Assembly: GCA_038203095.1 (NCBI GenBank)
Contig: JBBREH010000004.1
Location: forward strand, 1-51,935
Direction: 5' to 3'
DNA: 51,935 nucleotides
Origin: Candidatus Doudnabacteria bacterium
GTDB taxonomy: Bacteria; Patescibacteriota; Doudnabacteria; UBA920
Part shown: piece by piece, positions 1 through 51,935 of the stretch
Numbering within the stretch: position 1 is the first letter of the stretch
How the letters are laid out: each line of letters begins with the position of its first letter
Notes under the pieces: model-generated
Seen by the model: the letters and a program-made list of their open reading frames with translations, nothing else
The model's database searches: none
Told to the model about the DNA's origin: nothing
Translations under genes and position numbers: made by a program

Positions 1-119
1 TCGCTAAAAGCCATGTCAAAATTTTCGGCTTTAGAGCCGAATAAGTATACCAGCTCAACCCCCAAGCCCGGCATAAGCGTTTGCAATTGCTCTTTAATTG
101 AATTCAAATTGATTTTCAT
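1..119 (-). CDS. 5' part of a second copy of the minimal nucleotidyltransferase (MNT) antitoxin, running off the window edge
   Basis: Positions 1-130 are identical to 2472-2601; encodes MKINLNSIKEQLQTLMPGLGVELVYLFGSKAENFDMAFS. Confidence 0.8.
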   Translation of the reverse strand, partial: MKINLNSIKEQLQTLMPGLGVELVYLFGSKAENFDMAFS

Positions 120-139
120 ATTTTCCAATTTCAATAATA

Positions 140-311
140 GACTTGTTGTTTAATAACTTTTATGATCCAAAAGAAGTTATTTCTGACAAAACCGCAGTTA
201 AAAATTTTGATGTTTAACCTAAGTTAAGCTGTCCGCCAGCCTAGGCTGGCGGATTAACAAGGGTTTGGCGAAATAAGATGTTTTGGGCGGAAAATTATTA
301 AACAACAAGTC
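140..311. mobile_element. MITE-like non-autonomous element
   Basis: Terminal inverted repeats GACTTGTTGTTTAATAA / TTATTAAACAACAAGTC, flanked by direct TAATA (135-139, 312-316); internal palindrome CCGCCAGCCTAGGCTGGCGG; no ORF. Confidence 0.7.
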
Positions 312-567
312 TAATACCTAACTGAATATATTATAACATAACCCGGAAAAAATAACACCACTCCAGCATCTGCGGTTCAATTCATTTGCACTATCTGTTC
401 CCATTTGTGCCGCGCCCTGTACCGGAATCAGCCTTAGGCGGATGACTGGTTCATGGATTTGTGAATGCAACTCATCTACGTAATCTGTCCCCCATCTGCA
501 GTTGGATAGAAAAAATGTTTGAAGCAATTGCTCAAAAAAATATGCAATAAAACAACGCCGGGAAAAC

Positions 568-831
568 CTACGCTTTTACGCCTTTGGCTATATACTGCTT
601 CATTAACGACTGGTAAGGCACATCTAACTCATTGGCCTTAACTTTCACACGCGCGACAATGTGCGACGGTATGCGCAGTGAAATAGGCTGCGAAGTTGGC
701 TTTAAATTAGGAAACACGCCCCGAGGAGCCTTTAGCCAGTCAATATACTGGGTAGAGTCGTGACTATTCCAAAACTTGGCTTCTTTAGCTTCTGTTTTAA
801 ATTTAGGGATTGGCTTTAAGCGCTTGGGCAT
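568..831 (-). CDS. BrnA/CopG-like ribbon-helix-helix antitoxin
   Basis: IPKFKTEAKEAKFW..HDST...ISLRIP...KVKA...VPYQSLMKQYI pattern; overlaps the 3' end of the BrnT-like gene. Confidence 0.85.
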   Translation of the reverse strand: MPKRLKPIPKFKTEAKEAKFWNSHDSTQYIDWLKAPRGVFPNLKPTSQPISLRIPSHIVARVKVKANELDVPYQSLMKQYIAKGVKA

Positions 832-1111
832 ACATAGTCCTTTCTTTTTTATTGGCTAATCGAGAGGATATTACTCTCGCTTTGTTATTTCTTACGGTAA
901 AAGCAACAATTAAAACTTTATCTTTATTCGTCCTGCCAAGCAAACGGTAACGCTGTTCGTGCTGGCTGTGAGTTACATCTGTTGATAAAAAATTGGGGTT
1001 ATAAAATACTTCTTCCGCTTCTAATGGGGCTATGCCGTGTTTAAGAAAACTCTTATGTTTATTCCCCTCGTCCCATATAAACCCATCAAGATTGTTTAAA
1101 ATAAAATCCAT
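803..1111 (-). CDS. BrnT family toxin (DUF497)
   Basis: FIWDEGNKHKS..KHGI...EAEEVF...HS..E.RY.LLG.T...L.VAFTVR....RVISSR.A.KKER motif. Confidence 0.9.
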   Translation of the reverse strand: MDFILNNLDGFIWDEGNKHKSFLKHGIAPLEAEEVFYNPNFLSTDVTHSQHEQRYRLLGRTNKDKVLIVAFTVRNNKARVISSRLANKKERTMYAQALKANP

Positions 1112-1117
1112 AACTTA

Positions 1118-1146
1118 ATTGTATATGGGAGTCTATACATTGTCAA
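1118..1146 (-). promoter_or_regulatory. Sigma70 promoter of brnTA with an overlapping inverted repeat (likely autorepression operator)
   Basis: TTGACA-17bp-TACAAT, 6 nt before the ATG; TGTATA..TATACA inverted pair spans the spacer. Confidence 0.7.
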
Positions 1147-1152
1147 CTTTCC

Positions 1153-1294
1153 TTTATTTATCATAGTTTTGGTCAATACCCCGCAGCTTGCTGCGGTTCC
1201 CTTGCAGTATTCCCTCCCCTTGATGGGGAGGGCTAGGGAGGGGTGTTGCAGTTTGCAGTTGATACCTCGGAGCTCTGCTCCGGGGTGATTCATT
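1153..1294. mobile_element. IS200/IS605-end-like palindromic element (PATE-like), copy 1
   Basis: 142-bp near-identical inverted copy at 15407-15548; subterminal hairpin CCGCAGCTTGCTGCGG; nested CCCTCCCC..GGGGAGGG hairpin. Confidence 0.65.
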
Positions 1295-1554
1295 CTAGTT
1301 TCTGTTTTTTCTTTTTGTTTGCAACTCCTTATCTGTGCTATCCGCTCCCATTTGTGAATCTGTGGATCTCATCTGCCTAATCTGTCTTTTATCTGCGTAT
1401 TTGTGGTTAGATGACTGGTTCAGGGTATCTGTAATGGGACTGTTGCCGAATGGGCTTTTAAGACGAAATTTCAGAATTTTGAGACAGTTGGGCAAAAGAA
1501 ATTTTGATGTTTATCTTGTGGGACATGGGGTCATCTTGTGGGACATGTTGTGGG

Positions 1555-1587
1555 ACATGGGGTCAAGTCTAAACATATCACATTTTT
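1555..1587 (+). repeat. 33-bp cassette-boundary direct repeat, copy 1 (preceded by partial tandem copies 1514-1554)
   Basis: ACATGGGGTCAAGTCTAAACATATCACATTTTT; copies at 2611 and 3315. Confidence 0.85.
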
Positions 1588-1629
1588 CATCCCAGCCCAC
1601 CAACGATACAAACAGGGCGGGTTGTGGAT

Positions 1630-1658
1630 AAAAAAACCGGCTTTTAGCCGATTTTTTT
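1630..1658. terminator. Intrinsic terminator-like hairpin downstream of the HEPN gene
   Basis: A-tract, CGGCT-TTT-AGCCG hairpin, T-tract. Confidence 0.55.
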
Positions 1659-1719
1659 GATCTATACTTTTAGCGCTGCTTCATCAAAGCTTAATAAGGA
1701 ATATCAAACTTGTTGTATT

Positions 1720-2175
1720 TTATCTTATTGTTAAACCAAACTGTTCAAGATGTTGTAAAAAATTATTTACCTGCTGTAAAAATACGTCAACGTCAACCAA
1801 ATGATTTTTGAGTATTTGCTGAATTTCGTCCGGGGTAACATCGGCATAAAAATGGGTTAAGCGGTTTCGGTAGCCTGCCATTAAAACCAGCTTTTCCTGG
1901 GCAAAACCAAGCTCTACCACTTTTAACTCTCCTAATTTTAAAGCAATCTCTTTGTATTCCACTGCCCGGCCGCCCGGCAATCTGGAAAGAATATGCGAAC
2001 CAATGTGAAATACACCTTCTAGAACCCGCCTCAGGTAAAACTGGGATTTAATAAAATTGTCTTCTAACGCAAATTCAGCACCACTAAGTTCGGCTAAATC
2101 GCGCAGTTTAGACACATCTTTTTGTATGCCTTCAATCCTCGGCAAAATGGACTGACTTTTAAGGCTGTTTGGCAT
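1720..2175 (-). CDS. HEPN/DUF86 (HepT-like) RNase toxin
   Basis: MAGYRNRLTHFY contains the HEPN R-x4-H motif followed by x-Y; coupled to MNT. Confidence 0.88.
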   Translation of the reverse strand: MPNSLKSQSILPRIEGIQKDVSKLRDLAELSGAEFALEDNFIKSQFYLRRVLEGVFHIGSHILSRLPGGRAVEYKEIALKLGELKVVELGFAQEKLVLMAGYRNRLTHFYADVTPDEIQQILKNHLVDVDVFLQQVNNFLQHLEQFGLTIR

Positions 2176-2590
2176 AAGCGGTAAGCCTGTTTAAAATTTG
2201 TTTATTAAACATTTCTAAGTGCGGTTTAAAATCCGCGTACTGCGTAGTTACGTTGTCTACAAAATCTTCTGAGGCTCCGGGCACGGATTCAAATAAAAGG
2301 CGTCCATTGTCCGCCACGTCTTTTTTTAATTCCAAACCGGCTGTGTTTAAAAAAACAATGTCTAATTTTTGTCCGGGCAACAGATTGCTAAAAATATTAT
2401 ATATATTTGCGTACAAAAAATTTTTATTTTTTGGCATTTTTTTTGGGCTAACCAAAACCGCTATGTCGGTATCGCTAAAAGCCATGTCAAAATTTTCGGC
2501 TTTAGAGCCGAATAAGTATACCAGCTCAACCCCCAAGCCCGGCATAAGCGTTTGCAATTGCTCTTTAATTGAATTCAAATTGATTTTCAT
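2159..2590 (-). CDS. Minimal nucleotidyltransferase (MntA-like) antitoxin
   Basis: YLFGS...SDTDIAV...LDIV motif; start taken at MKINL because the identical copy at 1-130 ends just upstream. Confidence 0.88.
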   Translation of the reverse strand: MKINLNSIKEQLQTLMPGLGVELVYLFGSKAENFDMAFSDTDIAVLVSPKKMPKNKNFLYANIYNIFSNLLPGQKLDIVFLNTAGLELKKDVADNGRLLFESVPGASEDFVDNVTTQYADFKPHLEMFNKQILNRLTAYAKQP

Positions 2591-2610
2591 ATTTTCCAAT
2601 TCCAAAGGGA

Positions 2611-2643
2611 ACATGGGGTCAAGTCTAAACGTATCACATTTTT
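2611..2643 (+). repeat. 33-bp cassette-boundary direct repeat, copy 2
   Basis: One mismatch to copy 1; contains the stop codon of the PIN gene. Confidence 0.85.
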
Positions 2644-3080
2644 TGTTTCCGGTGGTTTTCTATAAACTCTTTAGGACTGGCTATTTTTAATCTCTGCTTT
2701 GACGCGTAAACTTTAATTTCTGTTTTGAAAAATTCTTTATCGAGAGTTACCAAAAAATCGCTGTTCTTTGCGGCCGAAGCAAGAATGGGGCTGTCGTTTT
2801 TTGAAATATATTCTAAAGCCTCCAAGACTAATTTTTTATCAGGATAAGGCAGAATTTCAACCTGGCTGGCGCCTAACATAACAAAAAGTTTTGTTTTTAA
2901 TTCCGGCGCCGAGGCAAATTTGGAGCCCAAAATGTCTGTAATTTCATCCAAGGAATACTGATTAACCTGAAAAGTGTAATTGTTCTTGTAAAAATCCAGA
3001 ATATAAAAACTGCCCCCTCTGGCTGAAAGGAGGGCAGAAATAATCACGCTGGAATCCAAAAAGATTTTTTGTTTAGGCAT
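2634..3080 (-). CDS. PIN-domain (VapC-like, PIN_3 type) toxin
   Basis: IFLDSSVIISALLS..G.S ... ND.PILASA ... LVTLDKEF acidic PIN motifs. Confidence 0.88.
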   Translation of the reverse strand: MPKQKIFLDSSVIISALLSARGGSFYILDFYKNNYTFQVNQYSLDEITDILGSKFASAPELKTKLFVMLGASQVEILPYPDKKLVLEALEYISKNDSPILASAAKNSDFLVTLDKEFFKTEIKVYASKQRLKIASPKEFIENHRKQKM

Positions 3081-3246
3081 ACAGGGTCTTAAACAATTTT
3101 GACCTGGTTTTTTTTGCGGCCACTTTTACCTTTTGCCAATTTTTTTCGTCGATTGAATAATCAGGTTCCTTTACAACCGATATTTTTAACATCTGAATTT
3201 GAATTTCTAAATTCTTGATTTTTTCGTTGATTGCTAACTTGTCCAT
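3073..3246 (-). CDS. Unlisted 57-aa ORF, putative antitoxin of the PIN toxin
   Basis: MDKLAINEKIKNLEIQIQMLKISVVKEPDYSIDEKNWQKVKVAAKKTRSKLFKTLYA; GAAAGGA SD; overlaps the PIN start. Confidence 0.75.
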   Translation of the reverse strand: MDKLAINEKIKNLEIQIQMLKISVVKEPDYSIDEKNWQKVKVAAKKTRSKLFKTLYA

Positions 3247-3314
3247 AATTCTTTCCTTTCTCTATAGTAGTTACATATTAAACTACGCCTTTCAATAAGT
3301 CAATAAGCATAGGA

Positions 3315-3347
3315 ACATGGGGCCAAGCCTAAACATATCACATTTTT
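3315..3347 (+). repeat. 33-bp cassette-boundary direct repeat, copy 3
   Basis: ACATGGGGCCAAGCCTAAACATATCACATTTTT, two mismatches to copy 1. Confidence 0.85.
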
Positions 3348-3442
3348 TATTTTAAATGAGTACATTTAGGGTGGGTTATTAAAAGCAAATGATTTAATCA
3401 GGACTTACGATCTTGCCACTTTTGAACCGGCGGAGCCGGACC

Positions 3443-6079
3443 CTAAAATGTTAATTTTTTTGAAAGCCAATTTTTAATATGCGTTTCGTCGCGATTAAGC
3501 CAGGCCGCATTGCTATAAATTTTTTCTAATGTCTGTTCAATCGCCCGTTTTGCACCAGGGGCTTGATGCTTTTTGAAGAATAGATTAACTTCCGTGGCCT
3601 TTTCCATAGTGACAAACCCGGCCGCAGGTTTAATAAAGCGGTTTAAAATATGCCCGGAGCCGGGATATTTTTTTAGCAGTTCGGCCCAATGCGTTTTGGT
3701 AAACTGCCATGCCAAATTACGACCCTCTTGATTCGCCCAAACCGAGGAAAAAATTTGCGCCGTGTCCTGAATACGAACATCTTTGGACATTGCAAATTCT
3801 AAAGTTTTTTTGAGCAGGCCAGCATCTTTAAACTGCCCCAATGCGCGACCAATCCGGTTTTGCTCTTCATTTAACTGTTCACTTTTATACCGCGCGACAA
3901 AATTCGCATGTTGTTTAGCGTTGCCGGTTTGGGCAACTATTTGATAAATTAGACTGCGAATGTCAGGAGGAATTTTTCCGGATTCAAAAATCTTTAGGCC
4001 TAACTCAATTGTAGACTGGTGGTTAAAAGCCGTTAGCTGGCCTAAAATTAAACTACGCAGCAAACCATAGGTATGCTTCTCACCTTTTTTTGGATAAAAT
4101 CCAACTGCCTTACCTATGGGTGATAATAATTTTTGCGCAAATTGTTCAAAGTTTACATAAAAATCCGAGCCGTAGATTAAGTTTTTCACCCCGGCCAGCC
4201 CGCTTACTAATTCTACCCAAACTGTATAGTCTGTTTCATTAACATAGGCTTCGGCCAGTTCAAGCGCCTGCACAGTAGGCAACTGCCCTGCTTCCGCTAA
4301 GGCAAACGCGTCCCGAACCAGACCCAAACGGTCTATTGGAGAAATATTTTTTTCCTTCACGGGCTGTCGCAACGCCGCGAGCATTTGCGCCGGATAATCT
4401 ACCCGAAAAAATCCTGTCTCGCCAACATTTAACTTAGTCCAATCAGATTTTGTCTTGCCAATAGTAGCTGATTTGCTTTTGAGCAAAAACTTTCCGGCTT
4501 GAGCGGTTTGGGGCATACCAATTCCAATAGGAATATCCCAAACTGTTAATTCGGTGCTTTTTTTCTTTGATATAGAGGAAGAAAAAAATCTCTCCTGCGT
4601 GAGCTTAAAATTTTTCAAACCTTCAACAATTTTTACAACCGGATACCCGGGCCTACTGGTCCAATTTTTCATTAATTTTTCAACCGGTTTACCGGAAACT
4701 TTTTCCAACGCCTTCCATAAATCGACTGTGGAAGCGTTAGAGTAAGAATGTTTTTTTAAATAGTACCTTAATCCGTCACGGAAATCTTTTTCACCCAAAT
4801 AGCCGGCAAGCATTCTTATAATACTTGCGCCTTTGCTGTAAGAAATTTCATCAAAAATTTCACCTATCTCATCGGGGTGACCAACCTCCACTTCTATGGG
4901 GTGTGTATTTTTTAGAGCGTCTAATTTTAACGCCACGCCCAAATCGGCATAAGCAAACTGGGTCCAAATATCCCAAGAGGGAAAAAGCTTGTTAGTAGCT
5001 AAATATTCTATATAAGAAGCAAAGCCTTCGTTTAGCCACAAGTGCGTCCACCATTCCATAGTCACCAAATTTCCAAACCACTGATGCGCCAGTTCGTGGG
5101 CAATTACCAAAGCGACCCATTGCTTGTTGGCGGCCGATGAATTCTCGGGATCAACCAATAATGCCGATTCGCGGTAAGTCACCGCGCCCCAATTTTCCAT
5201 AGCACCGTGGGAAAAATCGGGAATAGCAATTAAATCTAAAACGGGCAACGGGTAAGGAATATCAAAATATTCATTATAAAACTCCAAAACTTTAATGGCG
5301 GTATCCAATGCGAATTTAGCCTGGTGTTTTTTTCCGGGAGTTACAAAGACACGGACGAGTGTGCCTTTGTCGGTTTGGCTTGTAGGGAACGGTTTAAAAC
5401 CGTTCCCTACCGAAACCTTCCGCTGTGACTTTGTACGTCCTTCAATAAACTCAAAATCCCCGACTATAAAAGCCAGTAGGTATGTGGACATTTTTGGCGT
5501 TGGCGCAAACTTTACTACTCTGTACCCGCTCTTATGCTCGACAACAGAACTTTCTACGGTATTGGATATTGCGGTTAGCCCCTTGGGGACCATTAGTGTT
5601 ACATCAAACACAGCCTTAGAGCTGGGCTCGTCAAAGCACGGAAACGCCCTGCGGGCATCGGTTGCTTCAAATTGAGTCGTAGCCATATGCTTTTCTTTAC
5701 CCTCGTGCATATAACGACTTCGGTAAAATCCACGCATTTTGTCGTTTAATATACCGGAAAATTTTAGGCGCAGTTCCCCTTTTCCCTTTGGCAAAGCTTT
5801 CGCAAATTTGAAAGTTGCGGTTTCACTTTTTGGGTCATAATTAGTGCTCCCCCTCCTCTCCTGGCGAGGAGAGGATGCCCGAAGGGCAGGAGAGGTCGAA
5901 ACATAGATTGACGATGCTATATCCAACTCCTTACTATGTAGCGTAATTTCCGTTACTGCTTTTTTTAAATTCAAAAAAATTACTTCATCCCCTTCAAAGG
6001 TAAAGTTTTTTAAGTCAGGTTTTATGGTTAACTGATACCTTTCGGGCTTAATATATTTTGGGAGTCTAACGTGTTTCAT
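3443..6079 (-). CDS. pepN: M1 family aminopeptidase (PepN/puromycin-sensitive type)
   Basis: GAMENWG and HELAH...WLNEGFA zinc motif; two in-frame palindromic insertions. Confidence 0.95.
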   Translation of the reverse strand: MKHVRLPKYIKPERYQLTIKPDLKNFTFEGDEVIFLNLKKAVTEITLHSKELDIASSIYVSTSPALRASSPRQERRGSTNYDPKSETATFKFAKALPKGKGELRLKFSGILNDKMRGFYRSRYMHEGKEKHMATTQFEATDARRAFPCFDEPSSKAVFDVTLMVPKGLTAISNTVESSVVEHKSGYRVVKFAPTPKMSTYLLAFIVGDFEFIEGRTKSQRKVSVGNGFKPFPTSQTDKGTLVRVFVTPGKKHQAKFALDTAIKVLEFYNEYFDIPYPLPVLDLIAIPDFSHGAMENWGAVTYRESALLVDPENSSAANKQWVALVIAHELAHQWFGNLVTMEWWTHLWLNEGFASYIEYLATNKLFPSWDIWTQFAYADLGVALKLDALKNTHPIEVEVGHPDEIGEIFDEISYSKGASIIRMLAGYLGEKDFRDGLRYYLKKHSYSNASTVDLWKALEKVSGKPVEKLMKNWTSRPGYPVVKIVEGLKNFKLTQERFFSSSISKKKSTELTVWDIPIGIGMPQTAQAGKFLLKSKSATIGKTKSDWTKLNVGETGFFRVDYPAQMLAALRQPVKEKNISPIDRLGLVRDAFALAEAGQLPTVQALELAEAYVNETDYTVWVELVSGLAGVKNLIYGSDFYVNFEQFAQKLLSPIGKAVGFYPKKGEKHTYGLLRSLILGQLTAFNHQSTIELGLKIFESGKIPPDIRSLIYQIVAQTGNAKQHANFVARYKSEQLNEEQNRIGRALGQFKDAGLLKKTLEFAMSKDVRIQDTAQIFSSVWANQEGRNLAWQFTKTHWAELLKKYPGSGHILNRFIKPAAGFVTMEKATEVNLFFKKHQAPGAKRAIEQTLEKIYSNAAWLNRDETHIKNWLSKKLTF
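5382..5410. repeat. GTAG-type REP palindrome within pepN
   Basis: GTAGGGAACGGTTTAAAACCGTTCCCTAC, read as VGNGFKPFPT. Confidence 0.85.
5847..5897. repeat. CCCCTCCT-type double-hairpin repeat within pepN
   Basis: TCCTCTCCT-GGCG-AGGAGAGGA plus TGCCC-GAA-GGGCA, read as TSPALRASSPRQERRGS. Confidence 0.75.
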
Positions 6080-6626
6080 TTTTTGATTTAATTAAAAATT
6101 GTTTAAATTTTTTAAATGCCAACCCGCGAGGACTGGTGGTAAAAATTCCTTCGGCTTTAATTTCAGACAGAGTCTTTTTTGATCCGCTTGGCAAAAAAAT
6201 CTCGTCATAACCAAAACTATACTTGCCCCTGGGCTTAACAATCTTGCCTTTTACGGCTCCTTCAAAATAATAAATTTTTTCCTTATTTTGACAGTACGCG
6301 ATTAAAGTCTTTGCCACAGCTCTAGTGTTGCCCAGCTTTTTGGCCAAAACATACTCGCCCTGTGAACCCAAAGTCTCGTTAAACCACTTAATTAATGGCC
6401 CGGGCAGCTTGCCTTTTAAACAGTCAAAATACAAAGCCGAATCCTCAACAAAAAAATTTTCCGCTCTGTGTTTTAACGCCTCGTTTAATTTATGCTTTAA
6501 AACCTTTTTCACATCAAGTTCCTGGATTTCCGGTAAATCCATATTCAGCTGTTCAATCTTAAATGGCGCTAAAATTTGCGCCGCTTCCTTGGCTTTTGTT
6601 TTGTTGCTGGTGATAAATTTAAGCAT
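6066..6626 (-). CDS. Ham1/RdgB-family non-canonical purine NTP pyrophosphatase
   Basis: FITSNKTKAKE, LPEIQ, VEDSAL, LPGPLIKW, FGYDEIF; SHR motif appears as SPR. Confidence 0.88.
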   Translation of the reverse strand: MLKFITSNKTKAKEAAQILAPFKIEQLNMDLPEIQELDVKKVLKHKLNEALKHRAENFFVEDSALYFDCLKGKLPGPLIKWFNETLGSQGEYVLAKKLGNTRAVAKTLIAYCQNKEKIYYFEGAVKGKIVKPRGKYSFGYDEIFLPSGSKKTLSEIKAEGIFTTSPRGLAFKKFKQFLIKSKNETR

Positions 6627-6682
6627 ATGTTCTTTTCTATTACATTAAACGCTGTGCAGCCATTCAAAATTTTAAACTAAAA

Positions 6683-6744
6683 TGTAGTTAGCCCATTTAT
6701 GGGCTGTCAAATTATGAGGACAGCCGATGAATCGGCTAACTACA
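6683..6744. repeat. REP doublet (REPIN-like)
   Basis: TGTAGTTAGCCCATTTATGGGC...GCCGATGAATCGGCTAACTACA; related copies at 7866, 16704, 26250, 29587, 42959. Confidence 0.8.
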
Positions 6745-6951
6745 CCCTGACAATTATTCGCACCGCAGTTTTTCATAATTCTACCTGCCACCTCTATCAA
6801 GGCATGTGTCTACTTTCCAAAAATCGGCGTACCACAGACAGACAAGCACTAAATAAAATATTCCAGTTAAAATCAAAATAATTTTTGTAAGAGTATTGAC
6901 TTTAGGGATCTTCATGTTTTCACAGCCTTAATCTCCATAAAAATTAAACAC

Positions 6952-7482
6952 TTAGCTTGATCCGAGTTTAATTTTAAATCTTAATTTTTTGGGCAACCCT
7001 TTTCCCATATTAACCTTAGCCTCAAACTTCCCCCCGTTACTTTCAATAATTTTTTTGGAGCCTAAATTGGTTATGTCGCAAGTAATTACCACGTTTTCTA
7101 TTCCCAAGGACTTAGCTTTTTTTAAGGCCAATTTTAAAATTAGCTTCCCGTAACCTTTTTGCCGCTCGTTTGGACGAATATAGTAGCCAATATGTCCGCC
7201 GATTTTTTTAAGATGGCCGTTCAGTTGATGCCTGACATCGGCCTCTCCCAAATAACGACTACCGTCAGCTAACCAAAAAATTGTTTGGTTTACATAGCCC
7301 GGCTTAAGATATTCACCTTCAGATTGCAAATTTAGCCGTTTAATGAACTCCGGAAAATTATTGGCCAGCTTGCCTTTTGAAATATTTGTGGTGTCATACG
7401 ACTCTGTCATAACCTCTCGCGGCAAAAAATCCTCCAAAAAGCCTTTTTTGTATTTAACTGACGGTTTTACCAGTTTGGGCAT
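6952..7482 (-). CDS. GNAT family N-acetyltransferase
   Basis: GGHIGYYIRPNERQKGYGK acetyl-CoA motif, TCDITNLGSKKIIESNGG; start placed at MPKLV. Confidence 0.88.
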   Translation of the reverse strand: MPKLVKPSVKYKKGFLEDFLPREVMTESYDTTNISKGKLANNFPEFIKRLNLQSEGEYLKPGYVNQTIFWLADGSRYLGEADVRHQLNGHLKKIGGHIGYYIRPNERQKGYGKLILKLALKKAKSLGIENVVITCDITNLGSKKIIESNGGKFEAKVNMGKGLPKKLRFKIKLGSS

Positions 7483-7529
7483 AAAAAAACAATCTGATTT
7501 TATTATACCAGATTGTTTTGAATTACGCA

Positions 7530-7778
7530 TTACGGCCTATAAGGAACTTCAGTTCTTTCCGCGGCTTGGATAACCCAATGCTCCAACTGCTCGGTTTTAT
7601 TCTGGGCTTCTAAAAGCTTATCTTCATGTTCACTTGAAGTTTTTGAAATTGCGCCGACAGCCTTAAGCACTCTTTCAATATCAGCCTTAGTAGCCATTTC
7701 TGATTTAATCTCTGACTTTATTCTTTTTTCAGATTCGTCAATATAATCAAATATTGGTTGAAAGTTTGTCTCGCTCAT
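7530..7778 (-). CDS. Small coiled-coil hypothetical protein (ATKxD type)
   Basis: MATKADI...LEHWV; upstream TTGACA-17-TATATT lies 6 nt before the ATG. Confidence 0.75.
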   Translation of the reverse strand: MSETNFQPIFDYIDESEKRIKSEIKSEMATKADIERVLKAVGAISKTSSEHEDKLLEAQNKTEQLEHWVIQAAERTEVPYRP

Positions 7779-7865
7779 AAATTAAATATAAAACTTTAGT
7801 TTTTGGGTGTCAAGCTTGTCTCCACTTTGCGCTTATTCAGCTTTTTCCAAAAACATCGATATTTC

Positions 7866-7947
7866 TGTAGTTGCTCGATTTATCCAGCACCATCTGATGG
7901 TGCATAGATTTATCAAGCCTAGGGGCCTGATGAATCAGGCAACTACA
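7866..7947. repeat. REP doublet (REPIN-like)
   Basis: TGTAGTTGC...GCCTGATGAATCAGGCAACTACA. Confidence 0.75.
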
Positions 7948-7983
7948 GCTTACGTTGGGAAAAGCTAAATAGATACTCCAACC

Positions 7984-8274
7984 TTAGACGGATTTATCTG
8001 TCTCCGATAAGTCCTGATGAGAAGCCGGGTGCTTATCAACATGCAGCTTTTTTACCGCTTCATTGACCTTGTCACTAAACTCTTTTATTTGAGCGTCGCC
8101 GTTAACCATTAGCTCGGCAATTTCTTCGGGTTTGTGTTTGCCTAAAATCGCCAGCACCATAACCAAAGTTGAAGTAGACCATAAGCCTTTCTCCATTTGG
8201 TTTTGAGCCATAGCTAATTCGTAAAGCATTCTCTCAGTTTTAGAAGGTTCTTTTTTGATGTAGTCTTTGGACAT
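7984..8274 (-). CDS. Hypothetical protein
   Basis: 96-aa ATG-started ORF downstream of secA, same strand as neighbours. Confidence 0.7.
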   Translation of the reverse strand: MSKDYIKKEPSKTERMLYELAMAQNQMEKGLWSTSTLVMVLAILGKHKPEEIAELMVNGDAQIKEFSDKVNEAVKKLHVDKHPASHQDLSETDKSV

Positions 8275-8319
8275 AAGGGAAAGTAATTAGTAATTAGTAG
8301 CTAGTTAATAGTAGTTAGT

Positions 8320-11052
8320 CTATTTATTTCTTATGTTGGTTTGATGTTCAGGCGAATTAATTAATCCGCATTTTTTATATTTTTTACCGGATCCGCAGGG
8401 GCAAGGGTCGTTGCGTCCGATGTTTTGCCCCCGTAGGGAACGGTCTAGACCGTTCCCTACGCTACCATCGGAACGGTTTGTTACTAAATTTATCAGCGAC
8501 GGTTGTTCAACAGGCTTTTGATTCACCTGAACCGATATGTGAAAAATGGTAAAGACAATTTGTTTATTAATTTCTTTAACCAAATTTTGAAACATTTGGT
8601 AGCCTTCTCTTTTGTATTCCACCAGCGGGTCGCGCTGGCCGTAACCGCGAAGGCGGACACTGTCACGCAAATGGTCCATAGTGTCCAAGTGCTCCATCCA
8701 TAAATTATCCAACGACTGTAAAGCAACAAACCTTTGCGCGCCCTCAAATACTTCTTTGCCCATTTCCTTTTCTTTGGCCTCCCAAAAATCAACGGCGGTT
8801 TTATAAAGCCTATCAATTATGGCAAATTCTTTATCCCCGGCGCTTCCGGCTTCTTCTTTAATTTGATTGATTAGTTTTTGATCTATTGGAATTATAGCGC
8901 TGGCGGCCGTAAGCAAACTTTCCATATCTTCCTTGGTGTTGCCGTACTCGTCAAGCAAATTCAAATTAAATTTAACCAAGTCAGAAATTTCCTCACGAAC
9001 CATTTCTAAAATCTCGGCTTTTAAGTCTATTAATTTAGCTTCCTCGGTGCCGGCCAAATAACCACGGCGCTTTTTGTAAATAATATTTCGCTGGTGGTTT
9101 AAGACGTCGTCAAATTCTAGCACGTGTTTTCTGGTGTCAAAATTTAAGCCTTCTATTCTCTTTTGAGCGGACTCTATAGATTTGCTGACCATTCTGGCTT
9201 CGATGGGCTGGTCGTCGGTTACTCCTAAAGTAGTCATGAGCGATTTCATCCGCTCGCCACCAAACAGGCGTAAAAGATCATCTTCCATACTTACAAAGAA
9301 CTGGGATGAACCCGGGTCGCCCTGACGTCCGGCGCGCCCTCGAAGCTGGTTGTCTATGCGGCGCGATTCGTGTCGCTCCGTGCCTAAAATGTGCAAACCG
9401 CCGGCTTCACGTACTTTTTTTGCTTCATCTGCGTCTATTGGGTTACCACCAAGTAAAATGTCCACGCCACGACCGGCAATGTTGGTGGCCAACGTTATTT
9501 GACCTAACCGACCGGCCTGAGAAATAATTTGCGCTTCGCGCTCGTGGTTTTTGGCGTTTAAAATTTCAAACTTTAAACCTTCGGATTTAAAATGTTCGGC
9601 AAGCATTTCATTTTTAGCAATGCTCACTGTGCCAATTAAAATTGGCTGGCCTAATTTGTGGCGCTCCTTAACTTCGCGGGTAATTGCTTTGAATTTTTCT
9701 ACTTCAGTTTTATAAACTATATCCGATTTGTCATCCCTAACCATTGGCTTGTTAGTTGGAATTTGCTCTACCGTTAACTGATAGATCTTAAAAAATTCCT
9801 CTTCTTCCGTTTTGGCCGTACCAGTCATACCGGAAAGTTTTTTGTACAATCTAAAAAGATTTTGAAAGGTAATGGTGGCCAAGGTTTTACTTTCCTGCTG
9901 GATTTTAACATTTTCCTTGGCCTCAATAGCCTGGTGCAAACCTTCGCTGTACCTACGACCAAACATTAGCCGGCCTGTAAATTCATCTACAATAATAATT
10001 TCGCCCTCGCGCACAACATAGTCACGGTCTATTTTAAATAAAGTTCTGGCACGCAAAGCCTGCTCAATGTGGTGGATAGTAGTTACACCTTTGGAAGTAT
10101 CGTAAATATTCGGCACTTTTAAAATGCTTTCGATTTTGGTAATGCCGGCGTCACTTAAACTGGCGGCTTTGTGTTTTTCGTCAACAATATAATCGGTATT
10201 GTCTTCAAGCCGATCCACCAGTTTGGCAAACTCATAATATTTACTGGTTGGCTCGCTGTCGGGCATACTAATAATGAGCGGCGTGCGGGCTTCATCAATT
10301 AAAATGCTGTCTACTTCGTCGACAATGGCAAAAAATAATTCGCGCTGAACCAGATTCTGGGCATTCTGCACCATGTTGTCGCGCAAAAAATCAAAACCGT
10401 ATTCATTATTAGTGCCGTAAGTAATATCTGCGGCATAAGCTTCGCGCCTGGTAATTGGCCGCATATGTTTAACATCCATTACCAGCCCTTGGGTTTCGCC
10501 TTCTAAGCGGTCTATTTCTTCCTGCTCGGGTTTGTAATTAGGGTCGTAGAAAAAAGATTGTTCGTGCTGAATGGACGCTACTGATAATCCAAGATAGTGA
10601 TAGACCGGACCCATTAACGAAGCCTGCCACCTTGCCAAATAATCGTTAACCGTAACTAAATGCGCGCCCTTGCCCGCAAGCGCGAAAAGCGCTAACGGCA
10701 AAGTGGCAGTTAAAGTTTTTCCTTCTCCGGTTTTCATTTCCGCAATTTTTCCAACAGCAAGCACAAACCCGCCGGCTACCTGCACATCGTAATGAAATTG
10801 GCCAATGCTTCTTTTAGCCGCCTCCCGCGTTAATGCAAAAACCCTGGGCGCAATTTTCCTTAACTCCTCAAAAATTTCCTTTTCTGTTTCTAATTTCTTA
10901 ATTTCGTCCTTGAATTTCCCAATTTCTTCCCGGATTCTTTCCTGCGATAATTTCTCAATTTCTTGCCCGTATCCATTCACTTCCAAAAGCTCTTTGGCAA
11001 ACCGGTCCAAAGGATTTTTATCTCCGCTAAAAAATTTATCTAAAAAAGACAT
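8320..11052 (-). CDS. secA: Preprotein translocase ATPase SecA
   Basis: MKTGEGKT, DEVDSILIDEART, QLRGRAGRQGDPG, C-terminal GRNDPCPCGSGKKYKKC. Confidence 0.99.
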   Translation of the reverse strand: MSFLDKFFSGDKNPLDRFAKELLEVNGYGQEIEKLSQERIREEIGKFKDEIKKLETEKEIFEELRKIAPRVFALTREAAKRSIGQFHYDVQVAGGFVLAVGKIAEMKTGEGKTLTATLPLALFALAGKGAHLVTVNDYLARWQASLMGPVYHYLGLSVASIQHEQSFFYDPNYKPEQEEIDRLEGETQGLVMDVKHMRPITRREAYAADITYGTNNEYGFDFLRDNMVQNAQNLVQRELFFAIVDEVDSILIDEARTPLIISMPDSEPTSKYYEFAKLVDRLEDNTDYIVDEKHKAASLSDAGITKIESILKVPNIYDTSKGVTTIHHIEQALRARTLFKIDRDYVVREGEIIIVDEFTGRLMFGRRYSEGLHQAIEAKENVKIQQESKTLATITFQNLFRLYKKLSGMTGTAKTEEEEFFKIYQLTVEQIPTNKPMVRDDKSDIVYKTEVEKFKAITREVKERHKLGQPILIGTVSIAKNEMLAEHFKSEGLKFEILNAKNHEREAQIISQAGRLGQITLATNIAGRGVDILLGGNPIDADEAKKVREAGGLHILGTERHESRRIDNQLRGRAGRQGDPGSSQFFVSMEDDLLRLFGGERMKSLMTTLGVTDDQPIEARMVSKSIESAQKRIEGLNFDTRKHVLEFDDVLNHQRNIIYKKRRGYLAGTEEAKLIDLKAEILEMVREEISDLVKFNLNLLDEYGNTKEDMESLLTAASAIIPIDQKLINQIKEEAGSAGDKEFAIIDRLYKTAVDFWEAKEKEMGKEVFEGAQRFVALQSLDNLWMEHLDTMDHLRDSVRLRGYGQRDPLVEYKREGYQMFQNLVKEINKQIVFTIFHISVQVNQKPVEQPSLINLVTNRSDGSVGNGLDRSLRGQNIGRNDPCPCGSGKKYKKCGLINSPEHQTNIRNK
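8433..8460. repeat. GTAG-type REP palindrome within secA
   Basis: Perfect palindrome GTAGGGAACGGTCTAGACCGTTCCCTAC, read as VGNGLDRSL. Confidence 0.88.
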
Positions 11053-11079
11053 AAAGCTACAGAATTACAAATTATAATG

Positions 11080-11196
11080 CACTACAGAAAACTACAGAAT
11101 CTTTATCCAGGCACCTTCCAGGATAACCCGCAGGAAGGTGCTTGGATTTACTATCTTAACTAACATTTCACAAAGGTTCTGTAGTTTTCTGTAGTG
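11080..11196. repeat. Nested inverted repeat upstream of secA
   Basis: 20-bp perfect IR CACTACAGAAAACTACAGAA (11080-11099 / 11177-11196) enclosing TCCAGGCACCTTCC..GGAAGGTGCTTGGA. Confidence 0.8.
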
Positions 11197-11467
11197 TTCG
11201 CTGATTGTTTCCGTAGCTTATTATAACAGACTTCCGCCATAAAAAAAAGCCTTGAATTGAGCTCTGTAAGCATGTGGCGGCGGCCATTGGCCGCCATATT
11301 ATTAGCCATTTATGGGCAAACCCGACAACGCTTGGATTTATTTGCCTCCAAGTTTCGTAGTTTTTTGTAGTGTACCAAATGCTCCCTTATGTAGCACCCT
11401 TTACAACTCTCTCTCTTTGCTAATTTAACTTATCCTCCCGATGAGGATAGAGGATAAAGGAGGTCAA

Positions 11468-11773
11468 ATAACCAACCAGGTGACCAACTAGGAATTTCAA
11501 AGGCTCGCGGCCCAAAAGGCACACGAAATTTGGGAAAAATGGGAGCATGTACTACGGCTAAATTGCTGGAATAAAGCCGTTGCACAACTCCAAAAACAAT
11601 ACATGACGCCGTCCGGAACCTTTTGTGATGCGGCGGTTGCGCCCATTGCTTTTGGGATACATGAGGAGCGCCAAGAGGCGCACGCCCGTCAAGACTGGAA
11701 AGACTCGGAATACGCCGTAGGATGGATGCTCGCGTTTAACAAAACACGAGCTGAAGTGCGAGTTATATTGTAA
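11468..11773 (+). pseudogene. Disrupted ORF with two DUF2934-like repeats
   Basis: SD AAAGGAGGT, then ATA ACC AAC CAG GTG ACC AAC TAG, then an open frame EFQRLAAQKAHEIWEKW...W..A...IAFGIHEERQEAHARQDWKDSE. Confidence 0.5.
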
Positions 11774-12055
11774 GAGATTCTCTGCATATGGACCTGCTTT
11801 GGGTCTTAGAAGCTGAATCAATTCCGAACCATATAACGACCTGGGGCTTCTAATGACCAACAACAAAAACTCATCCCGCATCCGCAGCGCCCCACTTGCG
11901 GATTTTTTTATTAATTGAATCTGGTGCGCTGGCCAAATAATAGTGCTCGACCTTGTGGAGAGCCTATTATTTGACTGATAAAAAGAAAAAAATATCTTCT
12001 CCATAAAGTCGAAGAATATTTTTTTTGAAAACCGCAAAATTTGTAAGTGCCTACA

Positions 12056-12090
12056 AATAAAAACCGGCCCTAGTGTAACATTGGGCCGGT
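12056..12090 (-). terminator. Intrinsic terminator
   Basis: ACCGGCCC-loop-GGGCCGGT followed by TTTTATT on the minus strand. Confidence 0.7.
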
Positions 12091-12125
12091 GCTGAAGTAG
12101 AAATTGCGCCTGCAATCAGCTCAGG

Positions 12126-12164
12126 CTATGTCCAGTCCCCATCAAAACTCCATGCGGTATTCAT
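12126..12164 (-). CDS. 12-aa micro-ORF MNTAWSFDGDWT
   Basis: AAAGGAGG SD 4 nt before the ATG; terminator follows. Confidence 0.4.
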   Translation of the reverse strand: MNTAWSFDGDWT

Positions 12165-12263
12165 GAGGCCTCCTTTTTTTTTGATTGCCATTTAGGCTCT
12201 TTGCAGAGCCAGGAAAATGTTCTCTCTATTGAGACTCAAATTCCTCGCCCTGAATTTCCAGAG

Positions 12264-12458
12264 CTATTCGCTCGCCATAATTGATTCGGCCGCCCTGCCA
12301 CATGAGCAGGAGAGGCTACCATGAACCGCAATTTTGCACTTCGGGCAAAATAAAACATTAAGTTTGCCCTCCTGTAACATCAAGAGCAAAGAATACTGCA
12401 AACTCCCGTGCTTCGGGTTTCCCAAAGCTTCAATTGCTTTTTTTCTTCTATCGGACAT
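12264..12458 (-). CDS. Small hypothetical protein with a CPKC...CSC putative zinc ribbon
   Basis: AGGGAGG SD before MSDRRKK; CxxC and CxC motifs. Confidence 0.65.
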   Translation of the reverse strand: MSDRRKKAIEALGNPKHGSLQYSLLLMLQEGKLNVLFCPKCKIAVHGSLSCSCGRAAESIMASE

Positions 12459-12527
12459 ACTTCCTCCCTGGCGCAACTTGCGCCTTTTTTGATTGTGTTG
12501 AACCTCCCCACAAAATTGTGGGCAAAC

Positions 12528-12554
12528 AAAAAACCGGCCTCGCGTTGAGGTCGG
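12528..12554 (-). terminator. Terminator of the putative aromatic-amino-acid attenuator
   Basis: CCGACCTC-AACGC-GAGGCCGG-TTTTTT; its 5' arm and loop are complementary to upstream GCGTTGAGGCCAGAA. Confidence 0.7.
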
Positions 12555-12591
12555 AAGTTTAGAGTCGAATGCGATCTGTAATATCTGCGGC

Positions 12592-12681
12592 TTAATTTAA
12601 TCTGCGATCTTTCAACTCAAAATTTCTGGCCTCAACGCCCAGTGTAAAATAAAACCAAAAATTTTGTGTTAATTCGCTCAT
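12592..12681 (-). CDS. Putative leader peptide MSELTQNFWFYFTLGVEARNFELKDRRLN
   Basis: Five consecutive aromatic codons; lies between a promoter and a terminator/antiterminator pair. Confidence 0.65.
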   Translation of the reverse strand: MSELTQNFWFYFTLGVEARNFELKDRRLN

Positions 12682-12688
12682 TTCAAGT

Positions 12689-12715
12689 ATTGTAACAGAT
12701 GCGTATAAATTGTCA
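12689..12715 (-). promoter_or_regulatory. Sigma70 promoter of the FWFYF leader
   Basis: TTGACA-16bp-TACAAT with TGn extension, 7 nt before the leader ATG. Confidence 0.7.
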
Positions 12716-12786
12716 AATCGCGATCTGATTTTAGCCTTCTGCGAGTAATACATATCCTTTTCTGTAAAAAAATACTGCCGGCCCCA

Positions 12787-13008
12787 TTAGTGCTTGGGGC
12801 CGGCCTTGAACTTTGCGCGAGTGCAATATTGCAGGTCGCGAAGTTCAATCTGAAAAGCTTGCCCAGGTTCTTCCCCAGGCTGTCTCACTGCGCACTGCAT
12901 TACATTCCCAATATAATACAATTGGAACGTTTTCCCTTTCAAGAATGGAAAACGTTTTGTCATTTGAGGTTTTTTTGTGCGCAGGTACATTTTTACTTTT
13001 ATAATCAT
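12787..13008 (-). CDS. Hypothetical basic protein (73 aa)
   Basis: GGAGG SD before MIIKVKMYLRT. Confidence 0.55.
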   Translation of the reverse strand: MIIKVKMYLRTKKPQMTKRFPFLKGKTFQLYYIGNVMQCAVRQPGEEPGQAFQIELRDLQYCTRAKFKAGPKH

Positions 13009-13141
13009 TGGTCCTCCAACTTTTTTGCAGGCAAACCAGCACCTTTGCTCTGCGATGTAGATTTGTGCTGGCGGCCGGCTAAGTGCATTAGCCAATCGCC
13101 AAAACAAATTTTGCTTGACCTTCTTGGTTCGCCTTTTTCGT

Positions 13142-13172
13142 TAGCGTACTAGTACGTTGAAACGAAAAAGGA
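13142..13172. promoter_or_regulatory. Putative TrpR operator downstream of trpB2
   Basis: TAGCGTACTAGTACGTTGAAACGAAAAAGGA, identical to 15000-15030. Confidence 0.65.
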
Positions 13173-13180
13173 CTAATCTT

Positions 13181-13215
13181 TATTCAGGGGATGTATACCC
13201 TACATCCCCTGAATA
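13181..13215. terminator. 15-bp perfect hairpin after trpB2
   Basis: TATTCAGGGGATGTA-taccc-TACATCCCCTGAATA; no clear U-tract on the minus strand. Confidence 0.5.
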
Positions 13216-13237
13216 TTAATGACAACATAGAACATTT

Positions 13238-14545
13238 TTACTCTTCTGAAACTTTTAAATTTCCGTTGATATAATCCGCGTAGGCCTGCATATCAAAGTG
13301 ACCGTGGCCACTGAGGTTAAAGACTATGGCTTTAGACACACCTTCTTTTTTACATACCAACGCTTCATCAATGGCCGCCTTAATGGCAAAACAAGACTCC
13401 GGCGCCGGTACAATACCCTGGTTTTGGGCAAACATCACTCCGGCCGCAAACGCATCTTTGCTTTCCAATGCCCGAGCCTCAATGATTTTATGTTCATATA
13501 ATGCGCTAACTATGGGCGAAGCGCCGTGGTAGCGCAAACCGCCGGCATGAATCTTAGGAGGCATAAACTGAGCACCCAGGGTTTTCATTTTCATTAGCGG
13601 AGTCATTTGCGCGCTGTCACCAAAATCATATTCATATTTACCCTCAGTTAAGCTGGGACAAACTTTAGGCTCTACTGCTATAGCACGCAGGTCCGGCTTT
13701 TTGCCAGATAGTTTATAGGCCAAAAACGGAAAGGCCAAACCAGCAAAATTACTACCACCACCATGACAACCAATAATTATGTCGGGAAAGTCCCCGACTT
13801 TTTCCAACTGTTTTTTAGTTTCTAAACCAATAATGGTTTGGTGTAAAAGCACATGATTAAGCACGCTACCCAGCGCGTATTTGGTCCCTTCATGGGTAAC
13901 GGCGTCTTCTATTGCCTCGGAAATAGCAATACCTAAACTGCCGGAATTATTAACATCTTCCTCTAAAAGTTTTTTACCAAATTCCGTTAAGGAGCTGGGA
14001 GACGCAACCACCTTACCGTTGAACAACTGCATTAGAATTTTCCGATAAGGTTTTTGTTCAAAGCTAATTTTTACCATATACACCATACACTCAAGCCCAA
14101 AATAGTGGCAGGCAAAACTCAGCGCACTCCCCCACTGCCCGGCGCCAGTTTCTGTAGCCAGTCGTTTTACGCCCTCAGCTTTGTTATAAAAAGCCTGGGC
14201 TAACGCGGTGTTAAGCTTGTGACTGCCCACCGGACTAACACTTTCGTTTTTGTAATAGATTTTGGCCGGCGTGTCCAAAAGCTGCTCCAGCCGCCGGGCG
14301 CGGATAAGGGGCGTGGGTCGGTAGAGCATATAAGCTTTTCTAACTTCATCGGGAATAGCAATATACCTTTCTAAACTGACTTCTTGTTTAATTAATTCCA
14401 TGGGAAAAATTCTGGCCAAATCGGCGGGACCGATTGGCTGCTTGGTTTTGGGGTTTAGTGGCGGGTCTATTCCAAAAGGTAAATCGGCCAAGATGTTGTA
14501 ATAATGAGTGGGAATTTCATTTTCTTCCAATAAGATTTTAGGCAT
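13238..14545 (-). CDS. trpB2: Tryptophan synthase beta chain, type 2 (TrpB2), stand-alone
   Basis: GSHKLNTA (PLP lysine), ETGAGQWG, GGGSN, HAGGLRYHG, NLSGHG; 435 aa; no adjacent trpA. Confidence 0.95.
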   Translation of the reverse strand: MPKILLEENEIPTHYYNILADLPFGIDPPLNPKTKQPIGPADLARIFPMELIKQEVSLERYIAIPDEVRKAYMLYRPTPLIRARRLEQLLDTPAKIYYKNESVSPVGSHKLNTALAQAFYNKAEGVKRLATETGAGQWGSALSFACHYFGLECMVYMVKISFEQKPYRKILMQLFNGKVVASPSSLTEFGKKLLEEDVNNSGSLGIAISEAIEDAVTHEGTKYALGSVLNHVLLHQTIIGLETKKQLEKVGDFPDIIIGCHGGGSNFAGLAFPFLAYKLSGKKPDLRAIAVEPKVCPSLTEGKYEYDFGDSAQMTPLMKMKTLGAQFMPPKIHAGGLRYHGASPIVSALYEHKIIEARALESKDAFAAGVMFAQNQGIVPAPESCFAIKAAIDEALVCKKEGVSKAIVFNLSGHGHFDMQAYADYINGNLKVSEE

Positions 14546-14549
14546 AGAG

Positions 14550-14957
14550 TTATTTGTTATAAATTAATTGTTTTAATGAAATGTTAATTTTGGGTAATTT
14601 AAAGTTAAAATGATGCTTGGTCGTCTTCAAAGGAAAAAGTTGACGGTTTAAGGCCCTGTTTATTATGATTTTTTTGCTAACTGCGAAGTTTTTTCGGCGG
14701 CTGGTCACAGTGATTTTTGAAGATTGGTAATTAACCAACAAAACTGGAATTAGACTGCAGCCAGACTGTTTAACAACCTGCATCCGGTGGTGACCGTCTA
14801 AAACAACTTTAGATTTTAGATCAACCACTATGGGATAAGTGAATTTGCGGGCTTTGTGCAAGAACGCCGAAACTTTTTTTAATCGGTTCGGACTGGTTTG
14901 TTCGTGAGGTTTAAGTTGATTAATTTTAAAAAGTTTTACTTGGTTTATTAATGACAT
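14550..14957 (-). CDS. ParB/Srx-fold protein resembling SerK/SbnI serine kinases
   Basis: LKPHE, PIVVD, VLDGHHR, IPV..VNY and C-terminal LFPLKTTKH; no ParB HTH; ends 4 nt before trpB2. Confidence 0.75.
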   Translation of the reverse strand: MSLINQVKLFKINQLKPHEQTSPNRLKKVSAFLHKARKFTYPIVVDLKSKVVLDGHHRMQVVKQSGCSLIPVLLVNYQSSKITVTSRRKNFAVSKKIIINRALNRQLFPLKTTKHHFNFKLPKINISLKQLIYNK

Positions 14958-14999
14958 AAATTTAAATTCTCCTTCATTGTTTAGATTTTCATTTTACAG

Positions 15000-15030
15000 T
15001 AGCGTACTAGTACGTTGAAACGAAAAAGGA
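15000..15030. promoter_or_regulatory. Putative TrpR operator upstream of the ParB-like/trpB2 pair
   Basis: GTACTAGTAC core; identical 31-bp copy at 13142. Confidence 0.65.
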
Positions 15031-15188
15031 TAAACTACCCCGCAGCAAGCTGCAAGATATTAACTACAAATGCTTCCTATTTCCGGCGAGTGCATCCGAG
15101 CGAGAAATCTGTTATTAATAGACCTCTCAAATGCACTTGGGGTAAAAACTGCAGTAGAGCTGCGCAGTATTAAACCCAAAGGAGATAA
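15030..15188. mobile_element. Degenerate IS200/IS605-end-like palindromic element
   Basis: Starts AACTACCCCGCAGCAAGCTG like 15411; ends CTGCAGTAGAGCTGCGCAGTATT; interior differs. Confidence 0.55.
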
Positions 15189-15189
15189 T

Positions 15190-15224
15190 AAAAAAACACC
15201 CTCCGCAATAGCGCGGAGGGTGTT
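15190..15224 (-). terminator. trp attenuator terminator
   Basis: 12-bp stem AACACCCTCCGC/GCGGAGGGTGTT plus a T-tract, 12 nt after the leader stop. Confidence 0.85.
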
Positions 15225-15236
15225 CTAAAAGGAACT

Positions 15237-15314
15237 TTAGAATAACCAAAGCCGGCTTTGCGGGCGCAAAACCTGCCACCAAGAGACTGACTGGTTAAAT
15301 AGGAAATTTCTCAT
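15237..15314 (-). CDS. trpL: trp leader peptide MRNFLFNQSVSWWQVLRPQSRLWLF
   Basis: Tandem TGG TGG plus a third Trp; sits between a consensus promoter and a terminator, upstream of trpB2. Confidence 0.8.
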   Translation of the reverse strand: MRNFLFNQSVSWWQVLRPQSRLWLF

Positions 15315-15323
15315 AACTCCCCT

Positions 15324-15352
15324 ATTATACACCATCCATGCCTTCGTGTCAA
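15324..15352 (-). promoter_or_regulatory. Consensus sigma70 promoter of the trpL-trpB2 unit
   Basis: TTGACA-17bp-TATAAT, exact consensus. Confidence 0.88.
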
Positions 15353-15353
15353 C

Positions 15354-15370
15354 AGCGTACTAGTACACTG
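15354..15370. promoter_or_regulatory. Putative TrpR operator abutting the -35 of the trpL promoter
   Basis: CAGCGTACTAGTACACTG near-perfect palindrome. Confidence 0.75.
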
Positions 15371-15406
15371 AAACAGGAAAACATGAGTAAATTTCCGTGA
15401 TTCATA

Positions 15407-15548
15407 AATGAACTACCCCGCAGCAAGCTGACGAGGTATCAACTGCAAACTGCAACACCCCTCCCTAGCCCTCCCCATCAAGGGGAGGGAATACTGCAAG
15501 GGAACCGCAGCAAGCTACGGGGTATTGACCAAAACTGTGACAAATAAA
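15407..15548. mobile_element. IS200/IS605-end-like palindromic element, copy 2
   Basis: Inverted near-identical copy of 1153-1294. Confidence 0.65.
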
Positions 15549-15576
15549 TTGCGAGATATTTACAATTTAAGCTAAC

Positions 15577-15617
15577 TTGAACTAATTAACCGAATGTGGT
15601 AGTGTACTAGTACACTA
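15577..15617 (+). promoter_or_regulatory. trpR promoter with overlapping operator
   Basis: TTGAAC-17bp-TAGTGT with TGn extension; perfect 18-bp palindrome TAGTGTACTAGTACACTA at 15600-15617 covers the -10. Confidence 0.75.
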
Positions 15618-15637
15618 ACGTTTAAAGGAAATATTTT

Positions 15638-15928
15638 ATGCAATACAAACATGAGTATGGCGTGGAATTGGAACAGCTTTTGCGCAAGGTGGCCGGTGAT
15701 AAAAATAAAGGCCTACTGAGGGAATTTTTGTTTGATTTGCTTTCACCTAAGGAATATAAAGACTTAGCTGTACGCTGGCAAATTATTAAGGCTTTAGAAG
15801 CTAAAGTCCCCCACCGCGACATTGCCAAAAAACTCAAAGTCGGGGTAGCCACAATTAACCGCGGCTCGCGCGAACTGGCCAACAAAAAGGGTGGGTTTAG
15901 ACAAGCTGTGGATAAATATTTAAAATAA
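15638..15928 (+). CDS. trpR: Trp repressor family protein (TrpR/YerC-YecD)
   Basis: DLLSPKEY..LAVRWQII..L....PHRDIAKKLKVGVATINRGSREL HTH signature; divergent from trpB2. Confidence 0.88.
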   Translation: MQYKHEYGVELEQLLRKVAGDKNKGLLREFLFDLLSPKEYKDLAVRWQIIKALEAKVPHRDIAKKLKVGVATINRGSRELANKKGGFRQAVDKYLK

Positions 15929-16175
15929 TTTTTTTAGATTACGACTGCTAAATGGTTATTTTCCGGGACAGTCTAAATATGACTTATGTACTGGATCCCG
16001 GACATTTTTCACAGCCCTGAAAAAGTCCTGGATGACAGCTAATTTTTGCTTCAGTCGCATGTTAGCTACACTCTTTTCTATTTACCCAAAAATTGCTTAG
16101 ACTGTTACTACCAATAACAAATATTAGGATTTATACAGTTTCATAATTCAAGACCCATACACACCATCAAAACTT

Positions 16176-16207
16176 AAAAACCGTCCTTTTATTAGGACGG
16201 TTTTTTT
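16176..16207. terminator. Bidirectional intrinsic terminator
   Basis: AAAAACCGTCCT-loop-AGGACGGTTTTTTT between convergent trpR and hpf. Confidence 0.75.
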
Positions 16208-16289
16208 ATTACATAATTCAATCAAAACATCTTCTCCATAGAGCCTGCCCCGCGCTTGACACGAGATCGAAAAATATTTTGCCGCCTTG

Positions 16290-16610
16290 CTAATGGGTCT
16301 TTTCGCGTTTACGTCTTTGGCTAACTTTTTTGTCTTTTAAGCGGGCAAGTTGTTTTTTAATTTTGGGAAGAACTAAGTCAAGCGCCGAATAAAAATCTAA
16401 GCCCCTGGCTTCCGCATATTGACCGCGAGGCTGAATATCAATTTCCACTCGAAAACTTGTTCCGCCGCTGTGTTTTTTATCCAATTCAATTTCTACACGA
16501 ATTTTATCTTCCTCGCGAATAAAAACTTCCAAAATTTGCAATTTTTCAAGAATAAATTCTTTAATTGCAGGTGTGAGAGTTGTATTGGTAGCTTTGATAT
16601 TGACATTCAT
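16290..16610 (-). CDS. hpf: Ribosome hibernation factor (HPF/RaiA)
   Basis: MNVNIKATNTTLTPAIKEFILEKL...DFYSALDLVLPKIKKQL. Confidence 0.88.
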   Translation of the reverse strand: MNVNIKATNTTLTPAIKEFILEKLQILEVFIREEDKIRVEIELDKKHSGGTSFRVEIDIQPRGQYAEARGLDFYSALDLVLPKIKKQLARLKDKKVSQRRKREKTH

Positions 16611-16703
16611 ATAAAATTTTTCCGAAAATTTTAGTTTGTAAAATGATACTATTTTATTATCTTTGGTTATTATAGCATACTTTCTTTTCCCGATGTGTCC
16701 TCC

Positions 16704-16788
16704 TGTAGCCAGCCCATCCCGTATCGGGTACAAGACAGATTCATAGGCTTTTATTTAATAAGGACAGCCGATAAATCGGCTAACTACA
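16704..16788. repeat. REP doublet (REPIN-like)
   Basis: TGTAGCCAGCCC...AGGACAGCCGATAAATCGGCTAACTACA. Confidence 0.75.
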
Positions 16789-16816
16789 GCCTTATGTTTA
16801 AAGGCTTCTTGACCAC

Positions 16817-17872
16817 TTAAAAGCCTACCAATTCTGGTTCAAATTGCAGTTCTATTCCGGTCTTGTCTAATATTGATTGCCTGACCAGTTTAGCTAAATT
16901 TAGCACATCATCGGCAAAGGCGGTGCCGGTTTGATTGATTATTACCAAGGGCTGATTTTCATTTATAGCCGCGCCCCCAACGGATGAACTTTTTAATCCG
17001 CAAAGCTCAATTAAAAATGCGGCAGGCAATTTAACCTGGTTGCCCTCACTAAACTTTTTCTTTTCCATTTCCAAAACTTTTTCCGTTCCAAATGATTTTT
17101 CAATAATTTTTTTGCAACTTTCATAGCCATTTTTGTCAAAAAATGGGTTTTTAAAAAAGGATCCCGCGTTGCCCTTGACCGCCTCAGTCGGAAAAGGAAA
17201 TTTTTGGTCACGGATGTTTATTACCGCCAACCGGATTTCTCCCAGGGTCGGAATCCTATTTTGAAATTTTAAATTCAAATCTCGGTAGCTTAAATTTGGC
17301 TTGCCGTCTTTTTTTAAATTAAAAATAATTTCAAAAATTATATACTTGCCTTTTTCCGAGGTATTAAAAATGCTTTGCCGGTAGCCAAAACCGCAGGCGC
17401 TATTTTTAAAACTGCTTATTGTCCGGCTTTCTCGGTTAAATACTGTCACAGACTCTATAACATTTTTTGCCTCCTGACCATAAGCACCCACATTTTGCAC
17501 GGCTATCGCACCGGTGGAGCCTGGTATATGCGATAGATTCTCAATCCCCCACCAGTTGTTTTTTACCGCAAAGCTTACAACTTCGTCCCAAACTTCTCCG
17601 GAAGCAACCTTTAAAGTGACGTACGATGAGTCTTCTGCCAAAACTTCTATGCCTTTATTGACAACTTTTATTACCAGCCCATCAAAGCCCTTATCACTAA
17701 TTAGCAAATTGCTCCCGCCACCTAACACAAAAGCGTTTAAACGATTTTGTTTTGCAAACTCAAAAGCCGTTAGCGCGTCAAACTGGTCCTTAACCACACA
17801 GAAATATTTGGCCGGTCCACCAATTTTAAAAGTGGTATATGGCGCTAATTGTACATTTTCTTGAATTTGCAT
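16817..17872 (-). CDS. murB: UDP-N-acetylmuramate dehydrogenase
   Basis: TTFKIGGPA, LGGGSNLL, IPGSTG, QNVGAYG, GNAGSFFKNP. Confidence 0.97.
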   Translation of the reverse strand: MQIQENVQLAPYTTFKIGGPAKYFCVVKDQFDALTAFEFAKQNRLNAFVLGGGSNLLISDKGFDGLVIKVVNKGIEVLAEDSSYVTLKVASGEVWDEVVSFAVKNNWWGIENLSHIPGSTGAIAVQNVGAYGQEAKNVIESVTVFNRESRTISSFKNSACGFGYRQSIFNTSEKGKYIIFEIIFNLKKDGKPNLSYRDLNLKFQNRIPTLGEIRLAVINIRDQKFPFPTEAVKGNAGSFFKNPFFDKNGYESCKKIIEKSFGTEKVLEMEKKKFSEGNQVKLPAAFLIELCGLKSSSVGGAAINENQPLVIINQTGTAFADDVLNLAKLVRQSILDKTGIELQFEPELVGF

Positions 17873-17880
17873 AGTTAAAA

Positions 17881-18170
17881 TTATTCCGTTAAATCTTTTG
17901 AATCAAATAACTTATCGTTTATGTATTGATTAATTGCTAGCATATCAGCATTTTCATCAAAGTTCTCTGTTTTTAACCCCAGCAAGACTTTAAACACTGC
18001 GACTGCCATTCTGTCTGTTTTGCTAAAATTTTCTTTTCCTGAATTCGCAAGCTCAAGAATCTGCTTGCCAACAAATTTATACAAAGCTCCAAAAGTTGTA
18101 TTTGAAGGAATGGATTCTTTTTTTCACTGAAATCTAAAAAAGTTAAAACTGTTGTTAGTAGTGCTCTCAT
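17881..18170 (-). other. Hypothetical gene split at an A7 run (frameshifted)
   Basis: ATG at 18170 overlaps the upstream stop; a -1 shift at GAA AAA AAG joins it to the 17881-18084 frame. Confidence 0.45.
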
Positions 18171-18409
18171 TTTTTAATTTTTTCAGCTTCTTCAAAAGCA
18201 ACTAACTGAGCATCGGAACTTAATTCATAATTTTCTAAAAATTTTTCATCTTCATCGGCTTTTATTAGTGCCCGCTGCATTGCTTCATCTGTAAAAATTT
18301 TAGCGAATTCCAAGTCTTGGTCTACTGATTCGGGCGTGTTTAAATTTTTTGGATTTCCTGCCAGCCAAGTTTCAAACTCGGCCATTTGTTCTGATGTTGG
18401 TTTTGACAT
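18167..18409 (-). CDS. Acidic hypothetical protein
   Basis: 80-aa ORF tightly coupled to murC/mpl. Confidence 0.7.
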   Translation of the reverse strand: MSKPTSEQMAEFETWLAGNPKNLNTPESVDQDLEFAKIFTDEAMQRALIKADEDEKFLENYELSSDAQLVAFEEAEKIKK

Positions 18410-18411
18410 AT

Positions 18412-19920
18412 TTATAAAATTTCCTTTAACTCATAAGCCAGCCGGTTAAAACTGCCTACGGCCATTACAATAATGACGTCGCCGGAGTGGGCTTCGGATT
18501 TTAGGATTTCTAGAGCTTGTTGTTTGTTTGCGACAAGACGGATGTGCTTGTGGTGGAGGCCGATGGTCTCCGCTACGGCTTGTGATGTTATGCTCGCGTC
18601 AGATTGTTTTTCGCGCGCGGGATAGATTTCGGACACCAGGACTTCATCGGCTGAGCCAAAACTTTTTATAAGATCTGGCAATGTGGCTTTGGTGCGGGAA
18701 AAAGTGTGAGGTTCAAAGATGGCCCAGAGTTTAGGCTTATTAGAAGATGTTTGCCTTTGTAGGGAAGGGTCTAGACCCTTCCCTAGAACTGAAAAATATC
18801 TTAAACGCGCAGCTTCTAAAGTTTCCCTAACCGCGGTGGGGTGATGAGCGTAATCGTCCACAATGGTAATCCCGTTTTTTACCCCGACAATTTCGAAACG
18901 CCTTTTTACGCCTTTATAAGTTAACAGATCAAGGGCAATTTGTTCCTGATTAAAACCCAAAGCACGCAAAGTGGCAATCACCGCCAAAGAGTTATATACG
19001 TTTATTTTTCCCGGCAATTGAATTTTATACTGTTCAGTTAAACCCAAAAGTCTTCCGGAAATATTTTTAGAAAATTTATTTATAATTTCTAAAGTTGTGA
19101 ATTCTGGCCCGTACTGAATTTGATCTATTTTAAAATCTGCTTCGTTATCGATTCCAAAACTCACACTGCTAATGTTGGATTCATGAACAAGTTTGGTTAA
19201 CAGCACATCATCGGCATTATAAATAATCAACCCGTCTTCCGGCATTTTCTCTATTAACAGTCTAAATTCCTCTTCCAAGGCTTCTAGGCTTTCAAACATA
19301 TCCGGATGGTCATACTCCAAATTGGTTAAAACTAAAATATCGGCTTTGTAAAATTGAAATTTAGGCGTTGGATCGTCAAACTCTTCTTTATATTCATCGC
19401 CTTCAAAAATAAAATAATGCCCGTCACCAATGTAAAAATTACTTTCGTAATTCTGCAAAACTGCCCCAGCCATAAATGAGCTGTCGTCTAGGTTTTTCAA
19501 TAAATGTCCTAATAAGCCGGTAGTAGTAGATTTCCCGTGCGTCCCCGCAACCACAACACGAAGTTTTGATTTGTTAATTTCATAAAGAAATTCGGCTAAG
19601 CCAATATGAAGCAAATTATTTTCGTAAACATACTTAACTTCGGGATTGCTTAAATCTTCACCGGCAGATATCACAAACAAGTCGGCAGATGCTGACCTAA
19701 CATGTTCTTCATCGTAACCTTTAAAATATTTTATACCCGATTTATCCAACACGTCTTTGGCTGGCGCGTAAACTTCACGGCTGTCCGACCCGCTTACTTT
19801 AAACTCAAAAACGCGGGCAATATTAGCGACCGCTGACATGGCAATGCCGCCAATGCCGACAAAATATACCCGAGCACCTTTCACTAAAATTTTTTCTAAA
19901 TTCATACCAAGATTAAGCAT
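18412..19920 (-). CDS. MurC/Mpl family peptidoglycan ligase
   Basis: VGIGGIAMS, AGTHGKSTTT, EGDEY (Mpl-like), DDYAHHPT. Confidence 0.92.
   Translation of the reverse strand: MLNLGMNLEKILVKGARVYFVGIGGIAMSAVANIARVFEFKVSGSDSREVYAPAKDVLDKSGIKYFKGYDEEHVRSASADLFVISAGEDLSNPEVKYVYENNLLHIGLAEFLYEINKSKLRVVVAGTHGKSTTTGLLGHLLKNLDDSSFMAGAVLQNYESNFYIGDGHYFIFEGDEYKEEFDDPTPKFQFYKADILVLTNLEYDHPDMFESLEALEEEFRLLIEKMPEDGLIIYNADDVLLTKLVHESNISSVSFGIDNEADFKIDQIQYGPEFTTLEIINKFSKNISGRLLGLTEQYKIQLPGKINVYNSLAVIATLRALGFNQEQIALDLLTYKGVKRRFEIVGVKNGITIVDDYAHHPTAVRETLEAARLRYFSVLGKGLDPSLQRQTSSNKPKLWAIFEPHTFSRTKATLPDLIKSFGSADEVLVSEIYPAREKQSDASITSQAVAETIGLHHKHIRLVANKQQALEILKSEAHSGDVIIVMAVGSFNRLAYELKEIL
18759..18786. repeat. 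GTAG-type REP palindrome within murC/mpl
   Basis: GTAGGGAAGGGTCTAGACCCTTCCCTAG, read as LGKGLDPSL. Confidence 0.85.
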
Positions 19921-19994
19921 ATTTGTTTAAGATTCTTCGGCCGCAGATAATATCCTTATTTCGGCCTCAGAATGACGCCGACCAAACAACAAGT

Positions 19995-20924
19995 CTATTG
20001 GCTACTTTTTGCCTTAATTAATTCCAAAATCTTCGGCAAGTTTTCCAGCGCGCATTTTCTACCAAGTTCATAATGATAAACCATTGCATGCCTAGACACA
20101 TCGCTACGCTTTAGTCTTTTAAAATCGGGAACTATCATTAAATCCCCTTCTGGTTCAGCATCCTGCTTTTTGGAGCTGGTTTTAATTACCAAATCTAGGC
20201 TCTTGCCCCAAACCGCGAACAGCCCGGGAATTTTATTACTGTCTTCGTCTTCATCTCCCGGAAAAAGGTATTTAATCCAGGATTCAATTTCTTCAACAAA
20301 TAACATCTTTTTTAAAAAATTAAAAGCCTTTTTTAAAGTAATTTGTCTCTCGGTGAAAATGTGCTTGGTACTCCGCATATTAATACCAATGCTAATATCC
20401 GCCTGCCAATTTTGCAAAACGTCCATGGGCACAATGGTTAAGATTCCGCCGTCAACTAAAGTATGTCTGCCCCAACGACTAGCTTCAATTAAACCCGGAA
20501 CGGTGCTAGAAATGCAAGCGGCCTTGGCAATGTCGCCAATGCACAGTGGTACTTTTTCTCCGGTGTCTATATCAACGGCAATAAAAGCCATTTTGGTCTT
20601 AACCTCTTCGAAAGTTGCCCCTTTAGTTAATCTGTTCTGAATTTCTTCTTCAATCAAATCGAGCGCATAAAAGCCCGAGCCATTTTGGCTTTTTTTGATT
20701 AGTTTTTTGACTTCCTCTTTGGTGACCGTAAGGGCAAAGTTTTTTAAAATCTCCAGCGTACCGCAGGCATAAGCAGCAGCCACAACCGATCCACCGCTGC
20801 AGGCCGCAATGTAATCAACTTTAATATTGTGCTGGCTAAGCACTTCTAAAAAACCAATGTAGAAAGTGGTGCGATTACCGCTCCCGCTTAAGGCCAGCCC
20901 AATTGTAGGTTTTTTTAAGGTCAT
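19995..20924 (-). CDS. Patatin-like phospholipase family protein
   Basis: GLALSGSG, ACSGG nucleophile elbow, LVDGG. Confidence 0.85.
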   Translation of the reverse strand: MTLKKPTIGLALSGSGNRTTFYIGFLEVLSQHNIKVDYIAACSGGSVVAAAYACGTLEILKNFALTVTKEEVKKLIKKSQNGSGFYALDLIEEEIQNRLTKGATFEEVKTKMAFIAVDIDTGEKVPLCIGDIAKAACISSTVPGLIEASRWGRHTLVDGGILTIVPMDVLQNWQADISIGINMRSTKHIFTERQITLKKAFNFLKKMLFVEEIESWIKYLFPGDEDEDSNKIPGLFAVWGKSLDLVIKTSSKKQDAEPEGDLMIVPDFKRLKRSDVSRHAMVYHYELGRKCALENLPKILELIKAKSSQ

Positions 20925-20929
20925 TAGAT

Positions 20930-22117
20930 TTATTTTTCCGCAATCTTTAAAATTATTTCGCTGATTTTTTTGCCGGCATCATGAAGCATAATTTTGCTTA
21001 TTTTTTGCTTTAGGATTTGCTGACCTTGATGTTCAAAGAGCATTTTCCTCATAAACATAACAAAACCTTTAGGCTTGATTTGGTTCTGACTTAGGACAAT
21101 CGCAGCGTGGCACTCGTCTAAATATAACGCATTCATTTCCTGGTGACTATTCAGCATAGGCACTATTATACTGACTTTTTTTAGGTTGGACAACTCGGTA
21201 ATAGTGGAAAGTCCCGCCCTAGAGAGTACCACATCCGCGGCGGCGTACGCATCTGCCATGTTTTCAATAAATTCGCAGGGATGGTAGTTTTCGTAGTTCC
21301 CACTGTTTGATCTGACTAAAGAACCGGAGATATAATTAGAATCTGAGTGATTGCCAATTTTTTTAAATGCCCTACTGAGTATATTTCGAGAATTCTCTAA
21401 CGAAGAAAGCTTACCCACCCCGGTAGAATGGATAATTTGTACAGTTTTTGATAACTCGGGCAAAGTTTCTAAAACTAATTTATTAATAAAATCAGCGCCA
21501 GTACCACCACCCAATACCAGCAATGTGGGAAGATCAGTTTTTAAGTTAAAATATTTGACTGCGCTGGCCTTATTGCCCAAGGCAAACTCTTCCCTAAAAG
21601 GGTTGCCTGTTAAAATTACTTTATCCTGAGCTTTTCCGTAAAAAATTCCCGCGTTGCTGGCAAAACTCTTCAAGTTAATTTCGAAAGTCACGGTAATTTT
21701 GGCCGCCACAACTTGGCAAAGCCGATTAGCCAGACTGGGCACAATATCCTGTTGGTGCAAAACTACGGGAATTTTTAAAAACCACGCGGCCCAAACTACC
21801 GGAACCTGCACAAAACTGCCGGTACCAAATACACAGTCGGGCTTAAACCATTTTAAAATCTTATAAGCCTCCCAAAACCCCTTGCAAACAAAAAATGGTG
21901 AGGTGAAATTCTTGAAGGAAAAATACCGCCTGAATTTGCCAGCGCTAACAAATACAAACGAGACACCCGCTTTGCGAGCCATTTGGCTCTCGGGTCCAGT
22001 TTTTGTACCCACCATTAAAAACTTAGTTTTAGGGTGGATTTTTTTTATTTCACTGGCGACAGCAAGAAGAGGAGAAACAGGTCCGCCACTGCCACCACCG
22101 ACTAGTAAAATTTTCAT
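20930..22117 (-). CDS. murG: Undecaprenyl-PP-MurNAc-pentapeptide GlcNAc transferase
   Basis: GGGSGGPVSP, TGNPFR, VLGGGTGA, SRAGLSTITEL, HQEMNA. Confidence 0.93.
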   Translation of the reverse strand: MKILLVGGGSGGPVSPLLAVASEIKKIHPKTKFLMVGTKTGPESQMARKAGVSFVFVSAGKFRRYFSFKNFTSPFFVCKGFWEAYKILKWFKPDCVFGTGSFVQVPVVWAAWFLKIPVVLHQQDIVPSLANRLCQVVAAKITVTFEINLKSFASNAGIFYGKAQDKVILTGNPFREEFALGNKASAVKYFNLKTDLPTLLVLGGGTGADFINKLVLETLPELSKTVQIIHSTGVGKLSSLENSRNILSRAFKKIGNHSDSNYISGSLVRSNSGNYENYHPCEFIENMADAYAAADVVLSRAGLSTITELSNLKKVSIIVPMLNSHQEMNALYLDECHAAIVLSQNQIKPKGFVMFMRKMLFEHQGQQILKQKISKIMLHDAGKKISEIILKIAEK

Positions 22118-22129
22118 AAATGAAAATTT

Positions 22130-22204
22130 ATATCTATAATCTATAATCTTTAATCTTTAATCTTTAATCTTTAACAAATATCGGTTCGTTAAGGATTAAG
22201 GATT
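22130..22204. repeat. Heptamer tandem repeat (TAATCTT)n with inverted counterpart
   Basis: TAATCTA/TAATCTT arrays followed by TTAAGGATTAAGGATT; similar block at 33995-34075. Confidence 0.75.
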
Positions 22205-23316
22205 TGCCCATACACGACCAACGTCTCTCTTGCCGTTTTATCCCAGCTAAAGAATATTGATCTTTCCAAGCTTCTTGTTTGTAACTGTTGATGGAACTGG
22301 CTGTCGCGAGAAAGCAAATGCATTTTCTCGCCAATATCTTCAGGATCTAACGGGTTGAAATATATTGCCGCGTTATCGTATATTTCGTTAAAAACTTCAA
22401 TATTAGACACTAGCAAAGGTAAGCCAAAACTCAATGCCTCCACACCGGGCAAGCCAAAGCCTTCGTGGAGCGAGGCAGACACAAATCCGTAAGCGCCTTT
22501 ATATAAAGCTGATAATTCCCGATCATCTACAGTGCCTGTAAAAATTAAACGTCCGCTGTTTTTAATGTCCAAAGCCTTATGTTTGATTTCCGGGTAGTGC
22601 GGATCGCTTTTACCCACGACCACAAAATCCATATCTACTTTATATTTTTGAATAAGGTAATCAAAGCCCCGGGTTAAGTTAACCAAATTTTTTTTACGTT
22701 CCAGCACGCCAACAAACAAAAAATAAGGTTTTTGAATTAGATACCTATTTTTTACCTCAGTAACTTTTTCATTAGCAATGTCATTATTTAACGACGAACC
22801 CTCATAGATAACTTGAATTTTCCCAGACGGGATTTGCAAATAAGAAGCAATGTCTTTTTTTGAAGCTTCCGAGACCGTGATAATTTTTTTTGCATTTTTT
22901 GCAGCCGATTCAATAACTTTTTTGTAAGCTAAAAAGTGTAAATAGTGGCTTTTTTTTGCGCCGCTAATTTTATGGTGCACCATATCGTGAATGGTAACCA
23001 CAAACGGCCGTTTGTAAAAAATTGGCAGGTTAAAATTGGGGAAGTGGGCTAAGTCGAGATTGCATTTATTTAACTGCCTTAAAAAACTCGTCTGTTCACC
23101 AAAAGAATAATGGCGACTGTTGGTGTGAATTAATTTTATACTAGGATATTTTTCCAGTGCCACAATGGTTTCCGGCGCCATCTGTTTTTTGTTTACAAAA
23201 AGAAAATATTTATTTCCCTGATCCAACGCCAAAATCCGCGGAAAAAGCTCCTGGCAATACCTGCCAATCCCGCCGTGCTCTGTGCCGTATAGTCTTAAAT
23301 CTAAACCAATTCTCAT
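22189..23316 (-). CDS. Glycosyltransferase family 4
   Basis: MRIGLD start, FVGVLERKKN, EGFGLPGVEA. Confidence 0.93.
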   Translation of the reverse strand: MRIGLDLRLYGTEHGGIGRYCQELFPRILALDQGNKYFLFVNKKQMAPETIVALEKYPSIKLIHTNSRHYSFGEQTSFLRQLNKCNLDLAHFPNFNLPIFYKRPFVVTIHDMVHHKISGAKKSHYLHFLAYKKVIESAAKNAKKIITVSEASKKDIASYLQIPSGKIQVIYEGSSLNNDIANEKVTEVKNRYLIQKPYFLFVGVLERKKNLVNLTRGFDYLIQKYKVDMDFVVVGKSDPHYPEIKHKALDIKNSGRLIFTGTVDDRELSALYKGAYGFVSASLHEGFGLPGVEALSFGLPLLVSNIEVFNEIYDNAAIYFNPLDPEDIGEKMHLLSRDSQFHQQLQTRSLERSIFFSWDKTARETLVVYGQILNP

Positions 23317-23366
23317 ATGATCTTTGTTTATTATCGAGGATGTAGCGGAGGCCATCGGCCTCCATC

Positions 23367-24482
23367 TCAAGATTGTAACGAGCTTAAAATCCCCTGCGCC
23401 GTATCTCGCCAATTAAATTTTTTTACGCGCTCCAAACCTTTTTCAATCAATTGCGCTCTCAAATTTCCATTATTCAAAACAATATTTAGACTTTCAGCAA
23501 CACTATTTATGTCATAAGGATTAATAAATAACCCTGCATCCCCTACTACCTCGGGAAGCGATGTAAGCTGGCTAACAATTACCGGCGTACCCACCGCCAT
23601 TGCCTCCAAGGGTTGGAAGCCAAAACCTTCATAATAGCTCGGATAAATTAGTGTTCTAGCCAGCTTAATTATAGCTGATTTATGGTTTTCACTCACATAG
23701 CCTATGTATTTGATTTTGGCAAATTTTTTACTGCTTTTAATTAACTGAAAATCTTTTTTATATTTCCAGCCCAAGCGCCCCGCAATAACCAGTGACTCCG
23801 GTCCGCTATACATCTCAAAAGCTTTTATGACTCCGGCTAAATTTTTTCTAGGTTCAATAGTATTTAAAAATAAGATATACTCGCCGGGCAAGCCATAAAC
23901 ATTCCTAGCCGCTCTCAGATTTTCTAGTGCTAATTCGTGCGAATTAGCATTCAAATTTGTAGCCGGATAAACTACTTTAATTTTTTCCGGATTAATTTTA
24001 AACACGCGGACTAAATCATTCTTAGTGTATTCGGAAACCGCAAACAAAATATTAGCTCGTTCAAAAGCCGACTTATAATTTAAAAATTTGTGCCAGACTC
24101 TTCTTTTGATGTCGTAAAACTCCGGGGTTAAAACCGGAGAAAGGTCGTGAACGACAATTGCCAGTTTAGTTTTGCCATTAATGGAAAACTGATTCAAATT
24201 AGGCATAAACAGCCAATCCACTTCGCCAACCAATTTTTCCAGTTTAATCATATTGAATTTTAAAGCCAAATTTAAAAGTTTGCTGGGCATCCTGGTGTGC
24301 CTGACTTGCGAATTTACATAATGAAAATCGGGCAACTGTTTTTGCCTAAATGAATTGTAAAATAATATATATTTATTCTGCTTGTCCAGCGGCAGCAAAT
24401 TTTCCAGCAAATTCAAACAGTAATTTTCCACTCCGGAAATAGTGCCACTCGACAAGCTCCTTAAATCAATCGCGATTTTCAT
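23367..24482 (-). CDS. Glycosyltransferase family 4
   Basis: [21 protein letters not shown]. Confidence 0.93.
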
Positions 24483-25032
24483 CTAAGTTTGATTTATTTG
24501 TAAAAGCAGCAGTTTCTTGTTTTAGAATCCCAGCTATTGTGCTTGCTTCCATATGCCGATTAGCAAGAATAATAGCCCGAGTAAAAAAATAGTCCGTTAT
24601 TTGTCGGCCATTAAACCCAAAAGTTGCCTCAGCCGCCGGTATATATATTTCATAAGCTGGATAATCTGGCACAAAAGCATATTGATTGTCTGGATTGGGA
24701 GGGTTATGTATTTTTTCCTCTTGGACCTCTTTCAATCTCTCCCTTGCCTCCAGTACAGCTTCATCCGGACTTTGCGATTTATAATAATCACCATAAAGCG
24801 TGCGATAAATCTCTTCAAGTTCGAGAGCTGATCTATATCTATCCAATTCATTATTCTTGCTTTTCTCTGCTGTTTTTAAATTTCTCTCAGCAATTTCTTG
24901 CTTTGTAAAAATTCTAGACGCAATAAGTTCAACTCCATTAATTACTATTTGATATATCCTATTTTCAGGAATGTTCTCTGATTTATAATAATCAGCCCCC
25001 GGATACATCTCTAGTTTCGTTCCCTCTGGCAT
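24466..25032 (-). CDS. Hypothetical protein
   Basis: 188-aa ORF inserted between glycosyltransferase genes. Confidence 0.7.
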   Translation of the reverse strand: MPEGTKLEMYPGADYYKSENIPENRIYQIVINGVELIASRIFTKQEIAERNLKTAEKSKNNELDRYRSALELEEIYRTLYGDYYKSQSPDEAVLEARERLKEVQEEKIHNPPNPDNQYAFVPDYPAYEIYIPAAEATFGFNGRQITDYFFTRAIILANRHMEASTIAGILKQETAAFTNKSNLDENRD

Positions 25033-25038
25033 AAATTT

Positions 25039-26235
25039 CTATTTAATTAAACGGATAATTTTATTAATAGACTCCTTAAAATTCTGCTTTCCAAATTTTT
25101 TGGCTTGGTTTAGCAAAACGCTTTGTTGATATTTTTCCGGATGCCAATTCAGGATTAGATTTTTGAGTTCGGTTTTGACATTATTGTAATGCAGAGCATC
25201 GCCTTGCTTTACAGGCAGGCCGGGGGCCTGCACTACATTGGTAACAGCATTTCCGCCAAACAATTCTCCGGTTTCACCCGGTACAACTGTCTCCAGAGCT
25301 CCTCCTTGCGCAAAGGCCAGCGTTGCTGTGCCACAAGCCGCGGCTTCGAGCGGCATAAGGCCAAAATCTTCGATTTGCGGGTACAAAAAGCCCAGGGCGC
25401 CACTATACTGCTCGCGCAGTTCAGTATCTGATATACGGCCTAAAAAGCTAATGTTTGGTTTGGCAATCGATTGCAAATATTTTTCCTGGCGGCCGGTGCC
25501 GACAACATGCAGGGGCAAGCCGAGTTCGTTGAATATTTCAATAATCAGTTCGTTTTTTTTATGAGCTTGGAGACGGCCGGCGAGGAGAAAATAGTCGCTT
25601 TTTTCAATACCACCTCCCCCCGCTTCGCGGGGTACTCCTCCTTTAAAAGGAGGAGATGGCTGCACTGGTTTCCAAAACTCCGTATCAACAAACGGATACA
25701 CTACTGTACTAGTACACTCATAATAGGCTTGAATACGATTTTGGACTTCTTGGGAGTTGGCAATAAATTGAGTTACTCTTTGCGAACCTTTGTGGTCCCA
25801 TTTTTTCATCTGAACTAACAACCACTTTACAATCGGTCTAATAATAACCGGAACTTCCTGATTGACATAATTTTCATCTCCCCACAAAAATCTGGTTGGC
25901 GTGTGACAATAATTTACATGCCTGCATTTTTTTGGCACGCGAATATTTTTTATAAACCCCGAGCTGGAAGAAAGCACCACATCATAACCCCTAAAATCAA
26001 GCGACAAAACCGCAAAAGGAATTAACGGCAAAAAATACTGCAGACGCGGAATAAAATTATAAAAAACCTGAAGCCAGGAAGTCCGAATATCCCAACCCTG
26101 GTACTTGTCTTTTAACCGACGATCAAGCACCAAAGTAAAAACCGGTGCATCCGGAAACATTTCGTGGAAAGTATCTACAATTCTTTCCGCGCCGCCTAAT
26201 TGGGTAAAGCTGTCGTGGGCAAGGGCAATTTTCAT
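25039..26235 (-). CDS. Glycosyltransferase family 4 (WbaZ-like)
   Basis: GGAER, YCHTPTR, EDFGLMPLEAAACG; two in-frame repeat insertions (25185-25237, 25609-25660). Confidence 0.93.
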   Translation of the reverse strand: MKIALAHDSFTQLGGAERIVDTFHEMFPDAPVFTLVLDRRLKDKYQGWDIRTSWLQVFYNFIPRLQYFLPLIPFAVLSLDFRGYDVVLSSSSGFIKNIRVPKKCRHVNYCHTPTRFLWGDENYVNQEVPVIIRPIVKWLLVQMKKWDHKGSQRVTQFIANSQEVQNRIQAYYECTSTVVYPFVDTEFWKPVQPSPPFKGGVPREAGGGGIEKSDYFLLAGRLQAHKKNELIIEIFNELGLPLHVVGTGRQEKYLQSIAKPNISFLGRISDTELREQYSGALGFLYPQIEDFGLMPLEAAACGTATLAFAQGGALETVVPGETGELFGGNAVTNVVQAPGLPVKQGDALHYNNVKTELKNLILNWHPEKYQQSVLLNQAKKFGKQNFKESINKIIRLIK

Positions 26236-26249
26236 AAAATGTTATGAGT

Positions 26250-26304
26250 TGTAGCGTGCCCATTTATGGGCGATCCAAGTAAGCCGATAAATCGGCACGC
26301 TACA
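26250..26304. repeat. REP doublet (REPIN-like)
   Basis: TGTAGCGTGCCCATTTATGGGC...GCCGATAAATCGGCACGCTACA. Confidence 0.8.
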
Positions 26305-26327
26305 AGAAACGGTTATCAAATTTCGCT

Positions 26328-27764
26328 CTAATAATTCTGCCTGGACGCTTTTCCAAAAAACAGTAAAAAAAGGCTCTCTCCCAAAACCTTAATATCAAGC
26401 CATAACGACCAATTTTCTATGTAGTAAGTATTCAAACGAATTTCTTCATCAAAGGGCAAATCGGGCCAGGACATTTGCGAAATTTGCGAGACACCAAAAA
26501 TACCGGGCTTTATGCTAAACATCCTCGCATAGCTGTCACGATATCTTTGGACTTCGTCCAGAACATGCGCCCTGGGACCTACCATGCTCATGTCGCCTTT
26601 CAGCACATTCCAGAACTGCGGGATTTCATCCAGCTTGCTACGCCGTAAAAACCTGCCGACTTTAGTGACTCTGGGATCGTCTTTAATTTTTAAAAACGGG
26701 CCGTTAGCCCCACCTCGATCATTTTTTTGCCACAACTGTCTACGTATCTGCTCAGCCTCCTCTCCACCGTACTTCTGCCCAACACTCAAATGACTGTACA
26801 TACTGCGAAACTTATAACACTTAAAATTTTTGCCTCTGCCACGCCTGTCCGCGGAATAAATAAATTTACCTTTTGAATCCAACTTTATAGCAACGCAAAT
26901 AATTAAAAAAATCGGCGCTGTTAAAATTAAACACACCAGACTTGCAGCAATATCCAAAATTCTTTTGCTTACTTTGCCCCAGCCGTCCAAAGGAGTATTT
27001 TTCAGACTAATTAAAGGAATGCCGTTAAGGTTGTCAGTTTCCACAATATTCCTCTGCACCTCGAATAAATTAGGCACAAAGCTAAACTTAAGGCCTTTAT
27101 TACGTGCAAACTGAACCAGTTTCAAATTCATTTCTTCACTTAAATTTGTATTAGCTTGGAGAATTTCGTCGACTAAATTTTGCGAATAAAGTTTCTCTAG
27201 CTGGCTAAAAATTTCCTGAGAATATTCCAGTTCCGCCGTAGCTTTATAACCATGTTTGGGGTTTTTAAAGATCTTCTCAATAATTGCTACAGTCTGAGAA
27301 CTTCCCTTAATAATTACTAATTTATGAAGACCCAGATCGCGGTCAAACAGTAGAATCTGAAATTGTTTTAATATTAACCGTCCAACGGTTACAAAAATAA
27401 TACCCAGACCCCAGGTAGCCAAAATTATAAACCGCGACGGAAAAATACTTTGGTTAAAAAAGAAAAGTAAAATAACCAACAGCAATCCAAGTGAGATCCC
27501 CACAACAATCTTGCCCAATTCATTTGCGAATTTACGTGTGCCTTTTAAATTATATAAACCCAAAATTGCAAAAATCAGAATTAATGCTGGAATAATTTTA
27601 TATACAACCAAAAGGAACTCGTGAACATCCAGCCGGTAAATTATTGGACCTACATAATTAATAGATTTCTCCCTTAAATAAAAGGAAACTATACCTGCGA
27701 ACCCCAATGAAACAGCATCAGTTGGGATGGAAATAAAGTTAAAAATTAGCTCAGTTTTTTTCAT
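26328..27764 (-). CDS. Polyprenyl-phosphate sugar transferase (WcaJ/CpsE-like)
   Basis: N-terminal TM helices; KRILD, YKFRSM, DDPRVT, LDEIPQFWNVLKGDMSMVGPR. Confidence 0.95.
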   Translation of the reverse strand: MKKTELIFNFISIPTDAVSLGFAGIVSFYLREKSINYVGPIIYRLDVHEFLLVVYKIIPALILIFAILGLYNLKGTRKFANELGKIVVGISLGLLLVILLFFFNQSIFPSRFIILATWGLGIIFVTVGRLILKQFQILLFDRDLGLHKLVIIKGSSQTVAIIEKIFKNPKHGYKATAELEYSQEIFSQLEKLYSQNLVDEILQANTNLSEEMNLKLVQFARNKGLKFSFVPNLFEVQRNIVETDNLNGIPLISLKNTPLDGWGKVSKRILDIAASLVCLILTAPIFLIICVAIKLDSKGKFIYSADRRGRGKNFKCYKFRSMYSHLSVGQKYGGEEAEQIRRQLWQKNDRGGANGPFLKIKDDPRVTKVGRFLRRSKLDEIPQFWNVLKGDMSMVGPRAHVLDEVQRYRDSYARMFSIKPGIFGVSQISQMSWPDLPFDEEIRLNTYYIENWSLWLDIKVLGESLFLLFFGKASRQNY

Positions 27765-27860
27765 GAGATCACAGATATAAAAACACAGATTTCACAGATG
27801 CTTCTTTATATCTGTACGATCTGCGCATGTTAAAATCTATACTTATTATACCATTTTACC

Positions 27861-27889
27861 TTGACAAAAACAAGTTATTTTGTTAATAT
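27861..27889 (+). promoter_or_regulatory. rnpB promoter
   Basis: TTGACA-17bp-TAATAT just upstream of the P1 helix. Confidence 0.7.
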
Positions 27890-27895
27890 TTATTG

Positions 27896-28265
27896 GCTTT
27901 AAGCAAACCGAATAATCGCTTCTTAACTATATTGCAAGATTTAGCTAAGGGGAGGAAAGTCCGAACACTTATTTGATAGCCTCTTAAGAGTTATCAAAAC
28001 TGGTAGCGGGTAATTCCCGTCGAGAGTGATCTTAGAGGTGCGAACAGAAACGGCCAATGTCGAAAGACTAGGATGTCCAGCCGGTGGCGGGACAGTCCCC
28101 ATAGTAATATGGGGGTGAAACGGCTAAATCCTTACTTGAGTGCAAGACCAAATTAGGTAGGTTGCTTGACCCGTCTGGCAACAGACGAGGCAGATAGATG
28201 ATTATTAAACCCGTAGCTTTATGCGCCGCGGTAAACAGAATTCGGCTTATGAGTTTGCTTAAAGC
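27896..28265 (+). ncRNA. rnpB: RNase P RNA
   Basis: GAGGAAAGTCCGAAC and AACAGAATTCGGCTTA universal motifs; terminal pairing GCTTTAAGCAAAC/GTTTGCTTAAAGC. Confidence 0.96.
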
Positions 28266-28267
28266 AT

Positions 28268-28301
28268 AAAAAAACACATCGCAAATGCGATGTGTTTTTT
28301 T
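28268..28301. terminator. Bidirectional terminator
   Basis: A-tract-CACATCGC-AAAT-GCGATGTG-T-tract. Confidence 0.85.
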
Positions 28302-28338
28302 ATCTGCGTCATCTGTTCCCTATCTACGTATTTGCAGT

Positions 28339-29127
28339 CTACTTTATTTCAAAAACCACAGTCATCGTTTCGCTAATTTCCTGGCTACCAGGTTGGATGT
28401 CCGGAGCCACTGATTTATCCATAGCGCCACCACCCTGTCCCATAGCCGCTGTTGGGGCATACATAATCGGCCCGGGGTAGCCGCCCGATTCCGAGAGGCT
28501 AACTACTTTTCCTAAATTTAAACCTGCTGCGTCTGCCAATTCCTGCGCTTTTTTCTTAGCATCTTCTATGGCCAGTTTACGCGCCTGGTTTTGCAAATCA
28601 CCCGGCTTTTCCACACTTAAATTGGCTCCATCAACCTGATTGGCTCCGTTATTAACTGATCCGTCTAAAATTTTATTTAATTGGTCTTGAGACTTGTCTA
28701 TGCCTCTAACCTTAACGGTCACGTTTTGATTGCCTTGATATCCCGTAATTTTTGGTGTGCCGCCTGTATAACTCTGCATGGGATAAAAATTGAACTGTGA
28801 AGTAGTAATATCCTTGGCGTCAATGCCTTGTGCTTTAATAAAATTTATGACCTTATTTACCTTGTCGTTATTTTGATTCTTAACTTCTACAGCCGTGGCG
28901 CCTTGTGAAAGCACGCCAATATTAACCGTAGCCAAATTTGGTATGGCCGAAACCTTGCCCTCACCAGTGACGGATATCGTGTTGGCGGGTTTTTGATTAC
29001 GAAAAGTCGTACGTAAGTCATTTACTTTTTGAATCACCAGCAAAGCCAGAAAAACAATTAATACGCCACCTAAATAACTAATAACCCACTTTGGAACATT
29101 GCCGTGAGGCACATTGTTGATTTCCAT
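28339..29127 (-). CDS. SIMPL domain (DUF541) protein
   Basis: TM anchor, TISVTGEGKVSAIP, ARKLAIEDAKKKAQELA...LGKV, IQPGSQEI. Confidence 0.92.
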   Translation of the reverse strand: MEINNVPHGNVPKWVISYLGGVLIVFLALLVIQKVNDLRTTFRNQKPANTISVTGEGKVSAIPNLATVNIGVLSQGATAVEVKNQNNDKVNKVINFIKAQGIDAKDITTSQFNFYPMQSYTGGTPKITGYQGNQNVTVKVRGIDKSQDQLNKILDGSVNNGANQVDGANLSVEKPGDLQNQARKLAIEDAKKKAQELADAAGLNLGKVVSLSESGGYPGPIMYAPTAAMGQGGGAMDKSVAPDIQPGSQEISETMTVVFEIK

Positions 29128-29236
29128 ATTTTTATTTCTTTATTAATAATTCTCTTATATAAGTATAATACATAATCGACTAAAATGTTACAAGTGCAAA
29201 AAAATCGCCCGTTAATGGGCAATTCTTGTGTTTATT

Positions 29237-29488
29237 TTAGTGCTTAGACTCAATTTTTAATGCCGGAGAGGCTTTGTCTACCTAATTTTCAAGATCCTTA
29301 GTTCGACGATTCTAGACAACGAATTCTTGTTCTTTAGTCTTTTTATCTAACGAGAGATTATCAACAGAGGTTTGCAAAGTGTTTAGGCTCTTTTTTACTT
29401 CTTTAATATCATCCTTGGTCGCAAAAACATCCTTAAATACCTCTACTTGATATTTGATAAGTTTTTTCATTTCCTCTGTGGTTAACAT
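29237..29488 (-). pseudogene. Pseudogene of a small ATKxD coiled-coil protein
   Basis: MLTTEEMKKL...VFATKDDI...QEFVV*NRRTKDLEN*VDKA...; in-frame TAG at 29312-29314 and 29282-29284; resembles 7530-7778. Confidence 0.65.
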
Positions 29489-29586
29489 AAATTTAGTTTT
29501 ATTACTAAATAAGCTTAACCCCTAACATATTTTAGTCTACAACGGTTATCGTAACTATTTACCTTTCCCCAAAAGCATTGATATGG

Positions 29587-29640
29587 CGTAGCACGTCCGT
29601 AATCGGTCTACCAAGATCGCCCATAAATGGGCATACTACA
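29587..29640. repeat. REP doublet (REPIN-like), degenerate
   Basis: CGTAGCACGTCCG...GCCCATAAATGGGCATACTACA. Confidence 0.65.
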
Positions 29641-29723
29641 GGCAACAATCGGAAAAAGGTGAATTATTGTTGGTTGTCCACTTAATTAGAGCCTGATTGC
29701 TCTAACTCTAAAGGTGAAAACTG

Positions 29724-29754
29724 AAAAAAAGCCGCCCATAATTGGACGGCTTTT
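29724..29754 (-). terminator. Terminator of the ribosomal protein operon
   Basis: AAAAGCCGTCC-loop-GGGCGGCTTTTTTT on the minus strand after rpsI. Confidence 0.75.
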
Positions 29755-29769
29755 GGAATATCAATTGAA

Positions 29770-30342
29770 TTAACGCTTCGCCCACTGTGGGCTTCTGCGG
29801 GCTCTTTTTAACCCTGGTTTCTTGCGTTCTTTTTTGCGGTCATCACGAGTAAGGAACCCGTTCTTTTTTAAAACTACTCTGACTTCTTCGGAAAGCTTGC
29901 CTAAAGCAATGGCAATGCCATGGCGAAGCGCCGTAGCTTGGGCGTGCGGACCACCGCCGTTAATGTGCGCGGTAAAGTAATGCTTGCCGGACAAACCGGT
30001 GACTTCAAAGGGTTTTAAAATTTCATCCAAATGAAAGCTGTAGCCAAAAAATTGACCGATGGGCTTTTTATTTACCACCATTTCTCCTGCTCCTTCAAAC
30101 ATTCTCACATTGGCAATAGCGGTTTTTCTACGACCAGTGGCAAAAATATATCTACCCTTTTCCTCCGCCGGCTTAACCGCTTCTTTTTCTTTGTGCACGG
30201 CTTTAGGTTCGTGGACTATAGCAACTTTTGGCTCTTCTAAATTGGCTTCCATCTTTTTGTGGACAACCGTTTTTTTAGGAGCCGCCGGGGCTTTGGATTT
30301 TTTCGGCGCTTTTTCAGTTTTTACTGCTGGCTTAGTTACCAT
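29770..30342 (-). CDS. rpsI: 30S ribosomal protein S9 with N-terminal extension
   Basis: TGRRKTAIA, GFLTRDDRKKERKKPGLKRARRSPQWAKR. Confidence 0.97.
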   Translation of the reverse strand: MVTKPAVKTEKAPKKSKAPAAPKKTVVHKKMEANLEEPKVAIVHEPKAVHKEKEAVKPAEEKGRYIFATGRRKTAIANVRMFEGAGEMVVNKKPIGQFFGYSFHLDEILKPFEVTGLSGKHYFTAHINGGGPHAQATALRHGIAIALGKLSEEVRVVLKKNGFLTRDDRKKERKKPGLKRARRSPQWAKR

Positions 30343-30361
30343 ATATTCAAACTTGATTGAT

Positions 30362-30778
30362 TTATTTAACGTCTATCTTAAAATCATGTTTATTGTCTTT
30401 GACTATTTTTAAACGCGCCATAATTTTCTTGCGGAATTTAATGTCGTCTATCATACTAAAGACTGCTTTTTTTAAAACTTCTTCCGGGTTTTTTTCAATT
30501 AAATCCTTAAGAGCAACTTCTTTGATACCGCCCAGATAACCGGAGTGATGAAAATATTTTTTTTGAGCAATTTTCCGACCTGAAAGCTTAAGCATGCCGG
30601 CATTAATGGCAACAACATAGTCACCCATATCAACGTGGGGAATAAAATCCCGCTTGTGCTTACCACGTAGCAAATTAGCAATTTCAGAGGCGGCCCTACC
30701 AAGAGCTTGTTTAGAAACATCTATTTGATGCCATTTACGCACGACTTTGGCCGGCAATGTTGAACTTTGAGATTTCAT
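30362..30778 (-). CDS. rplM: 50S ribosomal protein L13
   Basis: WHQID, LGRAASEIANLLRGKHK, PHVDMGDYVV, HSGYLGG. Confidence 0.97.
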   Translation of the reverse strand: MKSQSSTLPAKVVRKWHQIDVSKQALGRAASEIANLLRGKHKRDFIPHVDMGDYVVAINAGMLKLSGRKIAQKKYFHHSGYLGGIKEVALKDLIEKNPEEVLKKAVFSMIDDIKFRKKIMARLKIVKDNKHDFKIDVK

Positions 30779-30878
30779 AGTCTGATTTAAAAGAATTAAA
30801 TGATTTAAATGATTGCCAAAATTAGACTGTAATAAATTCTTGTCAATCTTTTAAATGCTGTCAATCTTGTTAATTATT

Positions 30879-31223
30879 TTATTCCACAAATTCTAACAAT
30901 ACTTTTGATGCACCGGCTCCGGGATTATTCAACTTAGTTAAGCGAGTATAACCGCCTTTACGCTCTAAGTATTTAGGACCCAAAACTTCCAACGCTTTTT
31001 TTGCTGCCATTGGAGTAAGTCTAGAAAGCAGCAACCTATTGGTATGAAGCGAGTTGACTTTGGAAAGCGTAACGGCTTTTTCAACATAGGGCTTTACAGC
31101 TCGCGCGTTAGCAAAGCTGGTCTGAATTTTCTCATACAAAATCATGGATGAAGCCAAAGTCCTTAGAAGTTTTCTTCTGTGATCCATACCCTTGCCGAAT
31201 TTTTTTGCTTTTTTATGGCGCAT
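30879..31223 (-). CDS. rplQ: 50S ribosomal protein L17
   Basis: MRHKK..KFG...HRRKLLRTLA, YLERKGGYTR. Confidence 0.96.
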   Translation of the reverse strand: MRHKKAKKFGKGMDHRRKLLRTLASSMILYEKIQTSFANARAVKPYVEKAVTLSKVNSLHTNRLLLSRLTPMAAKKALEVLGPKYLERKGGYTRLTKLNNPGAGASKVLLEFVE

Positions 31224-31294
31224 ATTGTTTATTACATCCAACCTTTAACATGTTACATTTTCACTGCCAAAGGTAATTGTTAAATACTTTCTGA

Positions 31295-32233
31295 CTACCT
31301 TCCAAGGAACTCAAGAATTTCTTTAATTGTTTTATCTCCCAAGCCGCTTAAATTAGAGATCTCTTCACTACTTAAGGCTTGCAAGGCGGTCATTGAATTA
31401 ATACTGTTTTTTTGCAAAGCATTTTTGGCTCGTGTCGATAGCGTGGAAGCCTCAATCTCACTTTCACCAGAACTTTGCCCTGCCGACAACAGCTCTTCAT
31501 CTTGGGTCGAAGGCTCAATTTCTACTACAGGAGCTACAGGCTTGTCGTAATCACTGTTGAACATCATAGTAAAATGGTCTACTAAAATATTGGCGGCAAT
31601 ATCTGTAGTTTCTTGGCCTGTAATGGATCCGTCAGTTTCCATAATTAATTCCAAGCGGTCAAAGTTGGTCAGCTGGCCAACGCGCACGTTAGAAACATCA
31701 AAATGGACAGACTTAACCGGAGTATAAATAGCGTCGATCGCAATCACTCCAACTTCCTGTTTGTGGTTCTCCCGAGCCTCAACCGGCACATATCCCCTGC
31801 CTTGCTCAACTGTTAATTCCATATCAAGCTCTGAAGATTTATTATCGAGCGTGGCGATATGCATGTCTTTATTTATAACCTGTACTTGATCAGTTTCTTT
31901 AATATCAGCCGCGGTCACAACTTTTTCCCCCTTAACTTTAATGCTGACTTTTACCGGCTCAGAGCTAAAGCTTTTCAGCCTTAACAGTTTAAGGTTTAAA
32001 ATAATTTGAATTACATCTTCTTTAACATTCGGGATGGTAGAAAACTCATGATCAACAAACTTAATTTTAACCGAAGTCACAGCCGCCCCGGGCATGGAAG
32101 ACAACAAAACTCTGCGCATGGCATTACCAATAGTAACTCCATAGCCGGGATAAAGAGGCTCGAGAACCAAGCTATATTTATTATTGCCCAAGTCTTGGGC
32201 TTTAATGTGATTTGGTAATGGGATGGCTTGCAT
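31295..32233 (-). CDS. rpoA: RNA polymerase alpha subunit
   Basis: LEPLYPGYGVTIGNAMRRVLLSS, HEFSTIPNVKED, GRGYVP. Confidence 0.98.
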   Translation of the reverse strand: MQAIPLPNHIKAQDLGNNKYSLVLEPLYPGYGVTIGNAMRRVLLSSMPGAAVTSVKIKFVDHEFSTIPNVKEDVIQIILNLKLLRLKSFSSEPVKVSIKVKGEKVVTAADIKETDQVQVINKDMHIATLDNKSSELDMELTVEQGRGYVPVEARENHKQEVGVIAIDAIYTPVKSVHFDVSNVRVGQLTNFDRLELIMETDGSITGQETTDIAANILVDHFTMMFNSDYDKPVAPVVEIEPSTQDEELLSAGQSSGESEIEASTLSTRAKNALQKNSINSMTALQALSSEEISNLSGLGDKTIKEILEFLGR

Positions 32234-32342
32234 ATAATTTGGAATCTTTGACCTTAGACATTTTATATTTTCCGTCGGAGACGGATCCGCCTCTGGCGGA
32301 AACTGTCAAAGGTTAATTGTTAAATGTTAAATATTTTTATTT

Positions 32343-32951
32343 TTATGTTCTGCTATAATGTTCTACAATCAGCTGGGTGTTAATTTCATTACTTACAGAT
32401 TCAACTTCAGGAATACTTAGAACTTTGCCCGAAAGCTGGTCTGAACTTAAAGCTAGCCAATCAGGAGTTTTGTAAGTTTTCATTTTATCCTTTAGTTTTT
32501 CCACATACATTTTCTTCTGCTTTACCGGTCTAAAACCTATTGTGTCTCCAACTTTCACGCTGAAAGAAGCAATGTCAACTTTCTTATTGTTGACCTGAAA
32601 AAATCCATGATTAACTAATTGCCTGGCTTGAGCTCTGGTTTCAGCAAAACCTAATCTAAAAACAATGTTGTCCAGCCTAGATTCCAATAGTTTGAGTAAA
32701 TTTTGACCGGTAACACCGGTTTGCTTCAAAGCTTTCTTAAAATAAATTTCAAATTGGCGCTCCATTACCCCATAGGAAATTTTTGCCTTTTGCTTTTCTC
32801 TTAGCTGGGTACCATATTCACTAAGCCTGACGCGGTTTTGAGCGTGAACACCCGGAGGTCCCGGGCGACGTTTCATAACTTTAGCATCTTTAGCAGTGAA
32901 TGCCATGCCTAGTCTTCTGGCTTTTTTAGCTTTTGGTCCTGTATATCTCAT
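32343..32951 (-). CDS. rpsD: 30S ribosomal protein S4
   Basis: RYTGPK, SEYGTQLREKQK, LESRLDNIVFRLGF. Confidence 0.98.
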   Translation of the reverse strand: MRYTGPKAKKARRLGMAFTAKDAKVMKRRPGPPGVHAQNRVRLSEYGTQLREKQKAKISYGVMERQFEIYFKKALKQTGVTGQNLLKLLESRLDNIVFRLGFAETRAQARQLVNHGFFQVNNKKVDIASFSVKVGDTIGFRPVKQKKMYVEKLKDKMKTYKTPDWLALSSDQLSGKVLSIPEVESVSNEINTQLIVEHYSRT

Positions 32952-33055
32952 AGTTTAATTTAAATGATTGATCAAGATTGACATGATTGACAAGAATCAA
33001 AGCAGTTATTCTTGTTTGCTCATTCTTTTAATTCTTTTAAATCTTGTCAATTACT

Positions 33056-33517
33056 TTACACTCTCCTTGGTTTCTTTTGCCTGACACCACCGTGAGGCGT
33101 TGGAGTCATATCTTTAATCGATAAAATATTTAAATTACTACCCTGGAGTGCTCTTACTGCCGATTCTCTGCCTGAACCAATCCCTTTAATTTGCACATCA
33201 ATTTCATTTAAGCCTCGTTCTTTTAACCTGGCCAAGACATCTTCCATAGTTCTCTGGCCCGCATAAGGTGTCGATTTTTTTGAGCCTTTAAAACCAATTT
33301 TTCCTGCGCTACTCCAAATTAAAACGTTTCCGGCTAAATCTGTGGCGCAAACTATTGTATTGTTGTAAGTAGAATTTATATAAATCTTTCCTTTAGTAAT
33401 TTTAGCTTTAGATTTCTTTTTCTTGCCAGCCTTTATTTTTGCCGCAACGTCAACTACCGCATCTTTAATAGATGCTTCTGTTGTAGATTGCTTTTCGCTT
33501 GTAGTTGTTTCTTCCAT
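33056..33517 (-). CDS. rpsK: 30S ribosomal protein S11
   Basis: STYNNTIV, GFKGSKKSTPYA, GSGRESA, PTPHGG. Confidence 0.98.
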   Translation of the reverse strand: MEETTTSEKQSTTEASIKDAVVDVAAKIKAGKKKKSKAKITKGKIYINSTYNNTIVCATDLAGNVLIWSSAGKIGFKGSKKSTPYAGQRTMEDVLARLKERGLNEIDVQIKGIGSGRESAVRALQGSNLNILSIKDMTPTPHGGVRQKKPRRV

Positions 33518-33599
33518 AAATCACTAATTGACTCTAATAATTACTAATGGGCACGGATTCGTGTTAATCCGTTGCAGTTTCCGTATTTATCTGTCTTGT

Positions 33600-33989
33600 T
33601 TAGGTTTTCTCTGATGCGTTCTTTCTACCGCTACCGGCAGTTTTACGGACATTGCCACGGCGAGTGCGCGAGTTAGTCTTGGTTCTTTGTCCCCTTACAG
33701 GTAACCCTCTAATATGGCGAATGCCTCGGTAACTTTGAATTTCTTTCAAACGTTTAATATTAAGCAACACTTGTTGTCTTAATTCGCCTTCCACTTTGAA
33801 GCTTTTTTCAATATACTCTCTAATTCGATTTAGCTCAGGCTCTGATAAATCTTTTGTCCGCTTATTTGGATCAACGTTGGTTGCGGCCAGAATTTTTTTT
33901 GACAGTGTTAAACCAACGCCAAAAATATAGGGCAAAGCCGCTTCAATTCTTTTTTCACTGGGAATATTAACACCTGCGATACGAGCCAT
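33600..33989 (-). CDS. rpsM: 30S ribosomal protein S13
   Basis: [31 protein letters not shown]. Confidence 0.98.
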
Positions 33990-34075
33990 ATTAGAAAATC
34001 TTTTAGCTTTAATCTTTGATCCTTAACATATTAGGCTTTTGCCGTTAAGGATTAACGATAAAGGATTAAGGATAA

Positions 34076-34189
34076 TTAACCCTGTCTTTGCTTATGTTTG
34101 GGGGTTTCGCAAATAACATAAATCCTGCCAAATCGTCTTACGATTTTGCATTTCTTGCACATAGGTTTTACTGAAGCTCTGACTTTCAT
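34076..34189 (-). CDS. rpmJ: 50S ribosomal protein L36 (not in the ORF track)
   Basis: [37 protein letters not shown]. Confidence 0.97.
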
Positions 34190-34279
34190 AGGTTGATTTA
34201 AATAATTTAAATAATTGACATCAATAAACTGCAATAATTCTTGTCATTCTTTTAAATCGTGTCAATCTTGTCAATTCAC

Positions 34280-34528
34280 TTACCTCATTCTCCTGGTTAT
34301 CCTGCCCTTGCTCAAGTCGTAAGGGGTCATTTCTATTACTACGCGATCTCCGGGCATTACCTTTATCATGTTCACGCGCATCTTACCGGCCAAGTGGCCA
34401 ATTACCGTTTGCCCCGAATCGAGTTGGACACGAAAAATAGCATTAGGCAAATTCTCTGTAACTTTGCCCTCAAGTTCAATCACATCTTTTTTACCAGACT
34501 GCCCAGAGTCTTGATTACTGAAATTCAA
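34280..34528 (-). CDS. infA: Translation initiation factor IF-1
   Basis: [39 protein letters not shown]. Confidence 0.97.
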
Positions 34529-34642
34529 AGTGTTTACCTAAAATAAATTATCTTTCGCTATTTTAACACTTCCCTTATTTTCTGTCAACAAAAGATTAGA
34601 CTCTTTTTCATGGGTGCAAAAATAGCCTATAAATAAGAGGTT

Positions 34643-36457
34643 TTACTCACTTAGTGCCACGTCTTTACCGATTGTTACATTAATTTTGCTAGCAAATTTT
34701 GGAAATTTAGTCTGCCAAGCAGGAGCCAGGATTATGTCAACCCGGTCAATCTCAGCTTTCGACCTCAGAATTTCATTAACTTCGCTTTGAGTTTTACCCA
34801 CCAGTTCAGGTGCGATATTTTTTAGGTCAATATTATAAACTGCCTGACCTTCAAAATGGACATTTAGCACTACTAACGAATTAGCTTGGTCAAAGCTTTT
34901 AGCCTTGTAATCAGTTTGGTCAGGGTTCTTCGCTTCCAAAGTTTTATTAGAGGATAAAGTCTGATTAATGCGCTGAAAAATTAAGGTAGCCATATCCTCC
35001 TTTTTAAAAGCCAACCCCGAAATCTTAGCTGACAGTGAGGCTGTAAAACTCGGGGTTTGAGTCCCGGTCGGGTTATCAGAGGCAAATTGGGCTGAGTCTT
35101 CAATAAAAGCCTTATCGGCCAAAATCAATCCACTTTGCGCAAGCTTCTGTCGTACCTGTTCTAACCCCCGGGCTTCAAGCGTACTTTTTGCCAAGTTGAC
35201 ATCGTCTTGCGAAATTACCGAAAGATACCGGGTTGTTCCGCCTGTAATTTCAGTGTCAGTTTTGGCGTATAAAAACTGGGGCCGGCTACCAAAAACCTGG
35301 TTTGCAATTTCAACACGGGTGCCCGCAGGCAAATTGGAATCTTCCCCACCCTGAACCGCTACAATACCAACCGATTCTGCCAAAGAGCTTACATCAACTT
35401 CCTTGGTCTGGGAATTTTTATAAACCGTTGGCTTAAGACCACTAATGTCATCGGTTAAATTATAAGATCTTCCACCAACCGAAAGAATTGTCGTACCGGC
35501 TTTTAAATTTAATGGGGCTTTGGTAAAATTATAAATTTTAACAGTGCCGGATGACTTATTACCCACCTGCTTTTTACCCTGGCTGGAAAATTTATCACTA
35601 ATATTTATGCTTTCTTCAATTTTAATCCCCGGCAAAGTCAACTTAACCGGGTCAGCGCTTTTAATGCTTGGACTAAGACTAATTTCCATATCACGGGTGA
35701 CCGGTTCAGACTTTGGGTAAACAACCACTGTTGCCTTAGGTAAAACAAAATAAACTAAAACCAATACGGCTACCGACAAAACCACAAAAAGACCGGTAAC
35801 GGTTTTAGCAATATAAGACTTGCCTTCTTCGGGAAAAACGGCCGGCCTTTCAACCGGAGCAAAAAAAGTTTCCGTAACATTCACAGCTTCCGTAAGAGCT
35901 AGGGCCGGAACTGATTTTGAAATAACTCGGCCTGAATGTTCAATGGTATTTGAAACGTTTAAGGCTTTTTTGGCGGAACTAATTTTATCTGCAAATATCT
36001 TTGTTTGAAGATGCCCAGTCTTAACTTGTGTATGAATTTTATTCTGCGAAATCAGCCCTGACTGATTAGGCTTTTTTACCGATTCAGATACCAGTGCCAA
36101 ATTCAACGGGTCGGACTTAGTAATTACTGCTGACTCAATTTTTTTTTCCGGAGAGTGAAGTTTTTTGATATCTGAAAAGGATGATGTATTCGGAGACTTT
36201 GATAAAAATTTTATATCAAAACCCGCCTCTTTTGCGTAAAGCTGGCCCTTTTCATCCATCGTTAAAACAGAAACTTCTTTGCCCAGTATGTCCGCCTGCT
36301 TTTTTAGCAGCCGCAAATTAATACTGTCGGAAAACAAGAAGCAACGCTTTGGGCAGACCAAAACCACCTGTCTTGCGGACTGGTGCTTAAGACGAGTGAC
36401 AATTTTAGAAACATCGTCTTCAAGATTTATGTAAATGCTGGGCACCGCTGTAGCCAT
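34643..36457 (-). CDS. Single-TM membrane protein with a baseplate-J-like C-terminal region (common CPR type)
   Basis: N-terminal IYINLEDDV..NLRLLKKQA domain, low-complexity linker, TM helix, then G.VKIYN...GG domain. Confidence 0.65.
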   Translation of the reverse strand: MATAVPSIYINLEDDVSKIVTRLKHQSARQVVLVCPKRCFLFSDSINLRLLKKQADILGKEVSVLTMDEKGQLYAKEAGFDIKFLSKSPNTSSFSDIKKLHSPEKKIESAVITKSDPLNLALVSESVKKPNQSGLISQNKIHTQVKTGHLQTKIFADKISSAKKALNVSNTIEHSGRVISKSVPALALTEAVNVTETFFAPVERPAVFPEEGKSYIAKTVTGLFVVLSVAVLVLVYFVLPKATVVVYPKSEPVTRDMEISLSPSIKSADPVKLTLPGIKIEESINISDKFSSQGKKQVGNKSSGTVKIYNFTKAPLNLKAGTTILSVGGRSYNLTDDISGLKPTVYKNSQTKEVDVSSLAESVGIVAVQGGEDSNLPAGTRVEIANQVFGSRPQFLYAKTDTEITGGTTRYLSVISQDDVNLAKSTLEARGLEQVRQKLAQSGLILADKAFIEDSAQFASDNPTGTQTPSFTASLSAKISGLAFKKEDMATLIFQRINQTLSSNKTLEAKNPDQTDYKAKSFDQANSLVVLNVHFEGQAVYNIDLKNIAPELVGKTQSEVNEILRSKAEIDRVDIILAPAWQTKFPKFASKINVTIGKDVALSE

Positions 36458-36515
36458 AAAAAATCCTGTCTGCCTTATTGTATGCTAAATATGCAGCTTT
36501 TTCAACAACACAAAG

Positions 36516-37682
36516 CTACGTAAGCCCTTTAAAAGCCAATCTTTTGTTAAATGAGATTGATTTGCTAGCCTCCACCTGTGGTTGGTCAAATGGGTCTACA
36601 TTTCTCAGTAATGATGAATAAACCGCAAACAACTGCCAAAATGCAAGTAATTGACCAATTTCGGATGGGCTAAAACCTTCAACGGAAAGATGCAGTAGCG
36701 GGATACCTGAAATCCGAGCATTCTCCATAGTAGCGGCTGCTTCAAACTCCATTGCTTTTTCCAAAGGCACTTTGCTGATATCCGCCAAATGATGACCTTT
36801 AACCTGGACTGAAAGCAGTCCAGTTGCAAATACATTTTGGGTAGGGTGATTAAACTGATTTACTGTAGTAAATATTCCGCAAATATTTTTTATCCCGCCA
36901 AAGAACCTCTGGTTGGTGTGGTGCTGACTCTCCGGCGCTTCGTGAGCAAAATAGGTCTGGCCTTTGCCTTCTTTACCAAAACTTTCATGGCACAGCTGAA
37001 CTATCACGTTGCTCATAGCAAAAAGCGCGCGCGAATAAAAAGGCATGAATACATCTACAAAACCTTTTTGCTCAAGCTGAAATAAAACCGAAGCAGTTTT
37101 CCAGGCTAAATTATCTTTTCGATAAAGCCGGTAAAATGCCTCGGCAGCATTAAAAAGTTTTTCCGCATCCAGACCGCACAAAGCCGCTGGCAATAGCCCG
37201 ACTTCGGTAAAACCGGTGTAGCGACCTCCGATAATAGGGTGCAAAATAATTTTTGCGTTCAATTTTTCGCCTATAGCGCGAAGCGAGCTAGATTTACCTG
37301 TAATAATTAGCAAAGGAAAGTCTACAAACATATTAAGCGCCTCAATTTGCGTCGTTGTCTCGCCGGATTTGGAAATGGCGATAACTAGTGTATTTTGGGG
37401 ATTTAATTTTTGCCTGAGTTCAAAAATATAATCCGGATCCACCGTAGACAAAAAATAAACTTTTTTTATTACCTGCTCTTTTAGCGCGTGATAAAACCCA
37501 TAAAAAGAAGTAATACTGCCTCCATGGCCGATAATTAAAATATTTGGATATTGTCCATATTCGCTAGCCAATTTTTTCATCAACTCAAAATCCGGCCGGT
37601 ATAAAATAAACTCCGGCTCGGGTGGCAAAGCAATACTCGCTATGTCGATTGGCTTGGGACAGTTGTAAAATTCTAGTTTCAT
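36516..37682 (-). CDS. pgi: Glucose-6-phosphate isomerase-like SIS protein
   Basis: IGHGGS, ISKSGETT, IGGRY, ESFGKEG, DPFDQPQVEASK. Confidence 0.8.
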   Translation of the reverse strand: MKLEFYNCPKPIDIASIALPPEPEFILYRPDFELMKKLASEYGQYPNILIIGHGGSITSFYGFYHALKEQVIKKVYFLSTVDPDYIFELRQKLNPQNTLVIAISKSGETTTQIEALNMFVDFPLLIITGKSSSLRAIGEKLNAKIILHPIIGGRYTGFTEVGLLPAALCGLDAEKLFNAAEAFYRLYRKDNLAWKTASVLFQLEQKGFVDVFMPFYSRALFAMSNVIVQLCHESFGKEGKGQTYFAHEAPESQHHTNQRFFGGIKNICGIFTTVNQFNHPTQNVFATGLLSVQVKGHHLADISKVPLEKAMEFEAAATMENARISGIPLLHLSVEGFSPSEIGQLLAFWQLFAVYSSLLRNVDPFDQPQVEASKSISFNKRLAFKGLT

Positions 37683-37823
37683 AGTTTTGCAGTCATTCCT
37701 CTCCTATTTATAGAACTTTTAAATTTCAAATTGTTATAAATATAACTCAGACTAGCCTCCCCTAGCCCCTCCTTTGAAAAGGAGGGAAATACTGCACTAG
37801 GTTAAACCTGAAGGGCTTAAATT

Positions 37824-38180
37824 CTATTGATTTTCAACTTTTGCATAGTGCGTATTCCTGGCCGCCAGAGCAAACTGCATAAAATAGTCATTCAAAAACT
37901 TTTCATCGCTCCCATACTCATTATCCCCCGCTAAAAAATCACAAACTATTTCCCGCGCGCGGGCAATTTCTTTCAACTGTGATAATTTCCAACGTTTGTC
38001 TTCCAAAGTTAAATCAAATAATTCTAACCCCCGATAAAAAGCTTTTTTACTTTCTTCTGTATTCCCATCGCTTTTACTGTAAATAGCTCGCTCAACTTCT
38101 GAGCCAATATTTCCCAACTGTTCAGCTAGGCTAAACCGAGACCACCTGCCAGATGCCAAAGTTTTATTCTGAATACTCAT
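37824..38180 (-). CDS. Conserved helical hypothetical protein
   Basis: GRWSRFSLAEQLGNIGSEVER...EIARARE pattern; abuts the DUF5674-like gene. Confidence 0.75.
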   Translation of the reverse strand: MSIQNKTLASGRWSRFSLAEQLGNIGSEVERAIYSKSDGNTEESKKAFYRGLELFDLTLEDKRWKLSQLKEIARAREIVCDFLAGDNEYGSDEKFLNDYFMQFALAARNTHYAKVENQ

Positions 38181-38528
38181 TTATGTAACTAGATTATTTA
38201 CAATTTCTATAATTTTTTTCTTAACTTCTTCATCTTGCACAAATCTGGAGTGATTATCCTGGCTTGGCCGAACATTTATCATTGAATGAAATTGTATCCA
38301 AGACTCTCTTGGCTGGTCAAAATGAATATTAAAACCCCAGAGTTCCCTTTGGTTGGAACCATCGTCAAGAAGCACAGCCTCTTCGTCCGAATGCAGTTCT
38401 CCGCCCACAGCTATTACGCCTCGCTCAACATCGGCCACAGCCTTTACCATATCGCCGTACCATTCCTTGGCAACAGACTTAAGCTCGTCCAGACTAATTT
38501 TTTCTTTAATAATTTTAATGCCGTCCAT
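38181..38528 (-). CDS. DUF5674-like protein
   Basis: MVKAVADV...GGELHSDEE..LLDDGS.Q..LWGFN...SMINVRP..DN.S. Confidence 0.75.
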   Translation of the reverse strand: MDGIKIIKEKISLDELKSVAKEWYGDMVKAVADVERGVIAVGGELHSDEEAVLLDDGSNQRELWGFNIHFDQPRESWIQFHSMINVRPSQDNHSRFVQDEEVKKKIIEIVNNLVT

Positions 38529-38586
38529 AAATTTTTGAGTAAAATATTCCTCTGCTTTACGGTATTATCGTTTTTGGTTAAATGAG

Positions 38587-39285
38587 TTAAATTTTATTGT
38601 CCACTTTGATTATTTTATTTAAAAAATCTTTATATATTTTCTCTTTTTCCAAACCATCTTCATCAAATTTTGGTTTTGATTTATTAATATAGTCAATATA
38701 GGGCTTATAAGCGCAAAAAATAAAAATTGAATTTCGGTTAGCTTCTAATCCAAATGGGCCAATCTCGGATTTTAGATCAAGCAAAGCCTCCATCATGTCC
38801 GGACTTAACATGTAAAACTGCGCCTCGTGTTCGGTTTTAAAAAATTCAAATTCCTTATTGAAAACCTGGTAATCAAGTTCTGCCTTAACAAGTTTAGTAC
38901 GAAAATGATTCAAAAGAACTATAGGTAAATCTGTTGAGAGAATTTCCATTTTCCTGGCCTTATCTAAATTCTCTATTTCGACCGCCAATAAATGGGTTTT
39001 AAAAGAATGTACAACCTCATAGAGTTTAAACATCCGAAACTGAAAGCAGCCTTTAATAAAACTTAGTTGGGCTAAATTTGTCTGGGTTTGAAAAAATAGA
39101 TACTTCTGTTTTAACAATTTGGTATCATCACCCTCATAAGGAACGCAAAAATCCCAACTGTTCCGGTGTATAATTTCGCGGTTGCGATAATCGGTATATG
39201 TACTCGTCAAGCGATGCCAAAATAAAATAGCTCCTGCGCCCAAAATTGAAAAAAAGATAATTTTTAAACTATCAAAAAAGTCCAT
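38587..39285 (-). CDS. Hypothetical protein with N-terminal TM anchor
   Basis: 232-aa ORF coupled to alaS. Confidence 0.7.
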   Translation of the reverse strand: MDFFDSLKIIFFSILGAGAILFWHRLTSTYTDYRNREIIHRNSWDFCVPYEGDDTKLLKQKYLFFQTQTNLAQLSFIKGCFQFRMFKLYEVVHSFKTHLLAVEIENLDKARKMEILSTDLPIVLLNHFRTKLVKAELDYQVFNKEFEFFKTEHEAQFYMLSPDMMEALLDLKSEIGPFGLEANRNSIFIFCAYKPYIDYINKSKPKFDEDGLEKEKIYKDFLNKIIKVDNKI

Positions 39286-39286
39286 T

Positions 39287-41191
39287 CTATTCTACGGTTG
39301 CTTTAATTCTCCTAACCCCTGCACTTGTGGCTTCTTCTTTTTGAATTTTAAAATGGCCAATAACTCCGGTGCGCTCCACGTGCGGGCCACCGCAGAATTC
39401 GCGGGAAATAATTTCATTAGTTGCAGGATCAAAAACCGTGTATATAGAAACCTCATCTGCGTATTTTTCACCAAAAACGCCAACTGCGCCAAGCTCACGG
39501 GCTTTTTCCTGGGACATAATTTCCTTTTTTACGGTTAAGTCGCGGGCAATCCAGTTATTTACAATTGACTCAACCGACAAAACTTCTTCCACAGTTAATT
39601 TTTTATCATGAGTAAAATCAAATCTTGTTCGCTCTTCAGTTATATTGCTCCCTTTTTGCCAGACGTTCTCGCCCAGCACTTGGCGAAGCGCAGCATTCAT
39701 CAAATGCGTTGCTGTATGTAGGCGCACGATCTTATCGCTGTGCGAAGCTAATCCTCCCTTAAACTGTCCGGCCGATGCAGTGCGACTAAGTTCTTGGTGC
39801 TTTTTAAATTCTTCTTCAAATTGTTTTTTATCAATTTTTAAAACGCCTGATGTCTCTGCTAATTCTTTAGTAAGCTCCCAAGGAAAACCATAAGTCTGAT
39901 ATAAATCAAATGCCGCTTTGCCTGTAATTTTAACTTTTTCATCAACTCCCTTGCTTTCGAGTTCCGATGACTTCATCAATTTTTCAAATTCCTTTAGCCC
40001 TCTCTCTAGAGTTTTTTCAAATTTTGCTTGCTCGCCTTCAATTACAGCAAAAATATTTTCGGAGCGATCTTGAAGTTCCGGATATGCTTCAGCATAAGTA
40101 AAAATTACCTGTCCAACCAGAGCGTCTAACCAGTGATGTTTTAAATTAAGCAGTCTACCCATTACCATGGCCCGGCGAAGCAGTCGACGCAAAAAATAAC
40201 CACGATCTTTATTTGAAGGTATAACACCATCGCTAACAAAGAACACCGCCGCTCGGATATGATCTAAAATTATGCGCGCTTTTTTTACTTCGTGATTGGT
40301 CATTATTTCCTGATCCAATGCCAACACGTCCCACATCGACTTAAAAATGTCCGTATCAAAAACAGATTGTTGACCGTTAGCCGCCGCCAGCATACGCTCT
40401 AAGCCGCCGCCAAAATCTACGTTATTTTGTTTTAACTTTTCAAAACCTTTGTCTGTTTTTACGTATTGCATGAATACGTTATTACCTATTTCAACAAACC
40501 GCCCGCAATCACAATTCACATGACATGGCTGATTTTTAAACGTGGATTTTTCATGAATCCCCAAATGAGCACCATAATCCCAAAACATTTCCGAATCAGG
40601 TCCGCCCGGTTCACCGACCGGCATATTTGCGGTTATTCCTGCCCTTGACCACCAATTTTTTTCTTCTGGGTAGTAAAAAATTCTGCCATCCTGTAACCCA
40701 TCACGTTCAGAAAAATCAACCACTTTTGCATCTATTCCAACAGTTTGAAACTGCGACTGCCAAATTTCTACAGATTCATCGTCCTTTGGAATGCCAATGT
40801 CTTCTTTGCCGCGAAAAACCGTCACGAACAAATTTTTTGGGTCAAGACCCACTTCCTTAGTTAAAAATTCAAACATCCATGAAATTTGCTCTAGTTTAAA
40901 ATAATCTCCTAAAGACCAATTACCCAGCATCTCAAAAAAGGTTGTATGACGATTATCACCAACCTCCTCAATATCCTGCGACCTAAAGCATTTTTGTGAA
41001 TCTGTAATTCTGGTACCATTGGGATGAACCGCCCCCAACAAATAAGGCACCATCGGCTGCATACCCGAACCGGTAAACAAAGTTGTGGCGTCATTTTCCG
41101 GCACTAAAGACGCCGAAGGGATTATGACATGGCCTTTGGACTGAAAAAAATTTAGATATTTTTGACGCAATTCCTGCGCGGTGATTTTCAT
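39287..41191 (-). CDS. alaS: Alanine--tRNA ligase, short form lacking the C-Ala domain
   Basis: TLFTGSGMQP, HTTFFEMLGNWS, DFGGGLER, HTATHL and EFCGGPHV editing motifs. Confidence 0.97.
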   Translation of the reverse strand: MKITAQELRQKYLNFFQSKGHVIIPSASLVPENDATTLFTGSGMQPMVPYLLGAVHPNGTRITDSQKCFRSQDIEEVGDNRHTTFFEMLGNWSLGDYFKLEQISWMFEFLTKEVGLDPKNLFVTVFRGKEDIGIPKDDESVEIWQSQFQTVGIDAKVVDFSERDGLQDGRIFYYPEEKNWWSRAGITANMPVGEPGGPDSEMFWDYGAHLGIHEKSTFKNQPCHVNCDCGRFVEIGNNVFMQYVKTDKGFEKLKQNNVDFGGGLERMLAAANGQQSVFDTDIFKSMWDVLALDQEIMTNHEVKKARIILDHIRAAVFFVSDGVIPSNKDRGYFLRRLLRRAMVMGRLLNLKHHWLDALVGQVIFTYAEAYPELQDRSENIFAVIEGEQAKFEKTLERGLKEFEKLMKSSELESKGVDEKVKITGKAAFDLYQTYGFPWELTKELAETSGVLKIDKKQFEEEFKKHQELSRTASAGQFKGGLASHSDKIVRLHTATHLMNAALRQVLGENVWQKGSNITEERTRFDFTHDKKLTVEEVLSVESIVNNWIARDLTVKKEIMSQEKARELGAVGVFGEKYADEVSIYTVFDPATNEIISREFCGGPHVERTGVIGHFKIQKEEATSAGVRRIKATVE

Positions 41192-41535
41192 AAGTTATCA
41201 ATTTTATTTTTAACCCTATTTCCTTTCCAAGTTTTCTGTGCAAAATATCCCATAAAATAATAAACAATAATACAAATAGCATACACACCCGACCAAATTA
41301 TAAAATTAGGCAGCTGTATCTTTTGCAAAATCTTTATTGTATAAGTCAACCATAAAACTGGGAAGATTGGCCAAAATTGAAGCAAGTATTTTGGTTGAAT
41401 ATCACAAAACCAGTCTGTACATCTTACAGCATAATAATTAGCAACGGCAGCCCAGGCAATAAAAATTAAAACAAACAGAAAACCTAATTTCGATTGTAAA
41501 TATTTGACACGTAATTGTTGAGCGGTGACCTTCAT
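41188..41535 (-). CDS. Small membrane protein whose N-terminus resembles that of AlaRS
   Basis: MKVTAQQLRVKYL versus AlaRS MKITAQELRQKYL; 2-3 hydrophobic helices. Confidence 0.7.
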   Translation of the reverse strand: MKVTAQQLRVKYLQSKLGFLFVLIFIAWAAVANYYAVRCTDWFCDIQPKYLLQFWPIFPVLWLTYTIKILQKIQLPNFIIWSGVYAICIIVYYFMGYFAQKTWKGNRVKNKIDNL

Positions 41536-41542
41536 ATTTTTT

Positions 41543-41615
41543 ACAAATCACAAATCGTGCAAATGGGAACAAATCCGATGATTTGCAGTATTTGTTCCCA
41601 TTTGTGATTTGTGGA
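41543..41615. repeat. Inverted low-complexity (ACAAAT/ATTTGT) hairpin
   Basis: ACAAATCACAAAT..CAAATGGGAACAAAT / ATTTGTTCCCATTTGTGATTTGT. Confidence 0.7.
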
Positions 41616-41619
41616 TGAT

Positions 41620-42876
41620 TTATTTCGTTATTTCATCAAGCGCCTTGTCCATTTGCGGGTCTTTGTTGGCGTTAATATCGGTTTCAGTCAATTTAACCGC
41701 AATGTCAGGATCAAGTCCGTTGTGGTTTAGGTTAACACCGCCCGGGGTAATCCATTTAGCAATGGTCACCTTAACACCTGCGCCACCATCTAAATTAACA
41801 ATTTCCTGCACGCTACCTTTGCCAAAACTTTTTTCGCCGATTAATTTGGCAAAGCCATGGTCGCGCAAAGCTCCGGACAAGATTTCTGCGGCGCTGGCAG
41901 AGCCGCCATTAATCATTACTAAAGTTTTGTAGCCTGCCAGTCTCGAATTACCTTCGCCGGTATATTTTACCGAGGTGCCATCACTATGAGCTTCTGAAAC
42001 CACAACATCACCCTGTTTAACCCAATTGGAAGCCAAATCAACCGCGGTTTGCAAATAGCCACCCGGATTATTGCGCAAATCCAGCACAATTCCGGCTACA
42101 TTATGGGTTAAAATGTCATTGACTGCCTGGTCGAACAACGGTTTAGTATCATCACCAAATTCACTGACTGTAATTACGGCAATTTTCTTTTTTTGACCGC
42201 CTATACCTACATCTTTGAGTTCCCATTTCACACTCTTGATAACAATGGTGTCACGGGTAATTTTCACGTCAAATGGTTTGTCTTTTCCCTGCCTGACCAA
42301 ACCCAAAGTTACCGGCGTACCCTTTGGTCCACGGATTTTATCTACTGCCTGTTCCACAGACCAGCCTTGAGTGGACTGACTGTCTACCTGGTAAATAATA
42401 TCGCCGGCTAAGATTCCAGCTTTTTTGGCCGGAGTACCGTCGAGCGGTGCAATAATAACAATGTTTCCGTCTTTTTTACCAACTTCTGCGCCAATACCAC
42501 CAAAACTGCCCTTTAGCTGGGTTTGAAAATTACTTAACTCTTTAGGCTGAAAAAATGTTGTGTAAGGATCGCCCAAAGATTCAACTGCCCCTTTTACCGC
42601 TCCGTACAAAACTTTTTGCTGATCAATCGGCCTATCTATATATTTAGTATTTATAACATTAATAGCATCCCACAATAGCTTATAATCGACAGTCGCAATT
42701 TGCTGATTTTGATTAATTACTTTAAAGTCTTTTGGGCTGAAAACAATACCCCTACGCCCGTTCTGAAAGCCGGCATAATAAGAAAGAACGACAATAATTA
42801 AAAGACTTATTCCTTTAATAAAATAGCTATGGCGCTGCGGCGTCGATGAATTTTGACTGGCTTGATTTTCTTCCAT
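41620..42876 (-). CDS. ctpA: S41 C-terminal processing peptidase
   Basis: LGDPYT, PDZ domain, LDLRNNPGG, SASAAEI, GEKSFGKGSVQ. Confidence 0.93.
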   Translation of the reverse strand: MEENQASQNSSTPQRHSYFIKGISLLIIVVLSYYAGFQNGRRGIVFSPKDFKVINQNQQIATVDYKLLWDAINVINTKYIDRPIDQQKVLYGAVKGAVESLGDPYTTFFQPKELSNFQTQLKGSFGGIGAEVGKKDGNIVIIAPLDGTPAKKAGILAGDIIYQVDSQSTQGWSVEQAVDKIRGPKGTPVTLGLVRQGKDKPFDVKITRDTIVIKSVKWELKDVGIGGQKKKIAVITVSEFGDDTKPLFDQAVNDILTHNVAGIVLDLRNNPGGYLQTAVDLASNWVKQGDVVVSEAHSDGTSVKYTGEGNSRLAGYKTLVMINGGSASAAEILSGALRDHGFAKLIGEKSFGKGSVQEIVNLDGGAGVKVTIAKWITPGGVNLNHNGLDPDIAVKLTETDINANKDPQMDKALDEITK

Positions 42877-42910
42877 GATTGTAATTATTTTAGTTAATTT
42901 GATTGATTTA

Positions 42911-43016
42911 TTGTAACATATTTTGGCCGGAGGCCAAAATATGTCGAAGGCGACAAGATGTTACATACCCGATTTTCTGAGCGGATCCTAAAACGCCGAT
43001 GAATCGGCGCGCTATA
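42911..43016. repeat. Clustered REP-like hairpins
   Basis: ACATATTTTGGCC-GGA-GGCCAAAATATGT and CGCCGATGAATCGGCG. Confidence 0.6.
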
Positions 43017-43030
43017 TATGTAAGCGATGT

Positions 43031-43891
43031 TCACTTACTCACCAGCGGCTTGGCCTTAAAAAAATTACTAATAATTAGAGCCGCCATTCTTAAATAAATT
43101 CCACAAAACACTAGCCAGTTAAAAATAAACAAGTATTTTTCGGCGTAATATTTTTTGTAAAAAATCCACATGGCGTCGTGGAACCAACGAAGCGCCCGTT
43201 GCGGCACTTGCGCCGAAGACGCGCCTTTGTAATGGGTAATAAAAGTTCTGGGATAATACAAAACTTTAAAGCCCGCAGCCTTACACCTAAAGCACCAATC
43301 CAAATCCTCGCCGTACATAAAAAACTTTTCGTCCAAAAAACCAATTTGATCAACAACAAATTTACGTATAAGCAAAAACGCGCCCACTACGCTATCAACT
43401 TCCATTTCCTTGTTCTCATCAACATCGGAATAATTATAGTCCTTGTTGTTTAGCAAAAACAGTCTTTTAAAACTGTTTAGAGGGTTAGGGAACCGGCGCC
43501 GACAGGCTAAATCTAAGTTGCCACCCGGCTTGATAACTTTACAGCCGGTAATGCCAACAGTTGGCCGGTTTTCCATCATATCTAGCATTACTTCAAAAGT
43601 GTCAGGCTCAACTTTGGTGTCCGGGTTAAGCAGTAAAACGTAACGACCCTGCGCCTGCTTAATACCCAGGTTATTGCCAGCGGAAAAACCGGTATTTTTA
43701 TTTCGGATGAGCTTTAAATTTGGAATGCTTAACAACAAACTTTCCACCGCCTCCGCCGTGCCATCCTGCGAATCATTATCCACCACAATAACCTCAAAAG
43801 CATACTTTTTCGTAGACGCAAAAACACTCGGCAACAGCACTTTTAAGTGCTCTTTGGATTTGTAGGAGAGGATGATTATTGATAATGTCAT
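43031..43891 (-). CDS. Glycosyltransferase family 2 (WbbL-like)
   Basis: VVDNDSQDGT, GFSAGNN, LLNPD, FFMYGEDLDWC. Confidence 0.92.
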   Translation of the reverse strand: MTLSIIILSYKSKEHLKVLLPSVFASTKKYAFEVIVVDNDSQDGTAEAVESLLLSIPNLKLIRNKNTGFSAGNNLGIKQAQGRYVLLLNPDTKVEPDTFEVMLDMMENRPTVGITGCKVIKPGGNLDLACRRRFPNPLNSFKRLFLLNNKDYNYSDVDENKEMEVDSVVGAFLLIRKFVVDQIGFLDEKFFMYGEDLDWCFRCKAAGFKVLYYPRTFITHYKGASSAQVPQRALRWFHDAMWIFYKKYYAEKYLFIFNWLVFCGIYLRMAALIISNFFKAKPLVSK

Positions 43892-44634
43892 ATTTTTTTG
43901 AATAAAAGAACACCTCTTTCCGCCTCAAACCAATTCTTTTCATCTTTTTTAGGCGTCCAGGTTTCAGGAACTAAACCCAAATCCCTTTGAAAACCATTTT
44001 TTTGAGCAATTCCTGTTAAAGACTCCACTGAGGAAGGATAATATGGCATTGAAACTTGAAAATTCGTGTAACCCTTTTCTCTTAAAGCTTGCTTTATTAA
44101 ATCAATTTCTTGTTGTACGCTGTTTTGTGATTTTCCGAATATCGAAATTGGCGCATCAAAAAATTTTTTGCCATTAGATGAATGGATAATTATATATTGA
44201 TTCATGTTGATCTGCTTTTTTTCAGGAATAAACTGCATTACTACTAATAACAGTCCGTGGTCTAAAAGCATGTTACGTGTCTGTTCAAAAAATTTATTTT
44301 TGTTTTTTATGTGTAATAACGCATCTTTAATATGGATTAGCGCAAATGATTTTTCAGCAAATACCTGTGTTTCCAAATCCCCTAAGACAAAATTCCTCTG
44401 TATGCCACCCGCTTGCTTAGAGATATCCATTTCAAAAATTTTAGTAGAGCTACCAAAAACTGCAGCCATTTGAGCGGCTTCATTGCCAGTGCCTGAAGCC
44501 ATATCCAAAACTCTTGCATCTGGTGGAAGCTGAGGAAGTCTTTTTAGTACTTCATCAGAATAACTTTGGGCTTGTACTGCCAATTCATATGCCTCAACTT
44601 GCCCATGTTTCTCGTAATGTCTGCTTAATGACAT
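43888..44634 (-). CDS. Class I SAM-dependent methyltransferase
   Basis: VLDMASGTG motif I; DIS; LLDHGLL. Confidence 0.8.
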   Translation of the reverse strand: MSLSRHYEKHGQVEAYELAVQAQSYSDEVLKRLPQLPPDARVLDMASGTGNEAAQMAAVFGSSTKIFEMDISKQAGGIQRNFVLGDLETQVFAEKSFALIHIKDALLHIKNKNKFFEQTRNMLLDHGLLLVVMQFIPEKKQINMNQYIIIHSSNGKKFFDAPISIFGKSQNSVQQEIDLIKQALREKGYTNFQVSMPYYPSSVESLTGIAQKNGFQRDLGLVPETWTPKKDEKNWFEAERGVLLFKKI

Positions 44635-44648
44635 AATGTAAACAAATA

Positions 44649-45746
44649 TTACTTGATTTTCGCAATATGCATTTTATATTTTCTTTTTTGCCACATCTTT
44701 GGCAATTGCATAAAAAAATCTGGCAAAACTTTTAACGTGCTAATTTCGAATAAGAGAATATAGCATAACATAAAAAACTCTCTAATAAAAAACTGCGGGT
44801 AAAAATACGGTGAGTTTTTTATGTATAGAAAAATGTGGTTTTTGTAGTTGAGTTGGCGAATGCGGGGATTAAGCGCGCGATGATGCTTAATGAAGCTAAC
44901 TATGTGCTGATATCCGCCTTCAGACGACCCGGCTCCCCGGCCGTGGTAGCCAATTGCGGATGGTACAAAGATATTTTTCCACCCTGCGTTGGACATGCGC
45001 CAGGAAAGATCTACATCTTCCCAGTAAGAGTGAAAATCTTCATCGAAATATTCGTAACTCCAACCACCTCCCCCGACTGCGCCCTGAACCGTCCGGTTCG
45101 GGGCTGCAGCGGGTACTCCTCCTTGAGAAGGAGGAGATGACTGCAGCTCCGCGGAGCTACGATTTTCTGACACTCCGATTTTCCGACATCTAATTGCTTG
45201 CAATGCCGCAGCTCTATACATACACCCTGCCCCCGAAACAGCGTCAACTAATGTCAAACTATCGTACTGCCCATTATCCGCCTCATGCTGTCCCCTGTCC
45301 CGAGCACGGCCGGATTTACCTATGACAACTCCTGTAGTATCCAGAATTTTATTAGCTCTAAAATCTTCAATCTTCAATCCTAAATCTTTAAATTGATATA
45401 GTTTTCCCGTTGCCGCCCCGACCTTTGGGTCATCAAAAGCCTTTAATACCTGCTCAATATAATTCGGCTCCATTATCATATCTGGATTGACCAGCTGAAA
45501 AAAGTCCGATGTTAATTCAGCAAATACCAAATTATGCCCGGTGGCAAAGCCAATGTTATAGCCCGGGTCAATTATTTCTACTTGGGGAAATTTTTGCATT
45601 AACAACTCTTTACCACCGTCATTATTTCCCGCAATAACCGCCACCACATTAAAATCTTTAAAAGTCTGTTTAAAAATCGCTTCAAAAACCGGTTCAATGA
45701 AGCGTTTGGAATTATATATAACTTGGATAATGGTTACACAGGGCAT
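44649..45746 (-). CDS. Glycosyltransferase family 2 with in-frame repeat insertions
   Basis: NIGFATGHN, VNPD, FDEDFHSYWEDVDLSWR; inserts at about 45063-45190 and 45358-45393. Confidence 0.92.
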   Translation of the reverse strand: MPCVTIIQVIYNSKRFIEPVFEAIFKQTFKDFNVVAVIAGNNDGGKELLMQKFPQVEIIDPGYNIGFATGHNLVFAELTSDFFQLVNPDMIMEPNYIEQVLKAFDDPKVGAATGKLYQFKDLGLKIEDFRANKILDTTGVVIGKSGRARDRGQHEADNGQYDSLTLVDAVSGAGCMYRAAALQAIRCRKIGVSENRSSAELQSSPPSQGGVPAAAPNRTVQGAVGGGGWSYEYFDEDFHSYWEDVDLSWRMSNAGWKNIFVPSAIGYHGRGAGSSEGGYQHIVSFIKHHRALNPRIRQLNYKNHIFLYIKNSPYFYPQFFIREFFMLCYILLFEISTLKVLPDFFMQLPKMWQKRKYKMHIAKIK

Positions 45747-45779
45747 ATGCTTAATTTGAAATTAGCTTTACGAAATTGA

Positions 45780-45824
45780 GAAATTGAGAAATTGGTTCGG
45801 CGAAGCTAATTTCCTAATTTCCTA
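45780..45824. repeat. 45-bp repeat, left arm of the inverted pair around the O-antigen ligase
   Basis: Exact reverse complement of 47436-47480. Confidence 0.9.
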
Positions 45825-47411
45825 CTTGCTTTTATCCGGTTCCCCATGATACTCATGATACCGCGTGACTACCACTCCGGCCAGACCGATGTTAATAAAA
45901 AAGAACATCAAAACTTTATCGTTGAACAAAGTTATGTCAAAAAAGCCGGCGGCCAAAATCCACAACACAACCAATGACGCCTGAGTCACAAAATAAATTA
46001 AAAAATCTTCAACATTTTTATAATGACAAATAAAGTGCCAAAAATATTTAATTAGACAAACCCAAAAAGCAATAAAAATTCCCAAGCCCACAATGCCCGT
46101 TTCCACCAGAATTTGTAAATACAAGTTGTGAGCGGAAACGTGTTTTGCCGGTAGGTTGTAGCGCTTATTAATTTGACTCGACGCCTCCAAATAAGTTTGG
46201 TCCTGAGCAGGCGGGATAAAAGAAACTAAAAAATTGCCAAAACCCACGCCCAAAGGATGCTTTAAGGCAAATATCAGGCTGTTTTTCCAAATTTCAATTC
46301 TACCCTGGTTAGATGATTCCTGTAAATCATAAATACTTTGCGCCCGAACTAAAAAATTCTCTTGAAACTTTTCCACCTGAATATAAGCCAGCCCTTTGTT
46401 AATGAAAGGAGAAAGCGCAAACAAAACGAAAATAATTATAAATGGCCATAAAAACTTTTCCGCCAAATGCTTTTGGAACTTTTTGCGGTAAGCAACGGCC
46501 ACGGCCAAAAATGGTACTACCATCCCTACCCAAACGGCTCTTGTCCCGGAGAGTATTAGACCCAAAGCCGCAAACCTAATACCTGACCATAACCATTTTC
46601 GAATATTCTTAAAAACGCTACGGGTCAACGCGGTGCCCAAACACAAACCCATAAAACAAATATACGCAAAGGACTGAGAATCCGGCATTATGGAAAACAT
46701 ACGCAGTTCTCTGGCGCCGGAATACGAAAACCAAGAATTAGAATATAACGCGACATTAGCAAAATTCGTTCCGTAATAAAGCTTGGTCAAGTTGGTATCC
46801 CAAAACACCCAAAACGTATCTAAATTTGTAAAAAAAGTGCCGAAAAGCTGGGTAAAACCCAATGTCACGATAATCGCCAATGACCAAATCAGGTAACGGA
46901 TAACTTCAAAAATTTGCTGCTTGTTTTTTAAAGTATTAATTAAAACTATGTACAAAAAATAGATATTAATAAAAAAAACAAGTTGCTTAACTGCCTCTAG
47001 CTTAAACTGGCCGAACAAAAAAGCCGTTACCAACCCTACGCCGGCAAAACAGGCTAGGTATTTATCCCATGGCAGAAATACAATATCCTTTATCCTTAAT
47101 CTTTTATCCCTAACCAGCCAGACAATAAATAGAGCTAAATATAAAACGCGCCACATAGGAAAAGAATCGAAGCGAGTATTGGGCAAAGCAACATAAAATG
47201 GGATTGATAGTATAAGCAGCAACAAAGATTCAAAAATCGGACAAATTACAATAAACGCGAGCAATAAACCCAAGTTCAACCAAATCAAAAAATCCGGCCA
47301 ATTTAAAAGCGCGATCCCCGCAATGCAAAAATATTGCCAAATGGCAAAAAGAATTATTAACAAGCGATACTTGGGCAGTTCTTTTATTTTTTTAATTAAA
47401 TCTTGAGTCAT
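45822..47411 (-). CDS. O-antigen ligase/Wzy_C family membrane protein
   Basis: Many TM helices; SGTRAVW, RIEIWK...PLGVGFGNF, SAHNLYLQILVETGIVG. Confidence 0.9.
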   Translation of the reverse strand: MTQDLIKKIKELPKYRLLIILFAIWQYFCIAGIALLNWPDFLIWLNLGLLLAFIVICPIFESLLLLILSIPFYVALPNTRFDSFPMWRVLYLALFIVWLVRDKRLRIKDIVFLPWDKYLACFAGVGLVTAFLFGQFKLEAVKQLVFFINIYFLYIVLINTLKNKQQIFEVIRYLIWSLAIIVTLGFTQLFGTFFTNLDTFWVFWDTNLTKLYYGTNFANVALYSNSWFSYSGARELRMFSIMPDSQSFAYICFMGLCLGTALTRSVFKNIRKWLWSGIRFAALGLILSGTRAVWVGMVVPFLAVAVAYRKKFQKHLAEKFLWPFIIIFVLFALSPFINKGLAYIQVEKFQENFLVRAQSIYDLQESSNQGRIEIWKNSLIFALKHPLGVGFGNFLVSFIPPAQDQTYLEASSQINKRYNLPAKHVSAHNLYLQILVETGIVGLGIFIAFWVCLIKYFWHFICHYKNVEDFLIYFVTQASLVVLWILAAGFFDITLFNDKVLMFFFINIGLAGVVVTRYHEYHGEPDKSK

Positions 47412-47435
47412 ATTGCAGAAAGGAAATTAGGAAAT

Positions 47436-47480
47436 TAGGAAATTAGGAAATTAGCTTCGCCGAACCAATTTCTCAATTTC
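47436..47480. repeat. 45-bp repeat, right arm
   Basis: TAGGAAATTAGGAAATTAGCTTCGCCGAACCAATTTCTCAATTTC; supplies the last codons and stop of the upstream GT4. Confidence 0.9.
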
Positions 47481-48575
47481 CTTCGTAAGCGTTTCCCAGG
47501 TCTGTCTTGTACATTTCTCCCAACTAAAATCCTTTAATCTTTCCCTACCCTTCTCTTTCAATTTGTCAGATAAGGATTTATCCATTAATACGGACTTAAT
47601 CGCATTTTTAATTTCGGCTATATTATAAGGGTCAAAATATACGGCCGCCTCCCCTGCCACTTCCGGCATGCTCGAGGTGTTTGATGTCGCCACCGGTACC
47701 GATAAACTAAAAGCTTCCAAAATTTGCATGCCAAAGCCTTCGTAAAAACTGGGTAACACCAACAAATCGGCGCCTGCTAAAATTTGAAAGCGCTCTTTAT
47801 CGGCAACATAATTTCGATAATCTACAATATCCTTATTTCTATTAATCTCCTTTAATATCTTTTCAAATTTCCAGCCCGGCTTGCCCACTACCACCAGATT
47901 GTGAGGTAATTCGGGGTTTTCGATTTTAAGTTGGCGAAAGGCTTTAATTAAGCCTTCCAAATTTTTACGGGGCTGAAGGGTAGAGAGAAAAAGAACATAC
48001 GGTTGTTGTGGTGAGGGGTTTTGACCCATCCTCTTTTCGGAACTGTCCAGACCGCTCCCCACATCCGCAGATGAATAGCCGTGATGAATGACTTTTATCC
48101 TTTTTTCATTAATTCCATAATACTCGACCAAATCCTTCTTTGTACTCTCGGACACGGCAATAATATTAGCCGCGCGTCTCGCCGCAAACGCGGTTGACCA
48201 TTCTAAAAAATGCCTCATAAACCAGGTAAAGGACTCCGGATAAAATTTCCAACCTATATCGTGGATTGCAACTATTGTTTTTTTGGGGTGAATAAAAGGG
48301 AGGGCTGAGGCAGGAATGAATAGCACATCAACGGGATGGAAAAACATTTCCCAGCTTATTCGAAATTGAGTCCAAAAAATTGGAAATGGCAATACTTTAA
48401 CTGTAAAATTATTCGGCAATCGGAGCAGCCACCTTTCCGGCTTGGTACGTAGATACAAAACGTACTTATTTTGCGCATCCAGACCAGCCAAGCCCAAAAT
48501 AACCTGCTTGGCATAATGCTCCACCCCAGTCTTAACCGGATTATTCGCGCGTTCAGCTTCAATTCCTATAACCAT
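47451..48575 (-). CDS. Glycosyltransferase family 4
   Basis: STLQPRKN, EGFGMQILEAF; in-frame REP-like insert 48007-48063. Confidence 0.93.
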   Translation of the reverse strand: MVIGIEAERANNPVKTGVEHYAKQVILGLAGLDAQNKYVLYLRTKPERWLLRLPNNFTVKVLPFPIFWTQFRISWEMFFHPVDVLFIPASALPFIHPKKTIVAIHDIGWKFYPESFTWFMRHFLEWSTAFAARRAANIIAVSESTKKDLVEYYGINEKRIKVIHHGYSSADVGSGLDSSEKRMGQNPSPQQPYVLFLSTLQPRKNLEGLIKAFRQLKIENPELPHNLVVVGKPGWKFEKILKEINRNKDIVDYRNYVADKERFQILAGADLLVLPSFYEGFGMQILEAFSLSVPVATSNTSSMPEVAGEAAVYFDPYNIAEIKNAIKSVLMDKSLSDKLKEKGRERLKDFSWEKCTRQTWETLTKEIEKLVRRS

Positions 48576-48669
48576 CTATAAATTATAGCGGAATTTCTAT
48601 TTTGCCACAAAACAAAATCCCCGAATATGCAAATATTAGGGGATTTTTTATTGGTGCGGAATAATATAC

Positions 48670-48921
48670 TTATTGGGCAGTCGTCTTGGTAATGGGTTTG
48701 GTAACAGGTTTTTTAATAGGATCTTTTTTTTGCAACAGGTTTTTAAATGTTTTTTGCGCATGGAACCTAGGCATAAAAGTTGTTGAATCAATTTCATCCC
48801 GTACAATATTTCCACTCGCAAAAGCATAAATTATGAATGCCACAACCGCTGCAAATATCCCTATAGCGAACATTGGCCAAAAACCATGCAAATAGTTGCG
48901 ACTATTTTTTTCGTTTGTCAT
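48670..48921 (-). CDS. Small single-TM hypothetical protein
   Basis: MTNEK start, one hydrophobic helix, basic tail. Confidence 0.6.
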   Translation of the reverse strand: MTNEKNSRNYLHGFWPMFAIGIFAAVVAFIIYAFASGNIVRDEIDSTTFMPRFHAQKTFKNLLQKKDPIKKPVTKPITKTTAQ

Positions 48922-48983
48922 TTTTTTAGTTTCTTTTTGAGATTCAATTATTTTGTATATTATAGCATAAAAAACAATATTGA

Positions 48984-49424
48984 TCAAACAACATTTCGTT
49001 TTTGCCTCTTGACTATGCTACTTTTAAAAATATTTGGCTTAAAAGCTTTTAACCTTACCAGCCTTACCGATAAACCCTTGCATTTTAAGTTAAATTTTAA
49101 ATTTTTAACATAAGCTGTCTGATCATAACCTAAAGCAATAATATGGGGATTTTCTTTGAGAATATGTGGGAGGTAATTTTTTATTCCTCCCAAAACCACT
49201 TTATCCACAAGCGGACAGCTGGCAATCATCCGGAGTCGTTTAAGTTCACTAAACTGTGGGTTATGTTTTTTTATGGTTTTAACGTTAACATCGCGCGCCA
49301 CAGAAATAATTAAAAAAGGGTTTGGCGATAATTTTCTGGCTTGTTTAAAAAAATCTAAGTGTCCGGGATGCAAAGCGTCAAACGTCCCAAAGGCCATTAT
49401 ACGAGTTTGGTGAGAATAAATCAT
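48984..49424 (-). CDS. Cytidylyltransferase-fold protein (RibL/FAD synthase-like)
   Basis: FGTFDALHPGH, VARD, IIALGYDQ. Confidence 0.85.
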   Translation of the reverse strand: MIYSHQTRIMAFGTFDALHPGHLDFFKQARKLSPNPFLIISVARDVNVKTIKKHNPQFSELKRLRMIASCPLVDKVVLGGIKNYLPHILKENPHIIALGYDQTAYVKNLKFNLKCKGLSVRLVRLKAFKPNIFKSSIVKRQKRNVV

Positions 49425-50869
49425 ACCTTTTTGAGATCTGATCTAAAAAGCGATTTTAGTAAAATCCAATCTTCGGTTTTGATAAAACCGGTAGCCGCCA
49501 AGGCTAACAAGTAAACAGTCGCGCCCACAGGTAGACTAACAAATAGCTGATAGTTGCGAATTGGCCATAAAATTAAGCTCATAACCATGGCGGCAAAAAT
49601 CGGCTTTAGAAAAAATTTGCCGATTGAAAAATTTATAATATTTTTTTTTACGAAATAAAAATAAAACACGGCCTGAAACACTTCCGATACAACAGTCATA
49701 ACAGCCGCGGCTTTAATGCCGAAATGTGGGACAAGCAACAAGTTGCCGGCCATATTTAAAATAACATTAAGTCCGGTTACCAGCAGGGCATTTTTAGTCA
49801 GCTGAGAAATTATTAGAGAATTAACCGGAATATAAATAAATTGAATTGCGGGCGCCCAAATGAGTAGTGCTAAAACCGGCGCGGCCGGCTCATATCCCGG
49901 GCCGGCGACCAAAGCAATAAGCTTTGCGGAAAGTAGTGCTCCTCCAAACGCAATTGGCAACGCGGCAAATATCATCAGCCGGGAATATTTTTCCAAATTT
50001 TCTTTTACTGACGACAAAGATTTACTAGCCATTAGGCCTGCAAAAAAGGGAAACAAGGTAAAGGAAACCGCGGCGGGAAAAAAATTCAACAAATCAAAAA
50101 TTTTATACGCCGCGGTGTAGTAACCGGTTTCCGCAAAACCCTTAAACGCGGTAATAATCATCACATCTATGCGGTTGTAAATCGCGCTGAACCCGACAAG
50201 TAGGGCAAACGGCCAGCCCTGCTTTAAAATATTTTTGATAATGTGCAAATTAAACCTCGTAACCGCCTTAAAAACCTCTGGCTTTGGCAAATGCTTGGTT
50301 ACAAACACTCGGTATAAAATTAAATCTAAAATTCCAAAAGCCAGCTGAATAAAGGCCAAAAAAACAATTCCGTGATGAAAAATAATGGCCAAAAAAATAA
50401 CGCAAATGTTAACAACAGAATTTAAAAAATTAATCAGCGCGACTTTTTTTATATCCTGAAAAGCAGCCATTATTGCCATAAACGGATAACAGAGCGAGTT
50501 CGCCACCATGCCCAGACCGGCAATTGCTACAGCCGCGAAAACAGTGGGCTCAAAGTGCCTCAAATAAGCAACGCCAACCAGGCAAGCATAAAGCACTGTG
50601 GCGGCAACCACCTCAAAAGAAAAAAATTCCTGGAAATATTCTTTAACATTTACCGGGTCCTCACTGATTTTTTTGGTAATTAGCTGTTGGATACCAAAAT
50701 CAACAACGGTTGAAAACAGAAGCACATACGACAAAACAAACTGGTACTGCCCGCTACCGTAAGGTTTTAAATACCGAAACAAGGCGAAATAGGCAATTGC
50801 CAGCAAAACTAGAGCCGCCATACGCGACAAGGTCAGCCAGAGAATATTTTTGGAAACGCTAGTGCTCAT
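49421..50869 (-). CDS. Wzx-type polysaccharide flippase
   Basis: About 14 TM helices; DFGI, IYNRIDVMII, GYYTAAYKI. Confidence 0.92.
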   Translation of the reverse strand: MSTSVSKNILWLTLSRMAALVLLAIAYFALFRYLKPYGSGQYQFVLSYVLLFSTVVDFGIQQLITKKISEDPVNVKEYFQEFFSFEVVAATVLYACLVGVAYLRHFEPTVFAAVAIAGLGMVANSLCYPFMAIMAAFQDIKKVALINFLNSVVNICVIFLAIIFHHGIVFLAFIQLAFGILDLILYRVFVTKHLPKPEVFKAVTRFNLHIIKNILKQGWPFALLVGFSAIYNRIDVMIITAFKGFAETGYYTAAYKIFDLLNFFPAAVSFTLFPFFAGLMASKSLSSVKENLEKYSRLMIFAALPIAFGGALLSAKLIALVAGPGYEPAAPVLALLIWAPAIQFIYIPVNSLIISQLTKNALLVTGLNVILNMAGNLLLVPHFGIKAAAVMTVVSEVFQAVFYFYFVKKNIINFSIGKFFLKPIFAAMVMSLILWPIRNYQLFVSLPVGATVYLLALAATGFIKTEDWILLKSLFRSDLKKV

Positions 50870-51765
50870 AACTTATCGCCTTCCAAATCAGTCAGCTGTT
50901 TTAGAGCTTCAGCTTTTGATCCAAGTTCTACCGGCACAAGCACTTTGCCTGCCTCACAGTCAATAACTCCAAATTTACCGTCCTGGGTTTGGATAAGTAT
51001 TTTTGCATCAAAAGAAAAACTTTCCGGAAATACGTCAGTTAATTTCGTTGTTATTCTGGAGTTATCAGAATATTGATTATAATTGAAAGTAATTTTATGG
51101 CTTACTTGCAGTGTTTCAACACCTAAAACATTGAGTGCTTCCAAAATTTGTACTCCATCAGAGTTATAAAAATGAGTAATTATAGTTTTGTTTCTTCCCT
51201 GCTGATCTGTTAATTCGTCAACTCTTAGGACATTCCAATATGTAAGACTTGCTTCTTCAATGCCATTTTGAAAAATTGGTGTAATTTCCTGCCCCGACTG
51301 ATTATAAAAATGTCCGTTATTAGCACTAATAATTTTTGCCCCGTCGTAAAATCGATTTACATCGGAATAGTCTGTGGGAGGTACAATCTCTTTACCTTCT
51401 TGATTAATATAACCATAAGAACCTCTTGCATTAGCCATATCTGAATCTTTTCGAATTCTAATTAAACCATTGCATTCGTGAATGCCAATTTCGCCATAGG
51501 CGTACTCGGTAAGCCTTTGTCCATCTGCAGGATTTACTAGAGCCAATTTTTGTTCCTCTGTTTTTTTTAGAGCTGCGACGATTGATTCTCCTTGTTTTCT
51601 GACCCAAGCCTGGTTGGCATCAGTATTTAAAGACAGCAATAGATCTTCAAGTTTTCTTTGAAGTTCAATACTGGGACTAGGAACCGCCTGAAAATCAGCA
51701 AATACAGATTTTATTTCACCTTTCAAAATTTCTGCGCGTTTTAACGATTCATCGTTTGGATCCAT
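50866..51765 (-). CDS. WG-repeat-like hypothetical protein
   Basis: YGYINQEGKEIVP and DGKFGVID..GKVLVP repeats. Confidence 0.65.
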   Translation of the reverse strand: MDPNDESLKRAEILKGEIKSVFADFQAVPSPSIELQRKLEDLLLSLNTDANQAWVRKQGESIVAALKKTEEQKLALVNPADGQRLTEYAYGEIGIHECNGLIRIRKDSDMANARGSYGYINQEGKEIVPPTDYSDVNRFYDGAKIISANNGHFYNQSGQEITPIFQNGIEEASLTYWNVLRVDELTDQQGRNKTIITHFYNSDGVQILEALNVLGVETLQVSHKITFNYNQYSDNSRITTKLTDVFPESFSFDAKILIQTQDGKFGVIDCEAGKVLVPVELGSKAEALKQLTDLEGDKL

Positions 51766-51935
51766 AAACTGGAGAAATCAATAATTTATAAAGTTATTAG
51801 GACTTACGCCTTTGCGTAATTTAAGTAATTAGTGATAGAAATTCTGGTAATTGATATCTTCTGCTCGTACCAGCTGATACCCTCTGTAATTCTGGCTCTT
51901 TCCAATTTAAAGAATGTCATAAAAGCGGCGAAGAT

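Follow-up and report, generated by a model that had tools for sequence, protein, structure and literature searches.

Contig JBBREH010000004.1 of a Candidatus Doudnabacteria genome carries what is probably a working attenuator of the trpL/pheL class, with transcription controlled by a ribosome. It would descend from a DAHP synthase attenuator and now gate a gene for a 64-aa zinc-ribbon-like protein. The contig was analysed at its full length of 51,935 nt and is called the window here; in the host assembly (GCA_038203095.1; 1.27 Mb, 41% GC, 58 contigs, completeness rating 100%) it is contig C4. An attenuator at this place had been suggested in a first-pass annotation of the same DNA. Four comparative results argue for it: the aromatic codon run of the leader is held in frame among relatives, region 2 of the leader is conserved as RNA, the antiterminator covaries, and the leader is linked to DAHP synthase genes. 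The anatomy of the element, its conservation and covariation, its reading frame and its gene associations were all established computationally. All parts of the feature sit on the minus strand of the window, and their coordinates are collected in Table 1.

Table 1. Parts of the leader unit and of the conserved element that follows it, in window coordinates
Feature	Position	Strand	Details
Sigma-70-type promoter	12689..12716	-	TTGACA 12716-12711, 16-nt spacer ending in TG, TACAAT 12694-12689; score 11/12, extended -10
Leader ORF MSELTQNFWFYFTLGVEARNFELKDRRLN	12592..12681	-	29 codons and stop; ATG at 12681, coding 12681-12595, stop 12594-12592
Candidate regulatory codons TTT TGG TTT TAT TTT (F-W-F-Y-F)	12646..12660	-	read from the sequence
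Region 1, 5' arm of the 1:2 helix (anti-antiterminator), overlapping the aromatic codons	12650..12672	-	MFE fold
Region 2, partner of region 1 or 5' arm of the antiterminator, GCGTTGAGGCCAGAAATTTTGAGTTGAA	12611..12638	-	fold
Region 3, 3' arm of the antiterminator, TTCGACTCTAAACTTCCGACCTCAACGC	12542..12569	-	3' portion doubles as terminator 5' arm and loop
Intrinsic terminator CCGACCTC-AACGC-GAGGCCGG, then T6 G T3	12524..12554	-	-9.6 kcal/mol, one A.C mismatch
64-aa ORF with CPKC-x9-CSCG, zinc-ribbon-like	12264..12458	-	Shine-Dalgarno GGGAGG at 12468-12463
Second conserved element, downstream of the zinc-ribbon gene	12054..12250	-	
Core of the second element, GAGGAATTT-hairpin-CATTTTCCTGGCTC	12246-12206	-	
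Micro-ORF MNTAWSFDGDWT	12164-12126	-	Shine-Dalgarno before it
End of the second element, hairpin and terminator ACCGGCCC...GGGCCGGT-T5	12090-12054	-	

The promoter is present much as it had first been described, with its first base 1 nt beyond the stretch covered by the first-pass annotation. In the region as a whole, 4 promoter-like sites were found and 4.8 are expected by chance. The ATG of the leader ORF lies 7 nt past the -10 box. This leaves no space for a Shine-Dalgarno sequence, so the leader RNA would be leaderless or nearly so, as had been suggested for the 29-aa ORF. A regular-expression search found a promoter like that of the window in 43 of 51 homologous leaders, where 6-11 nt (mode 7) separate the end of the -10 box from the start codon, and homologous ORFs of 16-35 codons are present in every leader examined.

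When the leader RNA was folded, region 1 (12672-12650) was found to pair with bases 12634-12612 of region 2 at -20.0 kcal/mol. This 1:2 anti-antiterminator helix is the sole part that was absent from the earlier description of the leader. The antiterminator, in which region 2 (12638-12611) pairs instead with region 3 (12569-12542), is the centroid structure at -26.9 kcal/mol, and its 5' arm begins 8 nt past the last Phe codon, right after the aromatic run as originally noted. The terminator ends in a U-tract encoded by the T6 at 12533-12528. Terminator and antiterminator both use bases 12554-12542 and are therefore mutually exclusive, which bears out the claim of a long pairing that excludes the terminator. 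The 1:2, 2:3 and 3:4 alternatives fold in all 12 of the first homologues, and the 1:2 helix is the RNAalifold consensus of these 12 sequences when no structure is imposed. Among the 12 leaders folded, the window has the weakest terminator, which was counted against the attenuator reading. The fold z-score of the window leader is -2.0, with 9 of 200 shuffles equally stable.

Considered alone, the features of the window are only modestly unusual and are compatible with a chance origin. There are 111 runs of at least five aromatic codons in the six frames of the genome, compared with 23-36 in shuffled sequences, and significance of the aromatic run by itself was accordingly rejected. The reservation that a T-rich run could encode aromatic residues by chance is thus justified for the run in isolation, and it loses its force once conservation in relatives is considered. 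It is this conservation, not the statistics of the single sequence, that identifies the feature as non-random.

A DNA search of 61 relatives with a 721-nt query gave matches in 27 genomes, including that of the window itself. In the 26 matching relatives only the leader part of the query (positions 51-253) aligns. The leader core, best conserved in region 2, is 85-88% identical even between genera, and the flanks fail to align. A covariance model, R1, was built from 12 sequences with the antiterminator as its structure. R1 finds a single forward copy in the host genome, and no leader paralogue was detected there by blastn or R1 beyond the locus itself and its reverse-strand echo. Within the genus the element occurs in 16 of 18 genomes. 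The family has it in 39 of 95 genomes (14 of 28 genera), and the order, which by record titles is Candidatus Doudnabacteria / Patescibacteria, has it in 48 of 146 genomes, spread over 21 of 67 genera and 5 of 6 families.

The distribution was also surveyed with a degenerate sequence pattern across 185,579 species genomes; the pattern is strict, and R1 loci outside the lineage could escape it. It returned 57 loci, 35 of which score with R1. By record title all 35 are from Patescibacteria-type or unlabelled bacteria, the titles being 'Candidatus Doudnabacteria', 'Patescibacteria group' or the automatic 'uncultured Candidatus Saccharibacteria'. From these titles the lineage was assigned to the Patescibacteria (Candidate Phyla Radiation). 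None of the 22 pattern loci from other phyla (Bacteroidota, Firmicutes and others) scores with R1, and these were taken as chance matches. A search of the whole window against Rfam gave no match at the gathering threshold, and between 11000 and 13300 neither an Rfam leader family (Phe_leader, Trp_leader and others) nor a T-box family appeared at E values up to 10. A tRNA scan of the window was likewise negative. In public sequencing runs the stretch is found in two DNA contig sets of one study, with no RNA run listed. Going by record titles, every source of the organism is a metagenome assembly.

The aromatic run is kept in frame among the homologous leaders. At least four aromatic residues per 9-residue window are present in 48 of the 51 R1 matches, and at least five in 45. 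The run occurs as FWFYF, FYFYF, FSFYFYF, FWFFFYFF, FWNFFYFYF or FGFGFYF, and the residues TQNFWFYFT are nearly invariant among the leaders. Reading frame was measured from the start codon to the last Tyr/Phe-Phe anchor in 47 leaders, three non-aromatic paralogues and one row with masked bases having been excluded beforehand; the anchor was unmatched in 3. Six distances occur (30, 33, 36, 39, 42 and 45 nt), and in all 44 leaders measured the value is divisible by three. From the anchor to region 2 the distance is 23-29 nt, and the frame of region 2 departs from that of the majority in 7 of 40 leaders. In G082, G085, G065, G088 and G036, region 2 reads ...RLRLEILS, not ...GVE..NFEL, and in G012 GFWFYFT keeps the frame and the conserved CAAAAUUU of region 1 does not. 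Because the run stays in frame through insertions and deletions and the frame downstream is not kept, the pattern is that expected of a sensor ORF, in which the codons are constrained and the remainder is constrained as RNA. Loss of conservation of the run, which would have spoken against an attenuator, is thus not what the relatives display.

The codon totals in the aromatic windows of the 51 leaders are TTT 140, TTC 36, TAT 54, TAC 13 and TGG 42, that is, 176 Phe, 67 Tyr and 42 Trp codons. In their ORFs, all 48 aromatic leaders retain two or more Phe codons together with one or more Tyr codons. Trp averages about one codon per leader, and several leaders have none. The first-pass annotation had proposed a sensor of all three aromatic amino acids; the counts favour Phe and then Tyr, and Trp is less supported.

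The covariation search for homologous leaders that had been recommended as a check was run on two alignments. In the MAFFT alignment of 12 sequences the antiterminator has 25 base pairs, 89.4% paired, and 6 of the 25 pairs show compensatory changes. With 31 sequences the pairing is 89.3% and compensatory changes occur in 13 of the 25 pairs (44 cells); this alignment was fitted to R1 and is thereby biased toward the structure, and its rows are related, so that the counts are not independent events. None of 500 shuffles reaches the observed covariation score in either alignment, and in the 12-sequence set this holds for all five measures. Controls in which the helix was slid along the alignment are 26-51% paired, compared with 89% for the antiterminator.

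From this anatomy we predict how the leader is translated, where the ribosome stalls, which signal it answers to and what happens at the terminator, as follows. Transcription would begin at the AUG or a few bases from it, and a ribosome would load on the leaderless 29-codon ORF, the translation of which is assumed. When Phe-, Tyr- and Trp-tRNAs are charged, the ribosome would reach the stop codon and mask region 2; the 3:4 terminator could then form and the transcript would stop near 12528. When aromatic aminoacyl-tRNA, chiefly that of Phe and Tyr, is short, the ribosome would stall in the F-W-F-Y-F run and hold region 1. Regions 2 and 3 would then pair, no terminator would form, and RNA polymerase would enter the gene for the 64-aa zinc-ribbon-like protein. 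By computational criteria the window leader combines the in-frame aromatic run, the mutually exclusive helices with a U-tract and the ribosome geometry that such a switch calls for.

The geometry was examined in a masking simulation of 47 leaders, in which the bases up to 13 nt past the A-site codon were hidden and the rest was folded at equilibrium. A ribosome placed at the stop codon leaves the terminator hairpin in the MFE structure of all 47 leaders. Moving the A site to the middle aromatic codon brings this down to 13 of 47, and when it is the last aromatic codon that occupies the A site, 39 of 47 still contain the hairpin. In the free RNA the terminator is in the MFE structure of 21 of 47. 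The window leader gives terminator, antiterminator, antiterminator and terminator for the free, middle, last and stop states, respectively, all as the textbook mechanism predicts. Since a ribosome that has reached the last codon still permits the terminator in 39 of 47 leaders, and the free RNA has it in only 21 of 47, the model depends on a ribosome that stalls early in the run and on folding during transcription. Given such early stalling, and a 1:2 helix that forms first as the RNA is made, the equilibrium folds would agree with the classical model.

The genes downstream of the leader connect the element with aromatic amino acids. Among the 48 aromatic leaders, 10 lie directly before a DAHP synthase gene, 30 before small Cys-rich ORFs and 8 before other ORFs. 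The DAHP synthase was recognized by Pfam in G031, G002, G088, G036, G054 and G037 and by position in G089, G034, G070 and G055. These leader-linked enzymes belong to PF00793, mostly with a ferredoxin-like regulatory domain. PF00793 is found in 14 of the 146 genomes of the order, with 12 high-scoring copies, one of them cut by a contig end. Ten of the 12 high-scoring genes have an R1 leader immediately upstream. Of the remaining two, that of G044 is preceded by a divergent aromatic leader, MNNHPGSFQFFFYFTGPRAGDLLFAY, with a terminator, and that of G050 by a leader-like region rich in FFFF, with look-alikes of region 2, region 3 and the terminator and with no clear ATG. The lower-scoring PF00793 genes, in G008 and G026, lie about 1.2 kb from chorismate synthase matches on the same contig; elsewhere in the order chorismate synthase gives one weak partial match, in G125. 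In G037 a prephenate dehydratase gene is found just upstream of the leader, and DAHP synthase and then chorismate mutase follow it. As the leader adjoins 10 of the 12 high-scoring DAHP synthase genes, the link of the element to aromatic metabolism is firm, and descent of the leader from a DAHP synthase attenuator fits these data.

In the genome of the window, rated 100% complete, no match was found to PF00793, PF01264 or PF00800 (DAHP synthase, chorismate synthase and prephenate dehydratase). As a control, the families were detected in 11-14 of 14 reference genomes. The host appears to be auxotrophic for aromatic amino acids. Genes that make or handle the sensed amino acid follow the leader in the 10 relatives and not in the window, and among the 18 genomes of the genus the leader adjoins DAHP synthase in only one. 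The genomes with a leader-linked DAHP synthase gave no chorismate synthase match either, a result that was counted against the attenuator reading, and DHQ synthase was found in G002 only, of five genomes tested. The earlier proposal that the locus is a relic of a lost operon is consequently right in part: a minority of relatives carry DAHP synthase as cargo, and none was found in the host genome of the window.

The cargo in the window is the 64-aa ORF. No promoter-like site was found between the terminator and this ORF. Small Cys-rich ORFs next to the leader, of 31-113 residues and with CxxC-type motifs, are the commonest cargo, occurring at 30 of the 48 leaders, that of the window included. 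By phmmer the 64-aa ORF matches the equivalently placed ORFs of G006 (E 1.6e-9) and G032 (E 1.2e-5), and it falls into a single-linkage cluster of 13 leader-adjacent zinc-ribbon ORFs; the composition correction was off in these comparisons, and Cys motifs inflate the cluster scores. No Pfam family matches at E 0.01, the nearest being PHD_2 at E 0.036, and no word-based homologue was found at E 0.01 among proteins of 35-112 residues. An AlphaFold model made from a 6-sequence alignment has a pLDDT of 88.8 and consists of two helices followed by a small beta ribbon. Comparison of this model with the PDB gave no significant match (best Foldseek E 2.6; best Z 2.8 in a wide VIA-align search), and an Atlas score of 0.88 to the rubredoxin-like zf-ChsH2 is below the Atlas trust level.

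The positional homologues indicate that the 64-aa gene is real and that its position is kept. The zinc-ribbon cargo ORFs are small, fast-evolving and diverse. The ORF, first described as Zn-ribbon-like, has positional homologues with CxxC-type motifs and matches no Pfam family at E 0.01, and the same homologues, together with the frequency of this cargo, lend some weight to the suggestion that these proteins are new effectors. That the cargo of the window has no known aromatic link was counted against the attenuator reading.

Two neighbouring genes were considered and rejected as partners of the leader. By motif search, 11 leader loci have secA downstream. In all of these except G019, inspection by eye revealed a T-rich hairpin and, after it, a TGnTATAAT box of its own upstream of secA. 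A terminator-like hairpin and a promoter-like box before the gene make it unlikely that secA is part of the leader unit. The two are also more than 1 kb apart in the window, with repeat-rich DNA in between. At two of the secA loci the first gene is not a zinc-ribbon gene, being DAHP synthase in G031 and a 105-aa ORF in G022. The 73-aa ORF upstream of the leader (12787-13008) gave a single chance-level match when the other leader loci were searched by tblastn at E values up to 1.

The micro-ORF that had been noticed after the leader does exist and is part of another conserved element, located past the zinc-ribbon gene. This element consists, in order, of GGGCGAGGAATTT, a covarying hairpin, CATTTTCCTGGCCC-loop-GGGCC, a Shine-Dalgarno sequence, the micro-ORF, and hairpins with a terminator. 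The micro-ORFs of relatives read MSKVWF, MNEVWF, MDKVWF, MNTVWF and MGFINDVWFI, where that of the window reads MNTAWSFDGDWT. A strict pattern for the core of the element is found once per genome in 8 of the 95 family genomes, always a few hundred nucleotides past the leader. The reversed pattern, used as a control, gave one match.

The strong conservation of the leader relative to its surroundings allows other readings. The leader RNA released by termination, of about 160 nt, or else the peptide could be the main product and act in trans, which would explain why the leader was retained after loss of DAHP synthase. The leader is indeed far better conserved than what lies downstream, 26 relatives matching the leader part only, the cargo ORFs are diverse, TQNFWFYFT hardly varies, and the Sinorhizobium rnTrpL, reported to act in trans, offers a precedent (PMC6614838). 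However, the peptide past the run is not conserved and its frames differ, and the Q-N codons are accounted for by the 1:2 helix and are out of frame in G012. Moreover, zinc-ribbon cargo occupies the same position at 30 of 48 leaders. The kept position of this cargo, together with the lack of an intervening promoter-like site in the window, argues that control in cis has been kept, and we regard a main product acting in trans as unlikely. An action of the RNA or peptide in trans would be compatible with attenuation in cis.

The unusually strong conservation of T/S-Q-N-F-W-F-Y-F-T for a leader peptide, and the non-biosynthetic nature of the majority of cargo genes, could also point to a nascent arrest peptide of the TnaC or Erm-leader kind, which would stall on a small molecule or a state of the ribosome and not in response to the charging of aromatic tRNA. 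This is quite improbable, because the number and order of the aromatic residues vary freely, from FWFYF to FGFGFYF, which fits codon counting better, the conservation of the flanking residues falls on the 1:2 helix, and the link to DAHP synthase suits amino-acid sensing. Finally, it is very unlikely that the element is a functionless relic left in this genome by the loss of DAHP synthase. The absence of matches to any aromatic pathway gene tested and the weakness of the terminator would agree with decay, but the promoter, start codon, aromatic run, three helices and U-tract are all intact, the core is 85-88% identical between genera with unalignable flanks, and 16 of the 18 genomes of the genus carry the element although just one of them has it beside DAHP synthase.

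The attenuator reading can be extended, tentatively, to the history of the whole locus. A DAHP synthase attenuator may have been kept after the gene was lost, to serve as a stand-alone sensor of aromatic supply that switches fast-evolving zinc-ribbon proteins and then a micro-ORF riboregulator, and in some relatives tRNA-like genes too. The supply sensed is presumably that from outside the cell. In most genomes the switch has outlived the biosynthetic gene and now precedes small zinc-ribbon proteins. If this account is true, no starvation regulon based on attenuation would have been described in the Candidate Phyla Radiation before this one, and a biosynthetic sensor would here have been rewired to effectors outside biosynthesis. 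A switch working in the predicted way would give a handle on how reduced, probably dependent bacteria sense nutrient supply, and it names candidate effectors; the predicted regulation lends itself to tests in vitro that need no culture of the organism.

Attenuation by a leader peptide is a textbook mechanism that is normally coupled to the operon making the sensed amino acid. In the classical enterobacterial attenuators trpL, pheL/pheA and pheM/pheST, the 1:2, 2:3 and 3:4 helices alternate ahead of a U-tract, region 1 carries the regulatory codons, and the position of the stop codon lets a terminating ribosome mask region 2. The leader of the window has the same four-region logic and the same placement of the stop codon. 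In contrast to these systems, it has no Shine-Dalgarno sequence and apparently no 5' UTR, it has no Rfam match, its cargo is non-biosynthetic and its host is an apparent auxotroph. In the literature searched, with subscription journals outside its scope, no report was found of attenuation or leader peptides in Patescibacteria or the Candidate Phyla Radiation, and nothing related was found for Doudnabacteria and aromatic amino acids.

The closest known system is the aroR leader peptide (Phe-Tyr-Phe) of C. glutamicum, which attenuates the aroF (DAHP synthase) operon (Neshat et al. 2014, as described in PMC11802643). It is reported to respond to limitation of Phe and not of Tyr (PMC11802643). As far as the functional description goes, which is the level at which aroR was compared, the two have in common a short leader peptide, encoded before a DAHP synthase gene and with Phe and Tyr codons side by side, and a stalling event that raises, or here would raise, transcription of the operon. 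They differ in that the present leaders are from Patescibacteria and not Actinomycetota, that their run has 5-8 aromatic codons, usually with Trp, and that the window and most relatives have no DAHP synthase as cargo. The leaderless polycysteine short ORFs of mycobacteria, which sense an amino acid and act on translation (bioRxiv 10.1101/834739), are similar in that a run of one kind of codon in a short leaderless ORF makes the ribosome a sensor; here, in contrast, the predicted switch is between an intrinsic terminator and an antiterminator. In S. meliloti, the leader RNA released by the attenuator, rnTrpL, is reported to act in trans (PMC6614838). It offers a possible reason to keep a leader without its operon, whereas for the leader of the window no trans target is known. 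Taken together, the element appears to be a new, well-conserved family of leader-peptide attenuators in a lineage of the Candidate Phyla Radiation, ancestrally tied to DAHP synthase and with functional steps predicted from sequence. It is set apart from the known systems by its lineage, by the lack of an Rfam match, by the combination of a leaderless start with an intrinsic terminator and, above all, by its uncoupling from biosynthesis.

A second conserved RNA element lies 3' of the zinc-ribbon ORF, the 64-aa ORF downstream of the aromatic leader (the predicted leader-peptide attenuator with an F-W-F-Y-F run). It consists of GAGGAATTT, a covarying hairpin, CATTTTCCTGGCCC-loop-GGGCC, a Shine-Dalgarno (SD) sequence, a micro-ORF, and then hairpins and a terminator. 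The micro-ORF often reads M-x-x-V-W-F-stop, and in the window it is MNTAWSFDGDWT. The UUUUCCU of the element could pair either with an upstream AGGAA or, alternatively, with the SD. The same element occurs in ten relatives (G017, G008, G006, G016, G014, G066, G065, G091, G004 [second copy], and G084). It appears to be a riboregulator or attenuator in its own right.

The leader model, a covariance model built from 12 leaders with the antiterminator as structure, also gave weaker matches with non-aromatic peptides. These are the leader loci L057 and L058, which are second copies in the genomes G089 and G011, and a match in L024 (G016) that precedes a conserved C4 protein (HWNGPQQQL...CCPKCLEE). 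Their peptides are MNFRTQNVRVCVIISG..., MKFSTQPVLVCCEIPG..., and MNNLNNSFSVSWYTLPGV. Other codon sets seem to have been placed on the same RNA scaffold as the aromatic leader. In some leaders, the terminal loop of the antiterminator carries a CACAGAU/GCAGAU-like word three or four times, spaced by ~8-9 nt and more widely in the window and L003; other leaders have short antiterminator loops without these words.

Across the order, the genomes where the aromatic leader is directly upstream of DAHP synthase (G002, G031, G034, G036, G037, and others) have this enzyme, mostly with a ferredoxin-like regulatory domain, and gave no chorismate synthase match. DHQ synthase was present in one of the five such genomes tested. 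DAHP synthase appears to be an orphan step there.

Three relatives have a tRNA-like gene, its CCA end encoded, between the terminator of the aromatic leader and the zinc-ribbon ORF. ARAGORN identified one as tRNA-Phe with the anticodon AAA and another as having an aberrant anticodon loop; the remaining gene was called, with the intron option, as tRNA-Ala with a 5-nt insert. When ARAGORN was run without that option on the window's own assembly, tRNA-Phe was not found. With introns allowed, it reported tRNA-Phe(GAA) on contig C3, its anticodon loop carrying a 223-nt insert, as well as tRNA-Thr with a 614-nt insert on contig C26.

Coordinates of features near the leader and in related loci
Feature	Position	Strand	Remark
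Second RNA element	window 12054-12250	-	
Loop with repeated words	window 12610-12570; also L006, L011, L004, L007, L003		
tRNA-like gene	L043:1736-1811	+	
tRNA-like gene	L059:1613-1688	-	
tRNA-like gene	L053:632-718	+	
Non-aromatic match	L024:2104-2242		
tRNA-Phe(GAA)	C3:19073-19370		
trpB2-like PALP gene	window 13238-14545		
Structured stretch	window 12765-13130	-	
73-aa ORF	window 12787-13008	-	with SD; inside structured stretch
Strong terminator	window 12804-12777	-	end of structured stretch
Dispersed repeat	window ~11922-12026		
Short repeats	window 11050-11300		

Between the PALP gene and the leader promoter is a strongly structured stretch (z -6.9; none of 100 shuffles was equally stable). 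The 73-aa ORF within it had no match among the relatives' loci. A palindromic dispersed repeat of ~95-105 nt (window ~11922-12026) recurs in dozens of copies over the genome's contigs and looks MITE-like; additional short repeats are present at 11050-11300.

What the first reader, a model, noticed from the sequence alone, without database searches (positions are those of the whole stretch)
13238..15928. Candidate two-enzyme indole-salvage pathway: SerK/SbnI-like serine kinase plus stand-alone TrpB2
Seen: a 135-aa ParB/Srx-fold ORF (LKPHE, LDGHHR, FPLKTTKH; no HTH) ends 4 nt before a TrpB2. No trpA or trpEGDFC is in the window, and the pair sits under Trp-specific control. Established: characterized TrpB2 enzymes condense indole with O-phospho-L-serine (OPS), and the ParB-fold proteins SerK (Thermococcus) and SbnI (Staphylococcus) phosphorylate free serine to OPS. 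Inference: the ORF normally labelled 'ParB-like nuclease' is a minimal serine kinase feeding TrpB2, giving Ser + indole -> Trp in a probable CPR organism otherwise expected to be auxotrophic. I do not know of this operon being described.
Basis: partly seen in the sequence, partly recalled or inferred. Interest (0 to 1): 0.92.

Follow-up and report, generated by a model that had tools for sequence, protein, structure and literature searches.

The report
Mini serine kinase paired with TrpB2
A 135-residue relative of the known free-serine kinases sits in one tryptophan-regulated operon with a stand-alone TrpB2, and this pair recurs in many small bacterial and archaeal genomes, so it probably makes tryptophan from serine and scavenged indole.

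Summary
A 135-aa ORF (14550-14957, -) ends 4 nt before a TrpB2 gene (13238-14545, -). A TrpR gene lies divergently upstream.

The ORF's only solved relatives at strong scores are the free serine kinases SerK and SbnI. A profile of 104 family members hits SerK at E 1.4e-27. The alignment shows SerK minus roughly residues 120-201, with the catalytic Glu, the DGHHR motif and the C-terminal KTT(K/R)H motif kept.

The pairing is conserved. TrpB2 lies within 400 bp on the same strand in 22 of 80 other loci, from CPR, Bacillota, DPANN, Bathyarchaeia and Nitrososphaerota, in both gene orders. A CysK/M-type enzyme is adjacent in 9 more loci, and fused forms exist.

Of 23 genomes with the pair, 21 lack TrpA above cut-off and none has a canonical SerC.

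Regulation is Trp-specific in two independent ways. Here it is TrpR-type operators plus a tandem-Trp leader with a terminator. In Bacillota it is a T-box reading UGG.

No activity was measured. I found no paper that describes the pair.

Verdict: a probable two-gene route, Ser to O-phosphoserine to Trp with indole. It is a new variant of known parts.

The parts
14550..14957 (-). Mini-SerK: 135-aa SerK/SbnI-like ParB/Srx-fold protein, the putative free L-serine kinase
   Evidence: ORF. NCBIfam SerK E 8.6e-10 and SbnI E 1e-9. PDB phmmer hits with E<=0.01 are only SbnI, SerK and 1vk1. The family profile hits SerK at E 1.4e-27 in two stretches.
13238..14545 (-). TrpB2 (TrpB-like PLP enzyme), the putative O-phosphoserine-dependent indole-condensing tryptophan synthase
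   Evidence: PRK12391 708.6 bits and TIGR01415 658.3 bits, both above cut-off. The best solved relatives are the three Sulfolobus-type TrpB2 chains 6hul_B, 4qys_B and 6hte_B.
15004..15013 (.). GTACTAGTAC palindrome (TrpR-operator-like) 46 nt upstream of the mini-SerK start, lying between a weak TTCAAC and TAAAAT (a possible second promoter, inferred)
15193..15226 (-). Intrinsic terminator of the leader (attenuator)
   Evidence: Terminator scan. Fold z-score -5.47. Conserved in L031 and L032, with 2 compensatory pairs.
15237..15314 (-). Leader peptide ORF MRNFLFNQSVSWWQVLRPQSRLWLF with tandem Trp codons
   Evidence: Translation. Leaders with WW at the same position occur in L032 and L031.
15254..15273 (-). 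Leader hairpin directly after the Trp codons
15324..15352 (-). Promoter TTGACA-17-TATAAT (12 of 12 consensus positions)
15357..15366 (.). GTACTAGTAC palindrome abutting the -35 box of the leader promoter
   Evidence: It holds the same position in L031 and, as GTGCACTAGTGCA, in L032.
15604..15613 (.). GTACTAGTAC palindrome 25 nt upstream of the trpR start (probable autoregulation)
15638..15928 (+). TrpR-family repressor gene, divergent from the operon
   Evidence: Pfam Trp_repressor 68.5 bits (cut-off 27). TIGR01321 44.9 bits, below its cut-off of 67.25. Homologues hold the same divergent position in L031 and L032.
14964..15030 (.). Upstream copy of a 67-nt direct repeat that carries the operator; with its partner it brackets the two genes
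   Evidence: family D1. Copies are 78% alike and the last 33 nt are identical.
13106..13172 (.). Downstream copy of the same direct repeat, just after the trpB2 stop
   Evidence: family D1.

Best explanation
The two genes form a tryptophan-regulated, two-enzyme indole-salvage operon. The 135-aa protein is a pared-down member of the SerK/SbnI free-serine-kinase lineage. It keeps the nucleotide-binding ParB/Srx core with the catalytic Glu19, Asp54-Gly-His-His-Arg58 and the C-terminal Lys111-Thr-Thr-Lys-His115 segment. It has lost the roughly 80-residue insert of SerK. It phosphorylates free L-serine to O-phospho-L-serine (OPS). The genome has SHMT as a serine source but no SerC. TrpB2 then condenses OPS with scavenged indole to give L-tryptophan. 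Expression is switched off by tryptophan at two levels: TrpR bound to GTACTAGTAC operators, and a leader peptide with two adjacent Trp codons followed by a terminator. Shown here: the homology, the conserved residues, the gene pairing, the missing alternative pathways and the regulatory elements. Inferred: the kinase activity, the phosphate donor, the OPS preference of this TrpB2 and the source of indole.
For: Homology. The PDB hits of the ORF with E<=0.01 are only SbnI, SerK and the Pyrococcus homologue 1vk1. A profile of 104 family members hits SerK 5x0b at E 1.4e-27. Profile positions 4-102 align to SerK 17-119 and positions 90-129 align to SerK 202-241. SbnI scores 3e-13, canonical ParB/Noc 3e-4 or worse, and sulfiredoxin about 0.5. 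In that 104-sequence alignment E19, H57, R58 and H115 are invariant, and H18, D54, G55, H56, K111 and T112 are kept in at least 90% of sequences. E19 aligns with the Glu that depositors mutated in SerK entries 5x0e-g (A) and 5x0j/k (Q).

Context. TrpB2 (52-85% identical) lies on the same strand within 400 bp in 22 of 80 loci from other genomes: 11 as serK-trpB2 and 11 as trpB2-serK. CysK/M-like enzymes are adjacent in 9 of 80. PALP is the top family among same-strand neighbours, 27 of 68; the next family has 5. Fusions of mini-SerK to CysK/M are P0014, P0080, P0187, P0188 and P0190. In a 401-genome sample of the phylum, 2 of 3 genomes with TrpB2 above cut-off have mini-SerK directly upstream.

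Need for the kinase. TrpA is above cut-off in only 2 of the 23 genomes with the pair. serC_1 is above cut-off in 0 of 23. The window's own genome has only three PALP enzymes, IlvA, ThrC and TrpB2, and it has SHMT.

Regulation. See the observation check for the window. In addition, T-boxes lie directly upstream of trpB2-miniSerK in 7 Bacillota loci (100 bits in L062; 42-81 bits in six others). The specifier position reads UGG in 5 of the 5 alignments shown.

Literature. TrpB2 enzymes use O-phospho-L-serine (statement citing Busch 2014 in PMC11917138, passage seen). SerK is a free-serine kinase feeding an OPS-using CysK (PMC5120207, passages seen).
Against: No assay exists for any member of the 130-aa family. 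The protein scores 38 bits against SerK and SbnI models whose cut-offs are 380 and 350, and it lacks about 80 residues of SerK (roughly 120-201). An archaeal SerK-like protein bound CTP and not ATP in a published screen (PMC12704722, passage seen), so the donor is open. Family members are also fused to sugar-nucleotidyltransferase, hexapeptide-transferase, FNR-like, SET and DNA-glycosylase domains, and 49 of 80 loci have no PALP neighbour within 400 bp, so the family may act on more than serine. No TrpB2 fusion was found. The OPS preference is documented only for a few TrpB2 enzymes, not this one. The serC test is weak: its control detected 12 of 14 reference genomes at E<=1e-3 and only 4 above cut-off. 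MAG completeness for the 22 other genomes was not reported.
Confidence: 0.7

Rival explanations
1. The small protein is a non-catalytic partner of the PLP enzyme. It could be an allosteric activator that stands in for the missing TrpA, or a nucleotide-sensing regulatory subunit. TrpB2 would take serine or OPS from elsewhere.
For: It has lost about 80 residues of SerK. It overlaps or abuts its PLP partner and is sometimes fused to it, as subunits often are. ParB-fold proteins can act as nucleotide switches (PMC12704722, passages seen). SbnI also has a regulatory role, according to its PDB and NCBIfam name.
Against: The residues kept across 104 sequences are those of the kinase active site: the Glu mutated in the SerK structures, DGHHR and KTTxH. 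The same protein pairs with two different PLP enzyme families, and what those families share is use of OPS, not a common surface. Genomes with the pair have no canonical SerC to supply OPS.
Confidence: 0.12
2. It is an active phosphotransferase but its reaction differs. It might use another substrate or nucleotide, form a different activated serine derivative, or run in the direction OPS to serine, as proposed for DUF1015 SerBK.
For: Fusions to NTP_transferase and hexapeptide-transferase domains occur. A SerK-like protein bound CTP (PMC12704722). GapMind 2026 proposes a distant SbnI-like family that works in both directions (PMC13759103, passages seen).
Against: For the TrpB2- and CysK/M-linked members, OPS is the one metabolite both partner families are known to use. 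OPS to Ser makes no sense in genomes with no SerC to make OPS. The closest characterised relatives both phosphorylate free serine.
Confidence: 0.13
3. It is a ParB-like nuclease or DNA-binding protein unrelated to tryptophan, and its adjacency to trpB2 is fortuitous.
For: The Pyrococcus SerK homologue was once reported as a ParB-like nuclease (PMC5120207, passage seen). Weak profile hits to ParB-domain nucleases occur at E 3.5e-4.
Against: There is no HTH and no Pfam ParB_N hit. Adjacency recurs in 22 of 80 loci in both orders across two domains of life. The pair is co-regulated by Trp-specific elements of two unrelated kinds. The gap is 4 nt here, and the genes overlap by 4 nt in several other loci.
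Confidence: 0.03

Closest known systems
SerK (TK0378), ADP-dependent free L-serine kinase of Thermococcus kodakarensis (PDB 5x0b and others)
   Same: It is the best solved relative of the family profile (E 1.4e-27). It shares the ParB/Srx core, the K-P-H-E catalytic Glu, the DGHHR motif and the C-terminal KTT(R/K)H segment. It makes OPS for an OPS-using fold-type-II PLP enzyme (CysK) (PMC5120207).
   Different: SerK has 242-244 residues. The protein here has 135 and lacks the stretch that aligns to SerK at about 120-201. SerK homologues were reported only in Thermococcales and Desulfurococcales, with no clear bacterial homologues. The short family is in many bacterial and archaeal phyla and in oomycetes. 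SerK is not described next to trpB2.
SbnI-SbnA of the staphyloferrin B operon (Staphylococcus aureus)
   Same: A ParB-fold free-serine kinase is encoded in the same operon as the fold-type-II PLP enzyme that consumes its OPS. SbnI E20 and D58 align with E19 and D54 here (numbering read from the alignment; that these two residues are the essential ones is recalled, not seen in a call).
   Different: SbnI has 254 residues with an extra C-terminal region and a regulatory role. Its product feeds diaminopropionate and siderophore synthesis, not tryptophan. The profile E-value is 3e-13, weaker than for SerK.
TrpB2 enzymes (Sulfolobus and Thermotoga type), OPS-dependent tryptophan synthases proposed as indole-salvage enzymes
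   Same: The window's TrpB2 scores above both NCBIfam TrpB2 cut-offs, and its best solved relatives are 6hul_B, 4qys_B and 6hte_B.
   Different: In the characterised organisms trpB2 accompanies a full trp pathway. A 2007 survey found no conserved trpB2 neighbourhood apart from trp operons (PMC1854888, passage seen). Here trpB2 is the only trp gene and has a fixed kinase partner.
Enterobacterial trp operon control (TrpR repression plus trpL leader-peptide attenuation)
   Same: It has a TrpR-family protein, palindromic CTAG-centred operators at the promoters, autoregulation-like placement at trpR, and a short leader ORF with two adjacent Trp codons followed by a terminator.
   Different: It controls a two-gene salvage operon in a probable CPR bacterium. 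No Rfam leader family matches. An antiterminator alternative was not established. That the E. coli operator resembles this palindrome is recalled, not tested.
DUF1015 'SerBK' (GapMind 2026)
   Same: It is another recently proposed distant SbnI-like serine kinase tied to serine and phosphoserine metabolism (PMC13759103).
   Different: It is a different family and size. It is linked to serA/serC, is proposed to replace SerB, and has no link to TrpB2.

Membership tests
SerK / SbnI free L-serine kinases (NCBIfam NF053625, NF033589) | Whole-protein score above the curated cut-off (380 / 350 bits) | tested here: not met
   38.2 and 38.1 bits, matching only model positions of about 4-98 out of 244/254.
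SerK / SbnI free L-serine kinases | ParB/Srx core with the catalytic Glu in the (K)PHE motif | tested here: met
   E19 aligns with SerK E30 and SbnI E20. It is invariant in 104 family members. The SerK PDB mutants carry A or Q at this position.
SerK / SbnI free L-serine kinases | Asp-Gly-x-His-Arg nucleotide/phosphate motif | tested here: met
   LDGHHR 53-58 aligns with SerK IVDGHHR and SbnI VIDGVHR. D54 is kept in at least 90% of sequences, and H57 and R58 are invariant.
SerK / SbnI free L-serine kinases | Full C-terminal domain (SerK about 120-201) | tested here: not met
   The family profile aligns to SerK 17-119 and 202-241 only; the stretch between has no counterpart.
SerK / SbnI free L-serine kinases | C-terminal KTT(R/K)H segment | tested here: met
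   Profile positions 90-129 align to SerK 202-241 at 29.7 bits. K111 and T112 are kept in at least 90% of sequences and H115 is invariant.
SerK / SbnI free L-serine kinases | Phosphorylates free L-serine to O-phospho-L-serine | not testable with these tools
   This needs an enzyme assay.
TrpB2 (NCBIfam PRK12391 / TIGR01415) | Score above the curated cut-offs and below the TrpB1 cut-off | tested here: met
   708.6 bits against 366 and 658.3 against 518.85. TIGR00263 (trpB) scores 152.6 against 392.45.
TrpB2 | Prefers O-phospho-L-serine over L-serine as co-substrate with indole | not testable with these tools
   This is known for some TrpB2 enzymes (Busch 2014, as cited in PMC11917138). I could not read that paper, so the phosphate-binding residues were not checked.
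TrpR repressor (Pfam PF01371; TIGR01321) | Score above the family cut-off | tested here: met
   Pfam 68.5 bits against 27. The narrower equivalog TIGR01321 is not met, 44.9 against 67.25.
Leader-peptide transcription attenuator (trpL type) | Short ORF with tandem codons of the regulating amino acid, followed by an intrinsic terminator | tested here: met
   WW at codons 12-13 in the window, L032 and L031. Terminator and hairpin found.
Leader-peptide transcription attenuator (trpL type) | Mutually exclusive antiterminator structure | tested here: inconclusive
   The MFE and consensus folds show the two hairpins only. No alternative pairing was established.
Canonical ParB partition / Noc proteins (TIGR00180, Pfam ParB_N plus HTH) | ParB_N match plus HTH DNA-binding domain | tested here: not met
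   No Pfam family at E<=0.1. Solved ParB/Noc chains score only 3e-4 to 4e-2 even with the family profile.

The most novel reading that the evidence does not exclude
The 130-aa proteins are a widespread, previously uncharacterised minimal class of free-serine kinase. They act as a portable 'O-phosphoserine supply' module that docks genetically, and perhaps physically, onto whichever OPS-dependent PLP enzyme a reduced genome retains. With TrpB2 the result is tryptophan from indole; with CysK/M it is cysteine. This would explain why TrpB2 evolved to prefer OPS. It would also show that many CPR, DPANN and other small-genome organisms scored as Trp auxotrophs can make tryptophan from indole released by neighbouring cells.
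Probability: 0.45. Interest if true: 0.82.

Novelty: new variant of a known kind. Interest (0 to 1): 0.72.

Why it matters
Since TrpB2 was found to prefer O-phosphoserine, its physiological role and the source of that substrate have been open. A 2007 survey found no conserved gene neighbourhood for trpB2 outside trp operons (PMC1854888).

A dedicated kinase partner that is co-regulated by tryptophan in several lineages gives a concrete and testable answer. If it is right, three things follow:

- A two-gene tryptophan salvage route should be added to metabolic reconstructions. Genomes with only trpB2 plus this gene would no longer be strict Trp auxotrophs when indole is available.
- A catalytic core of about 130 residues would be defined for the serine-kinase branch of the ParB/Srx fold.
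- A small kinase plus TrpB2 pair would be available for making tryptophan analogues from serine and indoles.

It also documents TrpR plus leader-peptide attenuation in a probable CPR bacterium.

Tried and rejected
T-box or other known RNA leader in the window: none at gathering or at E<=1. The weak Leu/Phe-leader hits there are below threshold.

First look at the phylum. The six best other mini-SerK loci (L002-L007) showed no TrpB2 within 1.5 kb, which at first looked like non-conservation. It was an artefact of receiving one locus per genome. The second copy in G096 (contig C75) does sit upstream of TrpB2, and the wider scan found 22 pairs.

Other recurrent trp genes near the pairs: none among the 25 most frequent families of 113 neighbours in 21 loci. 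Only 25 of 117 families were shown, so single occurrences could be hidden. L037 was left out because my gene caller failed on it.

Fusion of mini-SerK to TrpB2: none among 48 long forms or among the long forms I checked. I scanned 20 of the long or odd-length hits by Pfam, not all of them.

A maximum-likelihood tree of the 87 mini-SerK sequences, labelled by partner, was started, but the script machine was lost. Whether TrpB2 pairing arose once or several times is therefore not known.

Structure prediction, fold search, complex prediction, the ESM Atlas and the earlier-findings tool gave nothing because they were unavailable. No structural statement in this report rests on a model.

Expression: no RNA holder was listed. 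Three DNA runs of one study hold the stretch. One Logan contig spans 14069-15029 without a difference, but it may come from the same sample as the assembly.

Literature. Searches found no paper linking SerK/SbnI-type kinases with TrpB2. Busch 2014, Nagata 2017 and Verstraete 2018 are not held (for the last), so their residue-level details are recalled or inferred from alignments. Supplements were closed and could hold gene-neighbourhood tables I did not see.

Full report
WHAT IS THERE

On the minus strand a 135-aa ORF (14550..14957) is followed after 4 nt (TAA-CTCT-ATG) by a 435-aa ORF (13238..14545). The larger protein is a TrpB2. NCBIfam PRK12391 scores 708.6 bits (cut-off 366) and TIGR01415 scores 658.3 (cut-off 518.85). 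The classical trpB model reaches 152.6 bits against a cut-off of 392. Its best solved relatives are 6hul_B, 4qys_B and 6hte_B.

The small protein has no Pfam hit at E<=0.1. It does match the NCBIfam models for the free serine kinases SerK (E 8.6e-10) and SbnI (E 1e-9), over its first 85 or so residues and far below the cut-offs. Against all PDB sequences, the seven hits with E<=0.01 are SbnI, SerK and the Pyrococcus SerK homologue 1vk1. A second short stretch aligns the C-terminus, including KTTKH, with the C-terminus of SerK.

Divergently upstream lies a 96-aa TrpR-family gene (15638..15928), with Pfam at 68.5 bits against a cut-off of 27.

THE FAMILY

A full HMMER scan of 1.84 billion representative proteins with a seven-member profile found 4596 proteins at E<=1e-3, 1537 at E<=1e-10 and 89 at E<=1e-30. 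Most are stand-alone proteins of about 125-140 aa.

In an alignment of 104 of them, E19, H57, R58 and H115 are invariant. L15, H18, P42, L53, D54, G55, H56, P71, Y77, K95, K111 and T112 are kept in at least 90%.

That profile hits SerK 5x0b at E 1.4e-27 in two stretches. Profile 4-102 aligns to SerK 17-119, and profile 90-129 aligns to SerK 202-241. SbnI follows at 3e-13, ParB-domain nucleases, ParB and Noc at 3e-4 to 4e-2, and sulfiredoxin at about 0.5.

The family is therefore SerK with roughly residues 120-201 removed and everything else kept. The Glu of K-P-H-E is the position that carries A or Q in the deposited SerK mutant chains 5x0e-g and 5x0j/k. Reading the SbnI alignment in native numbering puts E19 and D54 on SbnI E20 and D58. 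That those two are the residues shown to be essential in SbnI is my recollection, because the paper is not held.

JGI/IMG already auto-names three of the short proteins I looked up 'L-serine kinase (ADP)'. NCBI gives no name or a generic one.

IS THE PAIRING CONSERVED?

A pattern scan of one genome per prokaryotic species with a four-member alignment gave 145 relatives. The best 80 were kept as loci.

TrpB2 side:
- tblastn with the window's TrpB2 found a 52-85% identical TrpB2 in 22 of these 80 loci. All are on the same strand and within 400 bp of the mini-SerK match.
- Eleven have the order serK-trpB2. By record title these are Doudnabacteria, Gracilibacteria, two Gottesmanbacteria, Nitrososphaerota, two Bathyarchaeia, Diapherotrites, an unclassified bacterium, an unclassified archaeon and a 0.8-Mb MAG labelled Gammaproteobacteria.
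- Eleven have the order trpB2-serK. These are nine Bacillota/Clostridia MAGs and two DPANN archaea.
- Gaps run from a 4-nt overlap to about 360 nt.

CysK/M side:
- A CysK/M-type enzyme lies within 400 bp in 9 of the 80 loci, one of them fused. Four more loci have one at 0.4-2.6 kb.

Unbiased neighbour tally:
- Among the 68 same-strand neighbours within 300 bp, PALP is the top Pfam family with 27 members. The next, Tubulin/FtsZ, has 5.

Fusions:
- Mini-SerK fused to CysK/M is seen in P0014, P0080, P0187, P0188 and P0190.
- No fusion to TrpB2 was seen.

From the TrpB2 side, in an even sample of 401 genomes of the window's phylum:
- TrpB2 is above cut-off in 3 genomes.
- Two of these, the window's genome and G096, have mini-SerK directly upstream.
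- The third, G072, has none detected.
- G115 carries a divergent TrpB-like gene at 354 bits in a different context.

Among 113 further neighbours of 21 TrpB2-linked loci, no other trp biosynthetic family is among the 25 most frequent. Trp_repressor and class-I W/Y tRNA synthetase each occur twice.

WHY A KINASE WOULD BE NEEDED

The window's genome (1.27 Mb, 58 contigs, rated 100% complete):
- It has no match to TrpA, IGPS, Chorismate_bind, Glycos_transf_3 or PRAI.
- It has no match to serC_1.
- Its best SerB-model match scores 64 bits against a cut-off of 144.
- Its one 2-hydroxyacid dehydrogenase sits next to a glycerate 2-kinase. It scores best as glyoxylate reductase, below the PGDH cut-off.
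- Its only PALP enzymes are IlvA, ThrC and TrpB2.
- SHMT is present at 545.8 bits.
Free serine is therefore available, but the usual route to O-phosphoserine is not.

Across the 22 other genomes with the pair:
- TrpA is above cut-off in 2, both Clostridia MAGs.
- serC_1 is above cut-off in none. Seven have weak matches of 28-49 bits.
- Caveats: MAG completeness was not given, and the serC control detects 12 of 14 reference genomes at E<=1e-3.

REGULATION

GTACTAGTAC occurs five times in the window against 0.31 expected; 0 of 100 shuffles reached five. The copies lie as follows:
- 15604-15613, 25 nt before the trpR start.
- 15357-15366, abutting the -35 box of a perfect TTGACA-17-TATAAT promoter at 15352-15324.
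- 15004-15013, 46 nt before the mini-SerK start.
- 13146-13155, after trpB2.
- 25706-25715, inside an unrelated ORF.

The perfect promoter is followed by a Shine-Dalgarno-like AGGGGAG and a 25-codon ORF, MRNFLFNQSVSWWQVLRPQSRLWLF. A hairpin comes directly after the two Trp codons, and then a strong terminator at 15226-15193. The fold z-score is -5.47, and 0 of 200 shuffles fold as well.

The two closest relatives keep the whole arrangement: a divergent trpR, an operator at the -35 box, and leaders MKNYGLKSVLVWWQALCPRSRFCVI and MEILLITLNQIWWQVLHPQSRFWC with WW at the same codons. Both hairpins are kept, and the terminator has two compensatory pairs.

Independently, trpB2-miniSerK is preceded by a T-box in Bacillota. 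L062 scores 100 bits, above the gathering score of 93. L045, L038, L047, L075, L080 and L084 score 81 to 42 bits, with full-length model alignments and E<=6e-6. The two remaining Bacillota loci are cut at the contig end. In all five alignments I displayed, the triplet after the conserved GAA of the specifier loop, followed by a purine, is UGG. That this position is the specifier is recalled from the T-box literature.

Two unrelated Trp-sensing systems therefore control the same gene pair in distant lineages. That is hard to reconcile with the small gene being unrelated to tryptophan.

MECHANISM PROPOSED

Free serine is phosphorylated by mini-SerK, with the donor unknown. TrpB2 replaces the phosphate with indole to give tryptophan. 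The operon is repressed by TrpR with Trp and attenuated when charged tRNA-Trp is plentiful.

The published parallels are SerK feeding an OPS-type CysK in Thermococcus (PMC5120207, passages) and SbnI feeding SbnA. TrpB2's use of O-phospho-L-serine is stated in PMC11917138, citing Busch 2014.

I put 0.70 on this. The main reservations are these:
- The missing 80-residue segment.
- The absence of any assay.
- A report that one archaeal SerK-like protein bound CTP and not ATP (PMC12704722).
- The family's other partners (NTP-transferase, hexapeptide transferase, FNR-like, SET and DNA glycosylase fusions).
- The 49 of 80 loci with no PALP gene within 400 bp.

NOVELTY

The parts are known: SerK/SbnI chemistry, TrpB2, TrpR and leader attenuation.

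What I could not find in print is the short kinase family as such, or its operon with TrpB2. Seven full-text searches covered it.
- The original SerK paper reports no clear homologues outside four archaeal genera.
- The 2025 ParB-fold survey has no mention of tryptophan, pyridoxal or cysteine synthase.
- GapMind 2026 describes a different SbnI-like family.
- A 2007 study found no conserved trpB2 neighbourhood outside trp operons.
Closed supplements and papers not held could change this.

I rate it a new variant of a known kind, of good interest because it is directly testable and changes how 'auxotrophic' small genomes are read.

NOT DONE

No family tree was built, because the script machine was lost. 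There is no expression evidence.

Noticed in passing
window 13106-13172 and 14964-15030: A 67-nt direct repeat (78% alike, last 33 nt identical, carrying the GTACTAGTAC palindrome) brackets exactly the mini-SerK-trpB2 pair, at a spacing of 1858 nt. The closest relative, L032, has no second operator between the attenuator and mini-SerK. This suggests a local duplication or cassette rearrangement in this lineage. Logan contigs break at both copies.
   Followed up: partly
window 12787-13008 (-), terminator 12777-12804: A 73-aa ORF with a GGAGG ribosome-binding site lies downstream of the fourth GTACTAGTAC copy (13146-13155) and ends at a strong terminator. It has no Pfam family. It may be another TrpR-controlled gene of unknown function.
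   Followed up: partly
window 15406-15495; also 15033-15052 and 15411-15430: A short element in the trpR-operon intergenic region is very high-copy in the sediment metagenomes: contig depth reaches about 440 against about 10 around it, with many loose ends. A 20-nt piece of it occurs twice in the window. It may be a small dispersed repeat shared by several organisms.
   Followed up: partly
window 11053-13237: About 2.2 kb has no convincing long ORF but has several promoter-like and terminator-like sites and a 70-aa Cys-rich ORF (12264-12476). Rfam finds nothing here.
   Followed up: no
window 25706-25715: A fifth exact GTACTAGTAC lies inside a 398-aa ORF (25039-26235, -) that has no link to tryptophan. 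It is probably a chance occurrence.
   Followed up: no
proteins P0157-P0186, P0189, P0198: Oomycetes (Phytophthora, Pythium, Albugo, Aphanomyces, Saprolegnia and others) encode 480-760-aa 'ParB/Sulfiredoxin domain' proteins that match the mini-SerK profile at E about 1e-57 to 1e-60. The two that I saw in the representative search (P0008, P0010) each showed two matched stretches. This is a eukaryotic branch of the family with unknown function.
   Followed up: no
proteins P0070, P0152, P0200, P0202, P0192, P0193, P0046, P0105, P0140: Mini-SerK domains are fused to sugar-phosphate nucleotidyltransferase, hexapeptide acyltransferase, FNR-like reductase, SET and pyrimidine-dimer glycosylase domains. 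These hint at uses of the module beyond OPS supply.
   Followed up: partly
same-strand neighbours in loci L031-L110: After PALP, the most frequent neighbours of mini-SerK are Tubulin/FtsZ (5 of 68) and protein-L-isoaspartate methyltransferase (3 of 68). I did not work out in which lineages.
   Followed up: no
L118 (G115:C4) 1402-2742: A divergent TrpB-like gene (354 bits, just under the TrpB2 cut-off) in another CPR genome is followed by a class-IV-aminotransferase-like gene and an asparagine-synthase-like gene, with no mini-SerK. It may have a different chemistry.
   Followed up: no

Follow-up and report, generated by a model that had tools for sequence, protein, structure and literature searches.

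Transcription of the E. coli trp operon is governed by a repressor, TrpR, whose operator is a palindrome with a CTAG core, and by a leader attenuator in which the terminator (about -20 kcal/mol) competes with a less stable antiterminator (about -12 kcal/mol). To our knowledge, gene regulation is almost wholly unexplored in the CPR/Patescibacteria, which cannot yet be grown alone. Leaderless attenuators have been described in other lineages, and the available portions of two reports place them at mycobacterial polycysteine uORFs (10.1101/834739) and in Deinococcus deserti (PMC4007540). For trpL of Sinorhizobium meliloti, excerpts of two further studies describe an attenuator-released RNA, rnTrpL, and a leader peptide, peTrpL, that both act in trans (PMC6614838, PMC7298713). 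Our searches of the open-access literature found nothing linking Patescibacteria to leader-peptide attenuation, and nothing linking CPR to tryptophan synthase and indole. The available part of one open-access text mentions Doudnabacteria and tryptophan once each.

The locus described here lies within a stretch of 51,935 nucleotides (the window) from a Candidatus Doudnabacteria genome, and it is probably a ribosome-mediated (leader-peptide) Trp transcription attenuator layered on TrpR-family repression. Because the same design recurs in related genomes, it most likely represents the classical E. coli Trp-sensing switch in a new bacterial lineage. The leader promoter (15324..15352, minus strand) is as perfect as the original prediction claimed: TTGACA (15352-15347), a 17-nt spacer and TATAAT (15329-15324) match at 12 of 12 consensus positions, the sole such match between positions 12000 and 18000. 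Nine nucleotides past the -10 stands the ATG (15314-15312) of an ORF of 25 codons plus stop (15237..15314, minus strand; TAA at 15239-15237), whose translation is MRNFLFNQSVSWWQVLRPQSRLWLF. The 25-aa length and the 9-nt distance had both been correctly anticipated, while the implied start, 15313, was out by one base and is here counted as 15314. This short distance makes the ORF nearly leaderless, and its translation would presumably be leaderless as well. Codons 12 and 13 are tandem Trp codons (15276..15281, minus strand), and a third Trp codon (W23) follows at 15248-15246. WW occurs in 52 of 5714 random ORFs of 15-35 codons from the same genome (0.9%); a single case is therefore weak evidence, and the weight rests on conservation.

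Two nucleotides past the tandem Trp codons begins hairpin 1:2 (15254..15273, minus strand), with arms GGUUUUGC and GCAAAGCC, which we interpret as an anti-antiterminator and possibly a pause hairpin. The terminator with U-tract that had been expected after the ORF is present at 15186..15226 (minus strand): an intrinsic terminator hairpin (3:4; 15226-15193), with a stem of 15 pairs, including 8 G-C, and a core hairpin dG of -23.6 kcal/mol, is followed by a run of T. Folding further predicts a composite antiterminator (2:3; 15209..15257, minus strand; dG -13.6 kcal/mol), in which AGCCGG pairs with CCG-CGCU, GGU with ACC, and UUCUAAAG with UUUUAGAA. The pairing first proposed, between the stop-codon segment and the terminator 5' arm (GGU..UUCUAAAG with UUUUAGAA.ACC), is thus predicted but reaches only the base of that arm; pairing of AGCCGG with CCG-CGCU at its top would complete the antiterminator. 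RNA folding of the leader, named at the outset as a check, gave a concordant result, as the 141-nt leader RNA folds better than 200 of 200 shuffles (z = -4.93) and the predicted structures include alternative 1:2 / 2:3 / 3:4 pairings of the classical kind.

The terminator nevertheless beats the antiterminator at equilibrium (-23.6 versus -13.6 kcal/mol), so the switch must be kinetic, and folding cannot show kinetics. Full-length minimum-energy folds with the stall mask keep the terminator in six of the 12 leaders, that of the present genome (G000) among them. The argument for the antiterminator uses instead the truncated, co-transcriptional state of the RNA, and is weaker than one from equilibrium folding. 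When the Trp codon is occupied by a ribosome in the model and the RNA ends short of the terminator 3' arm, most of the terminator 5' arm is predicted to be paired (z -1.4 to -5.3) in 10 of 12 leaders, as are 3 of 5 and 4 of 10 nt in the remaining two; in G000, 8 of 12 nt of this arm are paired in the cut RNA (z -2.0). Once the ribosome is moved to the stop codon, all 12 are predicted to form the terminator.

The proposed mechanism would begin with transcription starting 0-3 nt before the ATG, the 25-codon leader being translated (nearly) without a 5' leader. Under a shortage of charged tRNA-Trp, the ribosome would stall at codons 12-13 (UGG UGG) and mask GGUUUUGC, the hairpin 5' arm; the freed 3' arm and the bases that follow it (CAAAGCCGG ... 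GGUUAUUCUAAAG) could then pair with the emerging terminator 5' arm (CUUUUAGAACACC ... CCGCGCU). Because 2:3 pairing would leave no terminator, RNA polymerase would read on towards a serK-like gene and trpB2. With ample Trp, the ribosome would reach the UAA, which lies inside the antiterminator 5' strand, the terminator would form, and transcription would stop at 15186-15192. With no ribosome on the message, hairpin 1:2 would hold segment 2, and the terminator would again form. In addition, the TrpR-family protein with bound Trp would probably sit on GTACTAGTAC beside the -35. In this scheme we infer the stalling, the kinetic competition between folds, leaderless initiation, TrpR binding, and the link from read-through to serK-like/trpB2 expression.

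The recurrence of this arrangement carries much of the argument. A TrpB or TrpB2 gene is present in 9 of 95 family genomes, and in all nine the first trp gene is preceded by a short ORF that contains Trp codons and is nearly leaderless, together with a terminator. The motif is WW in G000, G002, G004, G015, and G016, WWW in G026, WLW in G008, and a single W in G010 and G031; at least three types among these nine leaders are mutually unalignable. The serK-like/trpB2 unit itself is found in three genomes (G000, G002, and G004), all of which retain the ATG, the reading frame, and the WW of codons 12-13, the first 11 codons being otherwise unconserved. The G004 and G002 leaders repeat the full order of the window: an ATG 9 nt past the -10, 11 unconserved codons, WW, hairpin, terminator, and serK-like/trpB2. 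Conservation of the Trp codons before orthologous operons had been set beforehand as the comparison on which the original prediction could fail; the codons are conserved at 3 of 3 serK-like/trpB2 loci and in 9 of 9 genomes.

A covariance model built on seven leaders recovered 14 further copies among its best 21 matches. All 14 have the ATG at model position 1, behind TTGACA-17-TAnnnT, and 13 carry WW or WxW, although training on TGG-bearing sequences tilts the model's matches towards TGG. WR takes the place of WW in two close relatives. Genomes carry 1-4 copies of the leader, which precede diverse genes, many of them without a known link to Trp. Judged from these sequences, then, the leader is a family-wide module, with the caveat that the genomes compared are kin and the counts therefore overstate independence. 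A pattern scan for the leader core in public genome contigs returned only three genomes, all already found; all three records are MAGs, and two are assigned to Candidatus Doudnabacteria, which confirms the earlier suspicion of a CPR genome. A scan of metagenomes with a looser core pattern, which did not require TGG and proved too loose, gave at least 119 stretches; among those listed, none was leader-like, and none had an operator within 130 nt upstream.

Divergent from the leader, a gene at 15638..15928 (plus strand) encodes a TrpR-family repressor of 96 aa, which matches PF01371 at 67.8 bits (cut-off 27) and the TIGR01321 TrpR equivalog at 44.9 bits, below the cut-off of 67.25. Its recognition helix, GVATINRGS, aligns with GIATITRGS of E. 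coli, as do the residues matched to E. coli R54, R69, and R84. Four operator-like palindromes, listed without strand, accompany the locus. O1 (AGTGTACTAGTACACT; 15601..15616) lies 22 nt before the trpR start; O2 (15354..15369) ends 1 nt upstream of the leader -35, a position kept in G004, G002, G017, G018, G010, and G008; O3 (15001-15016) lies in the spacer between the terminator and the serK-like gene, and O4 (13143..13158) downstream of trpB2. The 1.27-Mb genome holds nine GTACTAGTAC sites, four of them at the trp locus within 2.5 kb, and the window holds five matches (at most one mismatch) versus 0.31 expected. Together with the attenuator, the TrpR-family gene and the GTACTAGTAC operators would give double control like that of E. 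coli, with TrpR probably binding at these candidate sites.

The putative regulated unit consists of the serK-like gene, which lies between the leader and trpB2, and trpB2 itself. The serK-like gene (14550..14957, minus strand) encodes a ParB/Srx-fold protein of 135 aa that resembles free serine kinases (the SerK/SbnI N-terminal domain). A profile of three orthologs matches SerK (PDB 5x0b) at E 8.4e-10 and SbnI at 1.7e-6, and the HE and DGHHR motifs align. SerK and SbnI are longer, at 242-256 aa, and the N-terminal ParB/Srx-like domain alone aligns; against NF053625 and NF033589 the protein scores 38 bits, where the cut-offs are 380 and 350. Serine-kinase activity of this short protein is best regarded as putative. 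The downstream gene (13238..14545, minus strand) encodes a TrpB-like PLP enzyme of 435 aa, and its earlier identification as TrpB2 is upheld by NF009057 (708.6 bits, cut-off 366) and by TIGR01415 (658.3 bits, cut-off 518.85). TrpA, IGPS, and TrpE were not found in this genome, which is scored 100% complete. The serK-like protein was matched in 12 of 401 sampled genomes of the phylum, and trpB2 adjoins its gene in one of the seven best loci (G210), so the pairing is not general. In another Patescibacteria family, a serK-like/trpB2 pair lies behind a T-box-like leader with UGG at the specifier position (E 1.2e-13; 63.5 bits, short of the 93-bit gathering score). Along with the TrpR-family gene, its GTACTAGTAC sites, and the three Trp-synthesis proteins that were not found, this pair counts in favor of a Trp logic at the locus. 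TrpB2 enzymes are reported to be O-phosphoserine-dependent (Busch et al. 2014, as cited in the accessible part of PMC12790993), and a serK-like protein beside a stand-alone TrpB2 fits this dependence. The combination hints at a way for an auxotrophic episymbiont to make Trp from indole that it scavenges.

The terminator is parted from these genes by a 228-nt spacer (14958..15185, minus strand), a degenerate copy of an element present in G004, G008, and G015. The spacer holds a weak promoter-like site (TTCAAC at 15019-15014, 17 nt, TAAAAT at 14996-14991; 8 of 12 matches, read by eye) with O3 inside it, and this second operator and promoter-like site mean that the genes may be driven partly or wholly from there. 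It could be argued, therefore, that the terminated transcript of ~125 nt, or its peptide, is mainly a stand-alone trans-acting product of a TrpR-controlled promoter, as rnTrpL/peTrpL are in the portions available of the Sinorhizobium reports (PMC6614838, PMC7298713), and that read-through into serK-like/trpB2 is minor or absent in this genome. The 1-4 copies per genome before diverse genes are in keeping with such a product, as are three genomes (G017, G018, and G010) that keep trpR, operator, leader, and terminator with no trp gene behind them; in two of the three (G017 and G010), the first terminator-like hairpin is followed by another. These three leaders are not readily dismissed as relics, an explanation that we considered and rejected: between the terminator and the small ORFs that follow lie a conserved pseudoknot and a Shine-Dalgarno sequence, so that the "orphan" leaders too look cis-acting. 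The small ORFs show no alignment to one another and belong to no Pfam family. The leader, moreover, lies directly upstream in 9 of 9 trp loci, and the structural gene of G002 begins about 15 nt beyond the terminator, a classical cis layout. We consider a mainly trans-acting product clearly unlikely at this locus, and a role in trans would not in any case exclude one in cis.

A broader proposal would unite these observations, and we offer it as speculation that is rather unlikely to hold as a whole. TrpR operator, leaderless WW leader, and terminator might form an autonomous, portable Trp-sensing cassette of the Doudnabacteria, with cargo comprising trp genes, serK-like/trpB2, an AstE/AspA-like gene, and the covarying pseudoknot with hypervariable small ORFs. 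The terminated RNA or peptide might also act in trans where, as here, 228 nt and a second promoter-like site intervene, and serK-like/trpB2 might have been placed between the cassette and an ancestral pseudoknot cargo, as a two-enzyme, ATP-driven route that makes Trp from indole and serine by way of O-phosphoserine. Modules of CCCCGCAGCAAGCTG are repeated, with exact seeds occurring just 2-3 times in the genome; a REP/MITE origin for these modules is neither supported nor excluded.

Ribosome-mediated attenuation further depends on the ORF being translated, and it is here that another alternative must be weighed: that the TrpR-family repressor alone controls the promoter, with the hairpins and terminator serving as a constitutive terminator that leaks, or as an insulator that separates the divergent units, the ORF untranslated, and UGG UGG kept only as RNA structure. 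The promoters are indeed flanked by operators, the terminator is the predicted winner at equilibrium, and conservation at the RNA level is evident. Conservation of the core TGGTGGCAGGTTTTGC..CCGCAAAGCC extends to individual nucleotides, third codon positions included. In many members of the family the hairpin 5' arm takes in the GG of the second UGG, and structure could therefore account for some of the UGG conservation. Across members the CGCAAAGYC arm falls in each of the three reading frames, which indicates that it is conserved as RNA; the Trp codons remain in frame throughout. Covariation counts in favor of the attenuator. Among seven aligned leaders, 81.3% of cells in the hairpin and terminator are paired (41-52% with slid partners), and both partners have changed in five pairs, a number that none of 500 shuffles attained; two of these changes fall in hairpin 1:2, where 88.9% of cells are paired, and three in the terminator. 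The helix between segment 2 and the terminator apex is paired in 82.1% of cells, versus 29-57% with slid partners, with zero both-side changes.

The reading frame, however, is difficult to reconcile with an untranslated ORF. Each of the 26 leaders examined retains the ATG at its leaderless position. From the ATG to the first Trp codon, 150 codons in 12 leaders contain no in-frame stop, whereas the two remaining frames contain 21 and 5, and TGG occurs in these 12 leaders 22 times in frame versus 6 and 0 times out of frame. Two in-frame Trp codons persist despite changes in their spacing (WW, WNW, WRW, WPW, and WLW), and the first UGG lies outside the hairpin. Leaders before trpB1 that are unrelated to the window type also carry WW, and that of G015 has textbook 1:2 / 2:3 / 3:4 repeats (ACCGCCCAAA / UUUGGGUGG / ACCGCCCAAAG / UUUGGGCGG). 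Furthermore, 7 of the 14 covariance-model matches have no operator within 70 nt. Control by the repressor alone thus appears very unlikely. The original prediction of a Trp attenuator, by comparison, finds support in the conservation of the codons, the covariation of hairpin and terminator, and the modeled alternative pairings, insofar as sequence comparison and folding can speak to it.

It is extremely unlikely that a ligand or protein bound to the hairpin and its flanks (a riboswitch, or TRAP/PyrR-like control), and not the ribosome, decides between terminator and antiterminator: the nucleotide conservation of the hairpin does exceed the needs of a plain stem and a weak PyrR-site-like match overlaps the region (26.3 bits versus a gathering score of 54, E 1.6), but no Rfam family reaches threshold on the window leader or on those of relatives, the hairpin has just 8-9 bp and a variable loop of 4-7 nt, the locus holds no candidate RNA-binding regulator (TrpR being a DNA binder), and the reading-frame evidence would be left unexplained.

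Ribosome-mediated attenuation at this locus would have consequences beyond Trp metabolism. A classical attenuator implies, under the mechanism modeled here, that coupled transcription-translation, intrinsic terminators, and (nearly) leaderless initiation may be possible in CPR. A genome of 1.27 Mb, moreover, still appears to invest in two layers of Trp control, repressor and attenuator, as E. coli does.

Comparison with known systems places the window leader beside several families. RF00513 (Trp_leader) has no match on the window at the gathering score (41 bits) or at E up to 10, and the G015 leader reaches a sub-threshold 29.8 bits versus 41; the window leader would work like the Trp_leader family but is not a member of it. 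Weak Rfam matches to other amino-acid leaders and sRNAs were set aside, being driven by the terminator. Like Trp T-boxes, the window leader would control Trp genes by termination and antitermination in response to uncharged tRNA-Trp; unlike them, it has no T-box features and no RF00230 match, and charging is proposed to be read via the translating ribosome and not by tRNA binding. With trpL of S. meliloti, as the excerpts available describe it, the leader shares the character of a Trp attenuator whose terminated product could have a function of its own, a likeness relevant to the copies without a trp gene; it differs in having no sequence similarity and no trans target known or predicted. The leaderless attenuators of Actinobacteria and Deinococcus, again going by the portions available of those reports, likewise combine a short ORF at or near the transcript 5' end with codons that sense an amino acid, whereas the present leader belongs to another lineage, would sense Trp and not Cys, and adds a candidate TrpR operator.

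The closest parallel is the E. coli trp leader. In both, a short ORF carries a pair of neighboring Trp codons in or immediately ahead of segment 1. The three hairpins predicted for the window would exclude one another as those of E. coli do, the last being an intrinsic terminator more stable than the antiterminator, and a TrpR-family repressor with a CTAG-core palindrome would likewise provide the second layer of control. In contrast to E. coli, the ORF of the window is (nearly) leaderless, on a transcript without a Shine-Dalgarno sequence, and the operator abuts the -35, whereas that of E. coli overlaps the -10. The predicted antiterminator of the window is composite, the regulated genes form a two-gene salvage unit (serK-like and trpB2) in place of trpEDCBA, and the host is a Doudnabacteria (CPR) genome of 1.27 Mb.

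The leader on the minus strand 5′ of the serK-like and trpB2 genes is probably a ribosome-mediated tryptophan attenuator. This reading is favored by a complete anatomy, by the conservation of start, frame, and Trp codons in both homologous and unrelated leaders before Trp genes, by covariation in two of three helices, by consistent predicted alternative folds, and by the Trp logic of the locus. A promoter-pattern search recovers TTGACA-17-TATAAT (−35 at 15352–15347, −10 at 15329–15324), the sole 12/12 promoter match within 12000–18000. Nine nucleotides past the −10, an ATG (15314–15312) opens a 25-codon ORF (MRNFLFNQSVSWWQVLRPQSRLWLF) that stops at TAA (15239–15237) and is followed by an intrinsic terminator (15226–15193; 15 pairs, 8 of them G–C, then a T-run). 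The original prediction described this promoter, ORF, and terminator correctly, with only the ATG placed one base off. The 141-nt leader RNA has a folding z of −4.93 against shuffles. Trp makes up 1.0% of residues in this genome, and 0.9% of its random short ORFs contain WW.

The same leader turned up in three other genomes, all of the genus, when 61 relatives were searched at the DNA level and 185,579 species genomes were scanned with a pattern. Two of these, G004 and G002, share the gene order hpf, divergent trpR, leader, serK-like, trpB2; in both, the ATG again lies 9 nt past the −10, codons 12–13 read UGG UGG, and both the core TGGTGGCAGGTTTTGC..CCGCAAAGCC and the terminator are preserved, while the 11 codons after the ATG are open yet unconserved. 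In G002 the serK-like gene begins ~15 nt past the terminator, a textbook layout. The corresponding 228-nt spacer in the window's genome (G000) holds a second operator and a weak promoter-like site, and counts against attenuation. More broadly, TrpB-family genes occur in 9 of 95 family genomes (TrpB2 in G000, G002, and G004; TrpB1-like in six others), and all nine carry a promoter, an ATG 6–12 nt past the −10, a short Trp-codon ORF, and a terminator before the first trp gene; the Trp codons, whose conservation upstream of orthologous operons had been proposed as a test, are thus retained throughout. The leader peptides read ..NVQWLWSSS.. (G008) and ..SLSWWWTLPSPQSPRF.. (G026, clearly homologous to the window's leader) before trpE operons, and ..SSIWWTAQKLWVD (G015), ..NIIFWWTAQNHRVV (G016), ..SGNWQTTHLSG (G010), and ..LINWRAAHFSG (G031) before trpB1. 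In the G015 leader, the textbook four-segment layout is visible as plain repeats (ACCGCCCAAA / UUUGGGUGG / ACCGCCCAAAG / UUUGGGCGG); it scores 29.8 bits against Rfam Trp_leader, below the threshold of 41. Across 12 leaders, there are no in-frame stops between the ATG and the first Trp codon, versus 21 and 5 in the other frames, and TGG occurs 22 times in frame versus 6 and 0 out of frame, a count to which the definition of the ORFs as open itself contributes. The attenuator reading would require leaderless translation in this lineage, a point that weighs against it.

Past the leader terminator and before stand-alone trpB1, a second small ORF is conserved in G010, G015, G016, and G031 (L163 226–279; minus strand of L161 ~2979–2917, L162 ~2777–2700, and L165 from ~2772 onward). 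Its peptide core is (F/Y)FK(D/A)(H/R)CTETWR, and variation at third codon positions (ACG/ACC/ACT, CGA/CGT) suggests selection on the peptide, which may act as a regulatory nascent peptide. A shared spacer element past the leader terminator, TTATTAGCGACGTAGAGCGAG ... ATACAGGTTCAATACC ... GGAACCTTTATT, is clear in G004, G008, and G015 (L005 750–870; L007 1159–1350; L161 2704–3080) and degenerate in the window (14958–15185). Repeated modules CAGCTTGCTGCGGGGTAGTT are found at 15030–15052 and 15408–15430.

Among seven alignable leaders, the hairpin after the Trp codons and the terminator have 81.3% of cells paired, versus 41–52% with slid partners, and five pairs are changed on both sides, which none of 500 shuffles matched. 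Complementarity between CCGCAAAG and the terminator apex (..UUUGCGG) keeps its first four pairs in all seven, and this antiterminator helix shows no covariation among them. With a ribosome footprint imposed as a hard constraint on the folding of 12 leaders, a ribosome at the stop codon yields the terminator in every case. Moving it to the regulatory Trp codon removes the terminator from the full-length minimum-energy fold of six leaders but leaves it in the other six, G000 among them. When the RNA is cut just before the terminator 3′ arm, all 12 leaders are predicted to pair the freed hairpin 3′ arm and the next bases with the terminator 5′ arm (from 3/5 to 10/10 nt of that arm, at least 60% except in G008 with 4/10; z −1.4 to −5.3). 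In G000, for which the original prediction had named RNA folding as a check, the cut RNA with a stalled ribosome is predicted to form an antiterminator (AGCCGG:CCG-CGCU, GGU:ACC, and UUCUAAAG:UUUUAGAA), the last of whose three helices is the pairing first put forward. This structure reaches −13.6 kcal/mol (z −2.0) versus −23.6 for the terminator, so that the choice between the two would have to be kinetic. In E. coli trpL the terminator is likewise the stronger structure. Still, a terminator that wins at equilibrium and an antiterminator without covariation both count against attenuation.

A covariance model built on seven leaders matched 33 of 95 family genomes at E up to 0.01. Of the best 21 places, which were those inspected, 7 are training sequences; the 14 new places all have an ATG at model position 1, after TTGACA-17-TAnnnT and ~6 nt. 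Eight of these 14 contain WW, five WxW (WNW, WRW, WPW), and one a single W, a tally biased by training sequences that contained TGG. Two further points are free of that bias: the two UGG codons remain in frame even with a codon inserted between them, and members differ in the frame in which the arm CGCAAAGYC is read, with all three represented, so that this arm is conserved as RNA. UGG conservation may itself be partly structural, a further point against attenuation. A TrpR-type palindrome (GTACTAGTAC, GCACTAGTGC, or GTGCTAGCAC) lies within 70 nt upstream in 7 of the 14. The copy with a single W belongs to G000 itself, as its second member (C5:12184–12339), directly after an operator and 5′ of an AstE/AspA-like gene; cargo elsewhere is diverse, including a PPDK-like protein, small unrelated ORFs, and an unknown ~265-aa protein that in one instance has a class I W/Y tRNA synthetase behind it. 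That many members precede genes unrelated to Trp counts against attenuation. A leader acting mainly through a trans-acting product is an unlikely alternative, and it stands against the Trp codons found before the first trp gene in every TrpB-bearing genome.

The locus also has a repressor layer absent from the original prediction. A TrpR-family gene (15638–15928; PF01371, 67.8 bits), divergent from the leader, encodes a recognition helix that aligns with that of E. coli TrpR. Of nine copies of a 16-bp palindrome with core GTACTAGTAC across the 1.27-Mb genome, four lie in the locus, and matches in the window number five versus 0.31 expected. The copy at 15601 lies 22 nt before the trpR start; that at 15354 ends 1 nt 5′ of the leader-promoter −35; that at 15001 falls inside the 17-nt spacer of the weak promoter-like site (TTCAAC-17-TAAAAT, 8/12 matches read by eye), 34 nt before the serK-like ORF. 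The fourth, at 13143 (flanks CCTTTTTCGTT / AACGAAAAAGG; 13130–13172), follows a perfect 15-bp inverted repeat just past the trpB2 stop (13181–13215). A fifth core copy at 25706–25715, within a 398-aa ORF (25039–26235, minus), is probably chance. The remaining genomic palindromes lie 5′ of the AstE/AspA-like gene, recJ, a GDSL gene, and hisG; the hisG copy comes after a TrpR paralog. In that region (C33, L018 2757–3210), the paralog ends in ..THHHSLLPVGKGLR, and an extended motif, TGTACTAGTACGATAGTGCAAAAGG, comes next, ahead of a terminator-like hairpin and hisG; the motif recurs 5′ of the GDSL gene (C8, L017 2660–2692) and may mark a second operator class or His-linked control. Repressor-only control with an untranslated ORF accords with these operators and sits poorly with the conserved start and frame, and we consider it slightly less likely still than a trans-acting product. 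Ligand or protein binding is very improbable; an Rfam scan of the leader in the window found no family at threshold.

Elsewhere, a conserved H-type pseudoknot separates the leader terminator from the starts of small unrelated ORFs; in the window it instead follows trpB2 and the operator at 13143 (13071–13006, minus), before a 73-aa ORF with its ATG at 13008. Other copies occur at C5:12367 (plus), L021 ~5665–5765, and nine further loci. The layout is CCAGCRC, A-rich loop, stem 2, GYGCUGG, stem 2′, Shine–Dalgarno sequence, AUG. Over 11 sequences, 88.8% of cells are paired versus 28–45% when slid, and 8 of 15 pairs (7 of 8 in stem 2) are changed on both sides. Scanning ten of these 11 loci against Rfam turned up nothing at E up to 0.1, and for the window copy the hits at E up to 10 were chance ones; the pseudoknot may be a riboswitch-like or translational element not yet described. 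The window copy lies within a 2.2-kb stretch (11052–13238) of few long ORFs, none with a family, that also contains a strong promoter-like site (12716–12689) and a terminator (12804–12777). Class A RNase P RNA (27900–28265; 113.6 bits) and the alpha-operon ribosome-binding-site element (33957–34073; 41.5 bits) are expected features.

Downstream of the leader, trpB2 (14545–13238, minus; 435 aa) scores 708.6 bits against NF009057 (cut-off 366). The intervening 135-aa serK-like ORF (14957–14550, minus) matched no family in a Pfam search; a profile with two orthologs matches the N-terminal ParB/Srx-like domain of SerK (5x0b, E 8.4e-10; enzyme described in PMC5120207) and SbnI (E 1.7e-6), and its HE and DGHHR motifs align with free serine kinases. 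It is a putative serine kinase only, because the C-terminal half of SerK/SbnI is absent and scores fall far under NCBIfam cut-offs. O-phosphoserine use is reported for TrpB2 enzymes (Busch et al., 2014, as cited in PMC12790993). A search of G000 (scored 100% complete) did not recover TrpA, IGPS, or anthranilate synthase, and the unit therefore resembles indole salvage. The serK-like ParB-fold gene is paired with trpB2 in G000, G002, G004, and G210, a genome of another Patescibacteria family. This pairing suggests a two-step route from serine via O-phosphoserine, which with indole would give Trp; the open-access literature, including passages of PMC12704722 and PMC13759103, yielded no link between SerK-like proteins and TrpB2. 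In G210 the pair is preceded by a T-box-like leader (L146 1638–1880, minus; E 1.2e-13; 63.5 bits, under the gathering score of 93) with UGG, then A, at its specifier position, an independent hint of Trp control over the pair.

In the open-access literature we found no paper on leader-peptide attenuation in Patescibacteria, a lineage whose regulation is almost unexplored and in which an attenuator would here control an unusual salvage pair. The element is not a member of Rfam Trp_leader as curated. Its predicted mode of action nonetheless resembles that of E. coli trpL with TrpR, and that of leaderless attenuators in Actinobacteria (mycobacterial polycysteine uORFs; 10.1101/834739) and Deinococcus (Deinococcus deserti; PMC4007540).
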